Below are positions 1-64,000 of a stretch of 64,000 nucleotides of DNA, one piece after another. Positions within the stretch are counted from its first letter, which is position 1, and each line of letters starts with the position of its first letter. The translations under genes were made by a program, and so were the position numbers. Under the pieces are notes generated by a model, which was not told where the DNA came from, did not search any database, and worked only from the letters and a program-made list of their open reading frames with translations. Source of the stretch: an uncultured Chloroflexia bacterium (GTDB lineage: Bacteria > Chloroflexota > Anaerolineae > Anaerolineales > Villigracilaceae); NCBI GenBank assembly GCA_963782935.1, contig CAWALN010000022.1:75531-139530 (forward strand), written 5' to 3'.

Positions 1-35
1 TTATTTCCTTCGAAGTAGGTTTCTTTTTATGATTG

Positions 36-660
<625 letters not shown>

Positions 661-811
661 GGCTCCTCCAGTGGCTTCGATTATAGCGTAGAAATAATCG
701 GGAAATATGGATAGGCATTTTTCAGTGTGTGCACCATAACCACTCAGGCTCTCAAAAGATTGTTTGAAAATATGGAGCGAACCCTGCGTAATGGTATTGT
801 AACTTAGCGAT

Positions 812-840
812 TTGTCCTTAAGTGGTATTCTAGCTATAAT
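812..840 (+). promoter_or_regulatory. sigma70-like promoter (TTGTCC, 17-nt spacer, TATAAT)
   Basis: TTGTCC at 812-817, 17-nt spacer, TATAAT at 835-840. It lies 16 nt upstream of the ATG at 857, with SD AAGGTGGTGAAGG in between. Confidence 0.45.
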
Positions 841-856
841 TAAGGTGGTGAAGGCC

Positions 857-1228
857 ATGGCAAATCAAATTTTGGTCGTTGATGATAACGACATGAACCT
901 GGTGCTTATCTCCAAGATCCTTGAATTGGAAGGGTACGAGGTTGCAGCAGCCAGTGATGGAATGGAAGCCATTCAATCCGTTATTTCCAATAAACCCGAT
1001 CTTGCCATCCTGGATGTAATGATGCCGGATATGGACGGCTACGAGTTATGTCGAAAATTGCGGGAGCCACCCATCAATGCCGATATGCCCATCATCATGC
1101 TGACAGCAATGAATTCCGAAATGGAGAAGGCGCTGGCAGTCGAGGCGGGGGCGAACGATGTCTGGTCCAAACCTTTCGATATGGATGTTTTCCGGCGGCG
1201 GGTTGGGGAAATAGTGGCTGCCGGTTGA
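857..1228 (+). CDS. stand-alone CheY-like response regulator receiver
   Basis: [34 protein letters not shown] receiver signature; about 124 aa with no output domain. Confidence 0.85.
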
Positions 1229-1251
1229 TCGATAATTTACCTGTTGTTTAA

Positions 1252-1581
1252 ATGTCCCTTTTGGTTATTCTATTTAGCATTAGCGGATTTTTGTTGGCGG
1301 GGATTGCCGTTCCCTTGATCTATGGTAAGATCCCTCCCAACGGCCTCTATGGTTTTAGGGTGAAAAAGACCATGGAGCATCCGGAGATATGGTATCCGGT
1401 CAATACTTACGCCGGTAAATGGCTGCTGGCAGCGGGATTGGGCATCAGCCTGGCATCCATTCTTTTCAGTCTCATTCCGGGATTATCGATTGATATTTAT
1501 GCATATTGTGTATTGGGGGTATGGCTTGTGTTGTTCGGACTGGCAGTCTTTGCGTCGGTCCGGTTCATGAATTCCCTTTAA
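1252..1581 (+). CDS. small membrane protein, SdpI/YhfL-like
   Basis: 109 aa with several hydrophobic helices and a PPNGLYGFR motif typical of the SdpI family. Confidence 0.5.
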   Translation: MSLLVILFSISGFLLAGIAVPLIYGKIPPNGLYGFRVKKTMEHPEIWYPVNTYAGKWLLAAGLGISLASILFSLIPGLSIDIYAYCVLGVWLVLFGLAVFASVRFMNSL

Positions 1582-1585
1582 TAAC

Positions 1586-1612
1586 AAAAAGGGCGGGAGG
1601 ATACCCGCCCTT
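1586..1612. terminator. bidirectional hairpin terminator
   Basis: GGGCGGG-aggata-CCCGCCC, flanked by an A-run on the plus strand (a T-run for the minus-strand GH38 gene). Confidence 0.5.
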
Positions 1613-1662
1613 CAACCATAGGCACAGAATAAGCCGGGGTGATTTCCCACCCCGGTTTCTTA

Positions 1663-4570
1663 TCAGCCCTTAAACAAGACGGTGACGATCTCGTGACCTC
1701 CGGCATGGAAGGAAACCGAGCCATCCGTGGCAGATTTGAGCGAGCTCAATTTCTGTTCGGCCAGGTTGATCAGTTCTGCGTTCTTGAAGGAAACCAAGGG
1801 TTTAAGTGTGACCTCTATTTCGTCGCCGGTAAGGTTATAACCCCGCACCAGCCAGCCGCGCAAATCTTCGCTTTGCTTGACCGTGCTGAGCACAAAGGCA
1901 GCCGGTTCGACCGCCATAAAAGAAGCCGAGGCGGGCAATTTTACCGGCATGCAGGCTGGTGCTGACCACCCGGACAGGTGTCTCGAAGGCATAGGCCTGC
2001 TCGAACGCATTCTGCCAATTGCCGGAATGGGGGATGATCGAATAATCGAAGGACCATTCCCCGGGCATCTGGGCAGCGGGAGTTTCCATGGCCGGACCGG
2101 CATGGCCTTTGCGAGTAGAGAAATCATCCCGGGAAAGCCAGCCGACGCATCTCAACAGGGACAGGGCGATCTCGCCGTTGCCGGACGAGTTCTGCCGGAC
2201 TTCAACTTCCGGAAGGCCGCGGTTGGCGATCATCAGGCCGTTGTTACCGGCGGAAATATCCGTAAAGGCGCGTTGGGGGACTTCGGGCCGAGGTTGCTCG
2301 ATCCAGGTTTCATCGTATTCGGGGAGGCCGACCTTCCGCTCGACCACCTCAAAATGACCGTCATACTGGCCGCTTTCCACCGTAAATGGAGCCGGGAAAT
2401 GAACTCGCAAGCGGTGGTCACGGGCAGCGTTGCTGATGGTGGTGTGTATATCCACCCGTGGAAGCCCGGTGGTAAGGCGAACTACGGATTTGATGGGAAG
2501 GACCACCGTCTTTCGAGAACGGGATTGCCGATCGGTGGAGAGACTTTCTGGAACTGTCAACTCCAATTCCAGTTCGAGACTCTGCTGGACCGGACCGCGG
2601 ACCAGGTGAACCTTTTTCAAGCGGGAAGAGAAGATCTGGTCCCCAGGGGGCGGCGAATAGTTATATTCATCACCGCAGTCTGCCCCATCCTGGAAACAAT
2701 TCAACCCTTGATAAGTCTTACCACTCTGCTTATCAATGAGTGAGATGGTTCCGTCGCTTAGAGCCTCGACCTCGTAAAAATCATTCCCGATTTTGTAAGG
2801 CGGGCGGGCCGCTTTTTTTCCGGGCGAGATCCACCGGAGAATGGGCAAGCGGGCCAGGGGCAGGGCGGCTTTAATGAGCGGGCTTATTTTCAGTACGGCA
2901 GTCCCTTCTCCTGGGCGCGGGCGGATCCACAAGGTCTTGTAACCCATGCCGGGGATGTCATCAGCCTTCAAGATCACCTGGGCGGACTCGGCGGAGATGG
3001 CGCAGACATGGTAAGCGGTGACGGTAGGATCTGCCATATATCCATCCACCTGCTTCCGGCCGGATTTCCAGACATCCAGATTGGGTTCGCCTCCATCCGC
3101 CACGATGGCCTCAATGAAGACCTTACTGCCTTCCCGGCGGATGGACAAGCCCTGGACGGTCATGCCGGCGGCCCGACCATCACTGATAAACCCAAAAGCG
3201 GCCTGGAATTCTTTGACACTCATGGACATGTTAATGATCTCGCGGCTACCCCGACCGCCGGTTTGATAGGGGACACTTGTGCCGTTTTCATTTACGAGGT
3301 CAAAATCATTTACATTGGCGGGCAGTTCAAGGTTGGCATAGACCACATCCGAGCGAGGCGTGGAGGTCGGGTTAAAGAGCACCACTGCGGATTGGCCCAG
3401 GGTAGACTCCGTCTGGATATTCTCTGCCAGGGACTCCAGGCTCTGCAGGGTCAACTCCTGACCGACCTGGTCCACCTGGTCGAACCGGACACTCATTTCA
3501 TGATGGACCTGGTCGATGGAGCAACCGCAAATGGAGTCGTGGGGGTGGTTTTCCATCAGCAGGCGCCAGGTCTTGCGGACGAGACCGGCTGGATCGTCGA
3601 GGGCAGAGGCAGACTTCGTCTCTGTAGCAATGAGGGAAGCGAAAGTGCTGAACGGTTCGGCCCATTTCAAGAGCAGGTCTTCGCTGGCATGGTTGCGCTG
3701 CTTGATCCACATGCGCGTGGAGAGCACGCCGGGAAGCAAATGAGAACGGCTGCATTGGCGCAGCTCTCCGGCGATTACCGGTAGTTCCACTTTGTTCCTG
3801 TCCATATCTTCCCGGATCGCTTCGACGAACCTGGGTAGGGTGGAGTGGATCACGCTTGTAGCCGGGATGTTCTTGTTTGCATATGCGATGGCTTTGGCTG
3901 TATTGGGGGGCGGCTCCATGTGATCGGTGCCGTACATGATCAAATAATCGGATACGGCAGAATGAAGGGCTAACTTGTCGCCTTCTTGGGCTACGGCGAT
4001 GGCAAATTCGGATAAATTGTTGGCCGGGAAGGAAGCTCCATTCGAATAACTATCCCGCAGGTAAGCCATCAAGACGCGGGAACCATCCGGAGACTGCCAC
4101 CAGAATTCAGCCGGTTCCTGGTCGAGTCCCCTCCAGAGGCAGGCTGTGTCAATCCCAAAGCCTTTCAAGATCTGCGGTATCTGTCCGGGATGACCAAAGG
4201 GATCGGGAAGATAACCAATCATCATTTTGCGCCCAAAGCGGGCGCAGGTCCGGTCGCCTTGCAAGAGGTTGCGGATATGGGCTTCCGGTCCGACTAAAAA
4301 GGTATCCGGCAGGATGTGCCACGGCCCAATGAGGATGCGGCCTTTTTGGATATGCTGGCGTAAAACCTTTTCTTTTTCCGGACGCATGGCCAGGTAATCA
4401 TCCAGGACGATCGTCTGTCCGTCCAGCATGAAATATTTGAACTGAGGATCCTCGTCAAGGAGCTTCAGGACTCCATCGATCAAGTGGACGAGTTTGAGGC
4501 GGAAGAGTTGAAATGTACGATACCATTCCCGATCCCAGTGGGTGTGAGAAATAATATGAATATTACGCAT
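1663..4570 (-). CDS. GH38 alpha-mannosidase (one frame break near 1935)
   Basis: Starts MRNIHIISHTHWDREWY, the GH38 N-terminal signature. The C-terminal ~90 aa continue in ORF 1663-2127. Confidence 0.85.
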
Positions 4571-4605
4571 AGTCACTCCAAAAAGTAAATAATGAATACT
4601 TAGAA

Positions 4606-4700
4606 CCTTTTCGAAAATTTTGGAGAAGCTCGTTTTTTGAGTGTGTGCGGCAAAGCCGTATACACTCAAAAAAACGGCATCCTTTTATTCTCAGGATACA
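4606..4700 (-). repeat. conserved ~95-nt element with a 21-bp-stem hairpin, copy 1 (upstream of GH38)
   Basis: CGTTTTTTGAGTGTGTGCGGC-aaa-GCCGTATACACTCAAAAAAACG at 4631-4676. The flanks align with the copy at 10415-10515. Confidence 0.6.
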
Positions 4701-4703
4701 ACC

Positions 4704-5537
4704 TTAGGTGAGGATTTGGGCTAAGATCTCTTTCCAGTGAGGGAAGATCAGCAGATGACCCTCATTTTTACAAAAATTGGGTTTGCAGTTTGGAAGCCGG
4801 GTTGCCATGAACCGGGCCATCGGGAAAGGCGTCATATTGTCTGCCGTCCCATGCCAGAGCAGCACACGGGTGCGGACCTCTTCCAACCGGAAACCCCAGG
4901 GGCGGGTGAGCAAGCGGGCATCCCAGGCAAACCCTTCCAAGCCGGGTCGAAACCCTTCCTGTTCGCTGGCAATGCAGTGTTCCCGCACTTCCAGGAGATC
5001 CATCAGCTCCTCATCCGCGGCGGGTCTGTGATTGCGTTTTCCTGCCGAGGCTGCCGGAGCCGGTTGGATTTTATGGCGGTAAGCCAGCCAGATTATCTGC
5101 TGCCAAATGGACCAGGGGATATACCGGCCGAGCAAAAAGCCCATCCGGTTCTGGAGTTCCATCCCATCCGCCCCATGCGGTGTTTCAGGCGGCGCGGCCC
5201 CGCACAGGCTGGCAGCGATGGTCACCCGATCTGCCAAGGAAAAGGCGCAGGCGAGAGCGTAGGGTCCACCACCAGAGTGACCCGCAACGGCAAACTTCTC
5301 CACGCCTAATCCATCCGCCAATTCGGCTACATCCTCCGCCCAATCCAGGATCCGCCGGCCGGGCTGGAAGGAGGATTCTCCGTAACCGGGACGGTCCACT
5401 GCGATCAAGCGGACTCCCATTTGTTGGGTGATCTCATCATGGGGATGGAAAAAACGAGAGCCCGGCATGCCGTGGAAAGAAGAAAAGAGGTTTGCCACCC
5501 GGATCACCGGCTTCTTCATAACCGAGGCGGCGACCAT
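4704..5537 (-). CDS. alpha/beta hydrolase
   Basis: DRPGYGES and GHSGGG nucleophile-elbow motifs. Confidence 0.75.
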   Translation of the reverse strand: MVAASVMKKPVIRVANLFSSFHGMPGSRFFHPHDEITQQMGVRLIAVDRPGYGESSFQPGRRILDWAEDVAELADGLGVEKFAVAGHSGGGPYALACAFSLADRVTIAASLCGAAPPETPHGADGMELQNRMGFLLGRYIPWSIWQQIIWLAYRHKIQPAPAASAGKRNHRPAADEELMDLLEVREHCIASEQEGFRPGLEGFAWDARLLTRPWGFRLEEVRTRVLLWHGTADNMTPFPMARFMATRLPNCKPNFCKNEGHLLIFPHWKEILAQILT

Positions 5538-5552
5538 CGCGCAGGGAAAGTA

Positions 5553-8125
5553 TTATAGTTTCACCTTTTCCTCAGTTAATTTCCCGGCTTCCAACATGGC
5601 TTCTTTGCGGTTGCTGATGGGGAAGCGGTTGTTCAAAGGACTGAAACGTGCCCCCAACGCGGTCGGTTCATAGATACCCCAGCGGGTAAGCCAGTGTGCA
5701 ATGCCGGTCATTGTAACCGCCTCATTCAACTCTGCAAGTGTATCATCATCCCAACCACCGAATAATCCGTACAGGAACATGAAGAGGGGGAAACTTGGCA
5801 GGATCCCGATGAGAAAGATCAATACACTTGAGATCTGATCACCTTTCCAGATGAAACCGTTTATGAGTGAAAGGATCCCATAATGAACGAGGGCAGCCAT
5901 TAAGGGCGCTACCAGGGATTGCCACAGGTAGATACGTTGTGGGAAGCAGACCTTGTGGTTAATGATATAGGCGGCGATCCCCTTGGCAAATAGACCGACA
6001 AAATAGGCGATGATCAACCCACCCACCTGGAAACGGACGATCAGGAACCAGGCCAGGACCACCCGGATGATCTGTTCCGAAAACACCAGGATCGACTTAA
6101 GGTAGGGTTTGTTGGCGCCTAATTGGACATTATCACCTACCCAGGAAGGGAATTGGATCGCCCCCCAGATTGTCAGCGGGATCACATAAATGGCGGCGCG
6201 TTGGAATTCCACGCCGGTCGATCCGATGATAAAGCGGGGTGCCACTGCCAGAAGGACGGTTCCAATGAATGCACTGACGATGCCGTTATATTTGTATGCC
6301 ATGGCGCTGTAATATTGACCCAGAATCCGTTTGCCGCTCGAAATGGCCTCGGAGATGGCCGGCATGACCCCGTCATTTAAGGTTTGAGTAACATTGAAGG
6401 CAAAGATGAAATTCTGCGCCATGCCCCAGTTTCCCCAGATTTCGGCATAATTGATCAGGCGGGTCTGGGTGATGGCAATTTCCATGGCCTGGCCGAACGA
6501 CCAGGCGGCAGAACCGAGCATTTCAAAAACACCGAATTTGAAGCTGGTCTTAACGATATCCCAATTGAAATGGGCCAGGAAAAGGATGCGGGCGTTAAGC
6601 CCACCCGTTGATAGAACCAATATCCGACTACAAATATCGATAGTTCGGAGACGTAAGCTGCCATCCCCAGCCCCAGCAGGCCTCCCATTGACCCGCCAAA
6701 AATAGGGTGTGATTTGCCCCAGAGGAACATGAGGGTGACAACAACCGGTTGGACCACGAACGGAACAATGGCATTGGCTCCAATTTCCAGCACTCGGCTG
6801 AAATCCAGGCGTTGCAAGCCCGTCAATGAGTGCTTCATGACCTGGTAGAAACCGGGGATTTGTATGAAGGAATGGATGATCACGCTCCAGGCATAGAGCG
6901 CATAGGCGGATTTAGGAGCCAGTGTGCTGGCCAGGGCAATGACCAATGCCACCTGAATGGCTCCGGAGAGAGCCTGCCACCAGATGTACACCTGTCCAAA
7001 CTGAATACCTTTTCTGGGGTCGCTGACGCGATATTCGGAAAGGAATTTGATGAAGGCCACACTTGTGCCCATATCGAAGAACAACCAGGCCAGGTTGAAG
7101 AACTGGGTCACGCGTCCCCAGATCCCCAGGGCCTGGGCCGAGGGCAAAATATATGTGGGCAGGATCAAATTCTGGTAGATGATCATGGGGATAAAAAAGA
7201 CCAGCCCGATACTTAACGCAATCAGGAATCCGCTCAATGGGCGGTGAAATCCCACATTTTCCCAGGCTGAGTGCTCCTCATGGACCTGGAATTTGGTGCG
7301 GTCCAATACGATCCGGTCCAATTCCTCCGGATGTCTCAAGCTGTACCGCCGAACAAGGAAGAATATTGCAAAAGTTGTCCCTATGATCAACGCCATTGCG
7401 ACCAGAAGGACATTCCGATCCGAGGCATGCGGGACAGGTGAAGCCGGGTAATCGGCAAAAGAAAGAGGCGCATTGCCGGAGGCGCGTTCCACCAGGTGAT
7501 AGACCAGGTAATTAAAATAAGCCCAATCCTGGATCTGAGGATTGAATGTCGCGTTCTTGCCGGCTTCAAAATCGACAGACTCGTTCAGGAAGGCGTTAAA
7601 AACAAACGTTCTCGAATTATTGGCCGACCACAAAATCCAGGCTCCGTCTTCGTAAGCTGTGACCAGCGGCTGAACGTACGAGATGGGAGTATTCACCTCG
7701 ATCCTGTCCCGGACCTGGGGAGCGCTGTTCCAAAGGATCTGTTTTACGAGCGGATCCTCAACATCGGCCTGGACCAGGCTGACGGCATCGTTCTTTTCAG
7801 TAAAGGTCAGTGGGATGCCTATGAGGTTGGTGACATCTGCCGCCGACATATCCGGCCCAAGAAACAAAACCAAACCGGCTCCCGCCTTCAATCGTGCCGC
7901 GATCAAATCGGGATCCGGAATGACTCCATTGAGCAGAAAGACATCTGCCTTGGATGCATCCTTCACGAAAGTAAAAGTCCCTTTAGGCGCCAGGGTCAGG
8001 GCTGTATGGATTCCTGACTGCTCCGGCCCGGCATAAAAAATGCGGATGGTATTATCGGCTGCCACTGGGATGGCAAAGGTAAAAAGCAGGAGGAGAAATA
8101 AAAGGACGATGAAAGTTTTGCGCAT
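5553..8125 (-). CDS. large polytopic membrane protein: signal peptide, ~240-aa extracytoplasmic domain, flippase-like TM region (frame break near 6610)
   Basis: ORFs 6455-8125 and 5553-6620 join as ..VGYWFYQRVGL/NARILFLAHF... N-terminal signal peptide MRKTFIVLLFLLLLFTFAIPVAA. More than 12 predicted TM helices; the resemblance to MOP/Wzx flippases is tentative. Confidence 0.55.
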
Positions 8126-9036
8126 TAGATCTCCAAATTACCCTGGTCAGCCAGGACCTCTCCCCTCCGGCCGAGCAAGAAACCAGCCGCGATGGTCAGT
8201 GCCACCCCTGCAAGGACACTATATTTTGAGATTGTGGTCGGGGCAGGTAAGCCAAACACTACGAAATAAACGATTATCGGAGATATCTGGATGGGCACGT
8301 GAGTGATCGGGACGATATTACTGGCCTGTCCATATCGGAATGCCATCTGATTTTGCCAGGTGACCACAGCTCCGCAGGTGGTCAGGATGATGGAGGCTAC
8401 CACGAAGAGGATCACCTGGGTGAGTGTTCCCTTTCCGCCCAACACTATAAAGATGACCGCGATCAAAGGGTTCACCCAGAAATCCGATTGGGCGAAAAGA
8501 AAACCGTTCGCAAGTGCAATGAAGGTACTTCGGTGAGACTTGATGATTAGGATGAACCTTCGGGAAACGAAGAATAGGACAAAATAGATACAGGTGAATG
8601 CAGTAATCCGCATCAGAGAGTTGGAATTCGCCAGGGCCGACCTGACCTGATCTGAGGTGATCTGCAATCCGCTCAGCCCTATAAAGAAAACACCCAGGAT
8701 CATGATGGGGATCGCGATGATCTCGCCAGTATTCAGACTCTCGTGGTTCAACTTAACCGAACCGACCGCCAGGACGATCAGCCCTATAGCCATTAATCCG
8801 GGAACCAGGGCAGGTCCAATGAGACTCTGGGAGATAACATAGGCTATACCGCCGCCGCCAAGTCCAAAAATGGAACCGGCCAGCCAGGTCGGATTACGGA
8901 TCAAGCGGCGCAGGTATCTTTCATGACCGGCGCCATAGATATCATTTACGGCTTTCTTTTGAAGCAGCAGGCCTGACTGGGTCAGGATACCGCCGACGAG
9001 GCCGAGTATCACGCCGGCCACATAGGACGGGGTCAT
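8125..9036 (-). CDS. multi-pass membrane protein (DMT/NIPA-like, tentative)
   Basis: 303 aa with about 9 hydrophobic helices and an LLLQKKA motif near the N-terminus. Confidence 0.45.
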   Translation of the reverse strand: MTPSYVAGVILGLVGGILTQSGLLLQKKAVNDIYGAGHERYLRRLIRNPTWLAGSIFGLGGGGIAYVISQSLIGPALVPGLMAIGLIVLAVGSVKLNHESLNTGEIIAIPIMILGVFFIGLSGLQITSDQVRSALANSNSLMRITAFTCIYFVLFFVSRRFILIIKSHRSTFIALANGFLFAQSDFWVNPLIAVIFIVLGGKGTLTQVILFVVASIILTTCGAVVTWQNQMAFRYGQASNIVPITHVPIQISPIIVYFVVFGLPAPTTISKYSVLAGVALTIAAGFLLGRRGEVLADQGNLEI

Positions 9037-10387
9037 TTAGAGTTCAAAACCATTTTCCTGGATCACTTTGGCAAACCAGTAGCCAGAATCTTTGATGGTC
9101 CGTTTGAGCGTCTTGTAATTCACATAGATCAAGCCAAAACGGGGGGCATATCCGAGGGCCCATTCGAAATTATCCATGAGCGACCAATGGAAATAGCCCT
9201 TGACCGGCACGCCTTCTTGCATGGCCCGGTGGACCTGGGCAATATGGCTCTGCAAATAGCGAATGCGGCGTTCGTCCCGGACGCGACCATCGAAATCCAA
9301 TCCATCCGGAACAGGGACACCATTCTCGGTGATCATGATTTCCGCGGTGGGCTGGTAATCCTTCCATACCCGGGTCAGCATCTCATAAATCCCCTCGGGA
9401 TAGATCTCCCACATGCCGGAATATTCATTTCCCACGGGTTGGACCGGGGACTGGCGGAGCAACGGTACCTTGGGATCATATTTTACAACCGCGCGGGTGT
9501 AATAGTTTAACCCAAGCAGGTCCACCGTGCAAATCTTCTCCATGTCACCGGATTTGATGATCCCCTTTGTCAAAAATTTTACGAGAGGAAAATCAACCAG
9601 GGGATATTTCCCTTTTAGAAATGGGTCCAATTGGAGGCGGTTGATGGCAACATCGGCTCTTTTGGCAGCCTTGGCATCTCTCTTTGGAATCGGTGGCCGG
9701 ATGGGCCGGGCTGAGACTGAGGGTCAGTCCCACTTTGACAGGCTGTTTGGCGGCTGCCCGGATGGCTTCGGCTGCCAGGCCGTGGGAAAGGAATATGTGG
9801 TGCATCGCCCTGACACCGGCCAGGGGATCTTTCATTCCAGGGGCGTGGTCGCCGGAAAAGTGACCCGCAAAGGCTGTTACCCATGGCTCGTTATGGGTCA
9901 TCCAGACTTTGACGCGATCGCTCAACCGCTCGGTCACTATTCCGGCATATTCAGCGAACGCATAAGCCGTGTCTCGATTAGGCCAGCCGCCTTTATCTTG
10001 CAGGGCCTGGGGAAGGTCGTAATGAAACAGGCACACGTACGGCTCGATCTTATTGGCCAGCAATTCATCGACGAGACGATCGTAAAAGGCCAGGCCGGCT
10101 TCATTTATCCTGCCTCTGCCTTCCGGCAGGACCCGCGACCATGCCACTGAAAAGCGGTATGAATCCAGGCCTAATGCCTTCATCAAGGCAACATCTTCCT
10201 TATAACGGTGATAATGATCGACAGCTACATCGCCGGTTTCCCCATTGGCAATCTTCCCCTGAGTATGGACAAAGGTATCCCAAATGGAAGGGCCTTTGCC
10301 GTCTTCGTTCCAGGCGCCTTCCACTTGATAAGCTGAAGAGGCGCATCCCCAGATAAACCCTTGCGGGAAACTGATTTTGGTCATCAA
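9037..10387 (-). CDS. GH1 beta-glucosidase (frame break near 9610)
   Basis: FPQGFIWGCASSAYQVEGAWNEDGKGPSIWD, NEP and ITENG catalytic motifs, split over ORFs 9593-10387 and 9037-9630. Confidence 0.85.
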
Positions 10388-10414
10388 TGGAACCTCAAAT
10401 TGGAGAAATTTTGT

Positions 10415-10515
10415 TTACACCTATCCGAAAATTATGGAAGAACCGCATTTTGAGTGTGTGCGGCGGAGCCGCACACACTCAAAATGCGGCATCCTCTTTC
10501 TTTTCGGATAAGATA
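10415..10515 (-). repeat. conserved element with a perfect 22-bp-stem hairpin, copy 2 (upstream of GH1)
   Basis: CCGCATTTTGAGTGTGTGCGGC-gga-GCCGCACACACTCAAAATGCGG at 10443-10489. An outer inverted repeat TATCCGAAAA/TTTTCGGATA flanks it. Confidence 0.6.
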
Positions 10516-10711
10516 CTTTTTAATTATACGAGGCTTTATTTTACGATAAAGAAGATGAATGTAATGAATATCCCATGCTTTTAAACTTTTATATGGAAGG
10601 AATCCCAGCCTTCTTCAATCAAGGATCTGAAGATTTCACAAAGGAAGAACCAATTGGGTCATATTGGATGAATAAGCAGGGTGATACAATCGGACTATTT
10701 ATGGAGGTTTT

Positions 10712-12409
10712 ATGAAGGTTTCTTTATTACGGGCCCGCTACAGGCGGATCATGTTCTTCTTTGCCAGGATCGCGCTGGCGTTTATATTTTGGGAAGTCAT
10801 CCTGCCACGACTGGGCCTGCGGGCCTGGGCAAGACGGACACGCTCCAACCGTTACCGGAAGGCAGCCGCCCAGTTCCGGGCGCTGGCAATCCACATGGGC
10901 GGTGTGATGATCAAGGTAGGCCAATTCCTTTCGTCCAGGTTAGATGTGCTGCCACCGGAAATTACCAGTGAACTGGCGGGTTTGCAGGATGAAGTGCCGC
11001 CGGAGGAGTTCGAGGCTATCCGCAAGCAAGCCGAAGCAGAACTTGGCGCGCCTTTATTGGAAAAATACGAATCATTTGAAGAAACGCCTCTGGCTGCGGC
11101 ATCGCTTGGACAGGTGCATCGAGCCCGCTTATGTGTGAATGGTCAAGGTACCGAATTTTGCGGGGTTGTGGTCAAGATCCAACGCCCGCATATCGAGCAG
11201 TTGATCGAGGTCGACCTCTCGGCGCTGCAGCAGGTAGGTGGCTGGCTGCAGAGATATCCGCCGGTGGCCAAACGGGTCCATGTTCCTTCCCTGGTGGAAG
11301 AATTCTCAACGACCGTCCGGGAAGAGGTGGATTACCTGGCTGAAGGCCGGAATGCCGAGATCTTCAGCAATAATTTCAAGGAAGATCCAAAAGTGCATGT
11401 GCCCAGGGTGGTCTGGAGCCATACCACCCGGCGGGTGCTGACCCTGGAGGATGTGTTTGCCATCAAGATCACCGATTATGATGCCATCCACGCGGCCGGG
11501 ATAGACCCGGCGGAAGTAGCCCGCACCCTGTTGAATACTTACCTTAAGCAGATCTTCGAGGACGGCTTTTTCCACGCCGACCCGCATCCGGGCAATCTCT
11601 TTGTCACACCGGTGGATGGAACAACTGAAGATGGAAAGCCTCGCTGGCAGTTGACCTTCGTCGATTTCGGCATGGTGGGGAGGGTGCCGGATAATTTGCG
11701 GAACGGTCTACGGGAAATGGTGATTGCCATGGGGTTGCAAGATGCCTCCCGTTTGATCCATTCCTACCAGACTCTGCATGTGCTCCTGCCTGGGACGGAT
11801 CTGGCCCAATTGGAAGAGATGAGCGCTTCGATGTTCGACTTAATGTGGGGGAAATCCATGGATGAATTACGCAATTTGAGCCAGGAAGAAATGCTCCGCT
11901 TTGCGGATCGCTTCCGCGACATGATGTATTCCATGCCGTTCCAGCTGCCTCAAAATCTGTTGATGCTGGGGCGTTGTGTTGCCATCCTCTCGGGCATGTG
12001 CACCGGTCTGGATGCCGATTTCAATCTGTGGAACCAGTTGGAGCCCTATGCAGCCAAGCTGGTCTCACAGGAAGCGGGTTCCAATTGGAAGGTCTGGCTG
12101 GATGAGCTGGGTAAAGTCGTCAAGGAAATGGTGGCCGTGCCGACGAAATTCAGCCGGATCCTGACCCAGATGGAAAAAGGCAACTTGATGGTCCAAATGC
12201 CCACCGTAAACCGGCAGCTTGTTTTTGTGGAGAAGGCGCTGAACCGGCTGACGGCCAGCCTTGTATTTGTGGCCTTGCTGATCGGGAGCGTGATCCTGTA
12301 TGACGCCGGGCACACCAACTTTTCTGCCATCCTTTTGGCGGGTGCCGTGGTGACCTTGCTTTGGATCTTCTTTTCGAGAGGTGGCATGCCCCGCCGGTTC
12401 CATCCTTAA
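10712..12409 (+). CDS. ABC1/UbiB-family atypical kinase
   Basis: 565 aa with PLAAASLGQVHRARL, HADPHPGNL and C-terminal TM helices. Confidence 0.8.
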   Translation: MKVSLLRARYRRIMFFFARIALAFIFWEVILPRLGLRAWARRTRSNRYRKAAAQFRALAIHMGGVMIKVGQFLSSRLDVLPPEITSELAGLQDEVPPEEFEAIRKQAEAELGAPLLEKYESFEETPLAAASLGQVHRARLCVNGQGTEFCGVVVKIQRPHIEQLIEVDLSALQQVGGWLQRYPPVAKRVHVPSLVEEFSTTVREEVDYLAEGRNAEIFSNNFKEDPKVHVPRVVWSHTTRRVLTLEDVFAIKITDYDAIHAAGIDPAEVARTLLNTYLKQIFEDGFFHADPHPGNLFVTPVDGTTEDGKPRWQLTFVDFGMVGRVPDNLRNGLREMVIAMGLQDASRLIHSYQTLHVLLPGTDLAQLEEMSASMFDLMWGKSMDELRNLSQEEMLRFADRFRDMMYSMPFQLPQNLLMLGRCVAILSGMCTGLDADFNLWNQLEPYAAKLVSQEAGSNWKVWLDELGKVVKEMVAVPTKFSRILTQMEKGNLMVQMPTVNRQLVFVEKALNRLTASLVFVALLIGSVILYDAGHTNFSAILLAGAVVTLLWIFFSRGGMPRRFHP

Positions 12410-12450
12410 CATACTTACCAATTCTTTGTATCGTAATTCCAGATATCTAA

Positions 12451-12474
12451 GAGACCGCCCGACCGGGCGGTCTC
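12451..12474. terminator. hairpin terminator between convergent genes
   Basis: GAGACCGCCC-gacc-GGGCGGTCTC. Confidence 0.5.
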
Positions 12475-12517
12475 TGTCATTATTGAATTAATTTGAAGAG
12501 AGAATTCTCTCCGGCTT

Positions 12518-12775
12518 TTATTCCACTGCATCCTTTTTATCGGTAACGTTTTCCATATTTTCCCGGTCGATCCTGGACAGGTGGGCATCGATCATGCTGC
12601 GCCAGGCCAACAACATTTCCCGGCGGGCTTTGCGGCGGTGCTCCACGAACCCATGCGGGATCATTCCTTCCATGCTCTTGCGGAATTCTTCCCGGGCAGC
12701 GTGGAAATGCTGGCGAGTTTCTTCAGGAATTTTGCCTTCCATCGGGTGATGAGTATGTGAAGTTTTATTTTCCAT
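12518..12775 (-). CDS. small His-rich hypothetical protein
   Basis: Open frame starting MENKTSHTHHPMEG, preceded by GGAG. No family recognised. Confidence 0.35.
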   Translation of the reverse strand: MENKTSHTHHPMEGKIPEETRQHFHAAREEFRKSMEGMIPHGFVEHRRKARREMLLAWRSMIDAHLSRIDRENMENVTDKKDAVE

Positions 12776-12893
12776 ATTATCAACTCCTTGCGATAACAAA
12801 ATTATAGTCCATTGGGTTCCAGAGAACAATATTACTTCCAGGCTATCCTATAAAAGGTTAATAATGGTCTCATTATTCGAGTAAAATTATCCT

Positions 12894-13301
12894 ATGAACT
12901 ACCCTGATTTTGTTCGTATAACCGATCAAATCTGCAGGTGGATGGCTTCCAACAAATTCAAAGAAGCCGAAGACCAACTCTATACATTACTTTATAGTGA
13001 TGTTTCGGATGTCGATAAGGTTAAGCTTTGCATCCAAATGGCGATCATACGGGACCGGATCGGGAATTCGGATGAGGTGTTAGCCTGGTTCGATAAAGGG
13101 ATCGGGTACGAACAACCTTATTTCCGCTATGAGGCAACAGTTGAAAAGGCTCGCTACCTGGCCGACTTGGGCCAGTGCATGGAGGCCGTTCCGGTGTACG
13201 AAGAGTTGATCAAGCAACCTTATGTAAGCGAAGCCGAAAAAGAAAATTTCCGCAAGGAAATCAAAGTGCTTCTGAGCCGGGCCATAGGCCAATGGAAATG
13301 A
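12894..13301 (+). CDS. hypothetical helical (TPR-like) protein
   Basis: 135-aa open frame; the helical-repeat character is judged by eye only. Confidence 0.4.
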   Translation: MNYPDFVRITDQICRWMASNKFKEAEDQLYTLLYSDVSDVDKVKLCIQMAIIRDRIGNSDEVLAWFDKGIGYEQPYFRYEATVEKARYLADLGQCMEAVPVYEELIKQPYVSEAEKENFRKEIKVLLSRAIGQWK

Positions 13302-13370
13302 TTTTATAACATAGGCTCAAAATAAGAAAGGATGAAACGAGGCGGGTAAACAACCGCCTCGTGTTGTCGT

Positions 13371-14258
13371 ATGCGCGTAAAAGCCGATCTTTTATTACTA
13401 TTCGTTACTGTTATCTGGGGGAGCGCGTTTGCCGTAATGCGATTTGCGGCGGGACATGGCACCGTTTTCTATCTAAACGGAACCCGTTTCCTCCTGGGAG
13501 CCCTGGTGGTCCTTCCGTTTACCAGGTTGAAAGGTGCAATCACCCGGAAGAATTGGTTCTATATTGTCCTGGCGGGATTTGCACTCTATATCGGAGTGGC
13601 TTTTCAGCAAGCAGGATTGGCGACCACCTCGGCAGGCAACGGTGGGTTCATAACGAGCCTCTATATCGTGATCGTTCCTTTCATCCTGTGGGTCTTTTGG
13701 AAGGAGAAGCCGTCCTGGCTGACCGGTGTTGCCGTCGGGTTTGCCGTCCTAGGCGGCTATTTGCTCAGCACAGCCGGGAGCCTCAAGATCCATCCCGGAG
13801 ATCTTTTGATCTTCATCGGCTCCTTTTTCTGGGCCATGCACGTGGTGGTGGTGAGCCGGGTGCAAGGGAAAATGAAGGCGCTGCCATTCGCATTTGGTCA
13901 ATTTACCGTTTGCGGGTTGCTCAATCTGGCCACCGCACCATTCGTCGAACATACAAATGCGGGAACGATGCTATTACTCCTGCCAGCCATCCTCTATACC
14001 GGTATCTTTTCGGTCGGTTTGGCTTTCACCTTACAAGTAGTGGCACAAAAGCACACTCCTGCCAATGATGCCGCTTTGATCATGAGCCTGGAATCGGTTT
14101 TTGCGGTCGTATTCGGGTGGATATTCCTTCACGAGGCCTTGTTGCCCATCCAAATCGCCGGTTGCGCCCTCATCCTTTTGGCGGTGGTGGTGGTACAAAT
14201 CAGTTCGTATAGAATAATATTAATGAATCAACCTCCCGATTCTGCGATGGTAAAATGA
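13371..14258 (+). CDS. EamA/DMT family transporter
   Basis: About 10 TM helices. VIWGSAFAVMR and a duplicated EamA-type architecture. Confidence 0.75.
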   Translation: MRVKADLLLLFVTVIWGSAFAVMRFAAGHGTVFYLNGTRFLLGALVVLPFTRLKGAITRKNWFYIVLAGFALYIGVAFQQAGLATTSAGNGGFITSLYIVIVPFILWVFWKEKPSWLTGVAVGFAVLGGYLLSTAGSLKIHPGDLLIFIGSFFWAMHVVVVSRVQGKMKALPFAFGQFTVCGLLNLATAPFVEHTNAGTMLLLLPAILYTGIFSVGLAFTLQVVAQKHTPANDAALIMSLESVFAVVFGWIFLHEALLPIQIAGCALILLAVVVVQISSYRIILMNQPPDSAMVK

Positions 14259-14266
14259 GTGGAAAC

Positions 14267-15174
14267 CATGACTGCCAAAATCATCCTTAACCCCTATTCC
14301 AACCGGTGGAAGGCAAAAGCGCGCTGGCCTGAAGCCGAACAAGCCCTTAAAGGCTGCCAGCGTGGATTATGAGCTGGCCGTCTCGGACCATCCGCACCAT
14401 ACCATTGAACTGGCCGAGCAGGCAGCCCGGGCTGGATTTTCTCCCATAATCGCGGCGGGCGGGGATGGCACCATCGGAGAGGTGGTAAACGGATTGGCTC
14501 GGGCAGCCGCCTCGGACGAGGCTGTGCTTGGCCCAATGGGCATCCTGCCGTTGGGATCCGCCAATGACCTGGTGGATAACCTTGGGCTGCCGCGGGATTT
14601 GAACCAGGCTGCTCATGTTATTGCCCTGGGGAAGACCCGCCTGATGGATGTAGGCTACGTCAATGGATTTTACTTTGCCAATAACTCAGCCATTGGCCTG
14701 GAACCTTACATCACCCTGGCGCAGCAGCGGATCACCTGGATAAAAGGGATGATCCGCTACCTCGTTGCGGCGGTACGCGGCATTTGGGACAATCCCCAAT
14801 GGACGGCGCAGATCGATTGGGATGGTGGTCATTACGAAGGACCGGCGTTGTTGGTCTCGGTTGGGAATGGACCCCGGACAGGCGGCGTGTTCTTTATGGC
14901 GCCTCACGCGGACCCTTTTGATGGTAAGCTGACCTTTGTGCATGGGTACCGGCAGACCCGCGGGCAGATCTTCCGCTTGTTGCCACGGACGATGAAGCCA
15001 GGCGTGGGCAGTTTTGTCGAGATGGAAGGGATCCACGAGCAGTTGGCCACCTATGTGAAGATCCACATGAATAGGCCTGCACCCGCGCATGTAGACGGCG
15101 AGATCTTTTCGGAAGGTATCCAGGATTTGGAATATAAGATTTGCCCAAAAAGATTGCAGATATTATTGCCATGA
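14267..15174 (+). CDS. diacylglycerol-kinase-family lipid kinase (YegS-like; frame break near 14355)
   Basis: MTAKIILNPYSNRWKAK.. then AAGGDGTIGEVVNGL and GSANDL motifs. Confidence 0.75.
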
Positions 15175-15227
15175 TTTGATTAATACTTTTGTCATTAATA
15201 TTTACCTTTTCCTTGATTATTAACAAT

Positions 15228-15262
15228 AAATACGAGCTGGAAAACACCGCTCGTATTTTATT
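15228..15262 (+). terminator. rho-independent terminator
   Basis: ATACGAGC-loop-GCTCGTAT followed by TTTATT. Confidence 0.5.
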
Positions 15263-15393
15263 AAATTTTTCAGGGGTAAATAGCGAACTTTGGCCCTACT
15301 AAGTGATTAAGATTTCTGGACTACACGGGCAATTACTTTACCAACGCCAGCATCGAATGACTGACTGTCAAGAATTCCCCAAACGAAAAAAGA

Positions 15394-15726
15394 TTATCGA
15401 CCCGTAGCCCTGTTCCGCAAGATCATCCACGCCATCTGGAGGATCAAGGTGATAACAATGGTGAGGACCAGGTTGAAAAGTAGTTGACCCGGCACGAGGA
15501 GCAGGCTAATCCCAAAGACAAAAATAAAAGTGGCCGCCGTGGCAGGACCAAATACTGCCCGGGGAACGATCCGTGCCCTAATCGCTCGGAGGATAAGAAA
15601 AGTCAGATAGCCTCCGCCTGCAAGAATAAGACCAAAGGGAAGGAAGGGAGCCGGCAGGAGAATGGATATCGCCAGGGTGATTAGCAGCAGAATATCTGCC
15701 AGATTAATAGATTTGGGCGTATCCAA
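15394..15726 (-). CDS. small membrane protein
   Basis: 110 aa with 3-4 hydrophobic helices. Confidence 0.4.
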   Translation of the reverse strand: MDTPKSINLADILLLITLAISILLPAPFLPFGLILAGGGYLTFLILRAIRARIVPRAVFGPATAATFIFVFGISLLLVPGQLLFNLVLTIVITLILQMAWMILRNRATGR

Positions 15727-15728
15727 GT

Positions 15729-16514
15729 TCAGGCTTTCTCCGCAGGGATATTCTTCAGGATCGTGTTCTGAATGAATTCATCGAGGATTTCGCTAGAAAA
15801 ATGCGGACCGGTTTCGGTCAATTCCAGTTGGCAATTAGGCAATAGTTCCGAGGTCCTTATAGCCGATTCATATGGCACTGAATCGTCTGTCTTACTATGG
15901 CGCATGAAGGTTTTCTCACGAACATCCGCCAGCGAAAATTCCCAATCGATAAATCTCAAGCGCAGATCCTGAGCCACACCGAAGCAATCATTCATCATGG
16001 AATCCCGAATGTCGTCTTTCTTCAGGTCGTCTTCCTTCACCCATGAGAAGAATAATTCTTTCGCCAGGGGTTCCAGTTCGGCTACACTCTTCTCCCGGAT
16101 CGGTGGAAAGGGCCATCGAGAAAGCACTTTTTCATCATATAAGGCCGGCATACCGCTGAGGATATAGATATTTCCCACTTTATCCGGGAATCGAGCCCCC
16201 AGGGCATAGCTATAGGGTGCGCCGGAAGACATCCCCAATACATCGAATTGAGCCAATCCCAATTCTTCGATCAACACTAAAATCCAATCCGCGTACGCAG
16301 CAAATGAATCCAAAATAATAGGAGAAGACTCGCCGTATCCGGGACGGGCGATACTAATAGGCCTTGTCTTATGATCAACTAAACGATCAAAGAGGCCTGT
16401 ATCCTCAATACTGGCGATCAACCCATGTTGGACCAGGATCGGATAGCCGGCCTTGTCTCCTAAATCGGTATAAGAAAGGATCGTTCCATTTTTACCGAAT
16501 AATCTCTGTTTCAT
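15729..16514 (-). CDS. alpha/beta hydrolase
   Basis: ARPGYGES and GMSSG nucleophile-elbow motifs. Confidence 0.7.
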   Translation of the reverse strand: MKQRLFGKNGTILSYTDLGDKAGYPILVQHGLIASIEDTGLFDRLVDHKTRPISIARPGYGESSPIILDSFAAYADWILVLIEELGLAQFDVLGMSSGAPYSYALGARFPDKVGNIYILSGMPALYDEKVLSRWPFPPIREKSVAELEPLAKELFFSWVKEDDLKKDDIRDSMMNDCFGVAQDLRLRFIDWEFSLADVREKTFMRHSKTDDSVPYESAIRTSELLPNCQLELTETGPHFSSEILDEFIQNTILKNIPAEKA

Positions 16515-16619
16515 GAGTAAGAACCCTCTGGCAGACCGGAAATCAAAAGGCTGTCTTCAACCATTGGGGCAGCCTTTTTTTGAATATGGCCTACAGGATA
16601 ATACCACTTTATTAATTGA

Positions 16620-17195
16620 TTATTTAGTCGTCAAACCAAAACCGAATGAAAATAGCGGACCGTTCTCTCCAGCAGGTAGGTTGGCAAAGTCGAAAGGTAA
16701 TTGAGAGTTGGAACGCGGCCAAGTGAAGGGTAATTTGCCAGTGAATGGCCGGATGCCAAAGAGAACATCCGCAATCCCTTCTGCCTCGGTGCCGGGCAAC
16801 CAGGCGGCGACGAAGGCATCCCAACCGGGCAGTTGATCGGTGATGACCATCGGCCGGCCCGAAATCAACAGAACGATCAGTTTTTCGCAGCGCGGCCTCA
16901 GGCTGGAGGTTAATTGAATATCGCCCGGGGTCAGGGAGAGATCGGCTTTATCTCCCACTCCCTCGGCATATGGCAGTTCACCAACGGCGACGATGCAGGC
17001 ATCGGCTTTGTCGTTCCCTGCAAAATTCCCTCCGGCGTCGTATTGGACAACCGTGGTCTTGCTGACTGTATCCTGGATGCCCTGTAATAGGGTGGTGCCG
17101 GGAGTAATATCACCGGCGCTGCCCTGCCAGGTGATCGTCCAGCCTCCGGATTGGATTCCAATGTCATTGGCGGCGGTACCGGCTACGAAAATCAA
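16620..17195 (-). pseudogene. GH3 beta-glucosidase, C-terminal domain only (5'-truncated)
   Basis: KLIFVAGTAANDIGIQSGGWTITWQG..LLISGRP..AWLPG matches only the GH3 C-terminal domain. An in-frame stop lies immediately upstream and there is no catalytic N-domain. Confidence 0.65.
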
Positions 17196-17250
17196 TTTGC
17201 TTGTTCAACTCAAGGGAAGGGCGTTGTTGTCATTATGTGGCTTGAAATTT

Positions 17251-17271
17251 GGAGTGCAGGCTTTAGCCTGG
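17251..17271 (+). repeat. GGAGTGCAGGCTTYAGCCTG hairpin repeat, copy 1
   Basis: ggagtgCAGGCTttAGCCTGg. The same word occurs at 42134-42156 (reverse), 52387-52407 and 54792-54812. Confidence 0.7.
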
Positions 17272-17281
17272 TAGTCCCAAG

Positions 17282-17338
17282 AGACGCGGAGGGGCTCGAA
17301 CCCCCGACCTTAATATCCCCTATCGGGGACATCAATGT
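17282..17338 (-). pseudogene. tRNA 3'-half fragment
   Basis: 26 nt (17285-17310) are identical to the T-arm/acceptor part of the adjacent tRNA-Val, and CATCAATGT is also shared. It is interrupted by a 19-nt insert and has no matching 5' acceptor strand. Confidence 0.6.
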
Positions 17339-17377
17339 AAATCAAAAACCCTGAGCGATATTCCGCACAGAGTTTTT

Positions 17378-17454
17378 TGGTGGGCGCGGAGGGGCTCGAA
17401 CCCCCGACCTCATCAATGTGAGTGATGCGCTCTAACCGGCTGAGCTACGCGCCC
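17378..17454 (-). tRNA. tRNA-Val (anticodon CAC), CCA encoded
   Basis: Hand-folded cloverleaf: GGGCGCG/CGCGCCC acceptor, GCTC/GAGC D-stem, CATCA-CTCACAT-TGATG anticodon arm, GGGGG-TTCGAGC-CCCTC T-arm, then ACCA. Confidence 0.92.
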
Positions 17455-17584
17455 GAACGGCGGAATTATAGCCGAGGGGTACTGCTTTGGCAAGGTTACT
17501 ACAAAAAGGACGCTTTTTGTCACTTTTCGACCATGCCTGCATCTGATAAAATGGTTAAAGACATTAATATAGTGAGGTTAATAG

Positions 17585-18552
<968 letters not shown>

Positions 18553-18571
18553 ACTAGAGGATGGAGAAATT

Positions 18572-19512
18572 ATGACTTCAAAGATTTCGATCGTTGGTGC
18601 AGGGATGACCGGTTCGACCACAGCCCATTGGCTGGCGGAACGTGAGATCGCCGACCTGGTGCTGGTGGATATCGTCGAAGGGATGCCCCAGGGCAAAGCC
18701 TTGGACCTTCAAGAGGCCTTGCCGGTGGTGGGAAAGGATGTCTCCGTAGTTGGCAGTAACGATTATGCCGCCACCAAGGGATCTGACATCGTCATCATCA
18801 CTGCCGGAGTGGCCCGCAAGCCCGGGATGAGCCGGGAGGATCTGCTGACCATCAATGCCAAAATTGTCAGCGATGCCACCAACAATTCCTTGAAATATTC
18901 GCCCGATGCCCTTTTCATCGTGTTGACAAATCCCTTGGACACCATGGCTTACCTGGCCATGCGCACCGGCAAACTGCCCCGCGAGCGAATCGTCGGGCAG
19001 GCCGGCATACTCAATTCCGCCCGCATGCGCGCCTTCGTCGCCATGGAAAGTGGAGTCAGTGTCGAGAATATCAATTGCTACGTCCTGGGCGGTCACGGGG
19101 ACGAGATGGTGCCGTTGACCCGTCATTCGAATGTGGCCGGTATTCCGTTGCGGGATTTCCTTCCGGCTGACAAGCTGGAAGCGATCGTCACCCGCACCCG
19201 CAAGGGCGGCGCCGAGATCATTAATTTCCTGAAGACGGGTTCCGCCTATTATGCGCCGGCTGTTGCCGTCACCCAGATGGCCGAAGCTATTTTGAAGGAC
19301 AAGCACCTGATCATCCCGGCTTCAGCGTACATGGATGGGGAATATCGGCTTGAAGGATATGTTCTTCGGCGCGCCGGTCCAGCTGGGCCGGAACGGCCTG
19401 GAAAAGATCTATGAATATGAATTGGATGCGGCTGAAAAGAGCGCCCTGGAAAAATCAGCTGCTGCCGTGAGAGACAGCATCGGCGTGATGAAGAACTTAT
19501 TGAAGATTTGAT
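18572..19512 (+). CDS. mdh: malate dehydrogenase, LDH-like (frame break near 19355)
   Basis: KISIVGAGMTGSTTA, ITAGVARKPGMSR, LGGHGD. The C-terminus ..FFGAPVQLGRNGLEKIYE.. is in a shifted frame. Confidence 0.85.
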
Positions 19513-19565
19513 ACATTCAAAGCGCAGTCGACCGCGCATCATAAATACTTGTGTGGAGGCTTCCT

Positions 19566-20885
19566 ATGATTTTGAAGGAAAAGATTGCTGCACAGTTACC
19601 CGCCTGGCGTGAACGTGTAAAAACTCTCGTCAAGGAGCACGGGGATCAGGTCATCGATCAGGTGACCATCGGCCAGGTGTACGGGGGCATGCGGGATATC
19701 AAGAGCATGGTGACCGATATCTCGTTCGTCAACCCGGCCAGCGGGATCAGCTTTCGGGGTATGTCCATCCCTGAAGTTTTGGCCAAGCTCCCCAAACCCC
19801 GTGGCGCCAAGATACCTTACGTGGGCGGGCTTTATTACCTCCTGATGACAGGTGAAGTGCCGACCCGTAAGGAAGCCGAGGAAGTGGAACACGATTGGGC
19901 CAACCGGGCGGTGGTGCCGGATTATGTGTTCAAGATGATCCGGGCGATGCCAAAGGAAACCCATCCAATGGTGCTGTTTTCCCAGGCAGTCCTGGCCCTC
20001 GAGAACGAATCGAAATTTGCCAAGGCCTATCATTCCATCAAAAAGGATGCCTACTGGGAGTCGACCCTGGAAGACTCCATGGACCTGACCGCCAAACTGC
20101 CAGTCATCGCAGCCTTTATTTATCGCCTCAAATATTTCCACGAGACCAAAAAACCGCGTTACAACACCCGCCAGGATTATGGGATGAATTTTGCCCGTAT
20201 GATGGGCGTGAAGGACCGCAAAGGCTATGCCGAGCTGGCTCGCCTTTATTTCATTCTCCATTCCGACCATGAGTCCGGTAACGTGTCCGCCCATACCACC
20301 CATCTGGTCGGCTCTGCCCTTTCGGATGTGTATTACGCTTTCTCGGCCGGGTTGAACGGTTTGGCCGGACCCTTGCACGGGTTGGCCAACCAGGAATGCC
20401 TCGGCTGGCTGATCGAAGTCCGGGATAAATTTGGCGGCGTGCCGAGCCGGGACGAGTTACGCCAGTTTACCTGGGATACCCTCAACAGCGGCAAGGTCAT
20501 CCCCGGATACGGGCATGCGGTCTTGCGCGTAACCGATCCTCGTTATATGGCTCAGATGGAATTTGCCAAAGAGCGATTCCCGAACGATCCGTTGCTTCGC
20601 CTGGCAGCCCTGGTCTATGACGTGGTTCCGGAAGTGCTGAAGGAACAGGGTAAAGCCAAGAATCCGGCCCCCAATGTGGATGCCATCTCCGGCACGCTCC
20701 AATATTATTATGGGGTGCGCGAGTTTGATTTCTATACCGTCCTGTTCGGCGTAGGCCGGGCCCTGGGAGTGACCGCCAATATCGTTTGGGCACGGGCCCT
20801 CGGCCAGCCCATCGAGCGGCCCAAATCCCTCTCCACCGCCATGCTCGAAGAGGCGGTCAAAACCCCAGTGAGCAATCCGCAGTAA
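19566..20885 (+). CDS. gltA: citrate synthase
   Basis: GMRDIK, HSDHESGNVSAHT, GYGHAVLR signatures. Confidence 0.85.
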   Translation: MILKEKIAAQLPAWRERVKTLVKEHGDQVIDQVTIGQVYGGMRDIKSMVTDISFVNPASGISFRGMSIPEVLAKLPKPRGAKIPYVGGLYYLLMTGEVPTRKEAEEVEHDWANRAVVPDYVFKMIRAMPKETHPMVLFSQAVLALENESKFAKAYHSIKKDAYWESTLEDSMDLTAKLPVIAAFIYRLKYFHETKKPRYNTRQDYGMNFARMMGVKDRKGYAELARLYFILHSDHESGNVSAHTTHLVGSALSDVYYAFSAGLNGLAGPLHGLANQECLGWLIEVRDKFGGVPSRDELRQFTWDTLNSGKVIPGYGHAVLRVTDPRYMAQMEFAKERFPNDPLLRLAALVYDVVPEVLKEQGKAKNPAPNVDAISGTLQYYYGVREFDFYTVLFGVGRALGVTANIVWARALGQPIERPKSLSTAMLEEAVKTPVSNPQ

Positions 20886-20886
20886 T

Positions 20887-20940
20887 CAGTAAACAGTGAG
20901 CAGTAAACAGGACACAGTAAACAGTAAACAGTGACCAGTA
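20887..20940 (+). repeat. degenerate tandem CAGTAAACAG word repeat
   Basis: cagtaaacagtgag cagtaaacaggaca cagtaaacagtaaacagtgac cagtaag. A reverse copy is at 42170-42192. Confidence 0.6.
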
Positions 20941-20942
20941 AG

Positions 20943-20979
20943 AAAAAAGGATTTCCGATGCAATCGGAAATCCTTTTTT
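20943..20979 (+). terminator. rho-independent terminator of gltA
   Basis: AAAAAAGGATTTCCGAT-gca-ATCGGAAATCCTTTTTT. Confidence 0.75.
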
Positions 20980-21048
20980 CGTAGTCTCGAATATCAATCC
21001 TCGAATAATCGACTAGCGTATATCGCTTCTCAAATCTCGATTTTCGAA

Positions 21049-21843
21049 TTATCGTTTCTCCGCTTTGGTGGCAATATAGACCGGATGATACTTACTGATG
21101 GGCGAATCCGGGCAAATATCTTCATAAAATCCGGTAATGGCAAAGCCGGCTTCGATCTGTCCGCCGATCTGATCGGTCAGGCTGTGGCCATATTCAAGCG
21201 GAGAACCTTCCTCGATGGCCGCATCCAGGTCTTCCGGATCGAGATCTTCCAGGTCGCAATATGGGATGGAATATTTCAGTTGCAAGTTTCCTGCTCATCG
21301 ATATGGGTCCCAAAGAGGAAATAAATCGAGTTGCCGAAGCCTGCCAACAGCAATCCGCCCGGGCGAAGGACCCGGATAAGCTTCCCGCCAGACGGGGCGG
21401 ATCTCGGGACAAAACACATTCGATACCGGGTGGAAGACCAGATCGAAGGATGCCTCTCTGAAGGCAGACAGATCCCGCATATCTCCTTCGACGGTGCGGA
21501 GGGCAGGCCTTCCCGTTTGAGCCACCAGGGTGATCCTGTTCGAGTTGAGCCGGGGAATTATCAAAGATGGTCACATTGGCCCCAGCGCCGCGAAGACGGG
21601 TCCTTGCTGGCCGCCTCCGCAGGCCAGGCCCAATAAGTCCAATCCTTTGAAAGGCGGGAACCAATCCTGCGGGACGGGTTTCGTCTCGGTGAGCAGGACG
21701 GAAAATTCGCCTTTTCGGGCGGCTTCGATGGTTTCGTGGTTGACTGGGACCGTGAATTTATTCTTCAGGTCCACTTGCCGGTCCCAGGCATAACGGTTGT
21801 AATCCCGGATATTGAAACCCGGTCTGAGGTTTGGCATGGTCAA
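21049..21843 (-). CDS. class I SAM-dependent methyltransferase (at least 3 frame breaks)
   Basis: [37 protein letters not shown].., LRPGG motifs spread over ORFs 21571-21843, 21194-21664, 21295-21564 and 21049-21285. Confidence 0.6.
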
Positions 21844-21923
21844 CTCCTGTGGAAATTATACACTTATGCACCTTATAAAAATCCCCGCCAATTGCAGCGG
21901 GGATTTTGAATGCAAGGAATTGC

Positions 21924-23090
21924 CTATTTGGTCGGTGTGGGAGCCGCTCCGGCTCCGCTCCAGCTATAATCCCGCCAGACGCTGGCTGTTCCGGCAGGGG
22001 ACCAGATGGGGTTGCCCTGGTCGTCGGATCCGGTTTGCCGGACGGTGGTGACCCACCAGCGAATGGTGTGGGCGCCGTTGTCTTGCGGTCTGAAGGAGAC
22101 CGGAACGATATATTTCGTGTCGCTCACGTATTCAATCACCTTGCGCTGTGAGCCGGTGGTGACGTTCAGGTCGGTCACGTCCAGAACGGTAACCTGGTAG
22201 CGCTCGTTATCCCGCAGGGTTCCGATGGAGGCCCATTGGAGGACTACCAAATCATTCGATGAAGTAAATTGAGCTCCATCGGCCGGGAGAAGCAAGGTTC
22301 GGCGCCGGATATGGAGGCGGGATGGTCGGGGTGGGGGTGGGGCCGGCCGTAGGAGCCCGCTGGCACAAGGGGATTTTCACCACCGTATCCAGGATAGACA
22401 TTGTCGGTGCTCAATCCGTTCCAATCTTTGATGGCTTGCATCGAAACGTTGTAATTCTTGGCGATCGTGCTGAGCGAATTCGCCGGATTGGACAGTATAT
22501 TCCACCACCTCACAGGCGGCCCGGGTGGCTGCACCTGATGCCAGGGTTGCCGTGGCAGGTGGAGGCGGCGTGGCAGTTGGTTTTGGAACCTTGAGGGGTT
22601 GGCCGACTTGCAGGTTGGTACAACCACATTGAGATGGTTTAACGCGATAATAGCCTGGACAGTGGAATTAAGGAGCAACGCGATGGATCCGCATGTGTCA
22701 CCCGACTGAACTGTGTAATCCTGCGGAGGTTCAGGGGTGACCGTGGAAGTCTCCGTGGGAATTAAAGTTTCAGTCGGAGTCAGCGTCAGCGTAGGAGTGG
22801 TGGTGATCGTGAGGGTGATGGTCGGATCTATTAGTTTCCCGGTCAGTTTTCAGGGAGAAATATACACCGCCGGCTCCCACAACCAGGAATGCGGCCAGCA
22901 ATCCCAGGGCTACCGGCAGGCTGAAGGTGACCGAAGGCATTCGAGCCGGTTGGACCGCTTTCTCTATTTTTCTTTTTTGCTTGGGAGTTGCGCTGAATTC
23001 ACTTCCGCAGACCACGCAACGGGTGGCGCTTTCTGCCAGACGTGTGCCGCACACCGGGCACAGCTTGGTTTGAGTTGTCTCAGGGCTCAT
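21924..23090 (-). CDS. zinc-ribbon / TM / 2x LysM domain protein (several frame breaks)
   Basis: CPVCGTRL..CVVCG zinc ribbon, a TM helix, a T/P-rich linker, YTVQSGDTCGSIA and LSTIAKNYNVSMQAIKDWNGL LysM motifs, and a C-terminal domain in ORF 21924-22295. Confidence 0.6.
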
Positions 23091-23360
23091 AATTCCGGGA
23101 TTATACCATGTGAAATCTCTCCCGAACCCTGCTTCTGACCAGTGCTGATGAACACGTGTTCTGTTAAAAAAAAGTATATGTTTACATAATTCTTCGCCAG
23201 CCTCATTTACGGAGATAGCAACGTACCCCCAAAGCGGAGTGAGGGGTAACACTATGCCCCTTAAAAATTATCAACTCTCGAATATTGAATACCGACTCTT
23301 ACCCTTTGACCTTCGACTTATAACGCCTGACCCCTCAACCCGCGTTATAATGGCCCAGTC

Positions 23361-24315
23361 ATGATTGACAACCTCTCCATCTATCGCACCCTCCTTCTCA
23401 TCCGTCGATTTGAAGAACGCTTATTGGTCGAATTCAGCCAGGGAAAACTGGTTGGGACCACTCACGTCTATATCGGCGAAGAAGCTGATGCTGCCGGTAT
23501 TTTTTCCGTCACGGATCCAAATGACGTGGTTTTCAGCAACCATCGCTGCCATGGCCATTTCCTTGCCTATGGAACCTCCCAACCGGAGGGTCCTGACACT
23601 TATCGCCTGGCGGCCGAACTGATGGGAAAATCCACCGGCCTGGTGGCCGGGCGAGGCGGCAGCCAGCATATCCACTGGAAGAATTTTTACTCCAATGGCA
23701 TTCAGGGTGGCGATTGTGCCGGTCGCAACAGGTATGGCATTGGCAGAAAAAGTCAAGCAGACTGGCAACATCGCATTGGTCTTTCTGGGCGACGGGACAT
23801 TGGGGGAAGGCGCCGTTTATGAAAGCTTGAATATGGCCTCCTTATGGAAGGTGCCCATTTTGTTCGTGGTGGAAAACAATCGCTATGCCCAGACGACTCC
23901 CATTGAGATGGGTGTGGCGGGTTCGATCGCCGAAAGGTTCACTGCCTTCGGCATCCCAACCTGGGAACGGGAGACTTTCGACGTTTTGGAGATCCAATCC
24001 GCTGCCCGTTCTGCCATTCAGCACGTCCGGAAGAATATTGGACCGGCTGCCCTGATCTTGCATACCCAGCGTTTCATGGCTCATTCTAAAGGCGACGACC
24101 CGCGCTCCGCCGAGGAATTAGCCCGCATCCGCCTGGTGGATCCATTGGAAATCCAGGCCGCCCGGTTGACGGCATCTGAATGCGAACAGGCCGACCTTGA
24201 AATCGCCGGGGCCATCCAGGCGGCTTTCGAGCAGGCCGGGAGCGATCCTTTCCCGGAGTTGGACGTTCCCCTATCCGGAAGAAAAACAAGCCCGCTTTCC
24301 TCATTTCAGCCTTAA
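23361..24315 (+). CDS. TPP-dependent 2-oxoacid/acetoin dehydrogenase E1 alpha subunit (frame break near 23705)
   Basis: YIGEEA, GSQH, GIQGG.., FLGDGTLGEGAVYESLN, VVENNRYAQTT (TPP-binding GDG..NN motif). Confidence 0.8.
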
Positions 24316-24334
24316 AGTTAAACTATAACGAGCC

Positions 24335-25337
24335 ATGCCTACAGTCCTTGATCGCCTGAATGATGCTTTGCATCACGCCTTGGAAAAGGATAACCTTGTC
24401 TACGTCATCGGTGAGGATATCCTCGACCCGTATGGCGGAGCCTTTAAGGTATCCCGCGGGTTGAGCACAGAGTTTCCACAACGGGTCCTGACATCGCCAA
24501 TATCTGAGGCAGGCATTGTCGGTCTGGCCTCCGGGATGGCCCTGCGAGGGTTGCACCCGGTGGTCGAGATCATGTTCGGGGATTTCGTCGGGCTCATCGC
24601 CGATCAGGTCATCAATCAAGCCGCCAAATTCCGTTGGATGTATAACGATCAAGTCAGGGTTCCCCTGGTGATCCGTACACCCATGGGCGGACATCGTGGC
24701 TATGGCCCCACTCATTCGCAATCCCTGGAGAAGCTCTTCCTGGGAATTCCGGGCCTGAAAGTGGTTGCACCCAATACCCTGGGCGATCCGGCGGGATTAT
24801 TGGAAACTGCGGTTGCGGACGAAGATCCGGTCCTCTTTATAGAGCATAAGCTGCTCTATACCCGTCCGCTTTTGGAGACAGGTCAGGGTGACTTGCTGGA
24901 ATTCGAGGTCGAGACTTCGGCGGAGATCTATCCGGCTTACCTGCTGCGTTTCAGGAACCAGGCTCCCCAGATCACCCTGGCGACATATGGATATAATTTT
25001 GAGTTGGCTCGGGCTGCGGCGCTCCAATTGGTTTACGACTATGAACTTTTCGTAGATATCGTCCTATTCTCGCAATTAAGTCCTTTCGATATTTCTCCTT
25101 TGGTGGCGTCCCTCTCCCAGACTCGCCGCCTTCTGACGATGGAAGAAGGCGGGCTGAGCCTCGGTTGGGGCGCGGAAATTGCGGCCCGTGCCGCTGAAAT
25201 CGGAATGGATGGAGTTACGGGTCCAGCGGGTGGCTGCCCTTGATCTGCCGGTGGCCAACTCAAGGCCTCTCGAAGAAGCCATCCTGCCAACTCAAGAGAG
25301 GCTCGTGCAGGCGGCCCTTGACCTGCTGGGCTATTGA
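24335..25337 (+). CDS. E1 beta subunit, transketolase-like (frame break near 25225)
   Basis: GEDILDPYGGAFKVS, SPISEAGIVG, IRTPMGGHRGYGPTHSQS. Confidence 0.8.
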
Positions 25338-25340
25338 GCC

Positions 25341-26476
25341 ATGGTGACTATGATCCTTTCAGAAATCCTCGTACCTCTTCTCAATGCCAACGAGCCCGAA
25401 GCCCGGCTGGTTTCCATTCACGTGAAGGATGGCCAGCTCGTCAGCAGAGGCATGCTCCTGTTTACAATTGAGACTACCAAGGCGGCATCTGAGATAGAGT
25501 CGCCCGGGTCGGGTCATATCCGAATGCTGGCCAGGGAAGGCGAAATATTGCGGGTGGGGGACCGGATGGCAGTGATCACCGAAAGTGTTGATGAACCCTG
25601 GAAGGCCTTTCATCCCGCAAGACCACCGGAAAGGAGAGCCCCGCTTCGGATGGACATCCGGCGGGTTTGCGGATCACCAAACCGGCGTTGGCCCTGGCAG
25701 AATCCCTTGGGGTGGACCTGAAGTCGCTTCCACTGGATAGATTGATCACCGAAGTCGGTCGTCAAGGGAATTGCCCAGACGGAAGAAGTGAGACCCTTTC
25801 ATTGCCGGCCTCCGAAAAACCATTTATCCTTATCTTTGGGGCAGGCGGGCATGCGAAATCCATAATGGAAATGATCCTGCAATTGGATGAATTCGCCATT
25901 GCAGGTATCCTTGACGATAATGAAAAACTTCGTGGAAGCCAGGTGCTTGGCATTCCCGTGCTGGGGACGCGTTCGCGCTTGTCCGAATTGGTTGATCTGG
26001 GCGTCAACCTGGCAGCCAATGGGGTTGGCGGTATCCTGGATATCAATATCCGCATCCGCATCTTCGAGCTGTTGGAAGGGGCCGGTTTTACTTTTCCTAT
26101 GTTGGTCCATCCGCGGGCAACTATCGAGCCGAGCGCACAGGTCGAGGCCGGCGTTCAGGTCTTTGCCAATGCATACGTCGGATCCGAGGCTCGCTTACAT
26201 TCAAAGTGTATGATCAACACAAATGCGGTGGTTTCTCACGATTGCGAGATTGGAGCTTACACTCACATCGCCCCCGGCGCTTTGTTGGCCGGGCATGTGC
26301 ATGTAGGCGATCGCTCTCTGATCGGCATGGGAGTGACCACTTCGATTGGAGTGAAGGTTGGTTCAGGGGTGAGGGTGGGGAATGGAGCCATTCTCCTGGC
26401 GGATGTGCCGGATAGAACCATCATTCAAGCCGGTCGATTCTGGACCGGAAAAGCCGAGGCGATCAATAGACAGTAA
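25341..26476 (+). CDS. lipoyl domain + peripheral-subunit-binding domain + PglD/NeuD-type hexapeptide acyltransferase fusion (frame break near 25590)
   Basis: IETTKAASEIESPGSGHI..VGD (lipoyl-lysine context). RITKPALALAESLGVDLKSL (PSBD-like). ILIFGAGGHAKSI Rossmann-like PglD_N region. LbH repeats with VVSHDCEIG..HIAPGA..AGHV.VG. Confidence 0.65.
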
Positions 26477-26519
26477 TTAGGCCGGGTCTGCCCGGTCTTT
26501 ATCCTTTCATCGAAACCAT

Positions 26520-27030
26520 ATGCATCGAAACGATACCCACTTACAACTCCTGAGAGTGGTTCTTGAAAATGCGCTTCAGCCGCGCCGGCTGGATGCCCAT
26601 CCCTGGACGAAGAGTTTGATAGTCATCCAGGCGAAAATTGATATGCCCAACTTGTTGGATAAAAGCCCCGGCCAACAGCTGGTGGCGGCTGTCGCGCGAT
26701 TGTTTTGCCAGATGATGCCGGCTACGCCTCCGAAAGGGGAAAACGTTTGGATACCCGCTGGGGAGAGTTCGGTATTCTGGCGGCTGAATTTTTTTCACCC
26801 TTCTTCTTTGGCGGGCCTTCTCCGGCCTCTTTGAGGGATGCCTGGGGATATATTGATAGGAGTATTCTCCTCTTTGTGTTCGGAGAATCCAATTTACCTT
26901 CCGAGGAAGAAAAAGAACACTTATCGGTTAGTGGGGGGTGAGAATTCGGTAGCTCCCTCCAGCACCTTGAGCGATTGGCACTTGCAATGGGGTCAAGCGG
27001 TTGCTGGAAATCATCGTCCGGCGTGAACAA
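26520..27030 (+). CDS. hypothetical protein with at least 3 frame breaks (possibly HTH-like)
   Basis: Coherent peptide segments (MHRNDTHLQLLRVVLE.., LDTRWGEFGILAAEFF..LRDAWGYIDRSILLFVFG, YRLVGGENSVAPSSTLSDWH, LLEIIVRREQYLAE) in alternating frames. Confidence 0.3.
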
Positions 27031-27106
27031 TATCTGGCAGAAACTCTTTCGAAACCAGCCTTGATCGAGGCAGGCGAAAGGTTGGAATCAGGCGATTCAG
27101 AATTTA

Positions 27107-29097
27107 GTGAACCGTGGATGGCTTCTCCCAGGCGGAAAAGTCCGCACAAGGAAAGTGATCCTGTTCGTCTCTTTATTCCTGATTGCGATCTTGATCGGAA
27201 CGGGCATCTTCGGCGGGATCAAGCTCAGGCGAATCTATCGAGCGGCCCAGATCCTTCGCCAGGATGCGCTGGATCTCCAGGATTTGGGGAAGGGATCTGG
27301 TAATCCGATTGAGCGTCTTAAAGACCGCTGGAGAGTCACTGCCAAAATTGAAACAGGATTATGAGACCCTCAAAACGGAGGTCGAGCCCTTTCTATGGAT
27401 GACGCCCTGGTTGAAATGGGTGCCCACTTATGGGAGCGATATCGCTTCAGTCCCACAGTTAATTGATCTTGCCGATCCTTTATTGGCTTCGGTGGATCTT
27501 GCCTACGGGGCAGTATCACCTTTGTTGGATGGCAGTGGACTCGCAGGGCTAACCCCCACGGATCTTTCCGCTTTTCTGGTCAAAGCCCAGCCGCAATTGG
27601 TTGGAAGCCGGATACAAGGTCAACCTGGTTGTGTCAGCCCGCAAAAATTTACCGGTAGAAACGCTCTCTCCAGAGGTTCGGGATTTGGTGGAGGCTAAGC
27701 TGGATCCTTTGATTGCCCTGATGCAGGATGGGTTGACCCTGGCAGAGGAATTCCCCCTGTTGGTAGGAGCGAGCTCGGAAGGTCCGAAAACATATCTCTT
27801 GCTGGTCGAAAATGAAGATGAACTTCGTCCCACCGGAGGTTTCATCACCGCGGCCGGAACTTTGCTCATGCAGGATGGCCGCATCACCAGTATGACGTTT
27901 GAAAATACCGGCGATCTGGATGATTGGACCAAGCCCTACCCGGCAGCCCCCTGGCAACTCCAGCAATATATGAACAGCCGTGTCCTTGTTCTGCGGGATA
28001 CGAACTGGTTTACCAACTTTCCGACTGCAGCCTTATATGCAGAAACCCTTTACTCCTATGTAAATAATCATTCCGAGGACGGTGTAATAGCCTTCGATCA
28101 GCAGGCATTGGTCGACCTGCTGGATGTGACCGGGCCCGTCCAACTTGAAGGAGTGGACTATCCCATCAATTCGAGCAATGTCATAGCATATATGCGGACC
28201 GCGAAGGTCCCCACCGCCGATGACCTGGCTTCGCCGGTTTGGAACTACAAGCTTTTCATGAAAAAGATCGCCGATGCCCTGGCAGCGAAGATTTTTAGCG
28301 GCGAGATTCCCTTGGAACGCCTTGTCACCGGTTTACTTAAAATCCTGAATGAGCATCATGTGCTGGTCCAACTGGATAATCCTTACCTGGCAGCCCTTAT
28401 GGCCAAATATCATTGGGATGGCGCTCTTCGCCATGATACGGGCGATTTTCTCATGGTGGTGGATAGCAATGTTGGTTTCAACAAGACCAATGCAGTCGTG
28501 GATACCAGCCTGGACTATGATGTCGACCTGACCTCGCCCCTGTCACCAACCAGTACACTTACGGTTTATCATAAGAATAATTCTCCGGAGTTGATTTGTA
28601 AGCAGTGGGATAAAGTCAGGCCTGTTTCAGAAGAAAAATATCCCATCACGGATTGTTATTGGAATTATCTGCGGGTTTACTTACCAGCCGGAACCAGGCT
28701 GCTGGATTCAACGACACAGGCTGTTCCCGCCTACTGGATGATCGTCAAGAAAGATATTCCGGCCCATGTGGATATATTGGACGAAGCCATCCAGAATATT
28801 TCATCTTTCGGTACACTCCAGGTGGTTCCGGGTGGCGAATCCCTCACCGCGGCTTTCCATTTTTCTCTCCCGCCTGCTACCCTGACCCAACCGGCTCCAG
28901 ACCAATTCCTTTATCATCTGAAGATCCAAAAACAACCGGGCACACAGGCCACACCTTTTGCGCTGCGGATCCACTTACCGGGGAGCGCGGTCATCCAGCG
29001 GGCAACTGCGGGGGCGGTCCACCAGGAAAACAGCCTTCTCTACCTGACCGACCTGCGCGTCGACAGAGAAATCGAGATCCTTTTCTCTTTACCCTAA
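27107..29097 (+). CDS. DUF4012 domain membrane-anchored protein (frame breaks near 27310 and 27600)
   Basis: N-terminal TM helix VILFVSLFLIAILIGTGIF. LLLVENEDELRPTGGFITAAG core typical of DUF4012. Confidence 0.7.
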
Positions 29098-29183
29098 ATC
29101 CGGACGAAATCCGGATTTTATTTCTTACAGATGGCTATATAATGATCGTAGCCCTTTTATCATCATTTAAGGAGGAGAGTCCC

Positions 29184-30269
29184 ATGAAAAAATATATTCC
29201 CATTCTCGTTGTTATCGTCCTGGTTGTGACGGTCCTGGGCATTACCCGGAACAATCCGGTTTGGGCCGGGCCAAGCTCGAGCGGAGCCAACGCTCCATTG
29301 AAAGTGATCAAGACAGTCACTGAAGATGGCGCTTACAACCTCGGAGGCGTTTGCACGGTCACACTGGCTTACACGGCCGATGGATACAAGACGGTTGCCG
29401 ATGCGGAAGTTTTGGTCAAAGATTCTGAAAAGGTTCCTTTCCTCCCGGTCAAACAACCCGGTTACAGCGATGAATTCCTTCTCTATCCTGGATGCCGTTT
29501 TATTCACTCTGAATTGGATGCAAATAAGAATTATCAGGTTGTCGAACCCATGGATACTCAGGATGGGACTGCCCAAGTTTGCTTTGGCGCCAGCCCGGTT
29601 CTGACAATGAGTATCTATTATTACCTTGAGAATCCCCCCACCGGTAATAAGGTCTGGATCCAGCTTCCCACCACTTTGGAAGATCAAAACAGGCTCATCT
29701 GTGCCCCTGCCCAACATTCGGGTGTTTATATGCCCTCAGGCAAGTACATCACTGACCCATCCTTGATCCCGGGCGGGACAGGCGGTGGTGAAGAAGGCGG
29801 TGGCCAGGGCTCTGTGCAACCGCCTCCCAGGCAGGTAACCATCACCACACCGGGTACCTATGCCATCGGTGGTATCTGCACCCTGCAGACTAAATATAAT
29901 GTCCCGAATTTATCGGATACGGTGGCAGTTGAATTTGCCAACGATCATATGACCCAGGACACTCTAACGGTATCGCCGGATGTCGTCAAAGGAATTTTCT
30001 ACTTCCCGGGCTGCCACGTGATCCATTATCTAAAGGCTGTCATCCAGGATACGGTAACCCCCGACCAGGGTGATTGGAAGATCTGTTTCGCCGCCATTCC
30101 GGATAAAGTTATGACGATTTATTACTACAGGGATGATCTGACGGATGTCCTTCCCCCATGGGTCGCCCTCGAGTCGGCCACTGAAAATGGAAAAGTGTGC
30201 GCCGATCCGGTCGATTTCTCGGCTGTATATGTGCCTGCGGCCGCCGATCCACCTCCAGCGGCAAGATAA
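29184..30269 (+). CDS. secreted protein with two ~150-aa 4-Cys repeats (unknown family)
   Basis: SD AAGGAGGAG then ATG. Signal/anchor MKKYIPILVVIVLVVTVLG. Internal duplication with conserved GG[VI]CT, PGC..[FV]IH, [VI]CF, M.IYYY and C[AA].P motifs. Confidence 0.7.
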   Translation: MKKYIPILVVIVLVVTVLGITRNNPVWAGPSSSGANAPLKVIKTVTEDGAYNLGGVCTVTLAYTADGYKTVADAEVLVKDSEKVPFLPVKQPGYSDEFLLYPGCRFIHSELDANKNYQVVEPMDTQDGTAQVCFGASPVLTMSIYYYLENPPTGNKVWIQLPTTLEDQNRLICAPAQHSGVYMPSGKYITDPSLIPGGTGGGEEGGGQGSVQPPPRQVTITTPGTYAIGGICTLQTKYNVPNLSDTVAVEFANDHMTQDTLTVSPDVVKGIFYFPGCHVIHYLKAVIQDTVTPDQGDWKICFAAIPDKVMTIYYYRDDLTDVLPPWVALESATENGKVCADPVDFSAVYVPAAADPPPAAR

Positions 30270-30365
30270 ATCGGAAGTAATATTAATCAATAAATATGAG
30301 TGCAACCGGGTTTTATGCCGGTTGCACTCATGTATTACAGGGAATCGCCTCAACCAGGGTAAGTT

Positions 30366-31933
30366 ATGTATAATCCTGTCATGCAATCCTCCCATCGTTT
30401 TATCCGCATATTACCTCCCCTCGTCCTGGCTATTTCACTAATAGCCGTCTATTTGTTTACTATGGCACCAGGATTGACGTGGGCAAATTCTGGGGCGGAT
30501 GGGGGCGATTTGATCACTGCGGCTGCTACGGGAGGCGTGGCTCATCCTACAGGTTATCCTACTTTTTTGCTGATTGCCGCGTCTCTTTCAATTCCTGCCG
30601 ATTGGCTCGTTGGCATTCCGAACGAATTTAATGTCCGCCCTGGCGGCGACAACTGCCGCTGTTCTTGTGTATTACCTTACCAGCCGGTATATGGAGCCCT
30701 CATCTCCAACCCGCTTTTGGATACCTGGCCTCGTCACTGGCTTCGGCTTCGGAGTAGCGCCTCTCTTGTGGTCGCAAGCCGTCATCACGGAAGTGTATTC
30801 CCTGAATTGCCTGTTTGTTGCCCTCATTCTTTATCTATCCGAGAGTCCCCTTACCCTTTTCCTAAATCAAAGGCGGAAGGATATCTTACTGGGCTTGACA
30901 TTCGGTCTGGCCCTGGGGAACCATATTACGGTCGTTTTTCTTTTACCAATCCTCTTTCTTTCGAACCTCATTCGCCCTCAAGAAGCGCAAAAAGGGGAGC
31001 GCTGGATCGACCGCTTCCGGTTCGATCACCGGTCTATTCTCTTGAGACTCTTATGGACAGGAATTGGGTTGTTGATTTATTTGTCCTTGCCATTAAGAGC
31101 CATCTTCCATCCTCCGGTTAATTGGGGAAATCCTGCCACTCCGGCCGGCTTTGCATGGCTGGTGTCAGGAAAATTGTACCAGGATCAATTCCTGATTTCT
31201 TCCTTTTCCATTCTTTTCGAAAGGATTCGCGCCGTCGCGGCGATTTTTCTGGATCAATTCGGATTGGTGGGGTTGACAATAAGCCTGGTCGGGTTGATCG
31301 TTTATTTCAAACCCTCCCGCCTTTATTTATCTTTGTTGTGGATCCTGAGTGCATTTTCTATCTTCTCGATCGTGTATGCCACCAGCAACTCATTTGTATA
31401 TCTTAATACCTGCCGAACTTGCCTTAAGTATTTGGATGGGGATAGGGGTGGGGAGGTTGGTTGACTTGATTGCTCGCAGGTGGAGGTTCATCTCAGTTGG
31501 ATTTGGTACGGCTGTCTTACTGGTTCTATTCATTCAGGCTGGATTGCATTGGAGTCATGTCGATGCTTCCGGCGATTCGCGGGCGGAAACATTCGGGAAG
31601 GATGTTCTTTCGATTGCCCCCCAGGACGCGATTGTTTTTGCCAAAGGTGATCAGGCTATTTTTTCCTTATGGTATTTTCACTACGCCCTCCACAACCGGC
31701 CTGATCTTGTCGTCATTGCCTCTGACTTATTGCAATTCGATTGGTATTTACAAACGCTCCGTTCCATCTACCCCGCCATGGATTTATCCGAGCCATTCCC
31801 TTTTCCAGAGACGGTCATTGTCCTAAATCCTGACCGGTATGTCTGCTATGCGGAATATAGTCAGATCCCCGAGATTAATTGTGTGCCGCCAAGAGGGTTA
31901 GCCATGCCTCCGGGAACGGCAGGAAGGGATTGA
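30366..31933 (+). CDS. DUF2723 / protein O-mannosyltransferase-like membrane glycosyltransferase (two or more frame breaks)
   Basis: MAPGLTWANSGADGGDLITAAATGGVAHPTGYPTF N-terminal signature. Polytopic protein spread over ORFs 30366-, 30574- and 31349-31933. Confidence 0.65.
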
Positions 31934-32561
31934 TAAACCTCGTCAGTTTGGGAATGGCCGTCACAAACAGCCTTCCCCAGGAAGCTTCTCCACCTTGGGC
32001 AATGCAGGTTTGGAAAGTCAGATGTTCGTTTCCCGTATAGAACATGTTGAATATTTCTCCGGCGGAATAGACGTGGCTGGTCATGCCGTCAGAAAAATCG
32101 CTGGTTAGATCGTTCGGCTGAAGGGCTTGAAAACGAGCGATCTTTTCGACCTGGAAGATAGAAAACTGTCCGTCCCCATAAACAACCCGAATTTCCTGCC
32201 CGACTTGTAGACTGGAAAAAGAGGCGCCGGCTAGATTGTTATGGGCCAGGAGACCGATGATTTGATGGCTGGCTGCCAGGCCAAAGCGGGTCAAGACTCC
32301 ATCTGTCTCCGAGACATATCCGGGATTGTTGGCGGGTTGCGGAACCACCGGGTCGGCGAACAAGTCCGGCACATACACTCCGGTAATTACATTGGCTTGC
32401 CCGGTTCTTACAGAGGCAACAAATTTCGAAAAGGTTGGGAGTTCTAGCGAGGAAATAGCCGCGCCGGTTTCCAATGGGACAAACAATCCCATTAATATCG
32501 CCAGAAACGCACAGGCTTTAAAAATCCGGTTGGTTTTCACCAGTATTCTCCTTTGTGACAA
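31875..32561 (-). CDS. sortase-like cysteine transpeptidase
   Basis: N-terminal anchor, LLAHNN His motif, LTFQTC catalytic Cys motif, and WGRLFVTA Arg 12 residues later. This matches the TLxTC...R..V.A spacing of sortases. Confidence 0.55.
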   Translation of the reverse strand: MSQRRILVKTNRIFKACAFLAILMGLFVPLETGAAISSLELPTFSKFVASVRTGQANVITGVYVPDLFADPVVPQPANNPGYVSETDGVLTRFGLAASHQIIGLLAHNNLAGASFSSLQVGQEIRVVYGDGQFSIFQVEKIARFQALQPNDLTSDFSDGMTSHVYSAGEIFNMFYTGNEHLTFQTCIAQGGEASWGRLFVTAIPKLTRFINPFLPFPEAWLTLLAAHN

Positions 32562-32896
32562 GGGCAGGAGTTTTTGGGAAAACCAGCCTGTTTAGGCATT
32601 AAATAAAATATGGTTTTCGGAAGCCTGGCGATCTTGGCCGTGTCTGCGGCTGTAGATCCATGGCTTTGCGTCACCGGTTTTCACCGGATTTGCCCTTGTC
32701 GGTACCACTAAAGATCAAAATGCATCACCGGCTTTTTCCGGCTATGCAATTCTCGGATTTCGTAAGTTGTTAAAGTTTGAAGGCGGTATTATAGCCAATT
32801 ATGTTTTGATTATGGCTCTCTTTACATAATTGTTAACCTGTAAATTGGCCAGTTCGAGTGGCCAGATTCACTTGATTTTCTCTTCCTCTCCGTGGA

Positions 32897-33880
32897 TTAC
32901 CAATAGTGATGTACCAGCGGCTTTACCTGACCGGCATAGATGTTCTGTATGGACGCCATGGTATCTGCGCTCAAGGGCGGCAAGTCGGCTGCATGAATAT
33001 TCTCTTCCACCTGTTGGGGCCTTTTAGCGCCCGGGATGGCGCAGGTGACCGCCGGGAACATGAGTATCCATTGCAGGGCCAGTTGGGTCAGGGTTTCACC
33101 TGCTGGAACCAGGGGCCTTAATGCGTCAACCGCCTGCAGGCCTTTCTCGTAATCAATCCCCGAGAAAGTCTCACCGCGATCGAAAGCCTCTCCGTGGCGG
33201 TTATAAGAACGGTGATCGTTTGGTGAAAACGAGCTGTTTCGAGTCATTTTGCCGGTCAGCAGACCGGACGCCAGGGGTACCCGGGCCAGGATTCCCACTT
33301 TACGGCGTTGAGCTTCTTCAAAGAAGAGGTCCGCCGGCCGCTGGCGGAAGATGTTGAAAATGATCTGGACGGTTTTAACCCCTGGAAACTCAATCGCCTT
33401 AAGAGCTTCTTCCACTTTTTCCACGCTCACGCCGTAATTCTTCAATTTGCCGGCTTTTACCAGGTCATCCAGAACCCCGAATACATCGGGCATGTAATAG
33501 ACATCCGTGGGAGGGCAATGGAGCTGGAGGAGATCGAGGGAATCTACCCCCAGATTCTTAAGGCTTCTTTCCACAAACTCGCTCAGATTCTTGCGGTTAT
33601 AACCGTCCGCCACATGTGGATTGAGACGCCGGCCCGCTTTCGTGGCCACGTGAAAGGATTCTGGGCGGTCCTTGCGAAGTTGTGCCAGGAGGCGTTCGCT
33701 GCGCCCGTCGCCATACACATCTGCCGTATCAAAGAAATTGACTCCAAGGTCGAGGGCACGGTTCAACGCGGCCAGGGATTCCTTATCCTCCACATTTCCC
33801 CAATCGTTGCCAATAGCCCAGCAGCCAAAACTGATTGCAGATACTTTCCAGCCCGTCCGTCCAAGTTCTCGATATTCCAT
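32897..33880 (-). CDS. aldo/keto reductase
   Basis: GVNFFDTADVYGDG, LQLH, IPGA.R motifs. Confidence 0.85.
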   Translation of the reverse strand: MEYRELGRTGWKVSAISFGCWAIGNDWGNVEDKESLAALNRALDLGVNFFDTADVYGDGRSERLLAQLRKDRPESFHVATKAGRRLNPHVADGYNRKNLSEFVERSLKNLGVDSLDLLQLHCPPTDVYYMPDVFGVLDDLVKAGKLKNYGVSVEKVEEALKAIEFPGVKTVQIIFNIFRQRPADLFFEEAQRRKVGILARVPLASGLLTGKMTRNSSFSPNDHRSYNRHGEAFDRGETFSGIDYEKGLQAVDALRPLVPAGETLTQLALQWILMFPAVTCAIPGAKRPQQVEENIHAADLPPLSADTMASIQNIYAGQVKPLVHHYW

Positions 33881-33953
33881 GATATCCTCCTGCTATTACC
33901 TTGAAATATATACAAACAGTTTATTAGGTTTTTCCGAATAACTATATATCATC

Positions 33954-34865
33954 CTATGGGATTTGCCTAAAGATGAATTCACCTATCTCATTAATGGACG
34001 TCTGCGCTTCAGGGACCCAGGGGGCGAAGGCTTGAAATACATGCCACATCTGGTCCCAAATCTTGAGTTGGACTTTACTCCCGGCCTCTTTCAATTTTCC
34101 TTCCAGACGGGTTGAATCATCCAATAGAATTTCGTCGTTTCCCACGTGGATTAGCGTTGGAGGGAAACCCCGCAGATCCCCAAAAATCGGCGAGATCAAA
34201 GGATTCGTCGGGCTATCCTTTCCAATGTAGGGAGAGGTATAAATAAAGTCACCATTCACACTGAAGATCGGGTCCACCAGCTTGCGCGTCTGGATGGACT
34301 CACCCGAAAAGGTAAGGTCTGTCCAGGGTGAGATCAGGAAGAGAGCCGCAGGCAGCGGCGTACCTTCTTCCCTTAACCTCAGAGTGGTTGCCAGGGTCAA
34401 ACCTCCCCCGGCTGAATCGCCTCCGATGGCGATCTTTTCGGGAGGAATTCCCTGGCGAAGGAGCCAATGATAAGAAGCTAATGCATCCTCCAGCGCGGCC
34501 GGAAATGGATTTTCTGGGGCAAGACGATAAGCGGGTGCCAGTGCCCGAGCCTGGCTTGCCATGGCAAGGCGGGCAGCCAGGCCCCTGTGAGTGTCCAGCG
34601 AGCAAATGCAATAACCGCCTCCGTGGAGGTAAAGAATTACCCGCTCTCCTTTTATCTGCAATGGTTCGACCCATTCGGAATGGATCCCATCCACTGAAAC
34701 GCTGCAGGCTGTCATGCCGCGGGGGAGGCGTATACCTCGCCGGGCCAATTCATCCATGCGGGTCCGTTGTTCTTTAATGGATAACTTGGTCGAAATTGCC
34801 CGGGTTACACGAGCGAGGGTTTGATGGAGAATACGGCTTCGAAAACTGGTCATGGAGTCACCCAC
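33954..34865 (-). CDS. alpha/beta hydrolase, HSL-type esterase/lipase
   Basis: LHGGGY oxyanion motif and GDSAGG nucleophile elbow. Confidence 0.8.
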   Translation of the reverse strand: MGDSMTSFRSRILHQTLARVTRAISTKLSIKEQRTRMDELARRGIRLPRGMTACSVSVDGIHSEWVEPLQIKGERVILYLHGGGYCICSLDTHRGLAARLAMASQARALAPAYRLAPENPFPAALEDALASYHWLLRQGIPPEKIAIGGDSAGGGLTLATTLRLREEGTPLPAALFLISPWTDLTFSGESIQTRKLVDPIFSVNGDFIYTSPYIGKDSPTNPLISPIFGDLRGFPPTLIHVGNDEILLDDSTRLEGKLKEAGSKVQLKIWDQMWHVFQAFAPWVPEAQTSINEIGEFIFRQIP

Positions 34866-36415
34866 TCATTGAATAATGGAGTCAGATTACAGTTGCAATG
34901 TTTTTCAGCCAGCTGCTTAAAACTATCGGTGGTGGCGATTTTCCAGGCGAAGGTAACGGGATAATCGCTCATCAGGCTGTCGAAAGAAGCCTGCCCGATT
35001 TGCTGGCGGAGAGCCATAAAGAAGAATGGACCACGCCCATAAACGATGGCTACATACTCCTGGGCAGTATATCCCGAAACGGGTTCGCCAATGGGGATCT
35101 TTTTATCCTGAATGCTATCCCAGTTCCCCTGGATCTCCGCCTGGAAGGATTGGGCTGCCTGGCTTCCATGTTCATCAAGAAAATATTGCCAGGTCACAAA
35201 TTGAGCCAATGACTCATCCAGCCAGGGCTCTCTTTGGGTTTCATTTCCAACCAGGTTATAAAACCATTGGTGACCGACTTCATGGGCGATAACGTCCTCC
35301 ATGAACGGTCCACCGCCATATACCTCCTCTGCAATGACGGTCATCCCTGGAAATTCCACTCCTCCGGCTGATGTCACGATAGGAGCAACGTCGAATTCGG
35401 TATAAGGATAGGTGGAGTAGCGGTGGCTAAAATCTTCGAGAGCGTTCCTGGCGTCATCAAGGGCTTCCTGTCCAAATACATCCAGGCGGCTGATTGTGTA
35501 ACTATTTACGGTGATCTCTCCGACCTTTTCGGATTTTTTGTGAAAATCCTGGCTGGCGGCCAAATAGAAATCCCTGGCCGGGCCATCTGCATAAAGAACC
35601 TGCTGGCGGTCGCCTGTCTCTGACCGTTGGATTTCCACTCCGGAAGCCACCAGGGTCAAATTCTTGGAGGCATTCACGGACACAAGATAGAAACTGGTAT
35701 CGGAAAAAAGCGGATCACCATTCAGGTCGGGGGTTTTGTTATTCCAACCCTGCTCGTCATAAACCAGAATGGTGGGGTACGCCTGGGCCATAGAGAGAAT
35801 TGAATCGTTATATCCGAAAATTCCGTAATAATAGCCTCCACCCTGGTCCGGAACAGTAACTGCGAATTCAATGTGAAAAGTAATGGAAGTCCCCGGTTGA
35901 AGCGGAGTCTTGAGCGGCACTCGCATGATCCCGTTCTTATGGGTGACTTGCATGGGAACGCCGTCCAATTCGAAATTAACGATGGTTATGCTGCCGCCCA
36001 GGATTTCAGAAAACACGGCAAAATCAACTTCATTTAGGGCCGCATTCTCAGTATTGGTATAGCGGACTTCCTCCATTCCCTCAATTTGAGTGGGTGGATC
36101 GGAGAGATTGAAAGCGATATGGTAGACGCTTGCGCCGGGTAACCCTGAAAGGATCGCCTGGGAGGCCACGGCCAGGTTTTTCTTAAATGGAGAGCGATCA
36201 TTCCAATCCATGTTGAAAGGCGCATTGGCTGTGGATATGGATGGAGGCAGCGTGGCCGTTCGCGGAGTTTCAGTGCTATGAGACGCTGAAGGTGTAATTG
36301 TGGCTTCGTGGATGGGGAGGGCAGAGATTGGGCAACTGCATGCCAATAAAAGGAGGAATAAGAATGCGCACAAAAGTGTGGTTTTAAGCTTCATTCTTAC
36401 TGGTTTTCTTTCCAC
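34850..36415 (-). CDS. M1-family zinc metallopeptidase, lipoprotein-like
   Basis: HEVGHQWF ... WLDESLAQF (HEXXH-18-E). LLLACSC lipobox-like N-terminus. Confidence 0.8.
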   Translation of the reverse strand: MERKPVRMKLKTTLLCAFLFLLLLACSCPISALPIHEATITPSASHSTETPRTATLPPSISTANAPFNMDWNDRSPFKKNLAVASQAILSGLPGASVYHIAFNLSDPPTQIEGMEEVRYTNTENAALNEVDFAVFSEILGGSITIVNFELDGVPMQVTHKNGIMRVPLKTPLQPGTSITFHIEFAVTVPDQGGGYYYGIFGYNDSILSMAQAYPTILVYDEQGWNNKTPDLNGDPLFSDTSFYLVSVNASKNLTLVASGVEIQRSETGDRQQVLYADGPARDFYLAASQDFHKKSEKVGEITVNSYTISRLDVFGQEALDDARNALEDFSHRYSTYPYTEFDVAPIVTSAGGVEFPGMTVIAEEVYGGGPFMEDVIAHEVGHQWFYNLVGNETQREPWLDESLAQFVTWQYFLDEHGSQAAQSFQAEIQGNWDSIQDKKIPIGEPVSGYTAQEYVAIVYGRGPFFFMALRQQIGQASFDSLMSDYPVTFAWKIATTDSFKQLAEKHCNCNLTPLFNEWVTP

Positions 36416-37355
36416 TTTTCTTCCCTTTCGGCTTGTTCTGATCAGTTTCTTTTGGATCGCCTGTCACGAGATTGTACCCGGCCTTTTTGCTCCGGTACAT
36501 ATTCTGATCTGCCCGGTCCACCAGGGTCTTGACTGTATCTTCTTTACGGGCCAGGGTCATACCCATCGATACCGTGACGCTGACATTCTGATCCTCGATC
36601 CGCACGGCCGAGTACTTCACCAACGTAGTTAATTTCTCAGCCACGGAAGCCATTCCAGCGATATCCAATCCCATCAGGAGCACAACGAACTCCTCGCCTC
36701 CCCAGCGAGCCACGGTATCTTCCGAACGCAGATTGTTTTGGAGAGTATTTGTCACCATGGTCAAGATCTGATCGCCGGTTTTATGTCCATAAGTGTCATT
36801 GATCTTTTTAAACCCATCGATGTCGATAAAAAAGACGCCGAAAGGTATCCCTTGTTGTTGAAAAACCCAAAGAGCCACCTCCAGGCGCCGGGTCATGTAA
36901 CGCCGGTTCCAGATGCCGGTAAGATGATCCCGCAGGGCTGCATCCTGCAATCTGCGGACCTCGTGGCGGATGGAGATTAACTTGGAGTTATCGCTGAAGG
37001 TTTCGACTGCGCCAATGATCTCGCCATTTTCATTTTGCATCGGCATGGTCCGTACAATGATCGGGACCCGATGGCCGGTAGAGTGCTGCAGATAAATTTC
37101 TGCCTGGCGGGGATTCCCATCGAGGATGGTTGCATGAAGCGGGCAGCCTTCCAGGCAGAGTAGTGTCCCATTCTCGGTAACATGGTTGAGGATATTATCC
37201 TGGCAGAAATGTCCCTGCACTTGTTCGGCTTTGAAACCGGTGATGCGTTCAGCCCCCTTATTCCAATAGAGGATCTTTCGGTCGCGGTCGACAAAATAGA
37301 CGCCGTCAGCCAGGTTATCAAGTATTTTTTTGTAGGTGTCGTCAAGTTCTGTCAT
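36384..37355 (-). CDS. PAS-GGDEF diguanylate cyclase
   Basis: PAS-like N-domain. RWGGEEFVVLL active-site motif. Confidence 0.85.
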   Translation of the reverse strand: MTELDDTYKKILDNLADGVYFVDRDRKILYWNKGAERITGFKAEQVQGHFCQDNILNHVTENGTLLCLEGCPLHATILDGNPRQAEIYLQHSTGHRVPIIVRTMPMQNENGEIIGAVETFSDNSKLISIRHEVRRLQDAALRDHLTGIWNRRYMTRRLEVALWVFQQQGIPFGVFFIDIDGFKKINDTYGHKTGDQILTMVTNTLQNNLRSEDTVARWGGEEFVVLLMGLDIAGMASVAEKLTTLVKYSAVRIEDQNVSVTVSMGMTLARKEDTVKTLVDRADQNMYRSKKAGYNLVTGDPKETDQNKPKGKKSGKKTSKNEA

Positions 37356-37391
37356 AAATGAATTTCTACCAATAAAGGAATGATTCTCTTT

Positions 37392-38600
37392 TTATTTCGC
37401 CCGTGCTGCCGCAATGGCTGCCTGGATTTGATCAATATGTGAAGAAATATGGGGAATGGACCCATCCAGAAGCATATTTATGGTCAGGAAATAATCTGCC
37501 TTTCGGGAGATGAAATCTGGCGGCAGGGCAGCCGTATAGGCGACCATTTCATCTGCCAGGCGTTTCAGTTCGTCCAGTAGATTTCGGATGGTCTTGTATG
37601 CTGACACCGTCGCGCGGGTATGGATGGTGCTGTTCCCGGCCCAGTCGTCCGCAACCCGCGGGTACCCTCCGATCACGTCATCGAAGTTTTCCAGCCAATG
37701 GCGTTCATTGTGGATTAAATGAGCCAGGGTCTCCTTGGCACTCCATTCGCCCGGGGTTGGTTGCATGTCCGCTTCTGCCTCACCGACTCCATCCAGGGCG
37801 GATTCCAACGCAGCCAGGCCTGCGTCATATTTAGCTCGGACCGTTTTCGATAAACTGGCGGTCTCCCAGGGGATCTTTGGAACGGGGCGTTTCCCTAATT
37901 CCACCAGGACCGACAATTTCTCCTGGCCGCGAAAAAAGACAGCCTCCAACTTATCTCCGACTTGTTTCCCTTGCAGGGCAGTCAGGAGTGAATCGAAGTC
38001 ATTCGTAATGGGTTGGCCTCCCAGGGAGACCAGGACGTCATCCTTACGCAAGCCCGCCTTATAAGCGGCCATTTCCGTAGGCAGAAAATCAAGGCGAATT
38101 CCCGTCTTGACCGGCACACCCAGAGCCCTGGCGATCTCCGCGTTGAAATCGCTGATGTTGATCCCGATCATGGGTCGGTCAAATGTGCGTTTATCCAATC
38201 CGGTCTCAAGGACGTGAGCCAGGTTATCCAGTGTAAAGCCCCATTCTTGCCGGAAACGGGGGGCATTTTCCACCCAATAATCCCCTTCCGGAAGCGTCTG
38301 GGTTAACGAGACGAGTGTTCCGCCATCCGCTTTTTCCAGGCCCACCGACACTTCGGTGGAACATGGGTCGAGGCGGGCACGCCATTGGAAAACGATGGAC
38401 TTGTTGTCCTCCAGGGAGATGAATTCTCCGGCGGAATAGAAATCCCCATGCCACCAAAGGTACATGCGGCCTCTCGGACGCGGCGCCACGGTTGCAAAAT
38501 CACACATCCATTCGACCAACTCGGAGGCATGCGTAAATGCAGAATATACCCGGGCCGGAGGCGTCTTGACCAATTTCTCGGCTTTTACGATCGTGGCCAT
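37392..38600 (-). CDS. SRPBCC(AHSA1-like)-PDZ-DinB three-domain protein
   Basis: PARVYSAFT..LVEW N-domain, PDZ-like GIRLD..AGLRKDDVLVSLGG, and a DinB-like TLAHLIHNERHW C-domain. Confidence 0.55.
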   Translation of the reverse strand: MATIVKAEKLVKTPPARVYSAFTHASELVEWMCDFATVAPRPRGRMYLWWHGDFYSAGEFISLEDNKSIVFQWRARLDPCSTEVSVGLEKADGGTLVSLTQTLPEGDYWVENAPRFRQEWGFTLDNLAHVLETGLDKRTFDRPMIGINISDFNAEIARALGVPVKTGIRLDFLPTEMAAYKAGLRKDDVLVSLGGQPITNDFDSLLTALQGKQVGDKLEAVFFRGQEKLSVLVELGKRPVPKIPWETASLSKTVRAKYDAGLAALESALDGVGEAEADMQPTPGEWSAKETLAHLIHNERHWLENFDDVIGGYPRVADDWAGNSTIHTRATVSAYKTIRNLLDELKRLADEMVAYTAALPPDFISRKADYFLTINMLLDGSIPHISSHIDQIQAAIAAARAK

Positions 38601-39095
38601 TTAATTCCCAGCCTTCTCCAGTGGACGGTCGGGTTTCTTGGCCCATTCCAGGATATCATGGATGTGTTCTTCCTCGTGGTCCCGGAACATATCTACCAGG
38701 AAGGCTACGGTTGATTTTTCGCCCCAGGGAACGATAACCGGTTCTAGGAATTTATCTGCCGGCATTTGTTCGATAATGGTGCGGAGCACCTGGCGGGTGA
38801 GGCGCCATTCTCTCACGACCTGATCGTAATCCAGGTCCAAGCGAGTGGAGACGGTTCCGGCGTTATATTCATCCAGGCTCCGTATTGCCGGAACGGAAGG
38901 AGGCCGGTTGACCACATGGGCGCGGAGGGAATTGATCGTTGCATCATCCCAGCCGGTCATGTGGGCTAGCATGTGTTTGATCGTCCAGCCGGGATAGATC
39001 TCCTTATCCTTATCGATTGTAGGCAGGATTTTTTCAATGATTTCGCGGGTTTCATCCAGACGATTAAGCAGAGAGAGTCGTTCGTTGCCAGACAT
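38601..39095 (-). CDS. DinB-family protein
   Basis: 164 aa with a HMLAHMTGWDD four-helix-bundle His motif. Confidence 0.6.
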   Translation of the reverse strand: MSGNERLSLLNRLDETREIIEKILPTIDKDKEIYPGWTIKHMLAHMTGWDDATINSLRAHVVNRPPSVPAIRSLDEYNAGTVSTRLDLDYDQVVREWRLTRQVLRTIIEQMPADKFLEPVIVPWGEKSTVAFLVDMFRDHEEEHIHDILEWAKKPDRPLEKAGN

Positions 39096-39188
39096 ACCGC
39101 CGCCTCGATTCTTGTTGATTACCAGGGCTCAGAACTACTTCACATTGCGGCTAATTTTACTCCAATCGGGCTAATTCAACCCCGCTGT

Positions 39189-39971
39189 TCATACTTCCAC
39201 CTGGATGGCGCTGCCGCTTTCATAGCGCCGTAAACCCAGGTGGAATAGTAGGATCGCCAATGCCAAGAATACAATCGCGGCCAGGGCCATCTGGCCGAGT
39301 AATGACCATGAAAAGTCGCGCACAAATGAAGCCGGGACCGCCCCCATGAATGCAGCCGGGACGATGGTGAAAAGGATCAACCTGGCCGTCTGGTCGAATA
39401 AGGTAATAGGATAGAGGGCAAAGGTGACCATGGCATTGACTGCCAGGGCTGTAAAGTTACCTCCGGATCCCATCCAAAAAGCCAGGCTCTGGATAATGAC
39501 CAGGAAGGCGGTAAAGGTAACGGTCGCCAGTAATACTGCCAGGCAAAAGCGCGCAAGTCCATTAAAGGTGAATTGGCCTGAAGCCATAAAGCTGATGAAC
39601 CCATAGAGGAAATCGCCGGCGCTGCTGGGGACCGACCGGCTGGCCAGGACGTGTAAAAGAGTTGGCCGAGGCAGGGAGAGATAATAATCCAGCCGGCCTT
39701 TCGTGATGATATCTGCCAGGTTGAAGGCATTCCCGAAGAGCAATCCCGCCAGGCCAAAGGCTGATGCGGAGACTCCGAAGACGATGAACATGTCTGTTAT
39801 GCCCCAGCCGCGGATGTCTTTGAACCGGTCAAAGAATATGATCCAGACAACAAAATAGACACCGTCATTCAGGATCATCCCGATGGATTGGGAGATGAAA
39901 GCCACCCGGTATTCCATCGCCGAGGCCAGGTTGGTTTTCCAGAGTGAGAGGAGGAATTTGAATTCTCTCAT
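39189..39971 (-). CDS. ABC-2 type transporter permease
   Basis: 260 aa with about 6 TM helices. Follows the second permease and the ATPase in the same operon. Confidence 0.65.
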   Translation of the reverse strand: MREFKFLLSLWKTNLASAMEYRVAFISQSIGMILNDGVYFVVWIIFFDRFKDIRGWGITDMFIVFGVSASAFGLAGLLFGNAFNLADIITKGRLDYYLSLPRPTLLHVLASRSVPSSAGDFLYGFISFMASGQFTFNGLARFCLAVLLATVTFTAFLVIIQSLAFWMGSGGNFTALAVNAMVTFALYPITLFDQTARLILFTIVPAAFMGAVPASFVRDFSWSLLGQMALAAIVFLALAILLFHLGLRRYESGSAIQVEV

Positions 39972-39974
39972 GGA

Positions 39975-40761
39975 TCAGCCACCGTTGATTGCGAGCCGGC
40001 GCATCCCGCGTGAAAAGGCCAGGGCCACAATGCCGCCTAATACGGCCAGCCAGATGAGTTGGCCGGAGATGATTTGAATGAAAATCGGCAGGCTGGGTTC
40101 CACAAAGAGACGCGCCGGCCCGTACATCATGTAGGCAAATGGAAGCGATTTGGCTACCGATTGCAGCCAGAGTGGATAGAAATCCAGGGGGACCAGCATG
40201 CCTCCCAGGATGAATACCAGTTTTTGGTAGATCCATTCATAAGGAGCCACTTCCTCCGAGACAAAGGCAGACAAACCAATGAGAGCATTCACGCAAAAAT
40301 GCAGCAGCCACGCACCGGCCAGATGTCAACGCTGCAACCGGCCAGTTGACAAGACTCGGAGGAGGCCCGGCCATGACCCACACCAGCGCGCCTCCGACCA
40401 GAAAAAGCAACCCCATCCGCGGCAGGCTTTCCCCCAGCCCGCTGGCGAGCTGGTAGATCAGAAAATTGTAGGGTTTGTTGATCAGATAGGCGATGGAGCC
40501 GTCTTTGACCTGGTCCGAGATGACCCGGGCGAGGCGCGGACGCCCAAGTTCCAGCGTCTCGGCCAGCAGCAGATACCAGATGGTGTCTTGCAGAGTTAAG
40601 CCGTTAATGATCTCGGTGCCGGAGTTGCTGAAGACTATCCGCCATAATTGAAAGAAGACCCACATGAAGATCAAGATCATGCCCGAGCGCGCGATCAATT
40701 CCGCCGGGTAGGCCAGGCTGTTGAGCAGGTTGATCTGAAAGACGGCGTAATATTTCTTCAT
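39975..40761 (-). CDS. ABC-2 type transporter permease (frame break near 40280)
   Basis: MKKYYAVFQINLLNSLAYPAE.. continues in ORF 39975-40292. The start overlaps the fucosidase stop (ATGA). Confidence 0.6.
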
Positions 40762-42050
40762 GCCTTCAAGGTTAATTCCACCACAGGGACGATCACGTCC
40801 GGCTGTTTGACCGGCAGCCACAAAATCAGGTCTTCCGGGCGGATCTGCAACTGGTCTGTCTCCCAGGCCGGCGCCTCAATCCGGACCTCGCTGCCGTCAT
40901 GGAGGAAGCGGGCGTACTCCACTTTTCCTGCCAGCCCTGGCAAGGAGAGCATCCGGAACGGCCAGGCATAGAAGTGGACGTATATCTTGTTTCCGTTTTG
41001 GGTCAAACGGCAGTCCTGCGGGGCCTGATAATCGCTTTGATTGCAACCGTAAATGGCATCATTGTGAGTCGCCATCCAATCCCGGTAGACCCTTAAAGAA
41101 GCCTGGGCCCTAGGATCGAAGGTGCCCAGGGAGGTCGGACCTACATTCATGAGAAGGTTGCCGCCACAGGAGACGCAATTGATAAGCATGCGGATTAATT
41201 GACCCGGGCTTTTCCAGCTCTCCTCATCCCGGTGGTATCCCCATGAACCGGAAAACGTCTGGCAGGCTTCCCAAACGACCGGCTTCCCATTCACTTTGAC
41301 CCATTCGGTCGGCTGGACTTGTTCAGGTGTATGGACATCGGCCATCTCAGCCGGCAGATCCAGGCGGTTGTTCAGGATGATCCGCGGGCTGAGTTGGCGG
41401 ATCAATGCATGCAGCTTCTCGCTTTCCCACTCCAGGCGGCCCTTGCCGGGCAAGCCTTTATATCCATGGGTCGGATAAGAGAAATCGCACCAGAGGATAT
41501 CCGGTTGGAAGCGGGTCAATAACTCCTCCACCTGATTGCGGATATATTCGGCATAGCGCGGCATATGCCTTTCACGATTAAGGTCGGCCACATTTGGATC
41601 ATCCCGCAGCGGATGGAAGACATCGATGGGAAAGTCCGGATGGTGCCAATCCAGCAGGGAATAATAAAATCCGACTTTCAACCCTTCCTCCCGGAAGGCC
41701 TCCACGAAAGGCGCCAGCAGGTCCTTGCCATAGGCCGTATTGGTGGCCTTGTAATCGGTATATTGGCTGTCCCACAGGCAGAAGCCTTCGTGATGTTTGG
41801 AGGTGATGACCGCATATTTCATCCCCGCTTCGCGGGCCTGTCTGGCCCATTCACGGGGGTCGTAGCGGGTGGGATTGAAGCGGGCCAGATAGCGGGCCTC
41901 ATACACGTCCGGTGGGATCTTTTCGGTGGATTGGACCCATTCGTGCCGGGAGGCCTGCGAATACAGGCCCCAGTGGATGAACATCCCAAAGCGGTCTTGG
42001 ACAAACCAGCTCGTGTCACCTCGTGTCTTTTCCGGCATCTCCATATCCAA
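40758..42050 (-). CDS. GH29 alpha-L-fucosidase
   Basis: RFGMFIHWGLYS, ITSKHHEGFCLWDS, DILWCDF motifs. Confidence 0.85.
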   Translation of the reverse strand: MDMEMPEKTRGDTSWFVQDRFGMFIHWGLYSQASRHEWVQSTEKIPPDVYEARYLARFNPTRYDPREWARQAREAGMKYAVITSKHHEGFCLWDSQYTDYKATNTAYGKDLLAPFVEAFREEGLKVGFYYSLLDWHHPDFPIDVFHPLRDDPNVADLNRERHMPRYAEYIRNQVEELLTRFQPDILWCDFSYPTHGYKGLPGKGRLEWESEKLHALIRQLSPRIILNNRLDLPAEMADVHTPEQVQPTEWVKVNGKPVVWEACQTFSGSWGYHRDEESWKSPGQLIRMLINCVSCGGNLLMNVGPTSLGTFDPRAQASLRVYRDWMATHNDAIYGCNQSDYQAPQDCRLTQNGNKIYVHFYAWPFRMLSLPGLAGKVEYARFLHDGSEVRIEAPAWETDQLQIRPEDLILWLPVKQPDVIVPVVELTLKA

Positions 42051-42133
42051 CCTCCATCTCCCTTATCAATCTGCCCATCGACTGAGCGCCGGTGATTTAG
42101 TTGGGGCTATTTTAAATCAAGCGTTCAGTGTAA

Positions 42134-42156
42134 GAGCGGGCTAAAGCCCGCACTCC
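42134..42156 (-). repeat. GGAGTGCGGGCTTTAGCCCGC hairpin repeat, copy 2
   Basis: The reverse complement of gagcgggctaaagcccgcactcc matches the 17251, 52387 and 54792 family. Confidence 0.65.
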
Positions 42157-42185
42157 AATAGGGTGATTAGGTCACTGACCACTGT

Positions 42186-43193
42186 TTACTGAATACTGTC
42201 TTTCCCGTCTTCCCGCTGATAGATGGCACTGATGACCTCTTCCAACGGCGGATCGGACACGGTAATGTCGACCAACCGGCCGGCTGCAGAAAGCTGCGCC
42301 ATCACCTGCTCCACCGGGGTGGAGCGGGTGTCAAAACGCAATTTGGCGCCGTAGCGTTCCTTCCCGACTTTCAATGTTTCCGTCCCATGGATGTGGAAGT
42401 TTGCCGAAATCTGCTCGGCATAACGGACTTCGGCCAGTTTCCAGGTCAGGAAGGACCGCTTCAAGACCGAGACCTTATCCTGGTAGACGATCTGGCCGTG
42501 GTTGATGATGATCACCCGCTTGCACAGGGCTTCCAGGTCGCCTGCATCATGGGAGGTCAGCAGCACGCCTACATTTTCCACCTTCGCCATCTCGCGGATG
42601 GCATCCCGGATGTGCTGCTTGGCTACTACATCCAGGCCAATGGAAGGCTCATCCAATAGGAGCAATTTCGGCTTATGCAGAAGAGATGCGGCTACTTCAC
42701 AGCGCATGCGCTGGCCCAGCGAAAGTTTGCGGACGGGTATCTCCAGCAGGTCGCCGATCTCGAACGCATCTGCCAGGAGGCCGATCCGCTTCTTCGTCTC
42801 GGCATCCTCCATCTCGTAGATCTTGCCGAACAGGATGAAGGTATCCACCGCAGGCAGGTGGTACCAGAGCTGCGGCCGTTGGCCGAAGACCGTCCCGATG
42901 TGATATGCCAATTTCTGGCGCTGTTTCCAGGGGACATAGCCGAGGACTTTGGCTTCGCCGCCGCTGGGGAAGAGAATGCCGGTGAGGATCTTGATGGTAG
43001 TGGATTTGCCGGCGCCGTTCGGCCCGATGAAGCCCAGCAATTCCCCGGCCTCCATTTCAAACGAGAGGCCGCGGACGGCTTCGACTGTGCTGTATTCCGG
43101 CCGGAAAAGCGACTTGAAGCTGGCCTTTAATCCCCCGGCTTTGTGTTTAAGGCGGAATGTTTTAGTCAGATTTTTGACTTCTATGGCGGGCAT
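42186..43193 (-). CDS. ABC transporter ATP-binding protein
   Basis: GPNGAGKST Walker A, LSLGQRMR signature, LLLLDEPS Walker B. Confidence 0.85.
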   Translation of the reverse strand: MPAIEVKNLTKTFRLKHKAGGLKASFKSLFRPEYSTVEAVRGLSFEMEAGELLGFIGPNGAGKSTTIKILTGILFPSGGEAKVLGYVPWKQRQKLAYHIGTVFGQRPQLWYHLPAVDTFILFGKIYEMEDAETKKRIGLLADAFEIGDLLEIPVRKLSLGQRMRCEVAASLLHKPKLLLLDEPSIGLDVVAKQHIRDAIREMAKVENVGVLLTSHDAGDLEALCKRVIIINHGQIVYQDKVSVLKRSFLTWKLAEVRYAEQISANFHIHGTETLKVGKERYGAKLRFDTRSTPVEQVMAQLSAAGRLVDITVSDPPLEEVISAIYQREDGKDSIQ

Positions 43194-43483
43194 ATCTTAT
43201 TATACTTGACCCGTCCCGAAGGTTTTTGCGGCGTCTATGCAAGACTAGCATGCCGCCGTAGGGGCACGAGATGCCAAAATCGGCACGATGTCTCGTGCCC
43301 TTACAAAGATATGGCCTGACTTATCGAATGCAAGAGGCCTCTTATTTTGGGTCGGTTCATCAAGCACGCGGATCTCTGTATCGTGAAAGCCGTATGACGA
43401 AGATTTGCACCAGTTACGAGCGTGAATTAGGGTTCCGAGGGATCGTTGGACCCAAACAACGAGGTTCAAAAACCCTTTGACCA

Positions 43484-45337
43484 CTATATGTGGGAAAAAA
43501 ACGTTCCTTTTCGCAATAGCGCATAAGTTACTATGGGCTATTATTATTCGGAATAGAGTTCCAGAGTTGCTCCAGTTGACCGAGTTGATGATTGGCTAGT
43601 TTGGAGGAACGCGTGTGAAGTCTGAAACGGTCTTGGTGCTGACGCATACGGAGGCGTTCATCCTGAAATTTGTTTGGAACAATCTGAGACACAATTCGAA
43701 TGGTTTCATACAGCGTATCGGGGTGGGGTAACAATTCCCATGCGCCTTGACGCTGAATAATACGAAATGTGAGACCCTTTTGTCCAGTGGTGCGCAGTAA
43801 ACGACGGCCAAGGGCTCGAAAATCGCTTTCTCGATCATTATTGGTGCGGGGCAGGCCAGGTACATCGTAACAATGGAATAAACCGGGGGCAAAACTGCGG
43901 GTGGTTTTTAGAATGAGGCGAAAAGAATTGCGCAACATAGGATCCCTGAAGCGGTTGGATTGGATTTTGGTCAGGTAGACGAACAGGTCTTGGCGGACTT
44001 GATCGCCAGAGCGGTTGGGGTTTTGCTCAGGATCCAAGAGAGCGGCAATGTGTTCCAACCAATCGGCGGCCTCTCGCACAATAGAATAAGTTGCCTGGGC
44101 AGACCGAAGTGATGTTTTTAGTCCTTGATGCAATGTCAGCAATTGAGGCGTGGAATGATGAACCATTAAGCGATCCAAGAATTCCTTGACTTCGGATAGA
44201 CCCACAAACATCTCCATTCCCGCCAGGCGCAAAGGAGGCCGACCTTTGAGGGTCAACAGATACCGGATCCGACGACATATTTCTCGCATAATCGCATCGC
44301 GAACTTTATCTCCATCTTTTCCCAATACGGGTTCAGAAACCGGACTGGGTGCTTCCAATGGCGACGGCAATACCCCGGTGATGGTCAAAACACCCTTGGC
44401 TTGCTCGTCTTCCTGGCGGATAAATGGACCAATCCTGGCTCTGACATCCTGTCGCAACAGCATTTTCATGGCTTCATCCGCTTCCGCCACAGGAACTGCA
44501 ATATTGCGCAAATAGTGGCTCTGACAAAAAGCATGCCTGGCCTGGGGAAAGACTTCAGCTATGGCTGACACCAGGCCGCTTTGTTTGTCGCTCATCACAG
44601 CAGTCACCCGCAAACCCAGATCGGCAATCGGTTGCAGGAAGGTAACGAAGGCGGCTTGATCTTGCTGGCTCATCCAGCCACAGCGCAATGTCACTCCACT
44701 CATCAGTTCTCGTACCAGCCACAACTGCGGCTCGCCTCCTTCGGGTGCCAGTCCGTCCAGGCTCAAGAGCAGTCCCATTTGGTCAGCCACTATTTTCAGA
44801 TACTTCATTTGCTCCCGTTCGTGACAGGCCAACAAGGGCAAATATCGATAGTAATACAACGCTCTCACTTGCAACTCGCTGATCCTGAGCCACTGTTTTA
44901 AATCTGCATGAATGGTGCCAAAGGGTTGCTGCAGGCTTTGCCGCTGCCAGCCAATCTGTGCAATCACATCATATCCATAGGTGCAAGAAACCGGCGCTAC
45001 CTGTCTCCATTCCACCGAACCCAATATCGCAAGAGAAACTTCACAACTGGGATCCACGCAACGCTTCGTCCGCTGCGCAATCATCATGACTTCCTTCATC
45101 CCTTGCACTGTTTTGTATTTACTCGTGTAGGCAACCCGCATTGGCCCCTGGCACTTTGGGCATCGATCCAATTCACAACTATATACCGTCCCTTTTCCCG
45201 AGTAAAATATCCCTGGGGTTCTCATGGCGCTCTCCTTTCTCAGCAAGAGGTCAGTTTGCCATGAGAACCCCTTTTCTTCAATATCTATAGTAAATTATGC
45301 GCTATTGCCCTTTTTCGATTTTCACTCCCAGATATGG
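43484..45337 (-). mobile_element. complete IS element (~1.85 kb) with ~50-bp imperfect terminal inverted repeats
   Basis: Left end ctatatgtgggaaaaaaacgttccttttcGCAATAGCGCATAAgTTACTAT matches the reverse complement of the right end ATAGTAAaTTATGCGCTATTGCcctttttcgattttcactcccagatatgg. Confidence 0.75.
43531..45246 (-). CDS. DDE-type transposase with an N-terminal zinc-ribbon (family not assigned)
   Basis: 571-aa intact ORF with CPKCQG..C..PSC, MSDKQSG and AFCQSHYLRN (C-x2-H..RN as in Mutator/IS256-like enzymes). Confidence 0.7.
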   Translation of the reverse strand: MLRKESAMRTPGIFYSGKGTVYSCELDRCPKCQGPMRVAYTSKYKTVQGMKEVMMIAQRTKRCVDPSCEVSLAILGSVEWRQVAPVSCTYGYDVIAQIGWQRQSLQQPFGTIHADLKQWLRISELQVRALYYYRYLPLLACHEREQMKYLKIVADQMGLLLSLDGLAPEGGEPQLWLVRELMSGVTLRCGWMSQQDQAAFVTFLQPIADLGLRVTAVMSDKQSGLVSAIAEVFPQARHAFCQSHYLRNIAVPVAEADEAMKMLLRQDVRARIGPFIRQEDEQAKGVLTITGVLPSPLEAPSPVSEPVLGKDGDKVRDAIMREICRRIRYLLTLKGRPPLRLAGMEMFVGLSEVKEFLDRLMVHHSTPQLLTLHQGLKTSLRSAQATYSIVREAADWLEHIAALLDPEQNPNRSGDQVRQDLFVYLTKIQSNRFRDPMLRNSFRLILKTTRSFAPGLFHCYDVPGLPRTNNDRESDFRALGRRLLRTTGQKGLTFRIIQRQGAWELLPHPDTLYETIRIVSQIVPNKFQDERLRMRQHQDRFRLHTRSSKLANHQLGQLEQLWNSIPNNNSP

Positions 45338-45488
45338 GGGGTGACTCGGAATTGTTCCGCGGAAAAAGGGTTCAAAAACTCAGAAAAAAAGCGGTTTTAG
45401 GCGATTCTTTTCACTTTATTGGAAGCTGAGAAACTTATTTTGAGAGGTCTAAGAACACCTTTCCTTTAGACTGACTTTCACCGCTGAC

Positions 45489-45517
45489 TTGACGGCTGCC
45501 CGGAATCGACGCATAAT
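45489..45517 (+). promoter_or_regulatory. sigma70-like promoter of the GntR gene (TTGACG, 17-nt spacer, CATAAT)
   Basis: TTGACG at 45489-45494, 17-nt spacer, CATAAT at 45512-45517. Confidence 0.45.
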
Positions 45518-45521
45518 GAAA

Positions 45522-45535
45522 GTGGTAACTACCAC
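45522..45535. promoter_or_regulatory. 14-bp palindrome GTGGTAACTACCAC (HutC/GntR-type operator candidate)
   Basis: Perfect GTGGT-N4-ACCAC, 5 nt after the -10 box. The same half-sites recur at 46592-46605. Confidence 0.5.
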
Positions 45536-45579
45536 ACTACCAGATAGGTGGACTCGTATGCCCGAAACGATCGATCCGA

Positions 45580-46299
45580 ATGATATCCTGCCCGCGTTAC
45601 TATCAACTTGCCAGCATCCTGCGAGACCGCATCACCGCAGGCGAATTTGCCGCCCATCAGTCCATTCCCGCCGAACGTCAGTTGGAAGAGCTGTATTCCG
45701 TCAGCCGGACCACCATCCGCCAGGCGCTTGACCTTCTCGTAAGGCAAGGCTTCTTATATCGTGAGCATGGTCGCGGCACCTTTGTCTCGCCTCAAAAGCT
45801 GCAAAAAGGTGTGTCTGAGTTGACCAGTTTCACGGAGGACATGAAAAAGCGCGGCCTCGTTCCCGGGCAAAAGATCCTGCAAATTGGCTATGTGGAGCCG
45901 CCCGCGAAGGTGCGTTCCCAGATGGAATTGCCTGAAAGCTGCAGGGAAGTTTTGCGCATCGAACGATTGCGCCTGGGGGATGGGGTTCCGATGGGGTTGC
46001 AGACCTCCTTATTACGCCTTGCCGGAAGGGCAGACCATCTCCCGGGAAGACTTGAGGAAAACGGCTCCATTTACCTGATCCTGCAGGAGAAATTCCATCT
46101 CATTCCGACGGAAGCAGATGAAACTTTGGAGGTGACCGTGGCGACGCCGGAGGAAGCTGCTCTTTTGCAGATCAAATCGGGCAGTCCTTTATTGTTGAGT
46201 GAGCGGACGACCTATTCGCAATACCGGCGGGTGATCGAGTTTGTCAAGATCGTCTATCGGGGGGACCGGTACCGTTATTTTGCGAAATTAACAAGATAG
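45580..46299 (+). CDS. GntR/HutC-family transcriptional regulator with a UTRA effector domain
   Basis: YYQLASILRDRI..G...LPAERQLEELYSVSRTTIRQALDLLV..G.LYREHGRGTFV wHTH, then a UTRA-like C-domain. An alternative start at 45558 (SD GGTGGA) would require a 1-nt correction in a C-run. Confidence 0.8.
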   Translation: MISCPRYYQLASILRDRITAGEFAAHQSIPAERQLEELYSVSRTTIRQALDLLVRQGFLYREHGRGTFVSPQKLQKGVSELTSFTEDMKKRGLVPGQKILQIGYVEPPAKVRSQMELPESCREVLRIERLRLGDGVPMGLQTSLLRLAGRADHLPGRLEENGSIYLILQEKFHLIPTEADETLEVTVATPEEAALLQIKSGSPLLLSERTTYSQYRRVIEFVKIVYRGDRYRYFAKLTR

Positions 46300-46377
46300 C
46301 CACAGAGTCCCCTGAGAAGCACTGAGAAATTATTAAATACAATTTGCTGCTAGCAGAATTCCTTCCCTTTGCCATAT

Positions 46378-46400
46378 AAACGGCTGAAGCCGTTACTACG
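46378..46400 (+). repeat. AACGRCTNMAGYCGTTACTAC hairpin repeat
   Basis: aaACGGCTGAAGCCGTtactacg. Related copies at 47236-47289, 50126-50145 and 53593-53628. Confidence 0.6.
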
Positions 46401-46548
46401 AAAAAATGGGTTTCCTGGGTCTCAGAGAGTTCTACTTTTTCTTTGTTCTCTCAGTGTTCTCGGTGATCTCTGCCTGCACAGTACCGCAGGTACACGTGTG
46501 GCTATTCTCCTTAGATTTCCGAATCCCTTTATGATCTTTATGAACTCC

Positions 46549-46577
46549 TTGACTTTTCCCTTTTCTCGTGCTAATAT
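46549..46577 (+). promoter_or_regulatory. sigma70-like promoter of the BMC operon (TTGACT, 17-nt spacer, TAATAT)
   Basis: TTGACT at 46549-46554, 17-nt spacer, TAATAT at 46572-46577. It lies 52 nt upstream of the ATG at 46629. Confidence 0.5.
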
Positions 46578-46591
46578 GGTAGTATGGTCAT

Positions 46592-46605
46592 GTGGTCATT
46601 ACCAC
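46592..46605. promoter_or_regulatory. 14-bp palindrome GTGGTCATTACCAC (HutC/GntR-type operator candidate)
   Basis: Perfect GTGGT-N4-ACCAC between the -10 box and the rpiB start. Confidence 0.5.
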
Positions 46606-46628
46606 TTTAACTAAAAAGGAATCCGTAA

Positions 46629-47235
46629 ATGAATTCAATCGATGATTCCGAGCTTCATAAACTAGTGGAGAGAGTGGTTAACCAGGTCATGGGCAATTCC
46701 AAACCTGTGCTTACCGGCTGCTGCTTCTCCAGCGGAAGCCCCAAAAATTCAGGCGACTATCGATTCGAGCCCAAAAGGTTCTAATAAAGTGGTCGCCATC
46801 GGTTCAGACCACGGCGGTTTTGACCTGAAAGACAATCTCAAAGCCTACCTGGCAGAGTTGGGCTATGAAGTCAAGGATGTAGGAGCTTACAACAAAAGCG
46901 CAGTCGATTATCCCGATTTTGCCCATGAAGTCGCCCGGCAGGTGAGTGTCGGCAAAGCCTGGCGAGGCATCATGATCGACGGAGCCGGCATTGGCAGTTG
47001 CATTGTCGCCAACAAGGTCCCCGGGATCCGGGCCGGCATGGCCTACGATTACTCTTCCGCCGTCAACAGCCGCGAACACAATGATACCAATGTGCTCACC
47101 CTGGGCGCCGGCCTGATCGGGATCACCCTGGCCCGCCAGATCGTCAAGATCTGGCTGGCGACCGAGTTCGGCGGCGGCCGGCATGCGCCCCGGATCGAGA
47201 AGATCACCGCGGTGGAAAAGCAGTATTTGAAATAA
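46629..47235 (+). CDS. rpiB: ribose-5-phosphate isomerase B (RpiB/LacAB family) with an N-terminal encapsulation-peptide-like extension (frame break near 46700)
   Basis: MNSIDDSELHKLVERVVNQVMGNSKPV, then the rpiB frame upstream of 46789 reads LPAAASPAEAPKIQATIDSSPKGSNK before VVAIGSDHGGFDLK..GIGSCIVANK core. Confidence 0.8.
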
Positions 47236-47289
47236 TGTAGTAACGACTTCAGTCGTTATTACCAAGTAACGACTGAAGTCGTTACTACA
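47236..47289. repeat. 54-bp composite palindrome made of two inverted hairpin-repeat units
   Basis: TGTAGTAACGACTTCAGTCGTTA-ttaccaag-TAACGACTGAAGTCGTTACTACA. Confidence 0.7.
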
Positions 47290-47307
47290 TGACAAGAGGT
47301 CATCATT

Positions 47308-48235
47308 ATGGTCCCAGATGTGAAAACAGTTGAAAACCTGGTGGAGATCATCACCCATGAAGTCCTGGTGGCGATGATGGAACAGAAAGAAAAGGCCCAG
47401 GCGCCGGGAGATAGCCAGTGCAAGTTCAATTGCACCGACGGCCTGTGCGTCCGCACCTGCTTCGACCGCACCGGACAGGTGGTCAGCGCGGGGGCGGAGC
47501 GCCTCTCCTCGACCATCGGCGTGATCCCGCAAAACCTGGATCTGGCCGGGATGATCGACCACACCCTCCTAAAACCGGAAGCCACCCCGGACCAGATCGC
47601 CCAGCTTTGTTTCGAAGCTCGCAAATATGGATTCGCCTCGGTCTGCATCAACCCCACCTGGGTGGAATTATGCGCTAAATTGCTGGAAGGTTCTTCCGTG
47701 AAAGTCTGCACGGTCATTGGCTTTCCCCTCGGCGCGACCGCTCCGGAGGTGAAGGCTTTCGAGACCAATAATGCCATCGACCACGGCGCCTGCGAGATCG
47801 ATATGGTCATCAATATCGGGGCGTTGAAAGCGCGTGACCTGGACTTGGTCGCGAAAGATATTCGCGGTGTTGTTACAGCCGCTCATGCCCGCAGCGCCAT
47901 TGTCAAGGTCATTATCGAAGCGGCCTTGCTCACGGATGAAGAAAAGACCATCGCCTGCCTGCTCTCGAAGGAAGCCGGGGCGGATTTCGTCAAGACCTCC
48001 ACCGGTTTTGCCAGCGGCGGAGCCACCGTCCATGACGTCGCCCTGATGCGGAAAGCGGTCGGCGCGGAGATGGGCGTCAAGGCGGCTGGCGGCGTCCGCA
48101 CTTATGAGGATGCCGAAAAGACTGGTCAAGGCCGGGGCTACCCGCATCGGTGCCAGCGCGGGCGTGAAGATCATCCAGGGCCCCACCAAGGAAGCTGCCG
48201 GTACCTCGGCTCACGCGAAGGCAGCCAATTATTAG
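47308..48235 (+). CDS. deoC: deoxyribose-phosphate aldolase (DERA) with a ~90-aa N-terminal extension (frame break near 48118)
   Basis: [33 protein letters not shown] (Schiff-base Lys context). N-terminal [17 protein letters not shown] helix and a [14 protein letters not shown] motif. Confidence 0.85.
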
Positions 48236-48318
48236 TTCGACAATTGCTAGATAAGAATTATTTTGCATGATCATGTCTACGAGAGTAAAGAACTTTTCCT
48301 TTTTTCTTCATTTCTTAC

Positions 48319-48338
48319 TTTGTGTCCTTTGTTATTAA
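48319..48338 (+). repeat. GTGTCCTTTGT word motif upstream of BMC-P1
   Basis: tttGTGTCCTTTGTtaTTAA, about 35-50 nt upstream of the ATG at 48372. Confidence 0.5.
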
Positions 48339-48371
48339 GGTGTTTTGTAAAAAGTACTTTAGGAGATTACC

Positions 48372-48662
48372 ATGTTGATCGCCAGTGTCGTCGGAACGAC
48401 CGTCTCGACCATCAAGGATGAAAAATTAACCGGGAGGAAACTGCTCATCCTCCGCCAGACGGATGAGACCGGCAACCCGTTCGGGAAGCCTTACGTGGCA
48501 GTCGATACGGTCGATGCCGGCATTGGCGACCTGGTCCTCACCTGCGCGGGCTCTTCCGCCCGCCAGACCAACATTACCAAAGATACTCCGGTGGATGCCG
48601 TCATCATGGCAGTCATCGATTCACTCGAAGTGGATGGCAAAGTCGTATTCCGTAAGTCGTAG
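48372..48662 (+). CDS. BMC vertex pentamer protein (EutN/CcmL family, BMC-P) 1
   Basis: MLIASVVGTTVSTIKDEKLTGRKLLIL..AVDTVDAGIGDLVL..GSSAR. Confidence 0.85.
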   Translation: MLIASVVGTTVSTIKDEKLTGRKLLILRQTDETGNPFGKPYVAVDTVDAGIGDLVLTCAGSSARQTNITKDTPVDAVIMAVIDSLEVDGKVVFRKS

Positions 48663-48673
48663 AGGTCAGCAAG

Positions 48674-50157
48674 ATGGATAAAGATCTCGCCTCCATACAA
48701 GAAGCCCGCGACCTGGCCATGGCAGCTCATACCGCCTGGCAGAGTTGGTCCAAGGCTTCGCAGGAACAGGTCGACCGGGTCTGCGCGGCCATGGCAGAGG
48801 CCGGTTATGCCGCCTCGGAGCGGCTGGGCCGCCTGGCCCAGGAAGAGACCGGCTATGGGGTGGCTCTCCATAAAAAGCTCAAGAATGAGTTCGGCTCGCG
48901 AAATGTATGGGAGAGTATCCGGGATGTCCGCACGGTCGGCGTGATCCGGCACGATCCCGCCCGCCGGGTATACGAGATCGCCTGGCCGATGGGGATTGTG
49001 GTGGCGCTGGTTCCGTCCACCAACCCGACTTCCACGGCCTTTCTTCAAAGCCCTGATCGCGGTCAAGGCCCGCAATGCCATTGTGGTCGCGCCTGCATCC
49101 GGCCGCGGCCCGCTGCACCTATGAAGCCGTCCAGACCATGGCGATGGCAGCCGAAGCTGCCGGCGCGCCGAGGGGACTGGTCTCTTGCATGCAGCAGATC
49201 AGCCTGCCGGGTACACAGGAATTGATGACCCACCGTTATACCGCCATCATTCTGGCGACCGGCGGGACCGCCATGGTGAAGGCGGCTCATTCCACCGGCA
49301 AACCGGCTTATGGCGTCGGTCCGGGGAATGTGCCGGTCTACGTGGACCGCAGCGCCGATATCGATAAAGCCGCCCGTTATATTGTCGCCTCCAAGGCCTT
49401 CGATTACTCCACCATTTGCGCCACCGAACAATCCGTCATTGCTGACCGTCCCATTGCCGCTCAATTATTGGAGCGGATGCGGGCGGAGGGGGCTTACCTG
49501 ACCGATCCGGACGAAACCCAGGCCCTCCGCAGGGCTCTCTATCATCCGGACGGCAGCATCAATACCGCCGTGGTTGGGAAATCCGCCCAATTCGTGGCGG
49601 GTTATGCCGGTTTCAGTATCCCGGCGGACCGGCGGATTCTGTTGGCGCCGTTGAGCAAGGTCGGGAAGGAAGAACCTCTCTCCCATGAAAAATTGACCAC
49701 CGTCCTGGGATGGTACACCGCCGATGGTTGGGAGCAGGGCTGCGAGACTTCCATCGCCATCATCAATACGGGTGGGCGCGGCCACACCCAGATCATCTAT
49801 GCCAATGATGAGAAAGTCATTATGGAGTTCGGCCTGGAAAAGCCCGTCTTCCGCATCCTGGTCAACACGATGGGAACGCTCGGCGCGATCGGCCTGACCG
49901 CCGGGGTGATGCCTTCGATGACCCTTGGCTCGGGCGGAGTTGGCGGGGCTATCACCGGCGATAACATTACTGCCACCCACCTGATCAATATCAAGCGCCT
50001 GGCCTACGAGACCATGCCGCCTCCGCTGGAAGCGTTCCAGCGCGGCGAAGCCCCTGCCGGTCCCACACCGGAAGAGCTCGAGCGGATCGTCCGCCTGGTG
50101 GCGGAGGAAATCTTGAGAGTCGCTGGTAGTTGCGACTTCAGTCGCTCTGTTATTTGA
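48674..50157 (+). CDS. CoA-acylating aldehyde dehydrogenase (AdhE/SucD-like) with a C-terminal amphipathic helix (frame breaks near 49045 and 49095)
   Basis: VPSTNPTSTAF/FKALIAVKARNAIVVAP/HPAA.. across three frames. GPGNVP and TICATEQSVI catalytic Cys context. C-terminal PEELERIVRLVAEEILRV. Confidence 0.8.
50126..50145 (+). repeat. hairpin repeat unit overlapping the 3' end of the aldehyde dehydrogenase ORF
   Basis: gtagtTGCGACTTCAGTCGCt. Confidence 0.5.
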
Positions 50158-50410
50158 TAAAAGCGCTAACGGCTGAGTAGCTTTGTTGCAATGATCCACC
50201 AAAGTCCTGCCGCGGAGTCAACGTCTCCAGACGTTGAGCGGCGGGTGCAATATCGGAGAATTCACTACGGAGGATGCTTCTCTTTATTATTCTTTACCTT
50301 CGTGTACCTTCGTTACCTTAGTGGTGAGAGTTCTTTTCTTGTGTTTTTTGAGGTGAAATTATTCGCCTCTCATTTGAAAGATCTACAAAATTCAGAAAGG
50401 AAGAATAGAA

Positions 50411-50744
50411 ATGGCACTGGATCCCTCTTTAATTGCTCTTGGAATGATCGAGACGAAAGGACTGGTCGGCGCGATCGAGGCAGCCGATGCGATGGTCAAG
50501 GCCGCTAACGTCACCCTGCTCGGCTCCGAGTATGTCGGGCGGCGGTTTCGTGACCGTCATGGTCCGCGGCGATGTCGGCGCGGTCAAAGCCGCCACCGAT
50601 GCCGGCGCGGCTGCCGCCAAGCGGGTGGGCGAACTGGTCTCGGTCCATGTGATCCCGCGACCTCACACCGACGTGGAAATGATCCTGCCCAAGGCCAGCA
50701 AGGGCTCCATTGGCGGCCGCAATTCCGGGCCCAAGAACGCCTAG
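50411..50744 (+). CDS. BMC hexamer shell protein (BMC-H, PF00936-type; frame break near 50540 in a G-run)
   Basis: [57 protein letters not shown]. Confidence 0.85.
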
Positions 50745-50855
50745 ACCGTCTCTCGCATTCTAGAGACCAATCTCGAAGGGAAATCTCCGTCCTCCTCAGG
50801 GACGGTCTGAATTGATTTGCCTTTGAGTAAAATAGGAAATAAAGGAGAGAGACGC

Positions 50856-51534
50856 ATGGCTGAAACATTTTCCTTGCGGTGCTACTGCTACCTCGACCGG
50901 ATGCAGCCGCAGTTCGCTGCGTTCGTCGGGACGATAACCCAGGGTGATTTGCCTACGGAAGGCATGGCGGCTTTGTACGTGGAAATGGCGCCCGGGAATG
51001 AGGTCTTCCGGGTGGTGGATATCGCCGTCAAGGCCACCGAGGCCCGCCCGGGCGCGCAGATCGTCGAACGCGAGTTTGGCATGTTCGAAGTGCATTCACT
51101 CAGCCAGGCAGACGTGCTTGCAGCCGGCGAAATGGTCCTCCAGCGGCTTGAACTGACGGTCAAGGACCGCATCCGTCCGCAGGTGGTTTCCACCCAGGTG
51201 ATCACCCGCATCGACCCGTACCAGGCCCAGTTGATCAACCGTTTTCGCCGCGGCTCAATGCTGGTCGCTGGCGAGACCATGCTGGTGTCTGGAATGCGCA
51301 CCGGCTGCGTATATCAATATTGCCTGCAATGAAGCCGAAAAGACCGCCAGCATCAAGCTGATCCATGTGTCTTCGGTGGGGCGGTTCGGGCGCATGTGGT
51401 TATCCGGCTCGGAAGCCGAGATCATGACTGCCAAAAATGCGGCCATCCAGGCCCTTGAAGTCTCTCTCGGGCAAGGCCGGAGCCTAGGCTGGAAAGGAAG
51501 AGACCATGCCGAAAGAATTCTATACGGAACGTGA
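50856..51534 (+). CDS. tandem-BMC-domain shell protein (BMC-T-like; frame break near 51288; 3' end uncertain)
   Basis: Two BMC-like halves: LYVEMAPGNEVFRVVDIAVKATEAR..FGMFEVHS and MLVLECAPAAYINIACNEAEKTASIKLIHV..GRFGRMWLSGSEAEIMTAKNAA. SD AAAGGAGAG. Confidence 0.6.
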
Positions 51535-51861
51535 TATCGAAGATATGTGGAAGCGCGGCATTATGTCGCTGCAAGTGACGGACAACGTGGTCCTGACCGA
51601 GCTGGCTTATGAAAAGGCCAGCGGCTGGGCATGCAGTTGCTCAAGGAGAAACCGGTCGAACCACCTGGCGCTCCGGTGCGGCCTTATCTTTCCCAACCGG
51701 TCCCGCCTGCGCCCATCCCGGCGGCTCCGGCAGCGGCCTCCCAAACGGATCTGCAGGCCCGCATCCGCTCGGCTGTATTGGCCAGGCTGGGCACCCAGAT
51801 CGATCCGCAGTTGTTGGACGTGATCATCCAGCGGGTCATCCAGCAAACGGGAGTTAAATAA
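51506..51861 (+). CDS. BMC-locus hypothetical protein: folded N-module, Pro/Ala linker, C-terminal amphipathic helix (frame break near 51620)
   Basis: MPKEFYTERDIEDMWKRGIMSLQVTDNVVLTELAYEKA/QRLGMQLL..PVPPAPIPAAPAAA..LQARIRSAVLARLG..QLLDVIIQRVIQQTGVK. Confidence 0.45.
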
Positions 51862-51922
51862 ACCTGAGTCCAAAGTCTCCAGACTTTGGGTTCTTGGCTC
51901 GGTCTTTGGAGAACCTTCAACT

Positions 51923-52243
51923 ATGTTATTTGGCCGTGTCAAAGGCAGCGCCGTCTGCACCCTCAAATACCCCGGCACCGAAGGGTTGAAGCTGCTGGTG
52001 GTCCAGCCGCTGAATAAGCGCCTGGAACCGGTCGGCGCCCTGCAGGTGGCTGCGGACGTGGTCGATGCCGGGCCGGGCGACCTGTGCGTAATGGTGCGCT
52101 CCCGCGAAGCCGCCCTGGCCCTGCCCGATGTGAAATTTGTGCCGGTCGACCTGGCCCTGGTCGGCGTGGTGGATGATCTCGATATCCGCCCCGACGGCGA
52201 ATTCGATTTCACCCTCCGCAAAGGCTGGACCCAATTTTCATGA
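51923..52243 (+). CDS. BMC vertex pentamer protein (BMC-P) 2
   Basis: MLFGRVKGSAVCTLKYPGTEGLKLLVVQP..AADVVDAGPGDLCV. Confidence 0.8.
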   Translation: MLFGRVKGSAVCTLKYPGTEGLKLLVVQPLNKRLEPVGALQVAADVVDAGPGDLCVMVRSREAALALPDVKFVPVDLALVGVVDDLDIRPDGEFDFTLRKGWTQFS

Positions 52244-52273
52244 ATTAGAATCGATCCAAGAATTTACCACGAC

Positions 52274-52290
52274 GGACACGAAGGACACAA
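52274..52290 (-). repeat. GTGTCCTTCGTGTCC word motif (reverse orientation)
   Basis: The plus strand reads ggacacgaaggacacaa. The flanking ccacgacggacac..aacgga is mirrored at 53631-53650. Confidence 0.45.
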
Positions 52291-52386
52291 CGGAAAGAAA
52301 AAGAACAGCGAAGGTTTTAAAGAAACACTTTGAATTGAGATTTCACGATCTGATTTCAGAATTTTCGGATAGACTCTTCTATTATA

Positions 52387-52407
52387 GGAGTGCAGGCTTC
52401 AGCCTGC
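52387..52407 (+). repeat. GGAGTGCAGGCTTCAGCCTGC hairpin repeat, copy 3
   Basis: Identical 21-mer to the one at 54792-54812. Confidence 0.7.
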
Positions 52408-52432
52408 CTCCCCCAAGGATAATAAGACATCC

Positions 52433-52702
52433 ATGATCATAGGTAAAGTCGTCGGTACCATCGTCACTACCCTCAGCCACCGGGACTATAAAAACCGGCG
52501 GCTTCTGGTCGTCCAGCCCATGGGTCTGGAAGGCGAAAAGCCGGACGAGGATTTCATTGCCCTGGATAACACCCAGGCCGGCATCGGCGACACCGTCCTG
52601 GTCAACCGGGAAGGCAACGGCGCCCGCCAGGTGCTTCAAAACCCGGATGCAGCCGTCATTTCGGTCATCGTGGGGATTATCGATTCGGTATATATGGAAT
52701 AA
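52433..52702 (+). CDS. BMC vertex pentamer protein (BMC-P) 3
   Basis: MIIGKVVGTIVTTLSHRDYKNRRLLVVQP..ALDNTQAGIGDTVLV..GNGAR. Confidence 0.85.
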   Translation: MIIGKVVGTIVTTLSHRDYKNRRLLVVQPMGLEGEKPDEDFIALDNTQAGIGDTVLVNREGNGARQVLQNPDAAVISVIVGIIDSVYME

Positions 52703-52798
52703 TAGTTGGGTTTTTATTGCTAGGGCGAGCCACCGGCTCGCCCAATTTTTTTTTATAGCAGTAAAATTAGAACAATCGCCCATCGAGGAGGAGAGTCC

Positions 52799-53594
52799 AT
52801 GGACATGCAGCTCAAAGATAAAGTCGCCGTCATCACCGGCGGGAGCAGCGGCATCGGGGAGGCCGTCGCCAACGCCCTCGCCCGCGAGGGAGTCCAGCTT
52901 GTTCTCTGCGCCAGGGATAAGGAACGAGTGGAAAAAACGGCCCGGCGCATCACGGAGGAATTCAAGGTCCGGGCCTTTGGATTCTCAACGGATGTATCCA
53001 ATCCTGCCGATATTGCCGGTTTGCTCGATGATATTCGCATTCGCTTTGATGGGGTGGATATCCTCATCAATAACGCCGGCGCGGGCACCAATGAGACCAT
53101 CCTGGACGCGCCGGATGAAAAGTGGCAGCATTTTTGGGACCTGCATGTCATGGCCGCCGTGCGTCTGGCTCGCGGTCTCGTCCCGCTGATGCGCCTGCGC
53201 GGTGGCGGGGTCATCTTGAACAATGCCTCCATCTGCGCCAAGCAGCCCCTTTATTACGAGCCGATCTACAATACCACCAAAGCCGCCTTGATGATGCTCT
53301 CCAAGTGCATGGCCAATGAGTTCATCAAGGATAAAATTCGCGTCAATTGCATTAATCCCGGGCTGGTGCTGACTCCCGACTGGATCAGCACGGCCAAGAA
53401 ACTGACCGCCGAGACCGGAGCCACCTGGGAATCCTATCTCGAAAAGATTGCCACCGAATTCGACCCCCATTGGCCGCTTCGCCACGCCGGAAGAATTGGC
53501 GGAGTTCTTTGTCTTCCTCTGTTCCCCCCGTTCCAGTTACTGCGTCGGTTCCACCTTCTACGTGGACGGCGGTTGGCTCAATTCCCTCGCATAA
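52799..53594 (+). CDS. short-chain dehydrogenase/reductase (frame break near 53465)
   Basis: VITGGSSGIGEA, NNAG, YNTTKAA. The C-terminus ..GRFATPEELAEFFVFLCSP..YVDGGW is in a shifted frame. Confidence 0.8.
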
Positions 53595-53628
53595 ATCGTA
53601 GAAACGACTAAAGTCGTTACTACGATTT
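53593..53628. repeat. hairpin repeat unit / terminator-like palindrome
   Basis: AAATCGTAGaAACGACTAAAGTCGTTaCTACGATTT. Confidence 0.6.
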
Positions 53629-53678
53629 ATGTCCGTTGTGTCAGTCGTGGTGAAGGCCCTTTCTTAGCTCCACCCGTC

Positions 53679-53707
53679 GTGTTCCTTTGTGTCCTTTGTG
53701 TTTAATT
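53679..53707 (+). repeat. tandem GTGTYCCTTT word motif upstream of the Zn-ADH gene
   Basis: GTGTTCCTTTGTGTCCTTTGTGTTTAATT, 26-54 nt upstream of the ATG at 53733. Confidence 0.55.
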
Positions 53708-53732
53708 TCCTTCTCTATAAATCGAGGTACCA

Positions 53733-54757
53733 ATGAAACAAGCCGTTATGACCGCTCCGGGCAAGATCGAGATCCGCCAGGTTGAGTCTCCGAAACCGAA
53801 GCCGGATGAAGTTCTCATCGAAGTCAAGCGCATCGGGGTGTGCGGGTCGGATATCCATGTCTATCATGGGACCCATCCTTACACCGGCTATCCGGTCGTC
53901 CAGGGCCATGAAGTCTCTGGTATTGTGGCTGAAATTGGTTCTGATGTAAAGGATTTCCATCTCGGTGACGTGGTTGTGTTCATGCCCCAGGTCACTTGTG
54001 GGACCTGTTATCCCTGCCGGCATGGGATGGAGCATATCTGCGATAATCTCAAAGTAATGGGTTTTCAGACCGATGGCGCGGCTCAGCAGTTTTTCCCGGT
54101 TCCAGCCAGGCAGGTTCTCAAAGTTCCTGCCCATATTCCCCTGGACCAGGCCGCCATGATCGAACCACTGTCAGTGGCCGTCCATGCACTTTCCCGTTAT
54201 GGGGATGTCCGCACCAGGAAGGTGGTTGTGTTGGGCGCTGGCACCATCGGGAATCTGGTGGCTCAATCTGCGCGGGCCTTGGGGGCCGCCAAAGTGTTGA
54301 TCACGGATATCAGTGAATACAAGCTCGAGAAAGCCCGTCTCTGCGGGATCGATCTGGCTATTAATACCTCTCAGACGAACCTGGGCGAGGCCATCCTGCA
54401 AGAGTTTGGTCCCGACAAAGCTGATGTCATCTTCGAATGCGTCGGTGCCCAGGAGACGATTTCCCAGGCCGTCCAATTTGCTCGCAAGGGCTCCACCATC
54501 GTGGTGGTGGGCGTATTTGGCAGGAAACCGGAGGTGGATCTGGGTTTCGTCCAGGACCGTGAATTGACCCTGACCGGCACGCTCATGTATCAGAAAAAGG
54601 ATTATGAACTGGCTATCCGGTTGATGGCATGAAGGCCAGCTCAATCCTGGAACCCATGATCACCCAGCGGTTCCCGTTTGATGAGTACCTGCAAGCCTAT
54701 CACGCCATCGAGGCTTCCAAGGGCGAGTATCTAAAAGTAATGATCGATTTGGATTGA
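53733..54757 (+). CDS. zinc-dependent alcohol/polyol dehydrogenase, MDR family (frame break near 54632)
   Basis: GVCGSDIHVYHG, GHE.SG, C..C..C structural zinc motif, VLGAGTIG. The tail ..FPFDEYLQAYHAIEASKGEYLKVMIDLD is in a shifted frame. Confidence 0.8.
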
Positions 54758-54791
54758 TTATCGAGACTATCCTCTCCGGCAGCAGCGAACA

Positions 54792-54812
54792 GGAGTGCAG
54801 GCTTCAGCCTGC
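54792..54812 (+). repeat. GGAGTGCAGGCTTCAGCCTGC hairpin repeat, copy 4
   Basis: Identical 21-mer to the one at 52387-52407. Confidence 0.7.
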
Positions 54813-54893
54813 TAGTCTGGGTGTCCAGAGGAACAGCTGCCGGAATGCCATATTTCCCGATATAGATAACTAAATTTAAACAGGAGTCAGAAA

Positions 54894-55676
54894 TTGTCTG
54901 ATCTTTGTCTGCTGGGCGCTTTGGCAGGGGATGTGATCGGTTCGATCTATGAATTTGAACATTTCAAGAGTATGGATTTTCCGCTGTTCTCTCCAAACTC
55001 TCATGCCACCGATGACAGCTTCCTCACCCTGGCAGTCGCCGATGCCATTCTCAAGCAGGGGAGCTACCACGATGCCATCCTCTCTTATGCCCGTAAATAT
55101 CCCAGCAGCTATGGGGGGAACTTTCGGGTCTGGATGAATTCCAGTGTTCCCCGCCCTTATGCCAGCCTGGGGAATGGGTCCGCCATGCGGGTCAGTCCGG
55201 TCGGCTGGGCTTTTGATACCGAGGCAGAAGTTTTGCAGGAGGCGGAAAAAAGTGCGGCCGTTACGCATAGCCATCCTGAGGGGATAAAAGGCGCCCAGGC
55301 GGTAGCCCTGGCAATCTTCCGCGCTCGCAAGGGTGCCAGCAAAGCTGAAATTCGCCTGGAAACCACTCAGCGGTTTGGCTACGATCTCAGCCGCTCGATC
55401 GACGAGATCCGGCCCGGCTACGGGTTTGATGAGACTTGCCCGGGAACTGTACCGCCGGCCATTACCGCCTTCCTGGAATCGGTGGATTTTGAAGACGCCA
55501 TCCGCAAAGCCGTTTCCTTGGGCGGGGATGCCGATACCCTGGCAGCGATCACGGGTTCGATTGCAGAAGCATTTTATGGGGGGGTTCCGGCTGGCATACA
55601 GGAGGAATTACCGCAGCGAATTCCAGCGCAATTATGGGAGGTGGTGTTATTATTCAGTCAGAAATATGCCTGCTAA
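54894..55676 (+). CDS. ADP-ribosylglycohydrolase family protein
   Basis: GALAGDVIGS, TDDS, GNGSAMR, GGDADTLAAITGSIAEAFYG. Confidence 0.8.
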   Translation: MSDLCLLGALAGDVIGSIYEFEHFKSMDFPLFSPNSHATDDSFLTLAVADAILKQGSYHDAILSYARKYPSSYGGNFRVWMNSSVPRPYASLGNGSAMRVSPVGWAFDTEAEVLQEAEKSAAVTHSHPEGIKGAQAVALAIFRARKGASKAEIRLETTQRFGYDLSRSIDEIRPGYGFDETCPGTVPPAITAFLESVDFEDAIRKAVSLGGDADTLAAITGSIAEAFYGGVPAGIQEELPQRIPAQLWEVVLLFSQKYAC

Positions 55677-55761
55677 AGTATTGCCCCTCGGAAAATTAAA
55701 TTTCCAAGAAATCCTAACGACAAGTAAAATTGGTGGTTGATGCGTTTCTTTATTTTCCATA

Positions 55762-55789
55762 GTGTCCCTTGTGTCCTTTGTGTTTAAAT
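55762..55789 (+). repeat. tandem GTGTCCYTT word motif upstream of the GAF-HD-GYP gene
   Basis: GTGTCCCTTGTGTCCTTTGTGTTTAAAT, 34-61 nt upstream of the ATG at 55823. Confidence 0.55.
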
Positions 55790-55822
55790 GTTTCTTTTTT
55801 CCGCCGTTGAACGGAGAGATCC

Positions 55823-56920
55823 ATGGAAGAAGTAAAAACTCTCAGCCTCACCCCTGATCTACGCCACAAAGTAAAACAACTGGAACGGTTGATGGCGATC
55901 AATCTTGTCATCACCTCCACTTTGGACCTGGATCACGTCCTCGACCTGATCATTGCCAGGGCGGTCGAGATGCTGGAATGCGAAGCCGGCAGCATCCTCC
56001 TGTACGACCCGGAAAAAAGATGTCTTTCCTTTGCAGCTTGCACCAACGCAGATCCCCGGTCTCTCAAGGATATCCCCATCCCCATGAGCGGCAGCCTGGC
56101 AGGGGAGATCTTTACCGGTAACAAGTCGCTGATCGTGAACCGGGTCGATCAAGATCCTCGCCATGATCCGATGGTGGGGCGCCAAATGAATTTCCAGACG
56201 AAATCCCTCCTGGGCGTTCCGATGCAGATCCAGGACCGGGTTATCGGCGTGTTGGAAGCTCTCAATAAAAAAGGCGGTTATTTTACTGCTTCGGATAGTG
56301 AAATCCTGGCTGCCATAGCCTGTCAGGCCGCCGTTGCCATAGAAAACGCCCAATTGGTGGAAGCCCTCCAGGAGGCCTACGACTCCACCCTCGAAGGGTG
56401 GGCGGCTGCGTTGGACCTGCGGGATAAGGAGACCGAAGGCCATTCCCGCCGCGTGACCGAGCTGACCATCAACCTGGCCCGCGCCATGGGTGTGGAGGCG
56501 GAACTTCCCCTTTACCGCCAGGGCGCTCTCTTGCATGATATCGGCAAAATGGCTATTCCGGATAGTATATTGTTGAAAGCCGGGCCCCTTTCCGAACATG
56601 AGCAGGAGATCATGCAGGAACATCCCAAATTTGCCTATGACATGCTTTACCCCATTAAATCTCTCCGCCCGGCCCTGGATATTCCCTATTGCCATCACGA
56701 AAAATGGGACGGTAGCGGCTATCCGCGTGGGTTGAAAGGTGAGGCGATCCCCCTGGCAGCCCGGATCTTCACGATCGTGGACGTCTGGGATGCTCTCCGG
56801 ACGGATCGATATTACCGCAAGGCCTGGCCAAAAACGACAGCCATGGCCTATATTCGCGAGCAATCCGGCCGGTTTTTCGATCCGGGAATAGTTAATCCAT
56901 TTCTGAACATGGTGCAATAA
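55823..56920 (+). CDS. GAF + HD-GYP domain protein (putative c-di-GMP phosphodiesterase)
   Basis: GAF-like N-domain. HDIGK and HHEKWDGSGYPRGL motifs. Confidence 0.85.
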   Translation: MEEVKTLSLTPDLRHKVKQLERLMAINLVITSTLDLDHVLDLIIARAVEMLECEAGSILLYDPEKRCLSFAACTNADPRSLKDIPIPMSGSLAGEIFTGNKSLIVNRVDQDPRHDPMVGRQMNFQTKSLLGVPMQIQDRVIGVLEALNKKGGYFTASDSEILAAIACQAAVAIENAQLVEALQEAYDSTLEGWAAALDLRDKETEGHSRRVTELTINLARAMGVEAELPLYRQGALLHDIGKMAIPDSILLKAGPLSEHEQEIMQEHPKFAYDMLYPIKSLRPALDIPYCHHEKWDGSGYPRGLKGEAIPLAARIFTIVDVWDALRTDRYYRKAWPKTTAMAYIREQSGRFFDPGIVNPFLNMVQ

Positions 56921-56939
56921 ATTGGATGTGATCTCACCC

Positions 56940-56966
56940 GCGAAGGTTCCGAACCTTCGCTTTTCG
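56940..56966 (+). terminator. rho-independent terminator
   Basis: GCGAAGGTTC/GAACCTTCGC hairpin followed by TTTTCG. Confidence 0.6.
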
Positions 56967-57179
56967 TTTATTATCTACTGCTGCACATTTCCTTATCTCT
57001 AGATAAACTCTTCCCAGGATAGAGAAGAGTTCTTGTGTCGTTGCGAGAGCGGCGTTCCTTGCCGGACGTGGTATTCTCCGTTCTCTTATGTGATTGCATC
57101 TTCAAGCAAGAAATACATCATGAATTTGTGCCGCTCCTTTGTCATATTCTTTCATCTTTTTTGATGACAAACTACCTGC

Positions 57180-57207
57180 TTGACAGATGAAACATACGAT
57201 CTAATAT
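57180..57207 (+). promoter_or_regulatory. sigma70-like promoter (TTGACA, 16-nt spacer, TAATAT) about 500 nt upstream of the GH25 gene
   Basis: TTGACA at 57180-57185, 16-nt spacer, TAATAT at 57202-57207. Confidence 0.4.
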
Positions 57208-57712
57208 AAATGTATGAGACATTTTTCCAATTTCCTCATGGCCTGTTTGGTAGTGGCACGAGATCTCGTGCCCTACAGCGATGTGCAACACGTTTACACC
57301 GCCAAAACCCGCTCCTTCCAGCCGTATCGAGCGATCATCTCTGTGGCAAATGGATTTATCGCCGGTCTTCCTGTTAGGTTATACCCGGATCGCATTCGTT
57401 CCTTCCATGCCTTATTGTGCTCTCCTACAGGGTTCGAACCCGCGTATCGAATACTTTGCAGAATTCTTTTCCGGAGATAATTGTATTTTTGTTGAACCTG
57501 AGGTTCAATTCAGCCCGAATATCACCTCTCGAATATCATTCAAGGAAATCTGGTCATAAAGTCAACTGAAAATGGCGCAAGACAATGGTTGGCAACTGAA
57601 TCCAATCATGCGATAATAAGAATGGATTTTTCCTGGATATCTTTTTAATCAATTCGACGAATTTTCTTCGCTCTGGATCCATGGATCCGGACTCCACCCA
57701 AAGAGGAGGATC

Positions 57713-59011
57713 ATGATAGCTAATCCAAGACTGGTGATCGATGTCTCTCATTACGATGATCATCTGGACGCCAAATTATTGAAAGATGCCGGCGTCGCCG
57801 GGGTGATCGTGAAAAGCGGAACCGGCATGCAGCGGGACGATAAGTTCGTCGCCCATGCCCAGGCAGTCGTGGAGGCGGGCTTGATCCTGATGGCGTACCA
57901 CTGGGATGACATCATCTATGATCCCGTCCAGCAGGCCATGTGGGCCATCGAAGATATTGCCTCCACCGGCCTGCCGGTCAAGTTCATCTGGGCCGACCAG
58001 GAGCAGTGGTGGACCAATTGGACTGCCTGGATGGCCGCTCGCAAAGGCGAAATGCCATATAGCGCCGTGCCGCATGCTTCCCCGGCCAATATCAGCCTGC
58101 ATAACAGTAAATTCGCGTATATTCTGCATGCCCTCTATCCTCAGTCCGGCGTATATTCCAATTACGGGTTTGTCACCTCCTGGGCTCCGCCGATCAAGGA
58201 CTGGCTCGGCCAGTATCCCTTATGGATCGCTCATTATGGTCACCAACCTAAGATACCCATCGACTGTACCTGGGTCGGCCTGATGAAGGAATGGCTTCCG
58301 AATTATCCATTATTGCTCCCCCCTGGCAGCAAGGAAGAATGGGTCTTTGGGCACCAATTTACAGGGGATGCCCTCCGCCTTCCCGGCATTTATGACGCAG
58401 CCAATCACGCCATGCTTACAGATGTCAGCATCTTTTCTGAAGAATTCCTGAATATTATCTCGGGCGGGAATGTACCTCCCAAGCCCCCGGTCAACCCCGA
58501 CCCGCCGGTTCCGCCGGTAGGGGCCACGGCATATTATGTAAATGTAGTCGCCTTGAATATCCGCAGCGGTCCGGGAACGACCTATCCCCTCGTCGGGACG
58601 CTGATCCGCAATACGACCGTACAGATCGACCGGATGCAGGATCAATGGGCCCACATTGCCGGTACGGATAATTGGGCATGGGGACCGTATCTCACCCCGG
58701 TGGGTCCGATCGTACCCATCGTGGAACCTGGACCGGCAGATCCACCGGTTGTTCCACCGGTGGACCCGACGCCGCCCGTCGTGACCCCCGGTCCCGGGGA
58801 ACCTCCGGTGGATGACACACCGGATGCGCTCAATAAATATTTCGTCAATGTGCCGGCCGTTAATGTGCGTGGTGGGCCCGGTATCGAGAATCCGATCGTC
58901 AAGAAGCTGTATAAGAATGCGCAGGTCACCGTGACCGAGATCCAGGGTGAATGGGCTCATCTGGACGATGACACGTGGGTGTTCTCGGCCTATCTTTCTC
59001 CGGTAGCCTGA
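57713..59011 (+). CDS. GH25-like muramidase with two C-terminal SH3b-like domains
   Basis: VIDVSHYDD..GVIVKSGTG..AYHW N-domain. Pro-rich linkers. Two repeats Y[YF]VNV.A[LV]N[IV]R.GPG......V..L..N..V. Confidence 0.6.
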   Translation: MIANPRLVIDVSHYDDHLDAKLLKDAGVAGVIVKSGTGMQRDDKFVAHAQAVVEAGLILMAYHWDDIIYDPVQQAMWAIEDIASTGLPVKFIWADQEQWWTNWTAWMAARKGEMPYSAVPHASPANISLHNSKFAYILHALYPQSGVYSNYGFVTSWAPPIKDWLGQYPLWIAHYGHQPKIPIDCTWVGLMKEWLPNYPLLLPPGSKEEWVFGHQFTGDALRLPGIYDAANHAMLTDVSIFSEEFLNIISGGNVPPKPPVNPDPPVPPVGATAYYVNVVALNIRSGPGTTYPLVGTLIRNTTVQIDRMQDQWAHIAGTDNWAWGPYLTPVGPIVPIVEPGPADPPVVPPVDPTPPVVTPGPGEPPVDDTPDALNKYFVNVPAVNVRGGPGIENPIVKKLYKNAQVTVTEIQGEWAHLDDDTWVFSAYLSPVA

Positions 59012-59233
59012 CCCTTTCTTTCCAGTTACCCACCTAAGACAAAGTGGAAGCGGTTTTATGCCGCTTCCACTCGTTTTTTCAACGTGGCGCAGGAGCCATT
59101 TCTGTGTAATAATACCCCCCTGGGCGTAAAAGTACCTCAACAGGAACTTTTTCGAGACCTTTTACGTCCTATATTCTTAGGGTATGCAATCACCGGATAC
59201 CCGCTACCCTATTTTTTTCAACAAGAGGAGATA

Positions 59234-59950
59234 ATGAATAGAACCAGATTGTACGTTTCCACGCTTGTGGCCCTCGGCGCCATCCTTCTAAGTGCTTGTG
59301 GCAGTCCGGCCCCGAAGATCACTCCCACAGCCACCTTGAGTATCGGAGAGATTTCGACCTCCGTTGCCCAAACGGTCATCGCCCAGATCACCCAACAGGC
59401 GCCGACCATTACCGATACTCCCACCATCACCAATACACCTAAATTTACACCTACAGCCTCGACACCCCTTCCGACCAATACCTCGGCTCAACCGACCCCG
59501 GCGGGTTGTGCAAATATGACCTTCGTAAAGGATATCACCATCCCGGATGAGACCCAACTCACGATCGGGTCGCAGTTCACCAAGACCTGGGAAGTAAAGA
59601 ATTCCGGAACCTGCCAGTGGACGACCGGCTTCAAACTGGCCTTTGCATACGGTGATCCCATGAGCGGAACGTCAGTTTCCATGCCCGCCGTGGTTGAAGT
59701 GGGGCAAACGGTCGATATTTCGGTGAATCTGAAAGTTCCCAATAAGGCCAGTAAGCTGACCGGTGTGTGGAAACTTTTCGATGATAAGAACCAGCCCTTT
59801 GGGCCGTATCTGACTGTTGTCATCATTGCTGGAAATGCCACTGCGACTCCTACCGGCACATTCGACCCTCACTTCCGCCCCCACCACGGCAAATACAGCC
59901 ACCGAGACTATGACTCCTACTCCCTGATGAGGTATTCCGGAAATAATTGA
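59234..59950 (+). CDS. lipoprotein with an NBR1-FW-like (Ig-like) domain; 3' end uncertain
   Basis: LLSACGS lipobox, T/P-rich linker, FVKDITIPDETQLTIGSQFTKTWEVKNSGTCQW. A shifted frame at the end gives a T/P-rich tail. Confidence 0.55.
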   Translation: MNRTRLYVSTLVALGAILLSACGSPAPKITPTATLSIGEISTSVAQTVIAQITQQAPTITDTPTITNTPKFTPTASTPLPTNTSAQPTPAGCANMTFVKDITIPDETQLTIGSQFTKTWEVKNSGTCQWTTGFKLAFAYGDPMSGTSVSMPAVVEVGQTVDISVNLKVPNKASKLTGVWKLFDDKNQPFGPYLTVVIIAGNATATPTGTFDPHFRPHHGKYSHRDYDSYSLMRYSGNN

Positions 59951-60009
59951 AAGAGACTTTCCTGGCAGCGAATCGACGATTAATCTGATTCGCTGCCGGG
60001 AAGTGATTT

Positions 60010-60769
60010 ATGAACCTACCCTCGGCTCTACTCGAGATTATTCGCAATTCATCCAGCCTGGCAGCCCTTACCGGTGCGGGGGTTTCGCAGGAATCCGGTC
60101 TGCGGACATTCCGGGATGCTGCGGTTGCAGGCGGGGAAGGGGAGAAGCCCCTGTGGACCCAATATAAGCCTGAGGACCTGGCCACCCCCGTGGCTTTTGA
60201 GCGTAACCCCAACCTGGTGTGGGAGTTCTATGCCATGCGCCGGTTGAAAGCCGGGGAAGTGAGACCGAATGCCGGTCATCTGGCCCTGGCAGAAATAGGC
60301 CGGCGGGTTCCCCATTTTTCTTTGATCACCCAGAATGTCGATGGGCTCCATCAACGTGCCGGCAGCCCGGATGTGATCGAATTACACGGAAATATCACTC
60401 GTGTCCGCTGCACCAATGGTTGTGGCGTGTTTTCCGAATGGACGGATAGTCAGGATGGGGTGCCCCTCTGTCCGAATTGCGGTGCAAAGTTACGCCCGGA
60501 TGTGGTCTGGTTTGGAGAAATGCTGCCCCAGGCAGAACTTCAAGCCGCGGTCGAGGCAGCCCGGAATTGCCAGGTCTTTTTTTCCATAGGCACATCCTCG
60601 GTAGTCCAGCCGGCCGCCTCGTTATCGCTGATGGCCAAACAGTCCGGAGCAGTATTGGTTGAGATAAATCCGGAAATCCACGCCTCTGACCCCGCTGGTG
60701 AATTATTTTTTACAAGGGAAATCCGGAGAAATCCTGCCTGAGCTGGTCAAGCAGGTGTGGTCGCAGTAA
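60010..60769 (+). CDS. cobB: NAD-dependent protein deacylase, Sir2 family (frame break near 60675)
   Basis: GAGVSQESGL.TFRD, QNVDGLHQRAG, C..C...C..C zinc module, GTSSVVQPAA. Confidence 0.8.
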
Positions 60770-60792
60770 GGTCTTATTATGAATTCATTGAT

Positions 60793-60835
60793 TAATAACC
60801 GAATGCGGTGCTCCAAGCACCGCATTCGGTTATTA
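60793..60835. terminator. bidirectional 20-bp-stem hairpin terminator
   Basis: TAATAACCGAATGCGGTGCT-cca-AGCACCGCATTCGGTTATTA between convergent cobB and GH13. Confidence 0.75.
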
Positions 60836-60841
60836 GAAAGT

Positions 60842-62240
60842 TTACGAGCCCTGGCCTAGCCAGACTCCACTCCACGCAGGCAGCTCCAATTTGATTTTGC
60901 CATCCGCCACAGTATATTTCTGTCCCTCCAGCAGGTTTTGAATGGTACGCCCATTTTCCCATTTTAATTTGGAGCAGGGAATGCTGATCCGGTGTACCTG
61001 TCCGGTGGGATTCATGGCCATGACAAAACTCTCCTCACCGAGGCTGCGTGCATATGCATATACATTTTCTTCCGCAACCAGCTGGATAAAATCTCCGTGA
61101 CGTAAAACCGGCATCCGTTTGCGTAATGCAATCAGCCTTCTGATCCACTGGCTGATCTCACGGTTCCAGGTAGTTTCTTTCCATGGGAATGCCCGCCTAC
61201 AATCCGGATCCTTCTCGCCTTCGAGCCCGATTTCGTCACCATAATAAACTGCCGGTGCCCCTGGGAATGCCATTTGGAACTGGAACGTCAGCTTGGTCTT
61301 GGCAATATCGTTTCCCATCAGCGTTTTGATCCGTTCGGTATCATGCGAGCTGAGCATGAAATACATGGCGTAAATATTCTCACGTTTATACGCCTTGAAG
61401 AACCGTTCCACCCGCTCATTGAACTGGAAGAGATTTTCCTTCCCTTGCAAGAGAGGGATCAGGGCGTCCCGGATGGGATAGTTCATCAGGCCGTCAAAGT
61501 GAGTATCGTTAACCCAGCGCGGGTTGACATCCCAGATTTCACCGACCAGATAGGCATCCCGGTTGGCCGATTTGACTACGTGGCGGAACTCCTCCCAAAA
61601 TGCATCGTCGTTGATCTCGTTGGGCACATCCAATCTCCAACCGTCTGCACCTTGTTCGATCCAATAGCGAGCCACATTGAGCAAATACTTCCGGACTGCG
61701 GGAGTATCTGTGTTAAATTTGGGGAGAGACTTGTTGTTCCACCAACCCATATAGTTGGGCGAATCCCCATTTCCATACGGCATCCAATGGAAACCGGCTA
61801 ATGTGGAACCAGTCCTTGTAAGCGGAATTGACACCATTCTCCAGGACGTCAATGAATGCAAAGAAGCCCCGTCCGCAATGGTTGAACACGCCATCCAGGA
61901 TCACCCGGATGCTGTTGCGGTGAGCCGCATCGATCAGATCACGAAAATCTTGAAATGTTCCCAGCTTGGGATCTATTTGGTAATAATCACTGGTGTTATA
62001 GCGGTGGTTGGAAGTAGCCGCAAAGATTGGATTTAGATAAATGGCGTTGACGCCCAGGCCCATTATGTAATCCAGGTGTTGCAGGATGCCGCGCAAATCT
62101 CCGCCCTGGAACCCCCACAGGGTAGGTGGGGAACCCCATGGTTGAACGTTTTGCGGATCGTTGCGAGGATCTCCGTTGGCGAAACGGTCCGGGAAGATCT
62201 GGTAAAAAATGGCATCTTGAACCCAATAGGGTGTACTCAT
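60842..62240 (-). CDS. GH13 alpha-amylase-family enzyme (frame break near 61795)
   Basis: [36 protein letters not shown] conserved regions I-IV. Confidence 0.85.
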
Positions 62241-62295
62241 TTACTGTATTAATCCAATCCTGTAATGAAATAATTGAAAATGTGCCGGGAGCATT

Positions 62296-63502
62296 TTACC
62301 CGCCAATCGAAACCCCGATCAGCTTGCCTACTCCGAAGACCAAGCCCGCCGCAAAAAGGCCAATCAGCACTTGCCGTAAGCCTGAGAATAAGACACTTTT
62401 TCCGGTGAGTAAGAGTAATGGCAGCGCCGGTCAGGAAAAGGGCAATCGCGCCCAGGCTCAAGCTAAGAATGGCTGCCGTAGCCCCTTGCAGAAAGAAATA
62501 AGGGGAGAGCGGGATGATTGCACCAAAGGAGAAAAGAAAGAAAGAGGTGATGGCTGCTTCCCAGGCCGAACCCCCCAACTCTTCCGGATCGATGCCCAAT
62601 TCTTCTCGGGAGAGGGTATCCAGGATTGCACTTTTATCGGCCTGCATCTGGATACCAGCCAGTTCCACAGCCCGGTCTTTTGGCATCCCTTTGGATTGGT
62701 AAATGAGGGCAAGCTCTTCCTGTTCTTCTTGAGGCGCCCGGTTGATCTCTTCTGCCTCGATCTTGATCTGGTTCTGGTAGAGCTCGCGCGAGCTTTGCAC
62801 CGACAGCCATTCGCCCAGGGCCATGGAGCCGGCTCCTGCCAGTAATCCGGCAATCCCCGTAATTAGAACGCCATGTCCGGGTAGATTGGCTCCTGCGGCC
62901 CCCATGATAAGGCTTAGGACCGAAACTAATCCATCATTGGCTCCCAGCACGGCCGCCCGCAAGGCATTGCCTCCGGTGGCGCGATGGCGGCCTTCCAGTT
63001 GGGCGATCTCGCTGCCCATGATCCCCTTTATCCTTCCGGAAGCGGCTGCCACCAGGCGGGCATGGGATTTTTCATCCGCGGACATCCGGCCTGACGCAGA
63101 TACAGCCTCGGGCTGATCATTGTACGCGTTACTATCGGCGGCTTCATTTCCGGCGATGGTCGTTAGCACAAATTGAGGCCCAAACCGTTTTGCCAGGAAG
63201 CTCATTGTTTTCGCCCGCCAGGACGGCCGGCGAAGCGGGGCTTTGGCGCCCGCCTCTTCGAGCATTTTTTCCCAGACGGCTGCATGTTTCTCTTCGCTTT
63301 CCGCCAGGCGGCGATAGACAGCCGAAAGCTCAGGCTTGGTTTCAATTTCAGCCAGGGTAAGATAAAGCGTGGCGCCGTCAATTTCCTTTTGCCAATTCGT
63401 TCGGAAACGGTTGATGTCTTTGGATTGACCCACGGATAAGACCTTTCTGTCTCGGCGGTAGGCACTTATTTTACCGCAAGTTTTTGATGGCGCGTTTCGC
63501 AA
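62296..63502 (-). CDS. VIT1/CCC1-family iron/manganese transporter with an N-terminal ferritin-like domain (frame break near 62400)
   Basis: EIDGATLY..LAESEEKHA ferritin-like helices, then GANDGLVS and C-terminal TM helices. The tail ..LLTGKSVLFSGLRQVLIGL..IGG is in a shifted frame. Confidence 0.75.
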
Positions 63503-63546
63503 GAATGTTATACTTGGCCCTTAGCTTCTCCAGGAAAATACCTCAC

Positions 63547-63888
63547 ATGGACTCAACTTCTCTTGACCGGCTCGTCCTTTTGACTTTTTCCGATTCCCAG
63601 GGAGATCTGCTGATGAAGCAGCTCACGCAGGAGAATTTTCGATTTACTGTGATCAATACCACCGGGGGATTATTGCAAGAGGCTGTCGTTTGTCTGCTGG
63701 TTGGGTTTACCCATGAAAGAATGCCTCTTTTCCTGAAAATAGTCAGGAAGTATTGTCGGGTTCATCGTAAGTACATTCCAACTCAGGGACTCATGCCAAT
63801 GGAGCAGCTCAATTTGCCCATGGTGGAGGCCCAATTGGGTGGGGCGACCATCTATACCATGAATGTTGAAAGGTTCGTGCAAGTATAA
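63547..63888 (+). CDS. cyclic-di-AMP receptor-like protein (DarA/YaaQ, DUF970)
   Basis: LVLLTFSDSQGDLLMKQLTQENFRFTVINTTGG..GGATIYTMNVERF parallels B. subtilis YaaQ motifs. Confidence 0.65.
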   Translation: MDSTSLDRLVLLTFSDSQGDLLMKQLTQENFRFTVINTTGGLLQEAVVCLLVGFTHERMPLFLKIVRKYCRVHRKYIPTQGLMPMEQLNLPMVEAQLGGATIYTMNVERFVQV

Positions 63889-63898
63889 GGAGGAAAAT

Positions 63899-64000
63899 AT
63901 GAAATTGTTATTTATGATTGTCAGGGACATCGATGCCGATAACGTTTTGCAAGGCCTGGTGGATCAAAAATTTAGAGTCACGCGGGTGGCCAGTACGGGG
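63899..64000 (+). CDS. second DarA/YaaQ-like paralogue (5' part; runs off the window)
   Basis: SD AAGGAGG, then MKLLFMIVRDIDADNVLQGLVDQKFRVTRVASTG. Confidence 0.55.
   Translation, partial: MKLLFMIVRDIDADNVLQGLVDQKFRVTRVASTG

Follow-up and report, generated by a model that had tools for sequence, protein, structure and literature searches.

The locus described here raises the question of what a 2-oxoacid-dehydrogenase-like E1 pair does when the gene behind it, in the place of an E2, ends in the fold of a sugar N-acetyltransferase. Within the window (the whole 64 kb stretch of DNA that was analysed), positions 23361-26476 on the + strand hold three co-oriented genes, two for the alpha and beta subunits of E1 and one for a fusion of lipoyl, PSBD-like, PglD_N and LbH parts. 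We lean, by a modest margin, towards the view that this cassette is a small 2-oxoacid-dehydrogenase-like machine that acylates a cell-surface sugar without CoA, the direct transfer and the bypass of CoA both being inferred.

An E1 pair and a lipoyl-acyltransferase fusion

The cassette reads as follows:

23361-24315, + strand: E1 alpha (ThDP-binding), 317 aa once one extra base near 23712 is removed
24335-25337, + strand: E1 beta, 333 aa once one extra base near 25214 is removed
25350-26476, + strand: fusion gene (lipoyl, linker, PSBD-like, PglD_N, LbH acyltransferase), alternative ATG at 25341
25350-25590, + strand: lipoyl domain (Pfam Biotin_lipoyl, residues 20-79, 2.7e-8)
25667-25765, + strand: PSBD-like segment LRITKPALALAESLGVDLKSLPLDRLITEVGRQ (family-profile match to solved PSBDs, AF2 two-helix layout)
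25823-26098, + strand: PglD_N-type nucleotide-sugar-binding domain (GAGGHAK and LDD motifs)
26108-26428, + strand: left-handed beta-helix (LbH) acyltransferase domain (Pfam Hexapep 2.6e-14)

The first two genes meet all features of a heterotetrameric ThDP-dependent E1 of the PDH/BCKDH/acetoin type (alpha GDG...NN, beta domains, catalytic Glu and His). E1 alpha matches Pfam E1_dh (2e-51) and has human PDH E1 alpha as its top PDB match (2e-43), E1 beta matches Pfam Transket_pyr (1.6e-32), Transketolase_C (1.8e-13) and PDB 1ik6 (1e-54), and the catalytic motifs are intact in both: GDG...NN at 23788-23880 and MAHS (His codon at 24082) in alpha, PISEAG and THSQS in beta. Because the two subunits both fall below their PDH equivalog cut-offs (243.8 bits against 393.85 for TIGR03182 in alpha, 212.9 against 321 for NF006667 in beta), the substrate of this E1 is not established.

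In the third gene the lipoyl domain is modelled by AF2 at pLDDT 90-97 throughout, finds its top NCBIfam match in the acetoin-dehydrogenase E2 AcoC (NF011457, 5.6e-11) and carries a putative lipoyl-lysine codon (AAG, 25479-25481) in the motif IETTKAA; this Lys (ETTKA) is invariant in 79/79 fusions, lipoylation itself being inferred from sequence. The PSBD-like segment that follows is not matched by Pfam E3_binding at E<=0.01. A profile of its 38 residues from 28 family members, searched against 177,635 PDB sequences, matches solved PSBDs at 6e-4 to 9e-3 (2eq8_C 6e-4, 1w4i 7e-4, 6zzl 1e-3, and also 2eq9_C), and AF2 gives it a two-helix layout (helices 111-119 and 135-141, pLDDT 74-86). Compared with classical PSBDs, its loop is short by about 4 residues. 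Residues 163-220 of the repaired protein match Pfam PglD_N (1.4e-11), and the protein as a whole scores 177.5 bits against TIGR03570 (NeuD/PglB/VioB), whose curated cut-off is 160.8. No 2-oxoacid_dh (CAT-fold) domain is present, there being no Pfam or NCBIfam E2 match beyond the lipoyl region. By Foldseek the C-terminal half of the AF2 model superimposes on PerB (PDB ID 4ea7) with a TM of 0.91 and an rmsd of 1.2 A over 208 residues, on PglB-ATD with a TM of 0.90, and on PerB, PglB-ATD, VioB and PglD over a range of 0.86-0.91, and is thus a Class I sugar N-acetyltransferase fold. The AF2 model is a monomer (pTM 0.63) and carries no information on docking of the arm.

The original prediction, made from the sequence alone, had claimed the three co-oriented genes, a lipoyl plus PglD_N/LbH protein without 2-oxoacid_dh, and a catalytic His in a VVSHDC context; all three held, by Pfam calls on the + strand, by Pfam/NCBIfam HMMs that found no canonical E2, and by alignment of this His (codon 26237-26239) with PerB H141, the position mutated in PerB H141N. 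Its PSBD-like segment, missed by Pfam E3_binding, rests on the family profile and the two-helix layout. Its frameshift near 25590, with the repair, held as well, and it missed two further frameshifts in the cassette, in E1 alpha and E1 beta.

The frameshifts are very likely assembly errors

A single-base frameshift is found in each of the three cassette genes, not in the fusion alone. An intact homologue of the fusion (P0001, 81% identical) has the same N-terminus (MILSEILVP) as the window read from 25350 and continues over the junction as ...TAAEPLEGLSARK..., which includes EPLEGLS; the window is therefore short of one C in the C run at 25596-25598. Likewise the repaired junction of E1 alpha (NGIQGG|IVPVATG) is identical in two related loci (L054 and L077), and that of E1 beta (MDG|LRVQRV) corresponds to LDG|LKIRRV in a third (L001). 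More than 120 intact full-length homologues of the fusion (357-384 aa, 63-81% identity, covering 97-99% of the repaired protein) validate its frame repair.

A referee might hold that the window copy is a dead remnant and the three frameshifts true pseudogene lesions, since all three genes are interrupted and two of the three indels lie outside obvious long homopolymers. We consider this very unlikely. Errors of assembly are indicated by the frameshifts, about 1 per kb, that affect most neighbouring genes as well (the LysM, DUF4012, TMEM260-like and methyltransferase genes), housekeeping genes such as TrxR and MDH among them. Moreover, besides the single indels the cassette frames are clean, without stops, and 65-81% identical to intact homologues, and the indel in the fusion removes just one base from a run of Cs.

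The fusion is a large family linked to E1

The lipoyl-PglD fusion is a genuine architecture, conserved across many phyla and uncharacterised, for which there is no biochemical evidence. At E<=1e-30 we recovered 605 clusters (50% identity) from more than 10 phyla, and about 120 of the best 150 cluster matches are full-length fusions at 30-47% identity; carriers include Bacillota, Bacteroidota, Acidobacteriota, Myxococcota, Gemmatimonadota, Armatimonadota, Proteobacteria and Chloroflexota. The gene-neighbourhood check that the original prediction had proposed was run, and places an E1 directly upstream of the fusion, on the same strand and ending less than 400 nt away, in 70/80 loci; five Chloroflexota loci carry a fusion without an adjacent E1. 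The literature searched holds no description of a lipoyl domain combined with PglD, NeuD or bacillosamine.

Conserved catalytic residues and an altered CoA side

Conservation was counted over 79 fusions against VioB, whose residue roles for Class I N-acetyltransferases were taken from PMC9271549. On the sugar side the set is complete: the equivalents of N128, S134, H135 and G153 (Asn, Ser, catalytic His and oxyanion Gly; in the window the Asn codon is at 26216-26218) are each present in 79/79 fusions, and those of the nucleotide-binding G8, G11 and D32 in 75, 78 and 78. On the CoA side the equivalents of R170 and E171, which hold the CoA phosphates, are basic/acidic in 0/79, and that of R189 is basic in 12/79. 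This loss does not prove disuse of CoA, because the nearest stand-alone NeuD-like relatives also lack CoA-phosphate-binding residues. The pantetheine-contacting glycines (G182 and G184 equivalents) are kept in 56 and 68 of the 79. The C-terminal Gly-x-Pro turn (VioB G199-P201) is not met in the window, which ends ...IIQAGRFWTGKAE without a Pro; the region reads AGRFWTGK in the window and AGxxWP in a sister clade, and many other members end earlier. In VioB and PglD a C-terminal Gly-x-Pro...Lys strand covers CoA; the many members that stop 9-12 residues past the DVPD motif are too short to have it.

These residues bear on the rival that the protein is a conventional acetyl-CoA-dependent sugar N-acetyltransferase with a mere lipoyl/PSBD appendage, the E1 and arm serving another step, be it the local provision of acetyl-CoA, redox coupling, or the C-C branching of a keto-sugar with ThDP, the reaction of AviB1/AviB2. 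In its favour, all solved Class I enzymes use acetyl-CoA, the pantetheine-contacting glycines are mostly kept, and the closest stand-alone relatives are alike on the CoA side. Against it, the acyl carrier and the acyltransferase have stayed covalently joined in more than 10 phyla and the lipoyl Lys is invariant, which favours a direct hand-over; many members are without the strand that covers CoA; and no separate CoA-transferring E2 is found in any fusion locus inspected by Pfam. We regard it as unlikely.

Many relatives lie within glycan operons

With gene identities assigned by Pfam, 37/58 loci outside the window's clade have a DegT aminotransferase or a PglC-like PGT no more than 10 kb from the fusion (17/27 non-Chloroflexota and 20/31 non-clade-A Chloroflexota loci). 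Relatives in at least 7 phyla carry the cassette within amino-sugar/glycan operons (DegT, PglC-like PGT, dehydratase/epimerase, GT4, Wzm/Wzt), a recurrent order being PGT>E1a>E1b>fusion>DegT>UbiA, and where both DegT and PGT are missing, the fusion is still accompanied by GT4, Wzi or SGNH genes. In five Bacillota loci genes for lipoate ligase (LplA) and E3 come after the fusion; two loci (L005 and L007) line up GT4s, a dehydratase, a fused E1, the fusion, LplA, E3, DegT and Wzm/Wzt, and in Anaerocolumna xylanovorans DSM 12503 LplA, E3, DegT and PGT are close by. The window's own clade (clade A) is different: DegT, PGT, epimerase and GT4 are found within 10 kb in 0/29 loci, and the Pgl/Eps-type diNAcBac module (PGT and DegT beside the acyltransferase) is met neither for the window nor for the 29 clade-A loci. 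None of E3, LplA, DegT, PGT or epimerase was detected in the window's 64 kb (tblastn, E<=1e-3), and the cassette in this clade adjoins TrxR-MDH-citrate synthase genes. Thus the claimed absence of a nearby E3 held, and the claimed link to glycan modification is supported in other clades, not by sugar-nucleotide genes in the window's own.

This neighbourhood raises the rival of a non-homologous E2, in which the LbH trimer would move the acyl group from dihydrolipoyl to CoA, the cassette then serving catabolism or central metabolism as an acyl-CoA-forming dehydrogenase of pyruvate, acetoin or a 2-oxoacid. For it speak the clade-A cassettes, which have genes for malate dehydrogenase and citrate synthase at a distance of 3-5 kb and no sugar genes near, the best match of the lipoyl domain to AcoC, which is itself a non-canonical lipoyl plus alpha/beta-hydrolase protein, and the fact that CoA binding is normal for LbH enzymes. 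Against it, a CoA acceptor would leave the family-wide PglD_N motifs and amine-deprotonating His/Asn set without a purpose, VioB's basic contacts to the CoA phosphates have no conserved counterparts, DegT or PGT genes accompany the cassette in most loci outside clade A (37/58), and clade-A cassettes have no adjacent E3. Moreover, the MDH and citrate synthase genes lie beyond a divergent LysM and methyltransferase pair, and so are not in the cassette operon. This rival too appears unlikely.

A proposed mechanism

Domain architecture, conservation, E1 linkage, the glycan context of relatives, and conservation of the sugar-side residues and lipoyl Lys are shown. Direct transfer from lipoyl to amine, the acyl group and the exact sugar are inferred from architecture and context, without biochemical evidence, as is the same chemistry in the window's own clade, where no sugar genes are nearby. 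In the CoA-free reading that we prefer, the "E2" of the cassette would be a trimeric PglD/PerB-type sugar N-acyltransferase and not a CAT-fold core. E1 alpha/beta would decarboxylate a small 2-oxoacid with ThDP, pyruvate being the default guess since the E1 is most like PDH E1, and, docked on the PSBD-like segment, would reductively acylate the lipoyl-lysine of the fusion. The S-acyl-dihydrolipoyl arm would then swing into the LbH active site within the same trimer, where the PglD_N domain would hold a nucleotide-linked 4-amino-4,6-dideoxy-hexose and the conserved His is predicted to deprotonate the sugar's 4-amino group, giving an N-acyl sugar without any acyl-CoA; the closest solved relatives by fold all act on NDP-4-amino-4,6-dideoxyhexoses. 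Dihydrolipoamide dehydrogenase (E3), whose gene neighbours the cassette in Bacillota but lies elsewhere in the remaining lineages, would reoxidise the arm, and a PglC-type phosphoglycosyl transferase may use the N-acyl sugar to start a cell-surface glycan. The predicted hand-over from lipoyl arm to sugar is thus supported by context, with the CoA bypass and acyl identity still inferred. The proposal does not explain the cost of an E1/lipoyl/E3 system just to install acetyl, which suggests that the acyl group may be unusual.

Each part of this scheme has a known counterpart. The fusion shares with Class I N-acetyltransferases (PglD/PerB/VioB/PglB-ATD, NeuD family, TIGR03570) the two-domain fold, the catalytic His/Asn/Gly and the nucleotide-binding Gly/Asp, but has about 160 extra N-terminal residues (lipoyl and PSBD-like), lacks conserved CoA-phosphate residues, has the C-terminal Gly-x-Pro altered or absent, and would take S-acyl-dihydrolipoyl rather than acetyl-CoA as donor. 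Many relatives share the small PGT and DegT partners of the PglC-PglD-PglE and EpsL-EpsM-EpsN modules, with the difference that an E1 alpha/beta pair is inserted. Similar to 2-oxoacid dehydrogenase E2s, the fusion has an N-terminal lipoyl domain, flexible linker, PSBD-like segment and oligomeric trimer-based acyltransferase, the gene order E1 alpha, E1 beta, "E2" is that of complexes with a heterotetrameric E1, and E3 and lipoate ligase adjoin it in some loci; however, it lacks the CAT-fold, has the acceptor site of a nucleotide-sugar enzyme, and its E1 falls below PDH cut-offs.

That ThDP/lipoyl modules can feed a non-CoA acceptor is known from QncN/QncL/QncM (quinocarcin) and SclQ1-4 (scleric acid), in which a ThDP E1-like enzyme loads lipoyl and the acyl group passes to ACP (PMC6335953), a precedent that the original prediction had named for quinocarcin-type pathways. 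These glycolicacyl-ACP systems keep a canonical E2-type domain and deliver to ACP for NRPS, whereas the cassette has an LbH sugar N-acyltransferase, which probably acts on an amino sugar. AcoC-type acetoin dehydrogenase E2s, in which a lipoyl domain is fused to an alpha/beta-hydrolase fold, are a precedent for joining lipoyl (and PSBD) to a non-CAT catalytic domain, and our family-profile search found a PSBD-like segment preceding an alpha/beta-hydrolase in PDB 7qjm; the catalytic fold differs, and AcoC is considered to hand its acetyl group to CoA during acetoin breakdown, with no link to glycan genes. LpxA and LpxD are acyl-ACP-dependent LbH trimers that acylate a UDP-sugar, receiving acyl groups from a protein-tethered thioester arm, and this donor resembles the proposed mechanism; their carrier is a separate phosphopantetheine ACP loaded by fatty-acid synthesis, whereas in the cassette a ThDP decarboxylase would load a lipoyl domain that is fused to the acyltransferase.

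If correct, the mechanism would link ThDP/lipoyl swinging-arm central metabolism to nucleotide-sugar tailoring, two textbook systems thought separate, and would be the first case in which a lipoyl arm feeds an LbH acyltransferase, as well as a further way of making N-acyl amino sugars. Unusual N-acyl groups on the surface glycans of bacteria could be accounted for in this manner, the general label "NeuD family sugar O-acyltransferase" carried by hundreds of protein clusters would be corrected, and glycoengineering would gain a small acylation module that works without CoA. The mechanism is testable now because two carriers are in culture, Anaerocolumna xylanovorans DSM 12503 (Bacillota) and Dokdonia pacifica DSM 25597 (Bacteroidota). 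A bolder reading, which we would neither back nor dismiss, is that these cassettes form a widespread unrecognised class of CoA-independent glycan-tailoring machines, miniature 2-oxoacid dehydrogenase complexes on an LbH trimer that would convert a 2-oxoacid directly to the N-acyl group of a bacillosamine-type nucleotide sugar. Possibly, non-acetyl groups lacking a CoA pool (glycolyl, propionyl and formyl, as examples) might be installed in this way.

Flanking signals and neighbours in the window's clade

The cassette is flanked by the following features:

21924-23252, - strand: zinc-ribbon/LysM membrane protein gene, divergent (Pfam LysM 1.3e-10 and Zn_Ribbon_1)
23346-23351, + strand: -10 hexamer TATAAT, ending 9 nt before the E1 alpha ATG
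26479-26498, + strand: terminator-like hairpin directly 3' of the fusion stop codon
27107-31933, + strand: downstream cell-envelope genes, all frameshifted
27107-29097, + strand: DUF4012 gene (Pfam DUF4012 4e-32)
29184-30233, + strand: unnamed conserved protein gene, between the DUF4012 and TMEM260-like genes
30366-31933, + strand: TMEM260-like/DUF2723 GT-C-type protein gene (Pfam TMEM260-like 2.5e-18)

The TATAAT is likely the promoter of a leaderless or near-leaderless mRNA. No Shine-Dalgarno sequence lies between it and the E1 alpha ATG, and a consensus scan found no -35 element upstream. A (T)TATAAT at -15 from the ATG, or 1-3 nt off, recurs in about 24 clade-A loci whose upstream regions have otherwise drifted apart, so that the leaderless hint of the original prediction held, the spacing being kept. 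Whether, as the bolder reading adds, the cassette became a stand-alone leaderless operon in the window's Anaerolineae clade could, taken together with the rest of that reading, go either way. The hairpin possibly marks the end of the three-gene operon, the evidence being weak since the region has no more such sites than shuffling would lead one to expect.

The zinc-ribbon/LysM gene is broken into three ORFs by frameshifts, and a LysM homologue lies near the cassette in 21/29 clade-A loci, making it a conserved neighbour. Downstream, the predicted cell-envelope genes DUF4012 and DUF2723 (TMEM260-like) were confirmed; homologues of the downstream genes were matched by tblastn in L002/L003, and the DUF4012 and TMEM260-like pair lies 3' of the fusion in four related loci (L002, L003, L053 and L080).

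The cassette and its gene products

Three closely packed genes on the + strand (window 23361-26476) make up the cassette, each broken across two frames when read mechanically, and we obtained their proteins by translating all frames over each break and then joining the frames.

Products of the cassette
From 23361, +: E1 alpha, 317 aa after joining; Pfam E1_dh (2e-51), GDG...NN ThDP motif
Next, +: E1 beta, 333 aa after joining; Transket_pyr and Transketolase_C
Ending at 26476, +: fusion protein, 375-378 aa, varying with the ATG chosen
Fusion residues 20-79: Biotin_lipoyl (Pfam)
Fusion residues 163-220: PglD_N (Pfam)
Fusion, repaired protein: hexapeptide repeats

The repaired fusion scores 177.5 bits against NCBIfam TIGR03570 (NeuD/PglB/VioB), above the curated cut-off of 160.8, and Pfam/NCBIfam searches found no 2-oxoacid_dh catalytic domain in it. 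Because this domain set was found without 2-oxoacid_dh, the architecture put forward in the original prediction, namely E1 alpha and beta with a lipoyl and PglD_N/hexapeptide fusion replacing a canonical E2, proved correct. Both E1 subunits score under the PDH equivalog cut-offs and the 2-oxoacid substrate is not fixed by sequence; they retain the ThDP motif, the His of MAHS in alpha, and the Glu of PISEAG and His of THSQS in beta. We also weighed whether the lipoyl domain might instead be biotinyl, and ruled this out from its ETTKA motif (not AMKM), the constant linkage to E1, and the presence alongside of lipoate ligase (LplA) and dihydrolipoamide dehydrogenase (E3) in Bacillota.

Three frameshifts interrupt the cassette, near 23712, near 25214 and at 25596-25598. 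Only one had been predicted originally; that break, in the fusion gene, is real, and those in E1 alpha and E1 beta were missed. An intact fusion homologue of 81% identity (P0001, 372 aa) gives ...EPLEGLS... exactly over the fusion junction, and since it is continuous there the window must be short of one C in the C run (25596-25598), so that the frame repair proposed for this gene is supported by intact relatives. The repaired junctions of E1 alpha (NGIQGG/IVPVATG, slash at the join) and E1 beta (DG/LRVQRV) likewise agree with intact homologues. These indels were placed by protein alignments, as DNA alignment to relatives (~70% identity) was too diverged for placement. Across window 17.6-32 kb indels occur at ~1 per kb and affect almost every gene, including the neighbouring thioredoxin reductase (TrxR), malate dehydrogenase (MDH), methyltransferase, LysM, DUF4012 and TMEM260-like genes. 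It could be argued that the cassette genes are real pseudogenes, but we think this unlikely because the indels are genome-wide and not cassette-specific. The breaks are more probably assembly errors, and the contig looks much like an unpolished long-read assembly, although without reads true decay cannot be wholly excluded. The database entry for the fusion is only a truncated 269-aa ORF (P0002).

Distribution of the fusion family

Among 5.8 billion proteins searched, >120 full-length fusion homologues came up (357-384 aa, 63-81% identity, 97-99% coverage), all with the identical Pfam set, their only annotations being "NeuD family sugar O-acyltransferase" or "hexapeptide transferase". Searched without filters, 1.84 billion cluster representatives yielded 605 clusters at E<=1e-30, and full-length fusions account for ~120 of the best 150 cluster matches at just 30-47% identity. 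Scanning one genome per species with a 10-sequence alignment recovered 80 loci. Carriers include Bacillota (among them Anaerocolumna xylanovorans DSM 12503), Bacteroidota (Dokdonia pacifica DSM 25597), Acidobacteriota, Gemmatimonadota, Myxococcota, Desulfobacterota, Alpha- and Betaproteobacteria, Armatimonadota, Fraserbacteria and many Chloroflexota, and there is little doubt that the lipoyl-acyltransferase fusion constitutes a large, old family. Among 28 diverse members there is little or no variation in the lipoyl-site Glu-x-x-Lys, in an HP motif ahead of the helix or in the SHD motif, and the PSBD-like consensus TKxAxxLAxxxxIDLxxLxxxxxIxExDV is kept.

We found no paper tying a lipoyl domain to PglD, NeuD or bacillosamine enzymes in the literature searched, which left subscription journals mostly uncovered, so that an earlier description is possible. 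The sole match to lipoyl plus NeuD (PMC4875605) was set aside, as "lipoylation" there means lipid attachment. Every single part of the system is of a known kind; what is new is their combination and the CoA-free sugar acylation that it would imply.

Predicted fold and conserved residues

An AlphaFold2 model of P0001 (36-sequence alignment, mean pLDDT 91) predicts a lipoyl barrel (1-80), a disordered linker (93-101) and a short two-helix unit (108-141), then a Rossmann-like domain and a left-handed beta-helix (LbH). Foldseek matched its final ~210 residues to enzymes that all N-acetylate nucleotide-linked 4-amino-4,6-dideoxyhexoses.

Foldseek matches to the C-terminal part of the P0001 model
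PerB (4ea7): TM-score 0.91, rmsd 1.2 A
PglB acetyltransferase domain (4m99): TM-score 0.90
VioB: TM-score 0.88
PglD: TM-score 0.86

By sequence alignment, the His of VVSHDC in the window coincides with the PerB position that is mutated in 4eaa and 4eab. When the 38-residue linker segment was turned into a profile, it matched the solved PSBDs 2eq8_C, 1w4i, 6zzl and 2eq9_C (E = 6e-4 to 9e-3 among 177,635 sequences), modest yet consistent support that this segment is likely PSBD-like. Among the top matches of this profile (E = 2.7e-4) was PDB 7qjm_A residues 39-70, from a solved "alpha/beta-hydrolase (202)" where a PSBD-like segment precedes a hydrolase fold; this protein might be an AcoC-type non-canonical E2.

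Using the VioB structure paper (PMC9271549) as a key, we mapped functional residues onto 79 fusions via HMMER alignment.

Conservation of functional residues in the fusions
VioB N128, S134, H135, G153 (sugar side, catalysis): 79/79 each
VioB G11, D32 (nucleotide binding): 78/79 each
VioB G8 (nucleotide binding): 75/79
Lipoyl Lys (fusion only; acyl carrier): 79/79
VioB R170 (CoA phosphate ligand): never basic in 79
VioB E171 (CoA ligand): hydrophobic in all 79
VioB R189 (CoA phosphate ligand): basic in 12/79

Where the class as a whole has a C-terminal Gly-x-Pro turn, clade A, to which the window belongs, reads AGRFWTGK and clade B reads AGxxWP, and many short-form fusions, ending 9-12 residues past the DVPD motif, lack the turn altogether. 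These losses on the CoA side agree with a non-CoA donor, but they are merely suggestive, because the closest stand-alone NeuD-like proteins have the same features. A residue-based verdict on CoA use was rejected for this reason, the VioB CoA-phosphate ligands being missing in all fusions and in those relatives alike. It remains possible that the fusion uses acetyl-CoA in the usual way and that its lipoyl arm is only accessory, although a fused, invariant carrier is difficult to square with an accessory role and the CoA-covering C-terminus is truncated. A 3-residue insertion (GG+1) is also common to every fusion and to the stand-alone proteins closest to them; it follows the conserved A-x-G of PglD_N (ANGVGGILD, window ~26020-26040), adjoining the Gly that lies against the sugar beta-phosphate in VioB/PerB.

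Genomic context across relatives

The most important evidence comes from gene neighbourhoods, for which we called and clustered ORFs in 86 related loci and named the commonest families by Pfam. An E1 gene ends <400 nt upstream of the fusion on the same strand in 70/80 loci with sufficient flank, either as two subunits or as one fused ~650-aa alpha-beta protein. The fused E1 lies directly upstream of the fusion gene in most non-Chloroflexota relatives (L004, L005, L007-L012, L014, L016, L017, L019-L021, L023, L060, L076, L079). Five Chloroflexota loci (L055, L061, L064, L072, L086) have no adjoining E1, with TsaD, M24 peptidase, SelA, SMC or ClpB upstream instead; any E1 partner of these fusions must be unlinked.

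After E1, the genes most often found nearby encode a DegT/DnrJ/EryC1 aminotransferase, a PglC-like small phosphoglycosyl transferase of the Bac_transf family (PGT), NAD-dependent epimerase/dehydratases and GT4 glycosyltransferases. At least one of DegT and PGT is present within 10 kb in 17/27 non-Chloroflexota loci and in 20 of the 31 Chloroflexota loci outside clade A; where they are missing, GT4, Wzi or SGNH-type genes are nonetheless close by. Recurring orders are PGT>E1a>E1b>fusion>DegT>UbiA in Chloroflexota, E1a>E1b>fusion>PGT in Myxococcota and PGT>E1ab>fusion in Armatimonadota. Locus L005 encodes, in this order, GT4s, a dehydratase, E1ab, the fusion, a lipoate-protein ligase, an E3 (Pyr_redox_2 and Pyr_redox_dim), DegT and a Wzm/Wzt-type exporter, and that of Anaerocolumna (L007) has the same core order. 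The trio of PGT, acetyltransferase and aminotransferase is the signature of the bacillosamine-type module (PglC/D/E, EpsL/M/N); unlike in those modules, however, the acetyltransferase here bears a lipoyl arm and comes with its own E1, sometimes also LplA and E3.

The clade of the window and the proposed mechanism

In a neighbour-joining tree of 79 fusions, those of Chloroflexota form two sister clades, the window falling in clade A (29 loci counting the window). Upstream of the clade A cassette, a methyltransferase gene accompanies a divergent gene for a LysM/zinc-ribbon protein, with TrxR, MDH and citrate synthase (CS) genes farther upstream; in the window, DUF4012 comes downstream together with a conserved protein that has no name and a TMEM260-like GT-C protein, and the DUF4012/TMEM260-like pair is also 3' of the fusion in L002, L003, L053 and L080. 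DegT, PGT, epimerase and GT4 genes were found in 0/29 clade A loci within 10 kb and nowhere across the 64 kb of the window. Because no sugar genes lie near the cassette, the sugar link of clade A is inferred only from homology (catalytic and nucleotide-binding residues all kept) and a loosely envelope-related neighbourhood, not from operon membership.

The TrxR-MDH-CS block (window 17624-20855, +) is syntenic with the cassette in ~12 clade A loci. This is likely plain synteny, yet it is the chief support for a rival reading in which the fusion replaces E2 and hands the acyl group to CoA, as a neighbourhood of TCA genes might suggest. We consider this unlikely, as the nucleotide-sugar site is invariant and glycan operons surround the fusions of other clades. 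The absence of a nearby E3, noted in the original prediction, was confirmed: the Pyr_redox_2 gene at 17624-18549, 5 kb upstream, is thioredoxin-reductase-like, and was rejected as an E3 substitute, having no dimerisation domain and forming part of the separate TrxR-MDH-CS block; it is probably unrelated.

We favor transfer from lipoyl arm to sugar. E1 would decarboxylate a small 2-oxoacid and reductively acylate the lipoyl Lys; the arm would bring the thioester into the LbH active site of the trimer, where the His would take a proton from the 4-amino group of the bound NDP-amino sugar; the N-acyl sugar would then be released to the PGT, and E3 would reoxidise the arm. The CoA-free hand-over, already proposed originally, is still an inference, as are the acyl group and the identity of the sugar; it is compatible with the anatomy and gene context of the cassette, which, like its conservation and E1 linkage, are shown. 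In quinocarcin and scleric-acid biosynthesis, ThDP/lipoyl modules supply ACP (PMC6335953). LpxA and LpxD accept acyl groups from a carrier arm, and AcoC-type proteins couple a lipoyl domain with a fold other than the canonical E2 core (CAT).

Transcription signals and other features of the window

A TATAAT ends 9 nt ahead of the ATG of E1 alpha, which lacks a Shine-Dalgarno sequence, and the consensus promoter scan missed the hexamer because no -35 element was seen upstream of E1 alpha. The distance to the ATG is equal or nearly so in ~24 clade A loci while the remaining upstream DNA has diverged, and this recurrence bears out the earlier suggestion of a leaderless transcript. A conserved block, G(C/G)GTTATAATGTCCCCG(T/C)C-ATG (hyphen before the start codon), is found at window 23337-23363 and within 60 nt upstream of E1 alpha in relatives (L001-L003, L030, L031, L035, L039, L042, L048, L052-L054, L058, L063, L073, L077, L082, L083 and others), where the -10 box keeps a constant distance and the spacer, rich in G+C, leads directly into the start codon. 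We infer with considerable confidence, from sequence alone but strongly supported by conservation across loci, that the E1 alpha transcript is leaderless or near-leaderless, and the block probably represents a clade-wide leaderless promoter design. After the fusion stop codon lies a hairpin with a T-rich tail (26479-26498), a type of site not enriched in the region.

Features with no apparent link to the cassette
1835-4669, -: GH38 alpha-mannosidase
17381-17454, -: tRNA
40758-42050, -: alpha-L-fucosidase
43531-45246, -: Mutator-family transposase

The 228-aa ORF at 31875-32561 (-), which has no Pfam match, is immediately preceded by a c-di-GMP-I riboswitch (RF01051, window 32616-32704, -) scoring 78.9 bits (gathering score 35).

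Follow-up and report, generated by a model that had tools for sequence, protein, structure and literature searches.

Among known systems, the closest to the locus analysed here is an operon from 'Chloroflexi bacterium GWB2_54_36' that encodes an SPU6 microcompartment (Dwyer, Sutter & Kerfeld 2024). In an SPU6 operon whose enzyme order and shell set are those of the present one, the deoxyribose-phosphate aldolase (DERA) cleaves deoxyribose-5-P in vitro (Dwyer 2024, Commun Biol 7:1562). The SPU6 RPI, in which the catalytic cysteine is replaced by aspartate, is inactive or has negligible activity on ribose-5-P; it forms a complex with DERA and leaves DERA kinetics unaltered (Dwyer 2024, Commun Biol 7:1562). 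For another microcompartment component, EutQ of Salmonella and E. coli, N-terminal residues 1–99 link the shell with its cargo (Sci Adv 2025, PMC12487888).

A window of 64,000 nucleotides from an uncultured member of the Anaerolineales (Chloroflexota) was examined. Every gene named in the original prediction was found in 45489–54757, all of them co-oriented on the plus strand (Table 1). Gene content and order mark the locus as a catabolic microcompartment (metabolosome) operon of the SPU6 type. It had been assigned to the PVM-like or SPU types; the SPU half of that assignment held and was sharpened to SPU6 by comparison with curated locus types (Sutter et al. 2021, Supplementary Data 2). SPU6 was matched feature for feature: a GntR/HutC regulator, an RpiB-like protein, an extended DERA, an aldehyde dehydrogenase (AldDH) with a C-terminal helix, one BMC-H, one BMC-T(dp), three BMC-P and a EutQ-like protein of ~118 aa. 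The PVM-like half was rejected: the locus has neither a class II aldolase (PF00596) nor PTAC, and the host belongs to the Chloroflexota. The order RpiB-DERA-P-AldDH-H-T-small-P-P was kept in all related Anaerolineales loci that reached far enough to be scored (~60 of the 80 fetched). SPU6 is an abundant type, with thousands of 90%-identity clusters, and the present locus is a further copy of this catalogued and partly characterised type, ordinary save for a few small details. Three features add to what is known of SPU6: a putative TGGT-N4-ACCA operator at both promoters, a small protein that appears to be a cupin-less homologue of the EutQ N-terminus, and a four-cysteine motif in the DERA extension. 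Taken jointly, the SPU6 assignment, the regulation, chemistry and assembly proposed below, and the reading of the broken frames as consensus errors form an explanation that we consider highly probable.

Table 1. Features of the SPU6-type locus and its surroundings (window coordinates).
Feature	Position	Strand	Remarks
Insertion sequence (context, outside the organelle)	43513..45308	-	22-nt terminal inverted repeats
gntR promoter and palindrome	45489..45535	+	TTGACG, 17 nt spacer, CATAAT, then directly GTGGTAACTACCAC
GntR/HutC regulator (winged HTH + UTRA)	45558..46299	+	PF00392 69 bits, PF07702 113 bits; 246 aa once one extra C at ~45594 is removed
Operon promoter and operator	46549..46605	+	TTGACT, 17 nt spacer, TG-extended TAATAT, then directly TGGTCATGTGGTCATTACCAC
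RpiB-like protein	46629..47235	+	PF02502, 177 bits; 201 aa once one base at 46713 is removed
Double REP-like palindrome, rpiB-DERA spacer	47237..47290	.	24-nt arms, 100% complementary
DERA, signature enzyme	47308..48235	+	TIGR00126 deoC 286 bits (cut-off 117); 308 aa once one base at 48121 is removed
BMC-P1 (pentamer, vertex)	48372..48662	+	PF03319 98 bits; 96 aa, intact
CoA-acylating acetaldehyde dehydrogenase (AldDH)	48674..50157	+	PF00171; 493 aa once bases at 49043 and 49095 are removed
BMC-H (hexamer)	50411..50744	+	PF00936 103 bits after frame correction; 110 aa once one G at 50540 is removed
BMC-T(dp), tandem-domain double-stacking trimer	50856..51487	+	CcmP/CsoS1D-like; 209 aa once bases at 51288 and 51457 are removed
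118-aa protein	51506..51861	+	EutQ N-terminal homologue (hhalign); one base missing at ~51619
BMC-P2	51923..52243	+	PF03319 72 bits; 106 aa, intact
BMC-P3, final operon gene	52433..52702	+	PF03319 77 bits; 89 aa, intact
Intrinsic terminator	52723..52751	+	9-bp stem, 8 G-C pairs, then AATTTTTTTT
Generic SDR oxidoreductase (neighbour)	52799..53594	+	Surplus base at 53468
Zn-dependent medium-chain dehydrogenase, polyol/threonine dehydrogenase-like (Zn-ADH; neighbour)	53733..54757	+	Frame breaks at 54630-54646

DERA retains the catalytic residues D165, K229 and K258. Its 76-aa N-terminal extension carries an amphipathic helix and a C-X3-C-X4-C-X3-C motif (aa 38–51), whose four cysteines are invariant. 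In the case of AldDH, catalytic Cys248 is present and the closest structures are acetylating acetaldehyde dehydrogenases (PDB 5J78 and the Listeria enzyme 3K9D, E 1e-141); the best NCBIfam match, TIGR02518 acetaldehyde dehydrogenase (acetylating), scored 557 bits, under the cut-off of 620. A targeting helix is found at the AldDH C-terminus (LERIVRLVAEEILRV) and another, along with a Pro/Ala linker, at the RpiB-like N-terminus (SELHKLVERVVNQVM). With this helix included, the RpiB start was corrected from GTG 46789 to 46629. The amphipathic helices scored better than shuffled sequences (p = 0.006 for the RpiB N-terminus, 0.02 for the DERA N-terminus and 0.004 for the AldDH C-terminus), and all three are conserved among relatives.

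The proposed chemistry, from deoxyribose-5-P to glyceraldehyde-3-P and acetaldehyde and on to acetyl-CoA, was upheld as the central call. DERA would split 2-deoxyribose-5-P, as its SPU6 orthologue does in vitro, and the co-encapsulated AldDH would capture the acetaldehyde as acetyl-CoA, making NADH. The statement that substrate and physiology had not been established no longer applies to the substrate, given DERA activity on deoxyribose-5-P (Dwyer 2024), and stands for physiology in vivo.

Alternatively, another or an additional sugar phosphate might be processed, with the RpiB-like protein an active isomerase despite its Asp-for-Cys exchange and deoxyribose-5-P merely a surrogate in vitro. 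Dwyer et al. themselves allow an other-substrate reading. RpiB is always retained beside DERA, and the two are fused in SPU3. The present protein also passes the rpiB equivalog score (157 vs 139 bits) and keeps its catalytic histidine (His150), while deoxynucleoside-salvage genes (nucleoside phosphorylase, phosphopentomutase, deoxyribokinase) were not seen near the locus or elsewhere in the window. However, catalytic Cys66 (E. coli numbering) is replaced by Asp117, the exchange carried by the SPU6 RPI with its negligible ribose-5-P activity and lack of effect on DERA. The aldolase has the full catalytic triad and shares ~60% identity (counted from the alignment) with 8QPS (E 4e-89), a deoxyribose-phosphate aldolase of solved structure; AldDH belongs to the acetaldehyde-specific EutE/AdhE type. 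An alternative substrate is therefore unlikely. By analogy with the characterised RPI, the RpiB-like protein is probably a non-catalytic adaptor that binds DERA and carries a targeting helix.

BMC-H and the three BMC-P proteins matched PF00936 and PF03319, as called. BMC-P1 is 90–93% identical to its orthologues in two related loci (L001 and L002), and BMC-H shows the usual interface motifs VKAAN and PRPH. The BMC-T call fared differently in the HMM search, scoring only 19.9 bits against PF00936, under the gathering score, yet along its full length the protein is homologous to CcmP (PDB 5LSR/4HT5, E 1e-61) and to CsoS1D. Its top homologues are all 209 aa long and carry PF27545 CsoS1D_N, and its E71-R72 pair aligned with an ER pair of CcmP. 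BMC-H would tile the facets, and the BMC-P paralogues would cap the vertices. The window ORFs of at least 150 aa that were scanned yielded neither PduL/Pta nor acetate kinase, in agreement with the original prediction. Because the microcompartment locus lacks genes for a phosphotransacylase, an alcohol dehydrogenase and PduS, sugar phosphates, and perhaps CoA and NAD(H), would likely pass through the gated, CcmP-like BMC-T(dp).

The small 118-aa protein had no Pfam match. Its conserved N-domain (1–47) is followed by a disordered linker rich in Pro and by a pair of helices at the C-terminus. Its family aligned with E. coli EutQ residues 2–100 (hhalign, E 5.7e-5, probability 66%), a modest homology which suggests that it is a relative of the EutQ N-terminal shell-cargo linker region without the cupin domain. 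An AF2 model gave this layout too, with the N-domain structured, the linker disordered and two helices after it; the modelled N-domain is alpha/beta, unlike the two helices described for EutQ. The protein may bridge shell and cargo, its N-domain contacting the shell and its C-terminal helices the targeting helices of the enzymes.

The regulator, previously called divergent, runs in the same direction as the operon. At its promoter, the GTGGTAACTACCAC palindrome is a candidate auto-regulatory operator, and of 44 related loci 34 carry the palindrome at 32–59 nt upstream of gntR. At the operon promoter, TGGTCATGTGGTCATTACCAC includes the palindrome GTGGT-N4-ACCAC, whose exact form occurs only twice in 64 kb, once per promoter. 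Where a GntR gene is adjacent, 36 of 37 loci had the palindrome within 250 nt upstream of rpiB; where none is, 4 of 23 did (Fisher p = 8e-11). This pattern is consistent with a HutC-type GntR repressor that would bind TGGT-N4-ACCA a little downstream of the -10 box in both its own promoter and that of the operon, and that a sugar-phosphate effector, plausibly deoxyribose-5-P, would release.

At its other end, the microcompartment operon is closed after BMC-P3 by the predicted terminator. The SDR and Zn-ADH genes lie directly beyond it in the same orientation, and they had been suggested as candidates for NAD+ recycling; on that reading they would belong to the organelle and reduce some of the acetaldehyde. 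Three closely related species (the window, L002 and L083), with a DNA identity of just 72–80%, have the pair after BMC-P3. Synteny between L002 and the window, however, extends over ~25 kb, and relatedness by itself predicts shared neighbours. The pair adjoins only 3 of the ~68 loci with downstream sequence and is missing from ~65 other SPU6 loci. Both proteins lack extensions at either terminus, are generic and score under every NCBIfam equivalog cut-off, and the alcohol dehydrogenase reported for SPU loci is of the Fe type (PF00465). With a strong terminator also separating them from BMC-P3, SDR and Zn-ADH are very improbable agents of NAD+ recycling inside the shell, and they probably lie outside the organelle.

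As the sequence stands, nine of the 12 genes are broken by ~12 frameshifts (45594, 46713, 48121, 49043, 49095, 50540, 51288, 51457, ~51619, 53468 and 54630–54646), which leaves just the three short BMC-P genes intact. If the breaks were real, BMC-H and BMC-T would both be truncated, and DERA would lose its C-terminal 37 residues, including a conserved 10-residue stretch. The locus would then be a genuinely decaying pseudogene array. Frameshift density at the locus, ~1.3 per kb, is indeed ~3–6 times that of its flanks: the syntenic ones contain 3 in ~14 kb (Poisson p = 8e-6), and the remainder of the window is also less dense by a rough ab initio estimate (p = 0.002). The insertion sequence upstream of the regulator proved real: besides its inverted ends it is flanked on each side by a 6-bp direct repeat, CCTTTT, and encodes an intact transposase of 571 aa, for which the Mutator/IS256-type match is distant. 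It lies 180 bp upstream of the gntR promoter and is absent from the syntenic relative L002. In addition, REP-like palindromes have enlarged several intergenic spacers relative to L001, where the rpiB-DERA spacer is 8 nt. Related copies lie at 46375–46401, 50126–50146, 50218–50237, 51870–51889 and 53598–53625, and that at 50126–50146 overlaps the final ~10 AldDH codons.

Decay should nevertheless have left other traces. In bacterial pseudogenes, at least 10 neutral indels should bring roughly 60–150 extra non-synonymous changes (dN +0.015–0.04); the observed excess was ~0. The dN/dS between the window and relatives (~0.07–0.09) equals that among the relatives, and dN to three outgroups was 0.108/0.115/0.130 for the window and 0.109/0.117/0.130 for L002. 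The genes of the locus contain no in-frame stops, deletions or losses of catalytic residues. About 11 of the 12 breaks consist of one extra base, whereas bacterial decay favours deletion. Split genes also occur elsewhere in the window (GH1, pyridine-nucleotide oxidoreductase, E1 dehydrogenase, SIR2, amylase, an ABC permease and a TMEM260-like protein); the metabolic genes E1 dehydrogenase, pyridine-nucleotide oxidoreductase and SIR2 show the same kind of break, and 26.5–31.9 kb of the window has a frameshift density similar to that of the locus. Genuine decay is thus quite unlikely. Because breaks are window-wide and the lineage displays no excess of amino-acid change, the frameshifts are read as consensus indel errors of the assembly, with no biological meaning.

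Compared to the SPU6 operon of GWB2_54_36 and its class (Dwyer, Sutter & Kerfeld 2024; Sutter et al. 2021), the locus shares GntR(UTRA) ahead of RPI, DERA and AldDH, a DERA N-extension of ~70 aa with D165/K229/K258, an RPI with an N-terminal targeting helix and the Cys-to-Asp exchange, and a C-terminal targeting helix on AldDH. A EutQ-like small protein with no Pfam match, the absence of PTAC and PduS, and a Chloroflexota host are likewise common to both. It differs from GWB2_54_36 in the organism (the nearest relatives fetched here are 87–90% identical in AldDH), in the frames broken in this assembly, in the REP-like spacer palindromes, in the upstream insertion sequence and in the downstream SDR/Zn-ADH pair. 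It also lacks an extra gene that ~40% of related loci carry between BMC-H and BMC-T.

The EUT3 microcompartment (e.g. Anaerolinea thermophila) has the closest AldDH and BMC-T(dp) lineages in the catalogue of Sutter et al. 2021, has a EutQ-type component and also occurs in Chloroflexota; the present locus has DERA and RpiB instead, and three BMC-P genes compared to one. Compared to EutQ of Salmonella and E. coli, the 118-aa protein shares the conserved N-terminal part, the flexible linker and the two C-terminal helices, but it lacks the cupin/acetate-kinase domain and is only 26% identical. The PVM and PVM-like (fucose/rhamnose) systems share the BMC-P triplet, an aldehyde-releasing aldolase and an acylating AldDH. 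In PVM, however, the aldolase is class II (PF00596) rather than DERA, PTAC and two BMC-H are present, and the hosts are Planctomycetes/Verrucomicrobia, or Firmicutes in the case of PVM-like loci, rather than Chloroflexota. The cytosolic deo regulon places DeoC under the DeoR repressor, with deoxyribose-5-P as inducer. Its aldolase chemistry is the same and the repressor in both cases probably senses a sugar phosphate, but here DERA bears a targeting extension and its gene stands among those for shell proteins, adjacent deoA, deoB and deoD are absent, and the regulator belongs to the GntR/HutC family instead of DeoR.

The locus is a further member of the SPU6 type of sugar-phosphate-utilising microcompartments, a known and partly characterised type, and comes from an error-prone assembly. 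ORF listing and profile searches recovered the whole of the predicted gene run, all co-oriented on the forward strand between 45558 and 54757: a GntR+UTRA regulator, an RpiB-family protein, a DeoC-family aldolase (deoxyribose-phosphate aldolase, DERA), a BMC-P, an acylating aldehyde dehydrogenase (AldDH), a BMC-H, a tandem BMC protein, a small protein, two further BMC-P, an SDR and a Zn-dependent dehydrogenase. SPU6 was described by Sutter et al. 2021 as restricted to Chloroflexi and as combining an aldehyde dehydrogenase with pfam01791 and pfam02502 proteins. Every SPU6 item of that catalogue was matched in the window by gene content, the colour-clade placement of the BMC-P and of the BMC-T(dp) ('blue') being no part of the match. 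The original prediction was therefore correct as to the kind of locus and overstated its novelty, since SPU6 had already been catalogued and partly characterised. Its other label, PVM-like, did not hold, as the signature class II aldolase and the phosphotransacylase (PduL/Pta) are both missing and the host is wrong for that class; PF00596, PF06130 and PF01515 gave no match in the locus or in the scanned window ORFs of at least 150 aa. No phosphotransacylase, acetate kinase or PduS was found among these ORFs, as the first reading had already noted for the first two. An EUT-type function was dropped; the window yielded no EutB/C ethanolamine ammonia-lyase, EutA or EutL-type BMC-T(sp). Synteny of the flanks extends to two intact relatives, L001 and L002, the loci closest to this one belong to Anaerolineales MAGs and Longilinea arvoryzae, and we infer a host within the Chloroflexota (Anaerolineae).

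As sequenced, nine of the twelve genes are broken by ~12 frameshifts, which were found by three-frame translation and placed by comparison with the intact orthologues in L001 (from a contig search) and L002 (from a genome scan). A single extra base accounts for all breaks but one. About half lie in short runs (CC to CCC, TT to TTT, GG to GGG) and the rest outside runs. Across the window, ~35 apparent single-base indels break genes, and for this reason any call of a truncated gene from this sequence needs to be checked against reads. A codon-usage frame scan indicated ~20 more breaks, with the stretch from 26.5 to 31.9 kb as the second place where they crowd. Break density is uneven, and the region from 32 to 45 kb, including the insertion sequence (IS), is nearly free of breaks. 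High G+C was rejected as the cause of the clustering, the second dense stretch having only ~50-53% G+C.

The possibility that the locus is undergoing genuine pseudogenisation draws on this clustering. Breaks occur at ~1.3 per kb in the locus as compared to 3 in the ~14 kb of syntenic flanks (p = 8e-6), and they are also denser than a rough window-wide estimate (p = 0.002). In bacterial pseudogenes, at least ten neutral indels are expected alongside many times more substitutions. No such excess is seen: dN/dS against relatives is 0.07-0.09 over 1746 frame-corrected codons, equal to the value among the relatives themselves, and non-synonymous distances to three outgroups are 0.108, 0.115 and 0.130 for the window as compared to 0.109, 0.117 and 0.130 for L002. 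Long-standing pseudogenisation was dismissed. In-frame stops and deletions are also absent from the locus, every catalytic residue is kept, and real decay of any kind appears improbable. Because the breaks are almost all one-base insertions free of these other lesions, and because the rates equal those of relatives, the evidence points to assembly error. A contig of the same species was sought to check the breaks and none was found; the closest BMC-T clusters were 97% and 94% identical, the loci L083-L085 represent a third species, and the genome collection held no relative closer than ~90% AldDH identity.

Coordinates of apparent frame breaks, repeats, regulatory elements and other features in the window (~, approximate)
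Feature	Position	Remarks
gntR break	45594	
rpiB break	46713	
DERA break	48121	
AldDH breaks	49043, 49095	
BMC-H break	50540	
BMC-T breaks	51288, 51457	
Small protein break	~51619	
SDR break	53468	
ADH break	54630-54646	
GH1, split	~9679	Pfam coordinates
Pyridine-nucleotide oxidoreductase, split	~18030	Pfam coordinates
Ldh, split	~19350	
E1 dehydrogenase, split	~23710	Pfam coordinates
TMEM260-like, split	~30600	Pfam coordinates
ABC permease break	40322	seen against L002
SIR2 break	60674	seen against L002
Amylase break	~61778	seen against L002
Alpha-L-fucosidase	40758-42050	inside an ABC-2 transporter operon, flanked by its ATPase and permease genes
IS	43513-45308	22-nt inverted ends; CCTTTT duplication on both sides; intact 571-aa transposase, distant Mutator/IS256-type
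gntR promoter	45489-45517	followed by GTGGTAACTACCAC; candidate operator site 45522-45535
Operon promoter	TTGACT at 46549; extended -10 ending 46577	followed directly by TGGTCATGTGGTCATTACCAC; candidate operator site 46585-46605
rpiB start	46629	after frame repair
DERA four-cysteine motif	47419-47460	
Small protein gene	51506-51861	118 aa
Terminator	52723-52751	strong; between BMC-P3 and SDR
REP-like palindromes	46375-46401, 47237-47290, 50126-50146, 50218-50237, 51870-51889, 53598-53625	core AACGACTTCAGTCGTT
TCCTTTGTGTCCTTTGTGTTTAA-like repeats	48316-48338, 53683-53705, 55765-55787; inverted 52276-52300	just upstream of BMC-P1, Zn-ADH and GAF-HD gene starts
Identical 22-mer AGGAGTGCAGGCTTCAGCCTGC	52386-52407, 54791-54812	before BMC-P3 and the ADP-ribosylglycohydrolase gene
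ADP-ribosylglycohydrolase	54894-55676	between Zn-ADH and GAF-HD gene; missing there in syntenic L002

The IS predicted upstream of the regulator proved to be a complete element lying 180 bp upstream of the gntR promoter. In the related locus L005, positions 2314-2865, between two gntR copies, are 79-86% identical to one end of the IS. Insertions may thus recur in the stretch preceding the regulator gene. Within the window, REP-like palindromes are confined to the spacers of the microcompartment locus, and the corresponding spacers of relatives are much shorter. The final ~10 codons of AldDH, whose C-terminal tail is unlike that of its relatives, are overlapped by one copy. When metagenome contigs were scanned for the exact 26-mer, the only matches were four unrelated contigs (L086-L089) that share the REP-like palindrome.

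The predicted shell proteins were upheld. All three BMC-P pass PF03319 (72-98 bits) with 30-37% mutual identity, P2 and P3 being adjacent and P1 separate, and the single BMC-H, which carries VKAAN and PRPH motifs, reaches 103 bits with PF00936 once its frame is repaired. The BMC-T(dp) falls below the PF00936 cut-off (19.9 bits), yet is a homologue of CcmP, with full-length matches to CcmP (E 1e-61), HO-5816 (2e-58) and CsoS1D (2e-48), and its E71-R72 pair aligns with the ER pair of CcmP. After frame repair it reaches 209 aa, a length missed in the first reading and shared by all of its database relatives, which carry PF27545 CsoS1D_N. CoA and NAD+ may pass through this gated BMC-T(dp).

DERA passes the deoC equivalog TIGR00126 (286 bits, cut-off 117; PF01791, 51 bits) and keeps catalytic D165, K229 and K258 (numbering of Dwyer 2024). 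Its N-terminal extension of 76 aa is common to relatives and contains a predicted amphipathic helix with a hydrophobic moment greater than that of shuffles (p = 0.02). The adjoining RpiB-like protein (PF02502, 177 bits) aligns with an Asp at the position of the catalytic Cys in the E. coli (1NN4) and C. thermocellum RpiB, with the His retained. Frame repair also revealed an N-terminal targeting helix and linker in this protein, the start of which had been missed. The best matches of AldDH (PF00171) are acetylating acetaldehyde dehydrogenases (5J78, 3K9D); the protein keeps Cys248, lacks an N-terminal extension and ends in a targeting helix, LERIVRLVAEEILRV. Amphipathic helices are found at three termini: RpiB N, DERA N and AldDH C.

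The DERA extension also contains a C-X3-C-X4-C-X3-C motif (aa 38-51). Of 67 related loci, 57 keep all four cysteines, although the sequences between them come in 54 versions; one Anaerolinea clade of 10 loci has lost both middle cysteines together (position compared in L001-L081). This pattern suggests a metal-binding knuckle or structural metal site. The motif is not mentioned in the main text of the Dwyer 2024 SPU paper. A HMMER search with a 78-aa stretch of the extension against 1.84 billion representatives gave 68 matches. Those that could be identified were DERA N-termini or fragments; the odd matches P0288 and P0297 proved on inspection to be low-complexity repeat proteins. The extension as a portable module was rejected, as none was seen on other enzymes among the 68 matches, P0267 left aside.

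The small protein is found in every complete related locus. It had no match in Pfam, NCBIfam or the PDB, where phmmer returned low-complexity noise, and a Foldseek search of the PDB with its AF2 model had no match under E 0.85. Aligning 32 family members revealed ~47 invariant residues at the N-terminus, the motif PPAAPVRPY, a Pro/Ala linker that varies and ~38 conserved residues at the C-terminus. In the AF2 model (mean pLDDT 70), the N-domain is structured, the middle is disordered and the C-terminal part forms two helices. With hhalign, the family matched E. coli EutQ at residues 2-100 (E 5.7e-5, probability 66%). In Salmonella, EutQ's N-terminal part is a shell-cargo linker in which H1/H2 bind the shell and H3/H4 bind the targeting peptides, and assembly can do without the cupin domain (PMC12487888); SPU loci are not mentioned in that paper. 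Because of the match to EutQ, the linker role of the EutQ N-terminus and the layout of the model, the small protein looks like a stand-alone linker, resembling at most the N-terminus of EutQ. It was rejected as a full EutQ: it ends at 118 aa, only the N-terminal region is matched, and the C-terminal cupin/acetate-kinase domain that EutQ additionally carries is missing.

The regulator combines a winged-HTH GntR domain (PF00392) with UTRA (PF07702). The exact palindrome GTGGT-N4-ACCAC occurs at two sites in the 64 kb, only at the gntR and operon promoters, and resembles HutC-family operators. The promoter-operator block is kept upstream of rpiB in relatives and tracks an adjacent GntR, being present in 36 of 37 loci with the regulator as compared to 4 of 23 without (p = 8e-11); 34 of 44 loci have the palindrome in front of gntR as well. 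These TGGT-N4-ACCA sites are candidate operators of a GntR/HutC repressor at both promoters. Internal promoters showed no excess (11 consensus matches as compared to 6.6 +/- 2.7 in shuffles).

An AldDH genome scan gave 80 loci, nearly all in Anaerolineales/Anaerolineaceae MAGs, many of them from one long-read soil survey; Longilinea arvoryzae KOME-1 is a cultured carrier. All loci of sufficient length have their genes in the order RpiB-DERA-P-AldDH-H-T-small-P-P. In about 40% of related SPU6 loci (L007, L010, L011, L022, L024 and ~25 more), BMC-H and BMC-T are set apart by a further ~0.9-1.2 kb that presumably holds one more gene, which the window lacks. A EutJ-type protein is listed in only 8 of 44 SPU6 loci by Sutter et al. 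2021. Compared with L002, the window has the IS and the ADP-ribosylglycohydrolase gene in addition; the alpha-L-fucosidase gene is present in L002 and not in L001.

The SDR and Zn-ADH had been proposed as NAD+ recyclers, a role that the data do not favour. They follow the terminator, carry no extension, are generic by NCBIfam, and come after BMC-P3 in three related species only, those of the window, L002 and L083. They were rejected as cargo and are treated as neighbours, and these two dehydrogenases should not be counted as part of the organelle. The terminator is evidence for the window only, because a crude scan detected it in only 13 of 68 loci, and it was discarded as a conserved trait.

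We tentatively propose, as a possible reading that we hold with some doubt, that these parts make up a minimal SPU6 assembly kit, so far undescribed as such. A stand-alone, cupin-less EutQ-N-type linker would connect the shell with the RpiB, DERA and AldDH targeting helices, a catalytically dead RpiB would serve as an adaptor, and the C-X3-C-X4-C-X3-C of the DERA extension would form a metal-binding knuckle. Expression of the kit would be switched by the HutC repressor acting on the TGGT-N4-ACCA operators of the two promoters.

The locus itself adds little, SPU6 having been catalogued since 2021, its core enzymes assayed in 2024, and near-identical copies existing by the thousand in metagenomes (5398 BMC-T and 2388 small-protein clusters at 90% identity). 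It does provide leads for SPU research: the conserved operator makes the regulator testable, the small protein is linked to the EutQ shell-cargo linker, the DERA four-cysteine motif had gone unremarked, and L. arvoryzae KOME-1 is available for physiology. SPU6 loci reported elsewhere likewise lack phosphotransacylase, acetate kinase and PduS, in agreement with the window. The SPU6 operon of 'Chloroflexi bacterium GWB2_54_36' was characterised by Dwyer, Sutter & Kerfeld 2024, who found that DERA without its ~70-aa extension splits deoxyribose-5-P, that RPI, in which Asp replaces catalytic Cys66, has nearly no activity on ribose-5-P, and that the two form a ~1:1 complex. The window proteins share with that operon the DERA triad, the Cys to Asp replacement in RpiB and the retained His.
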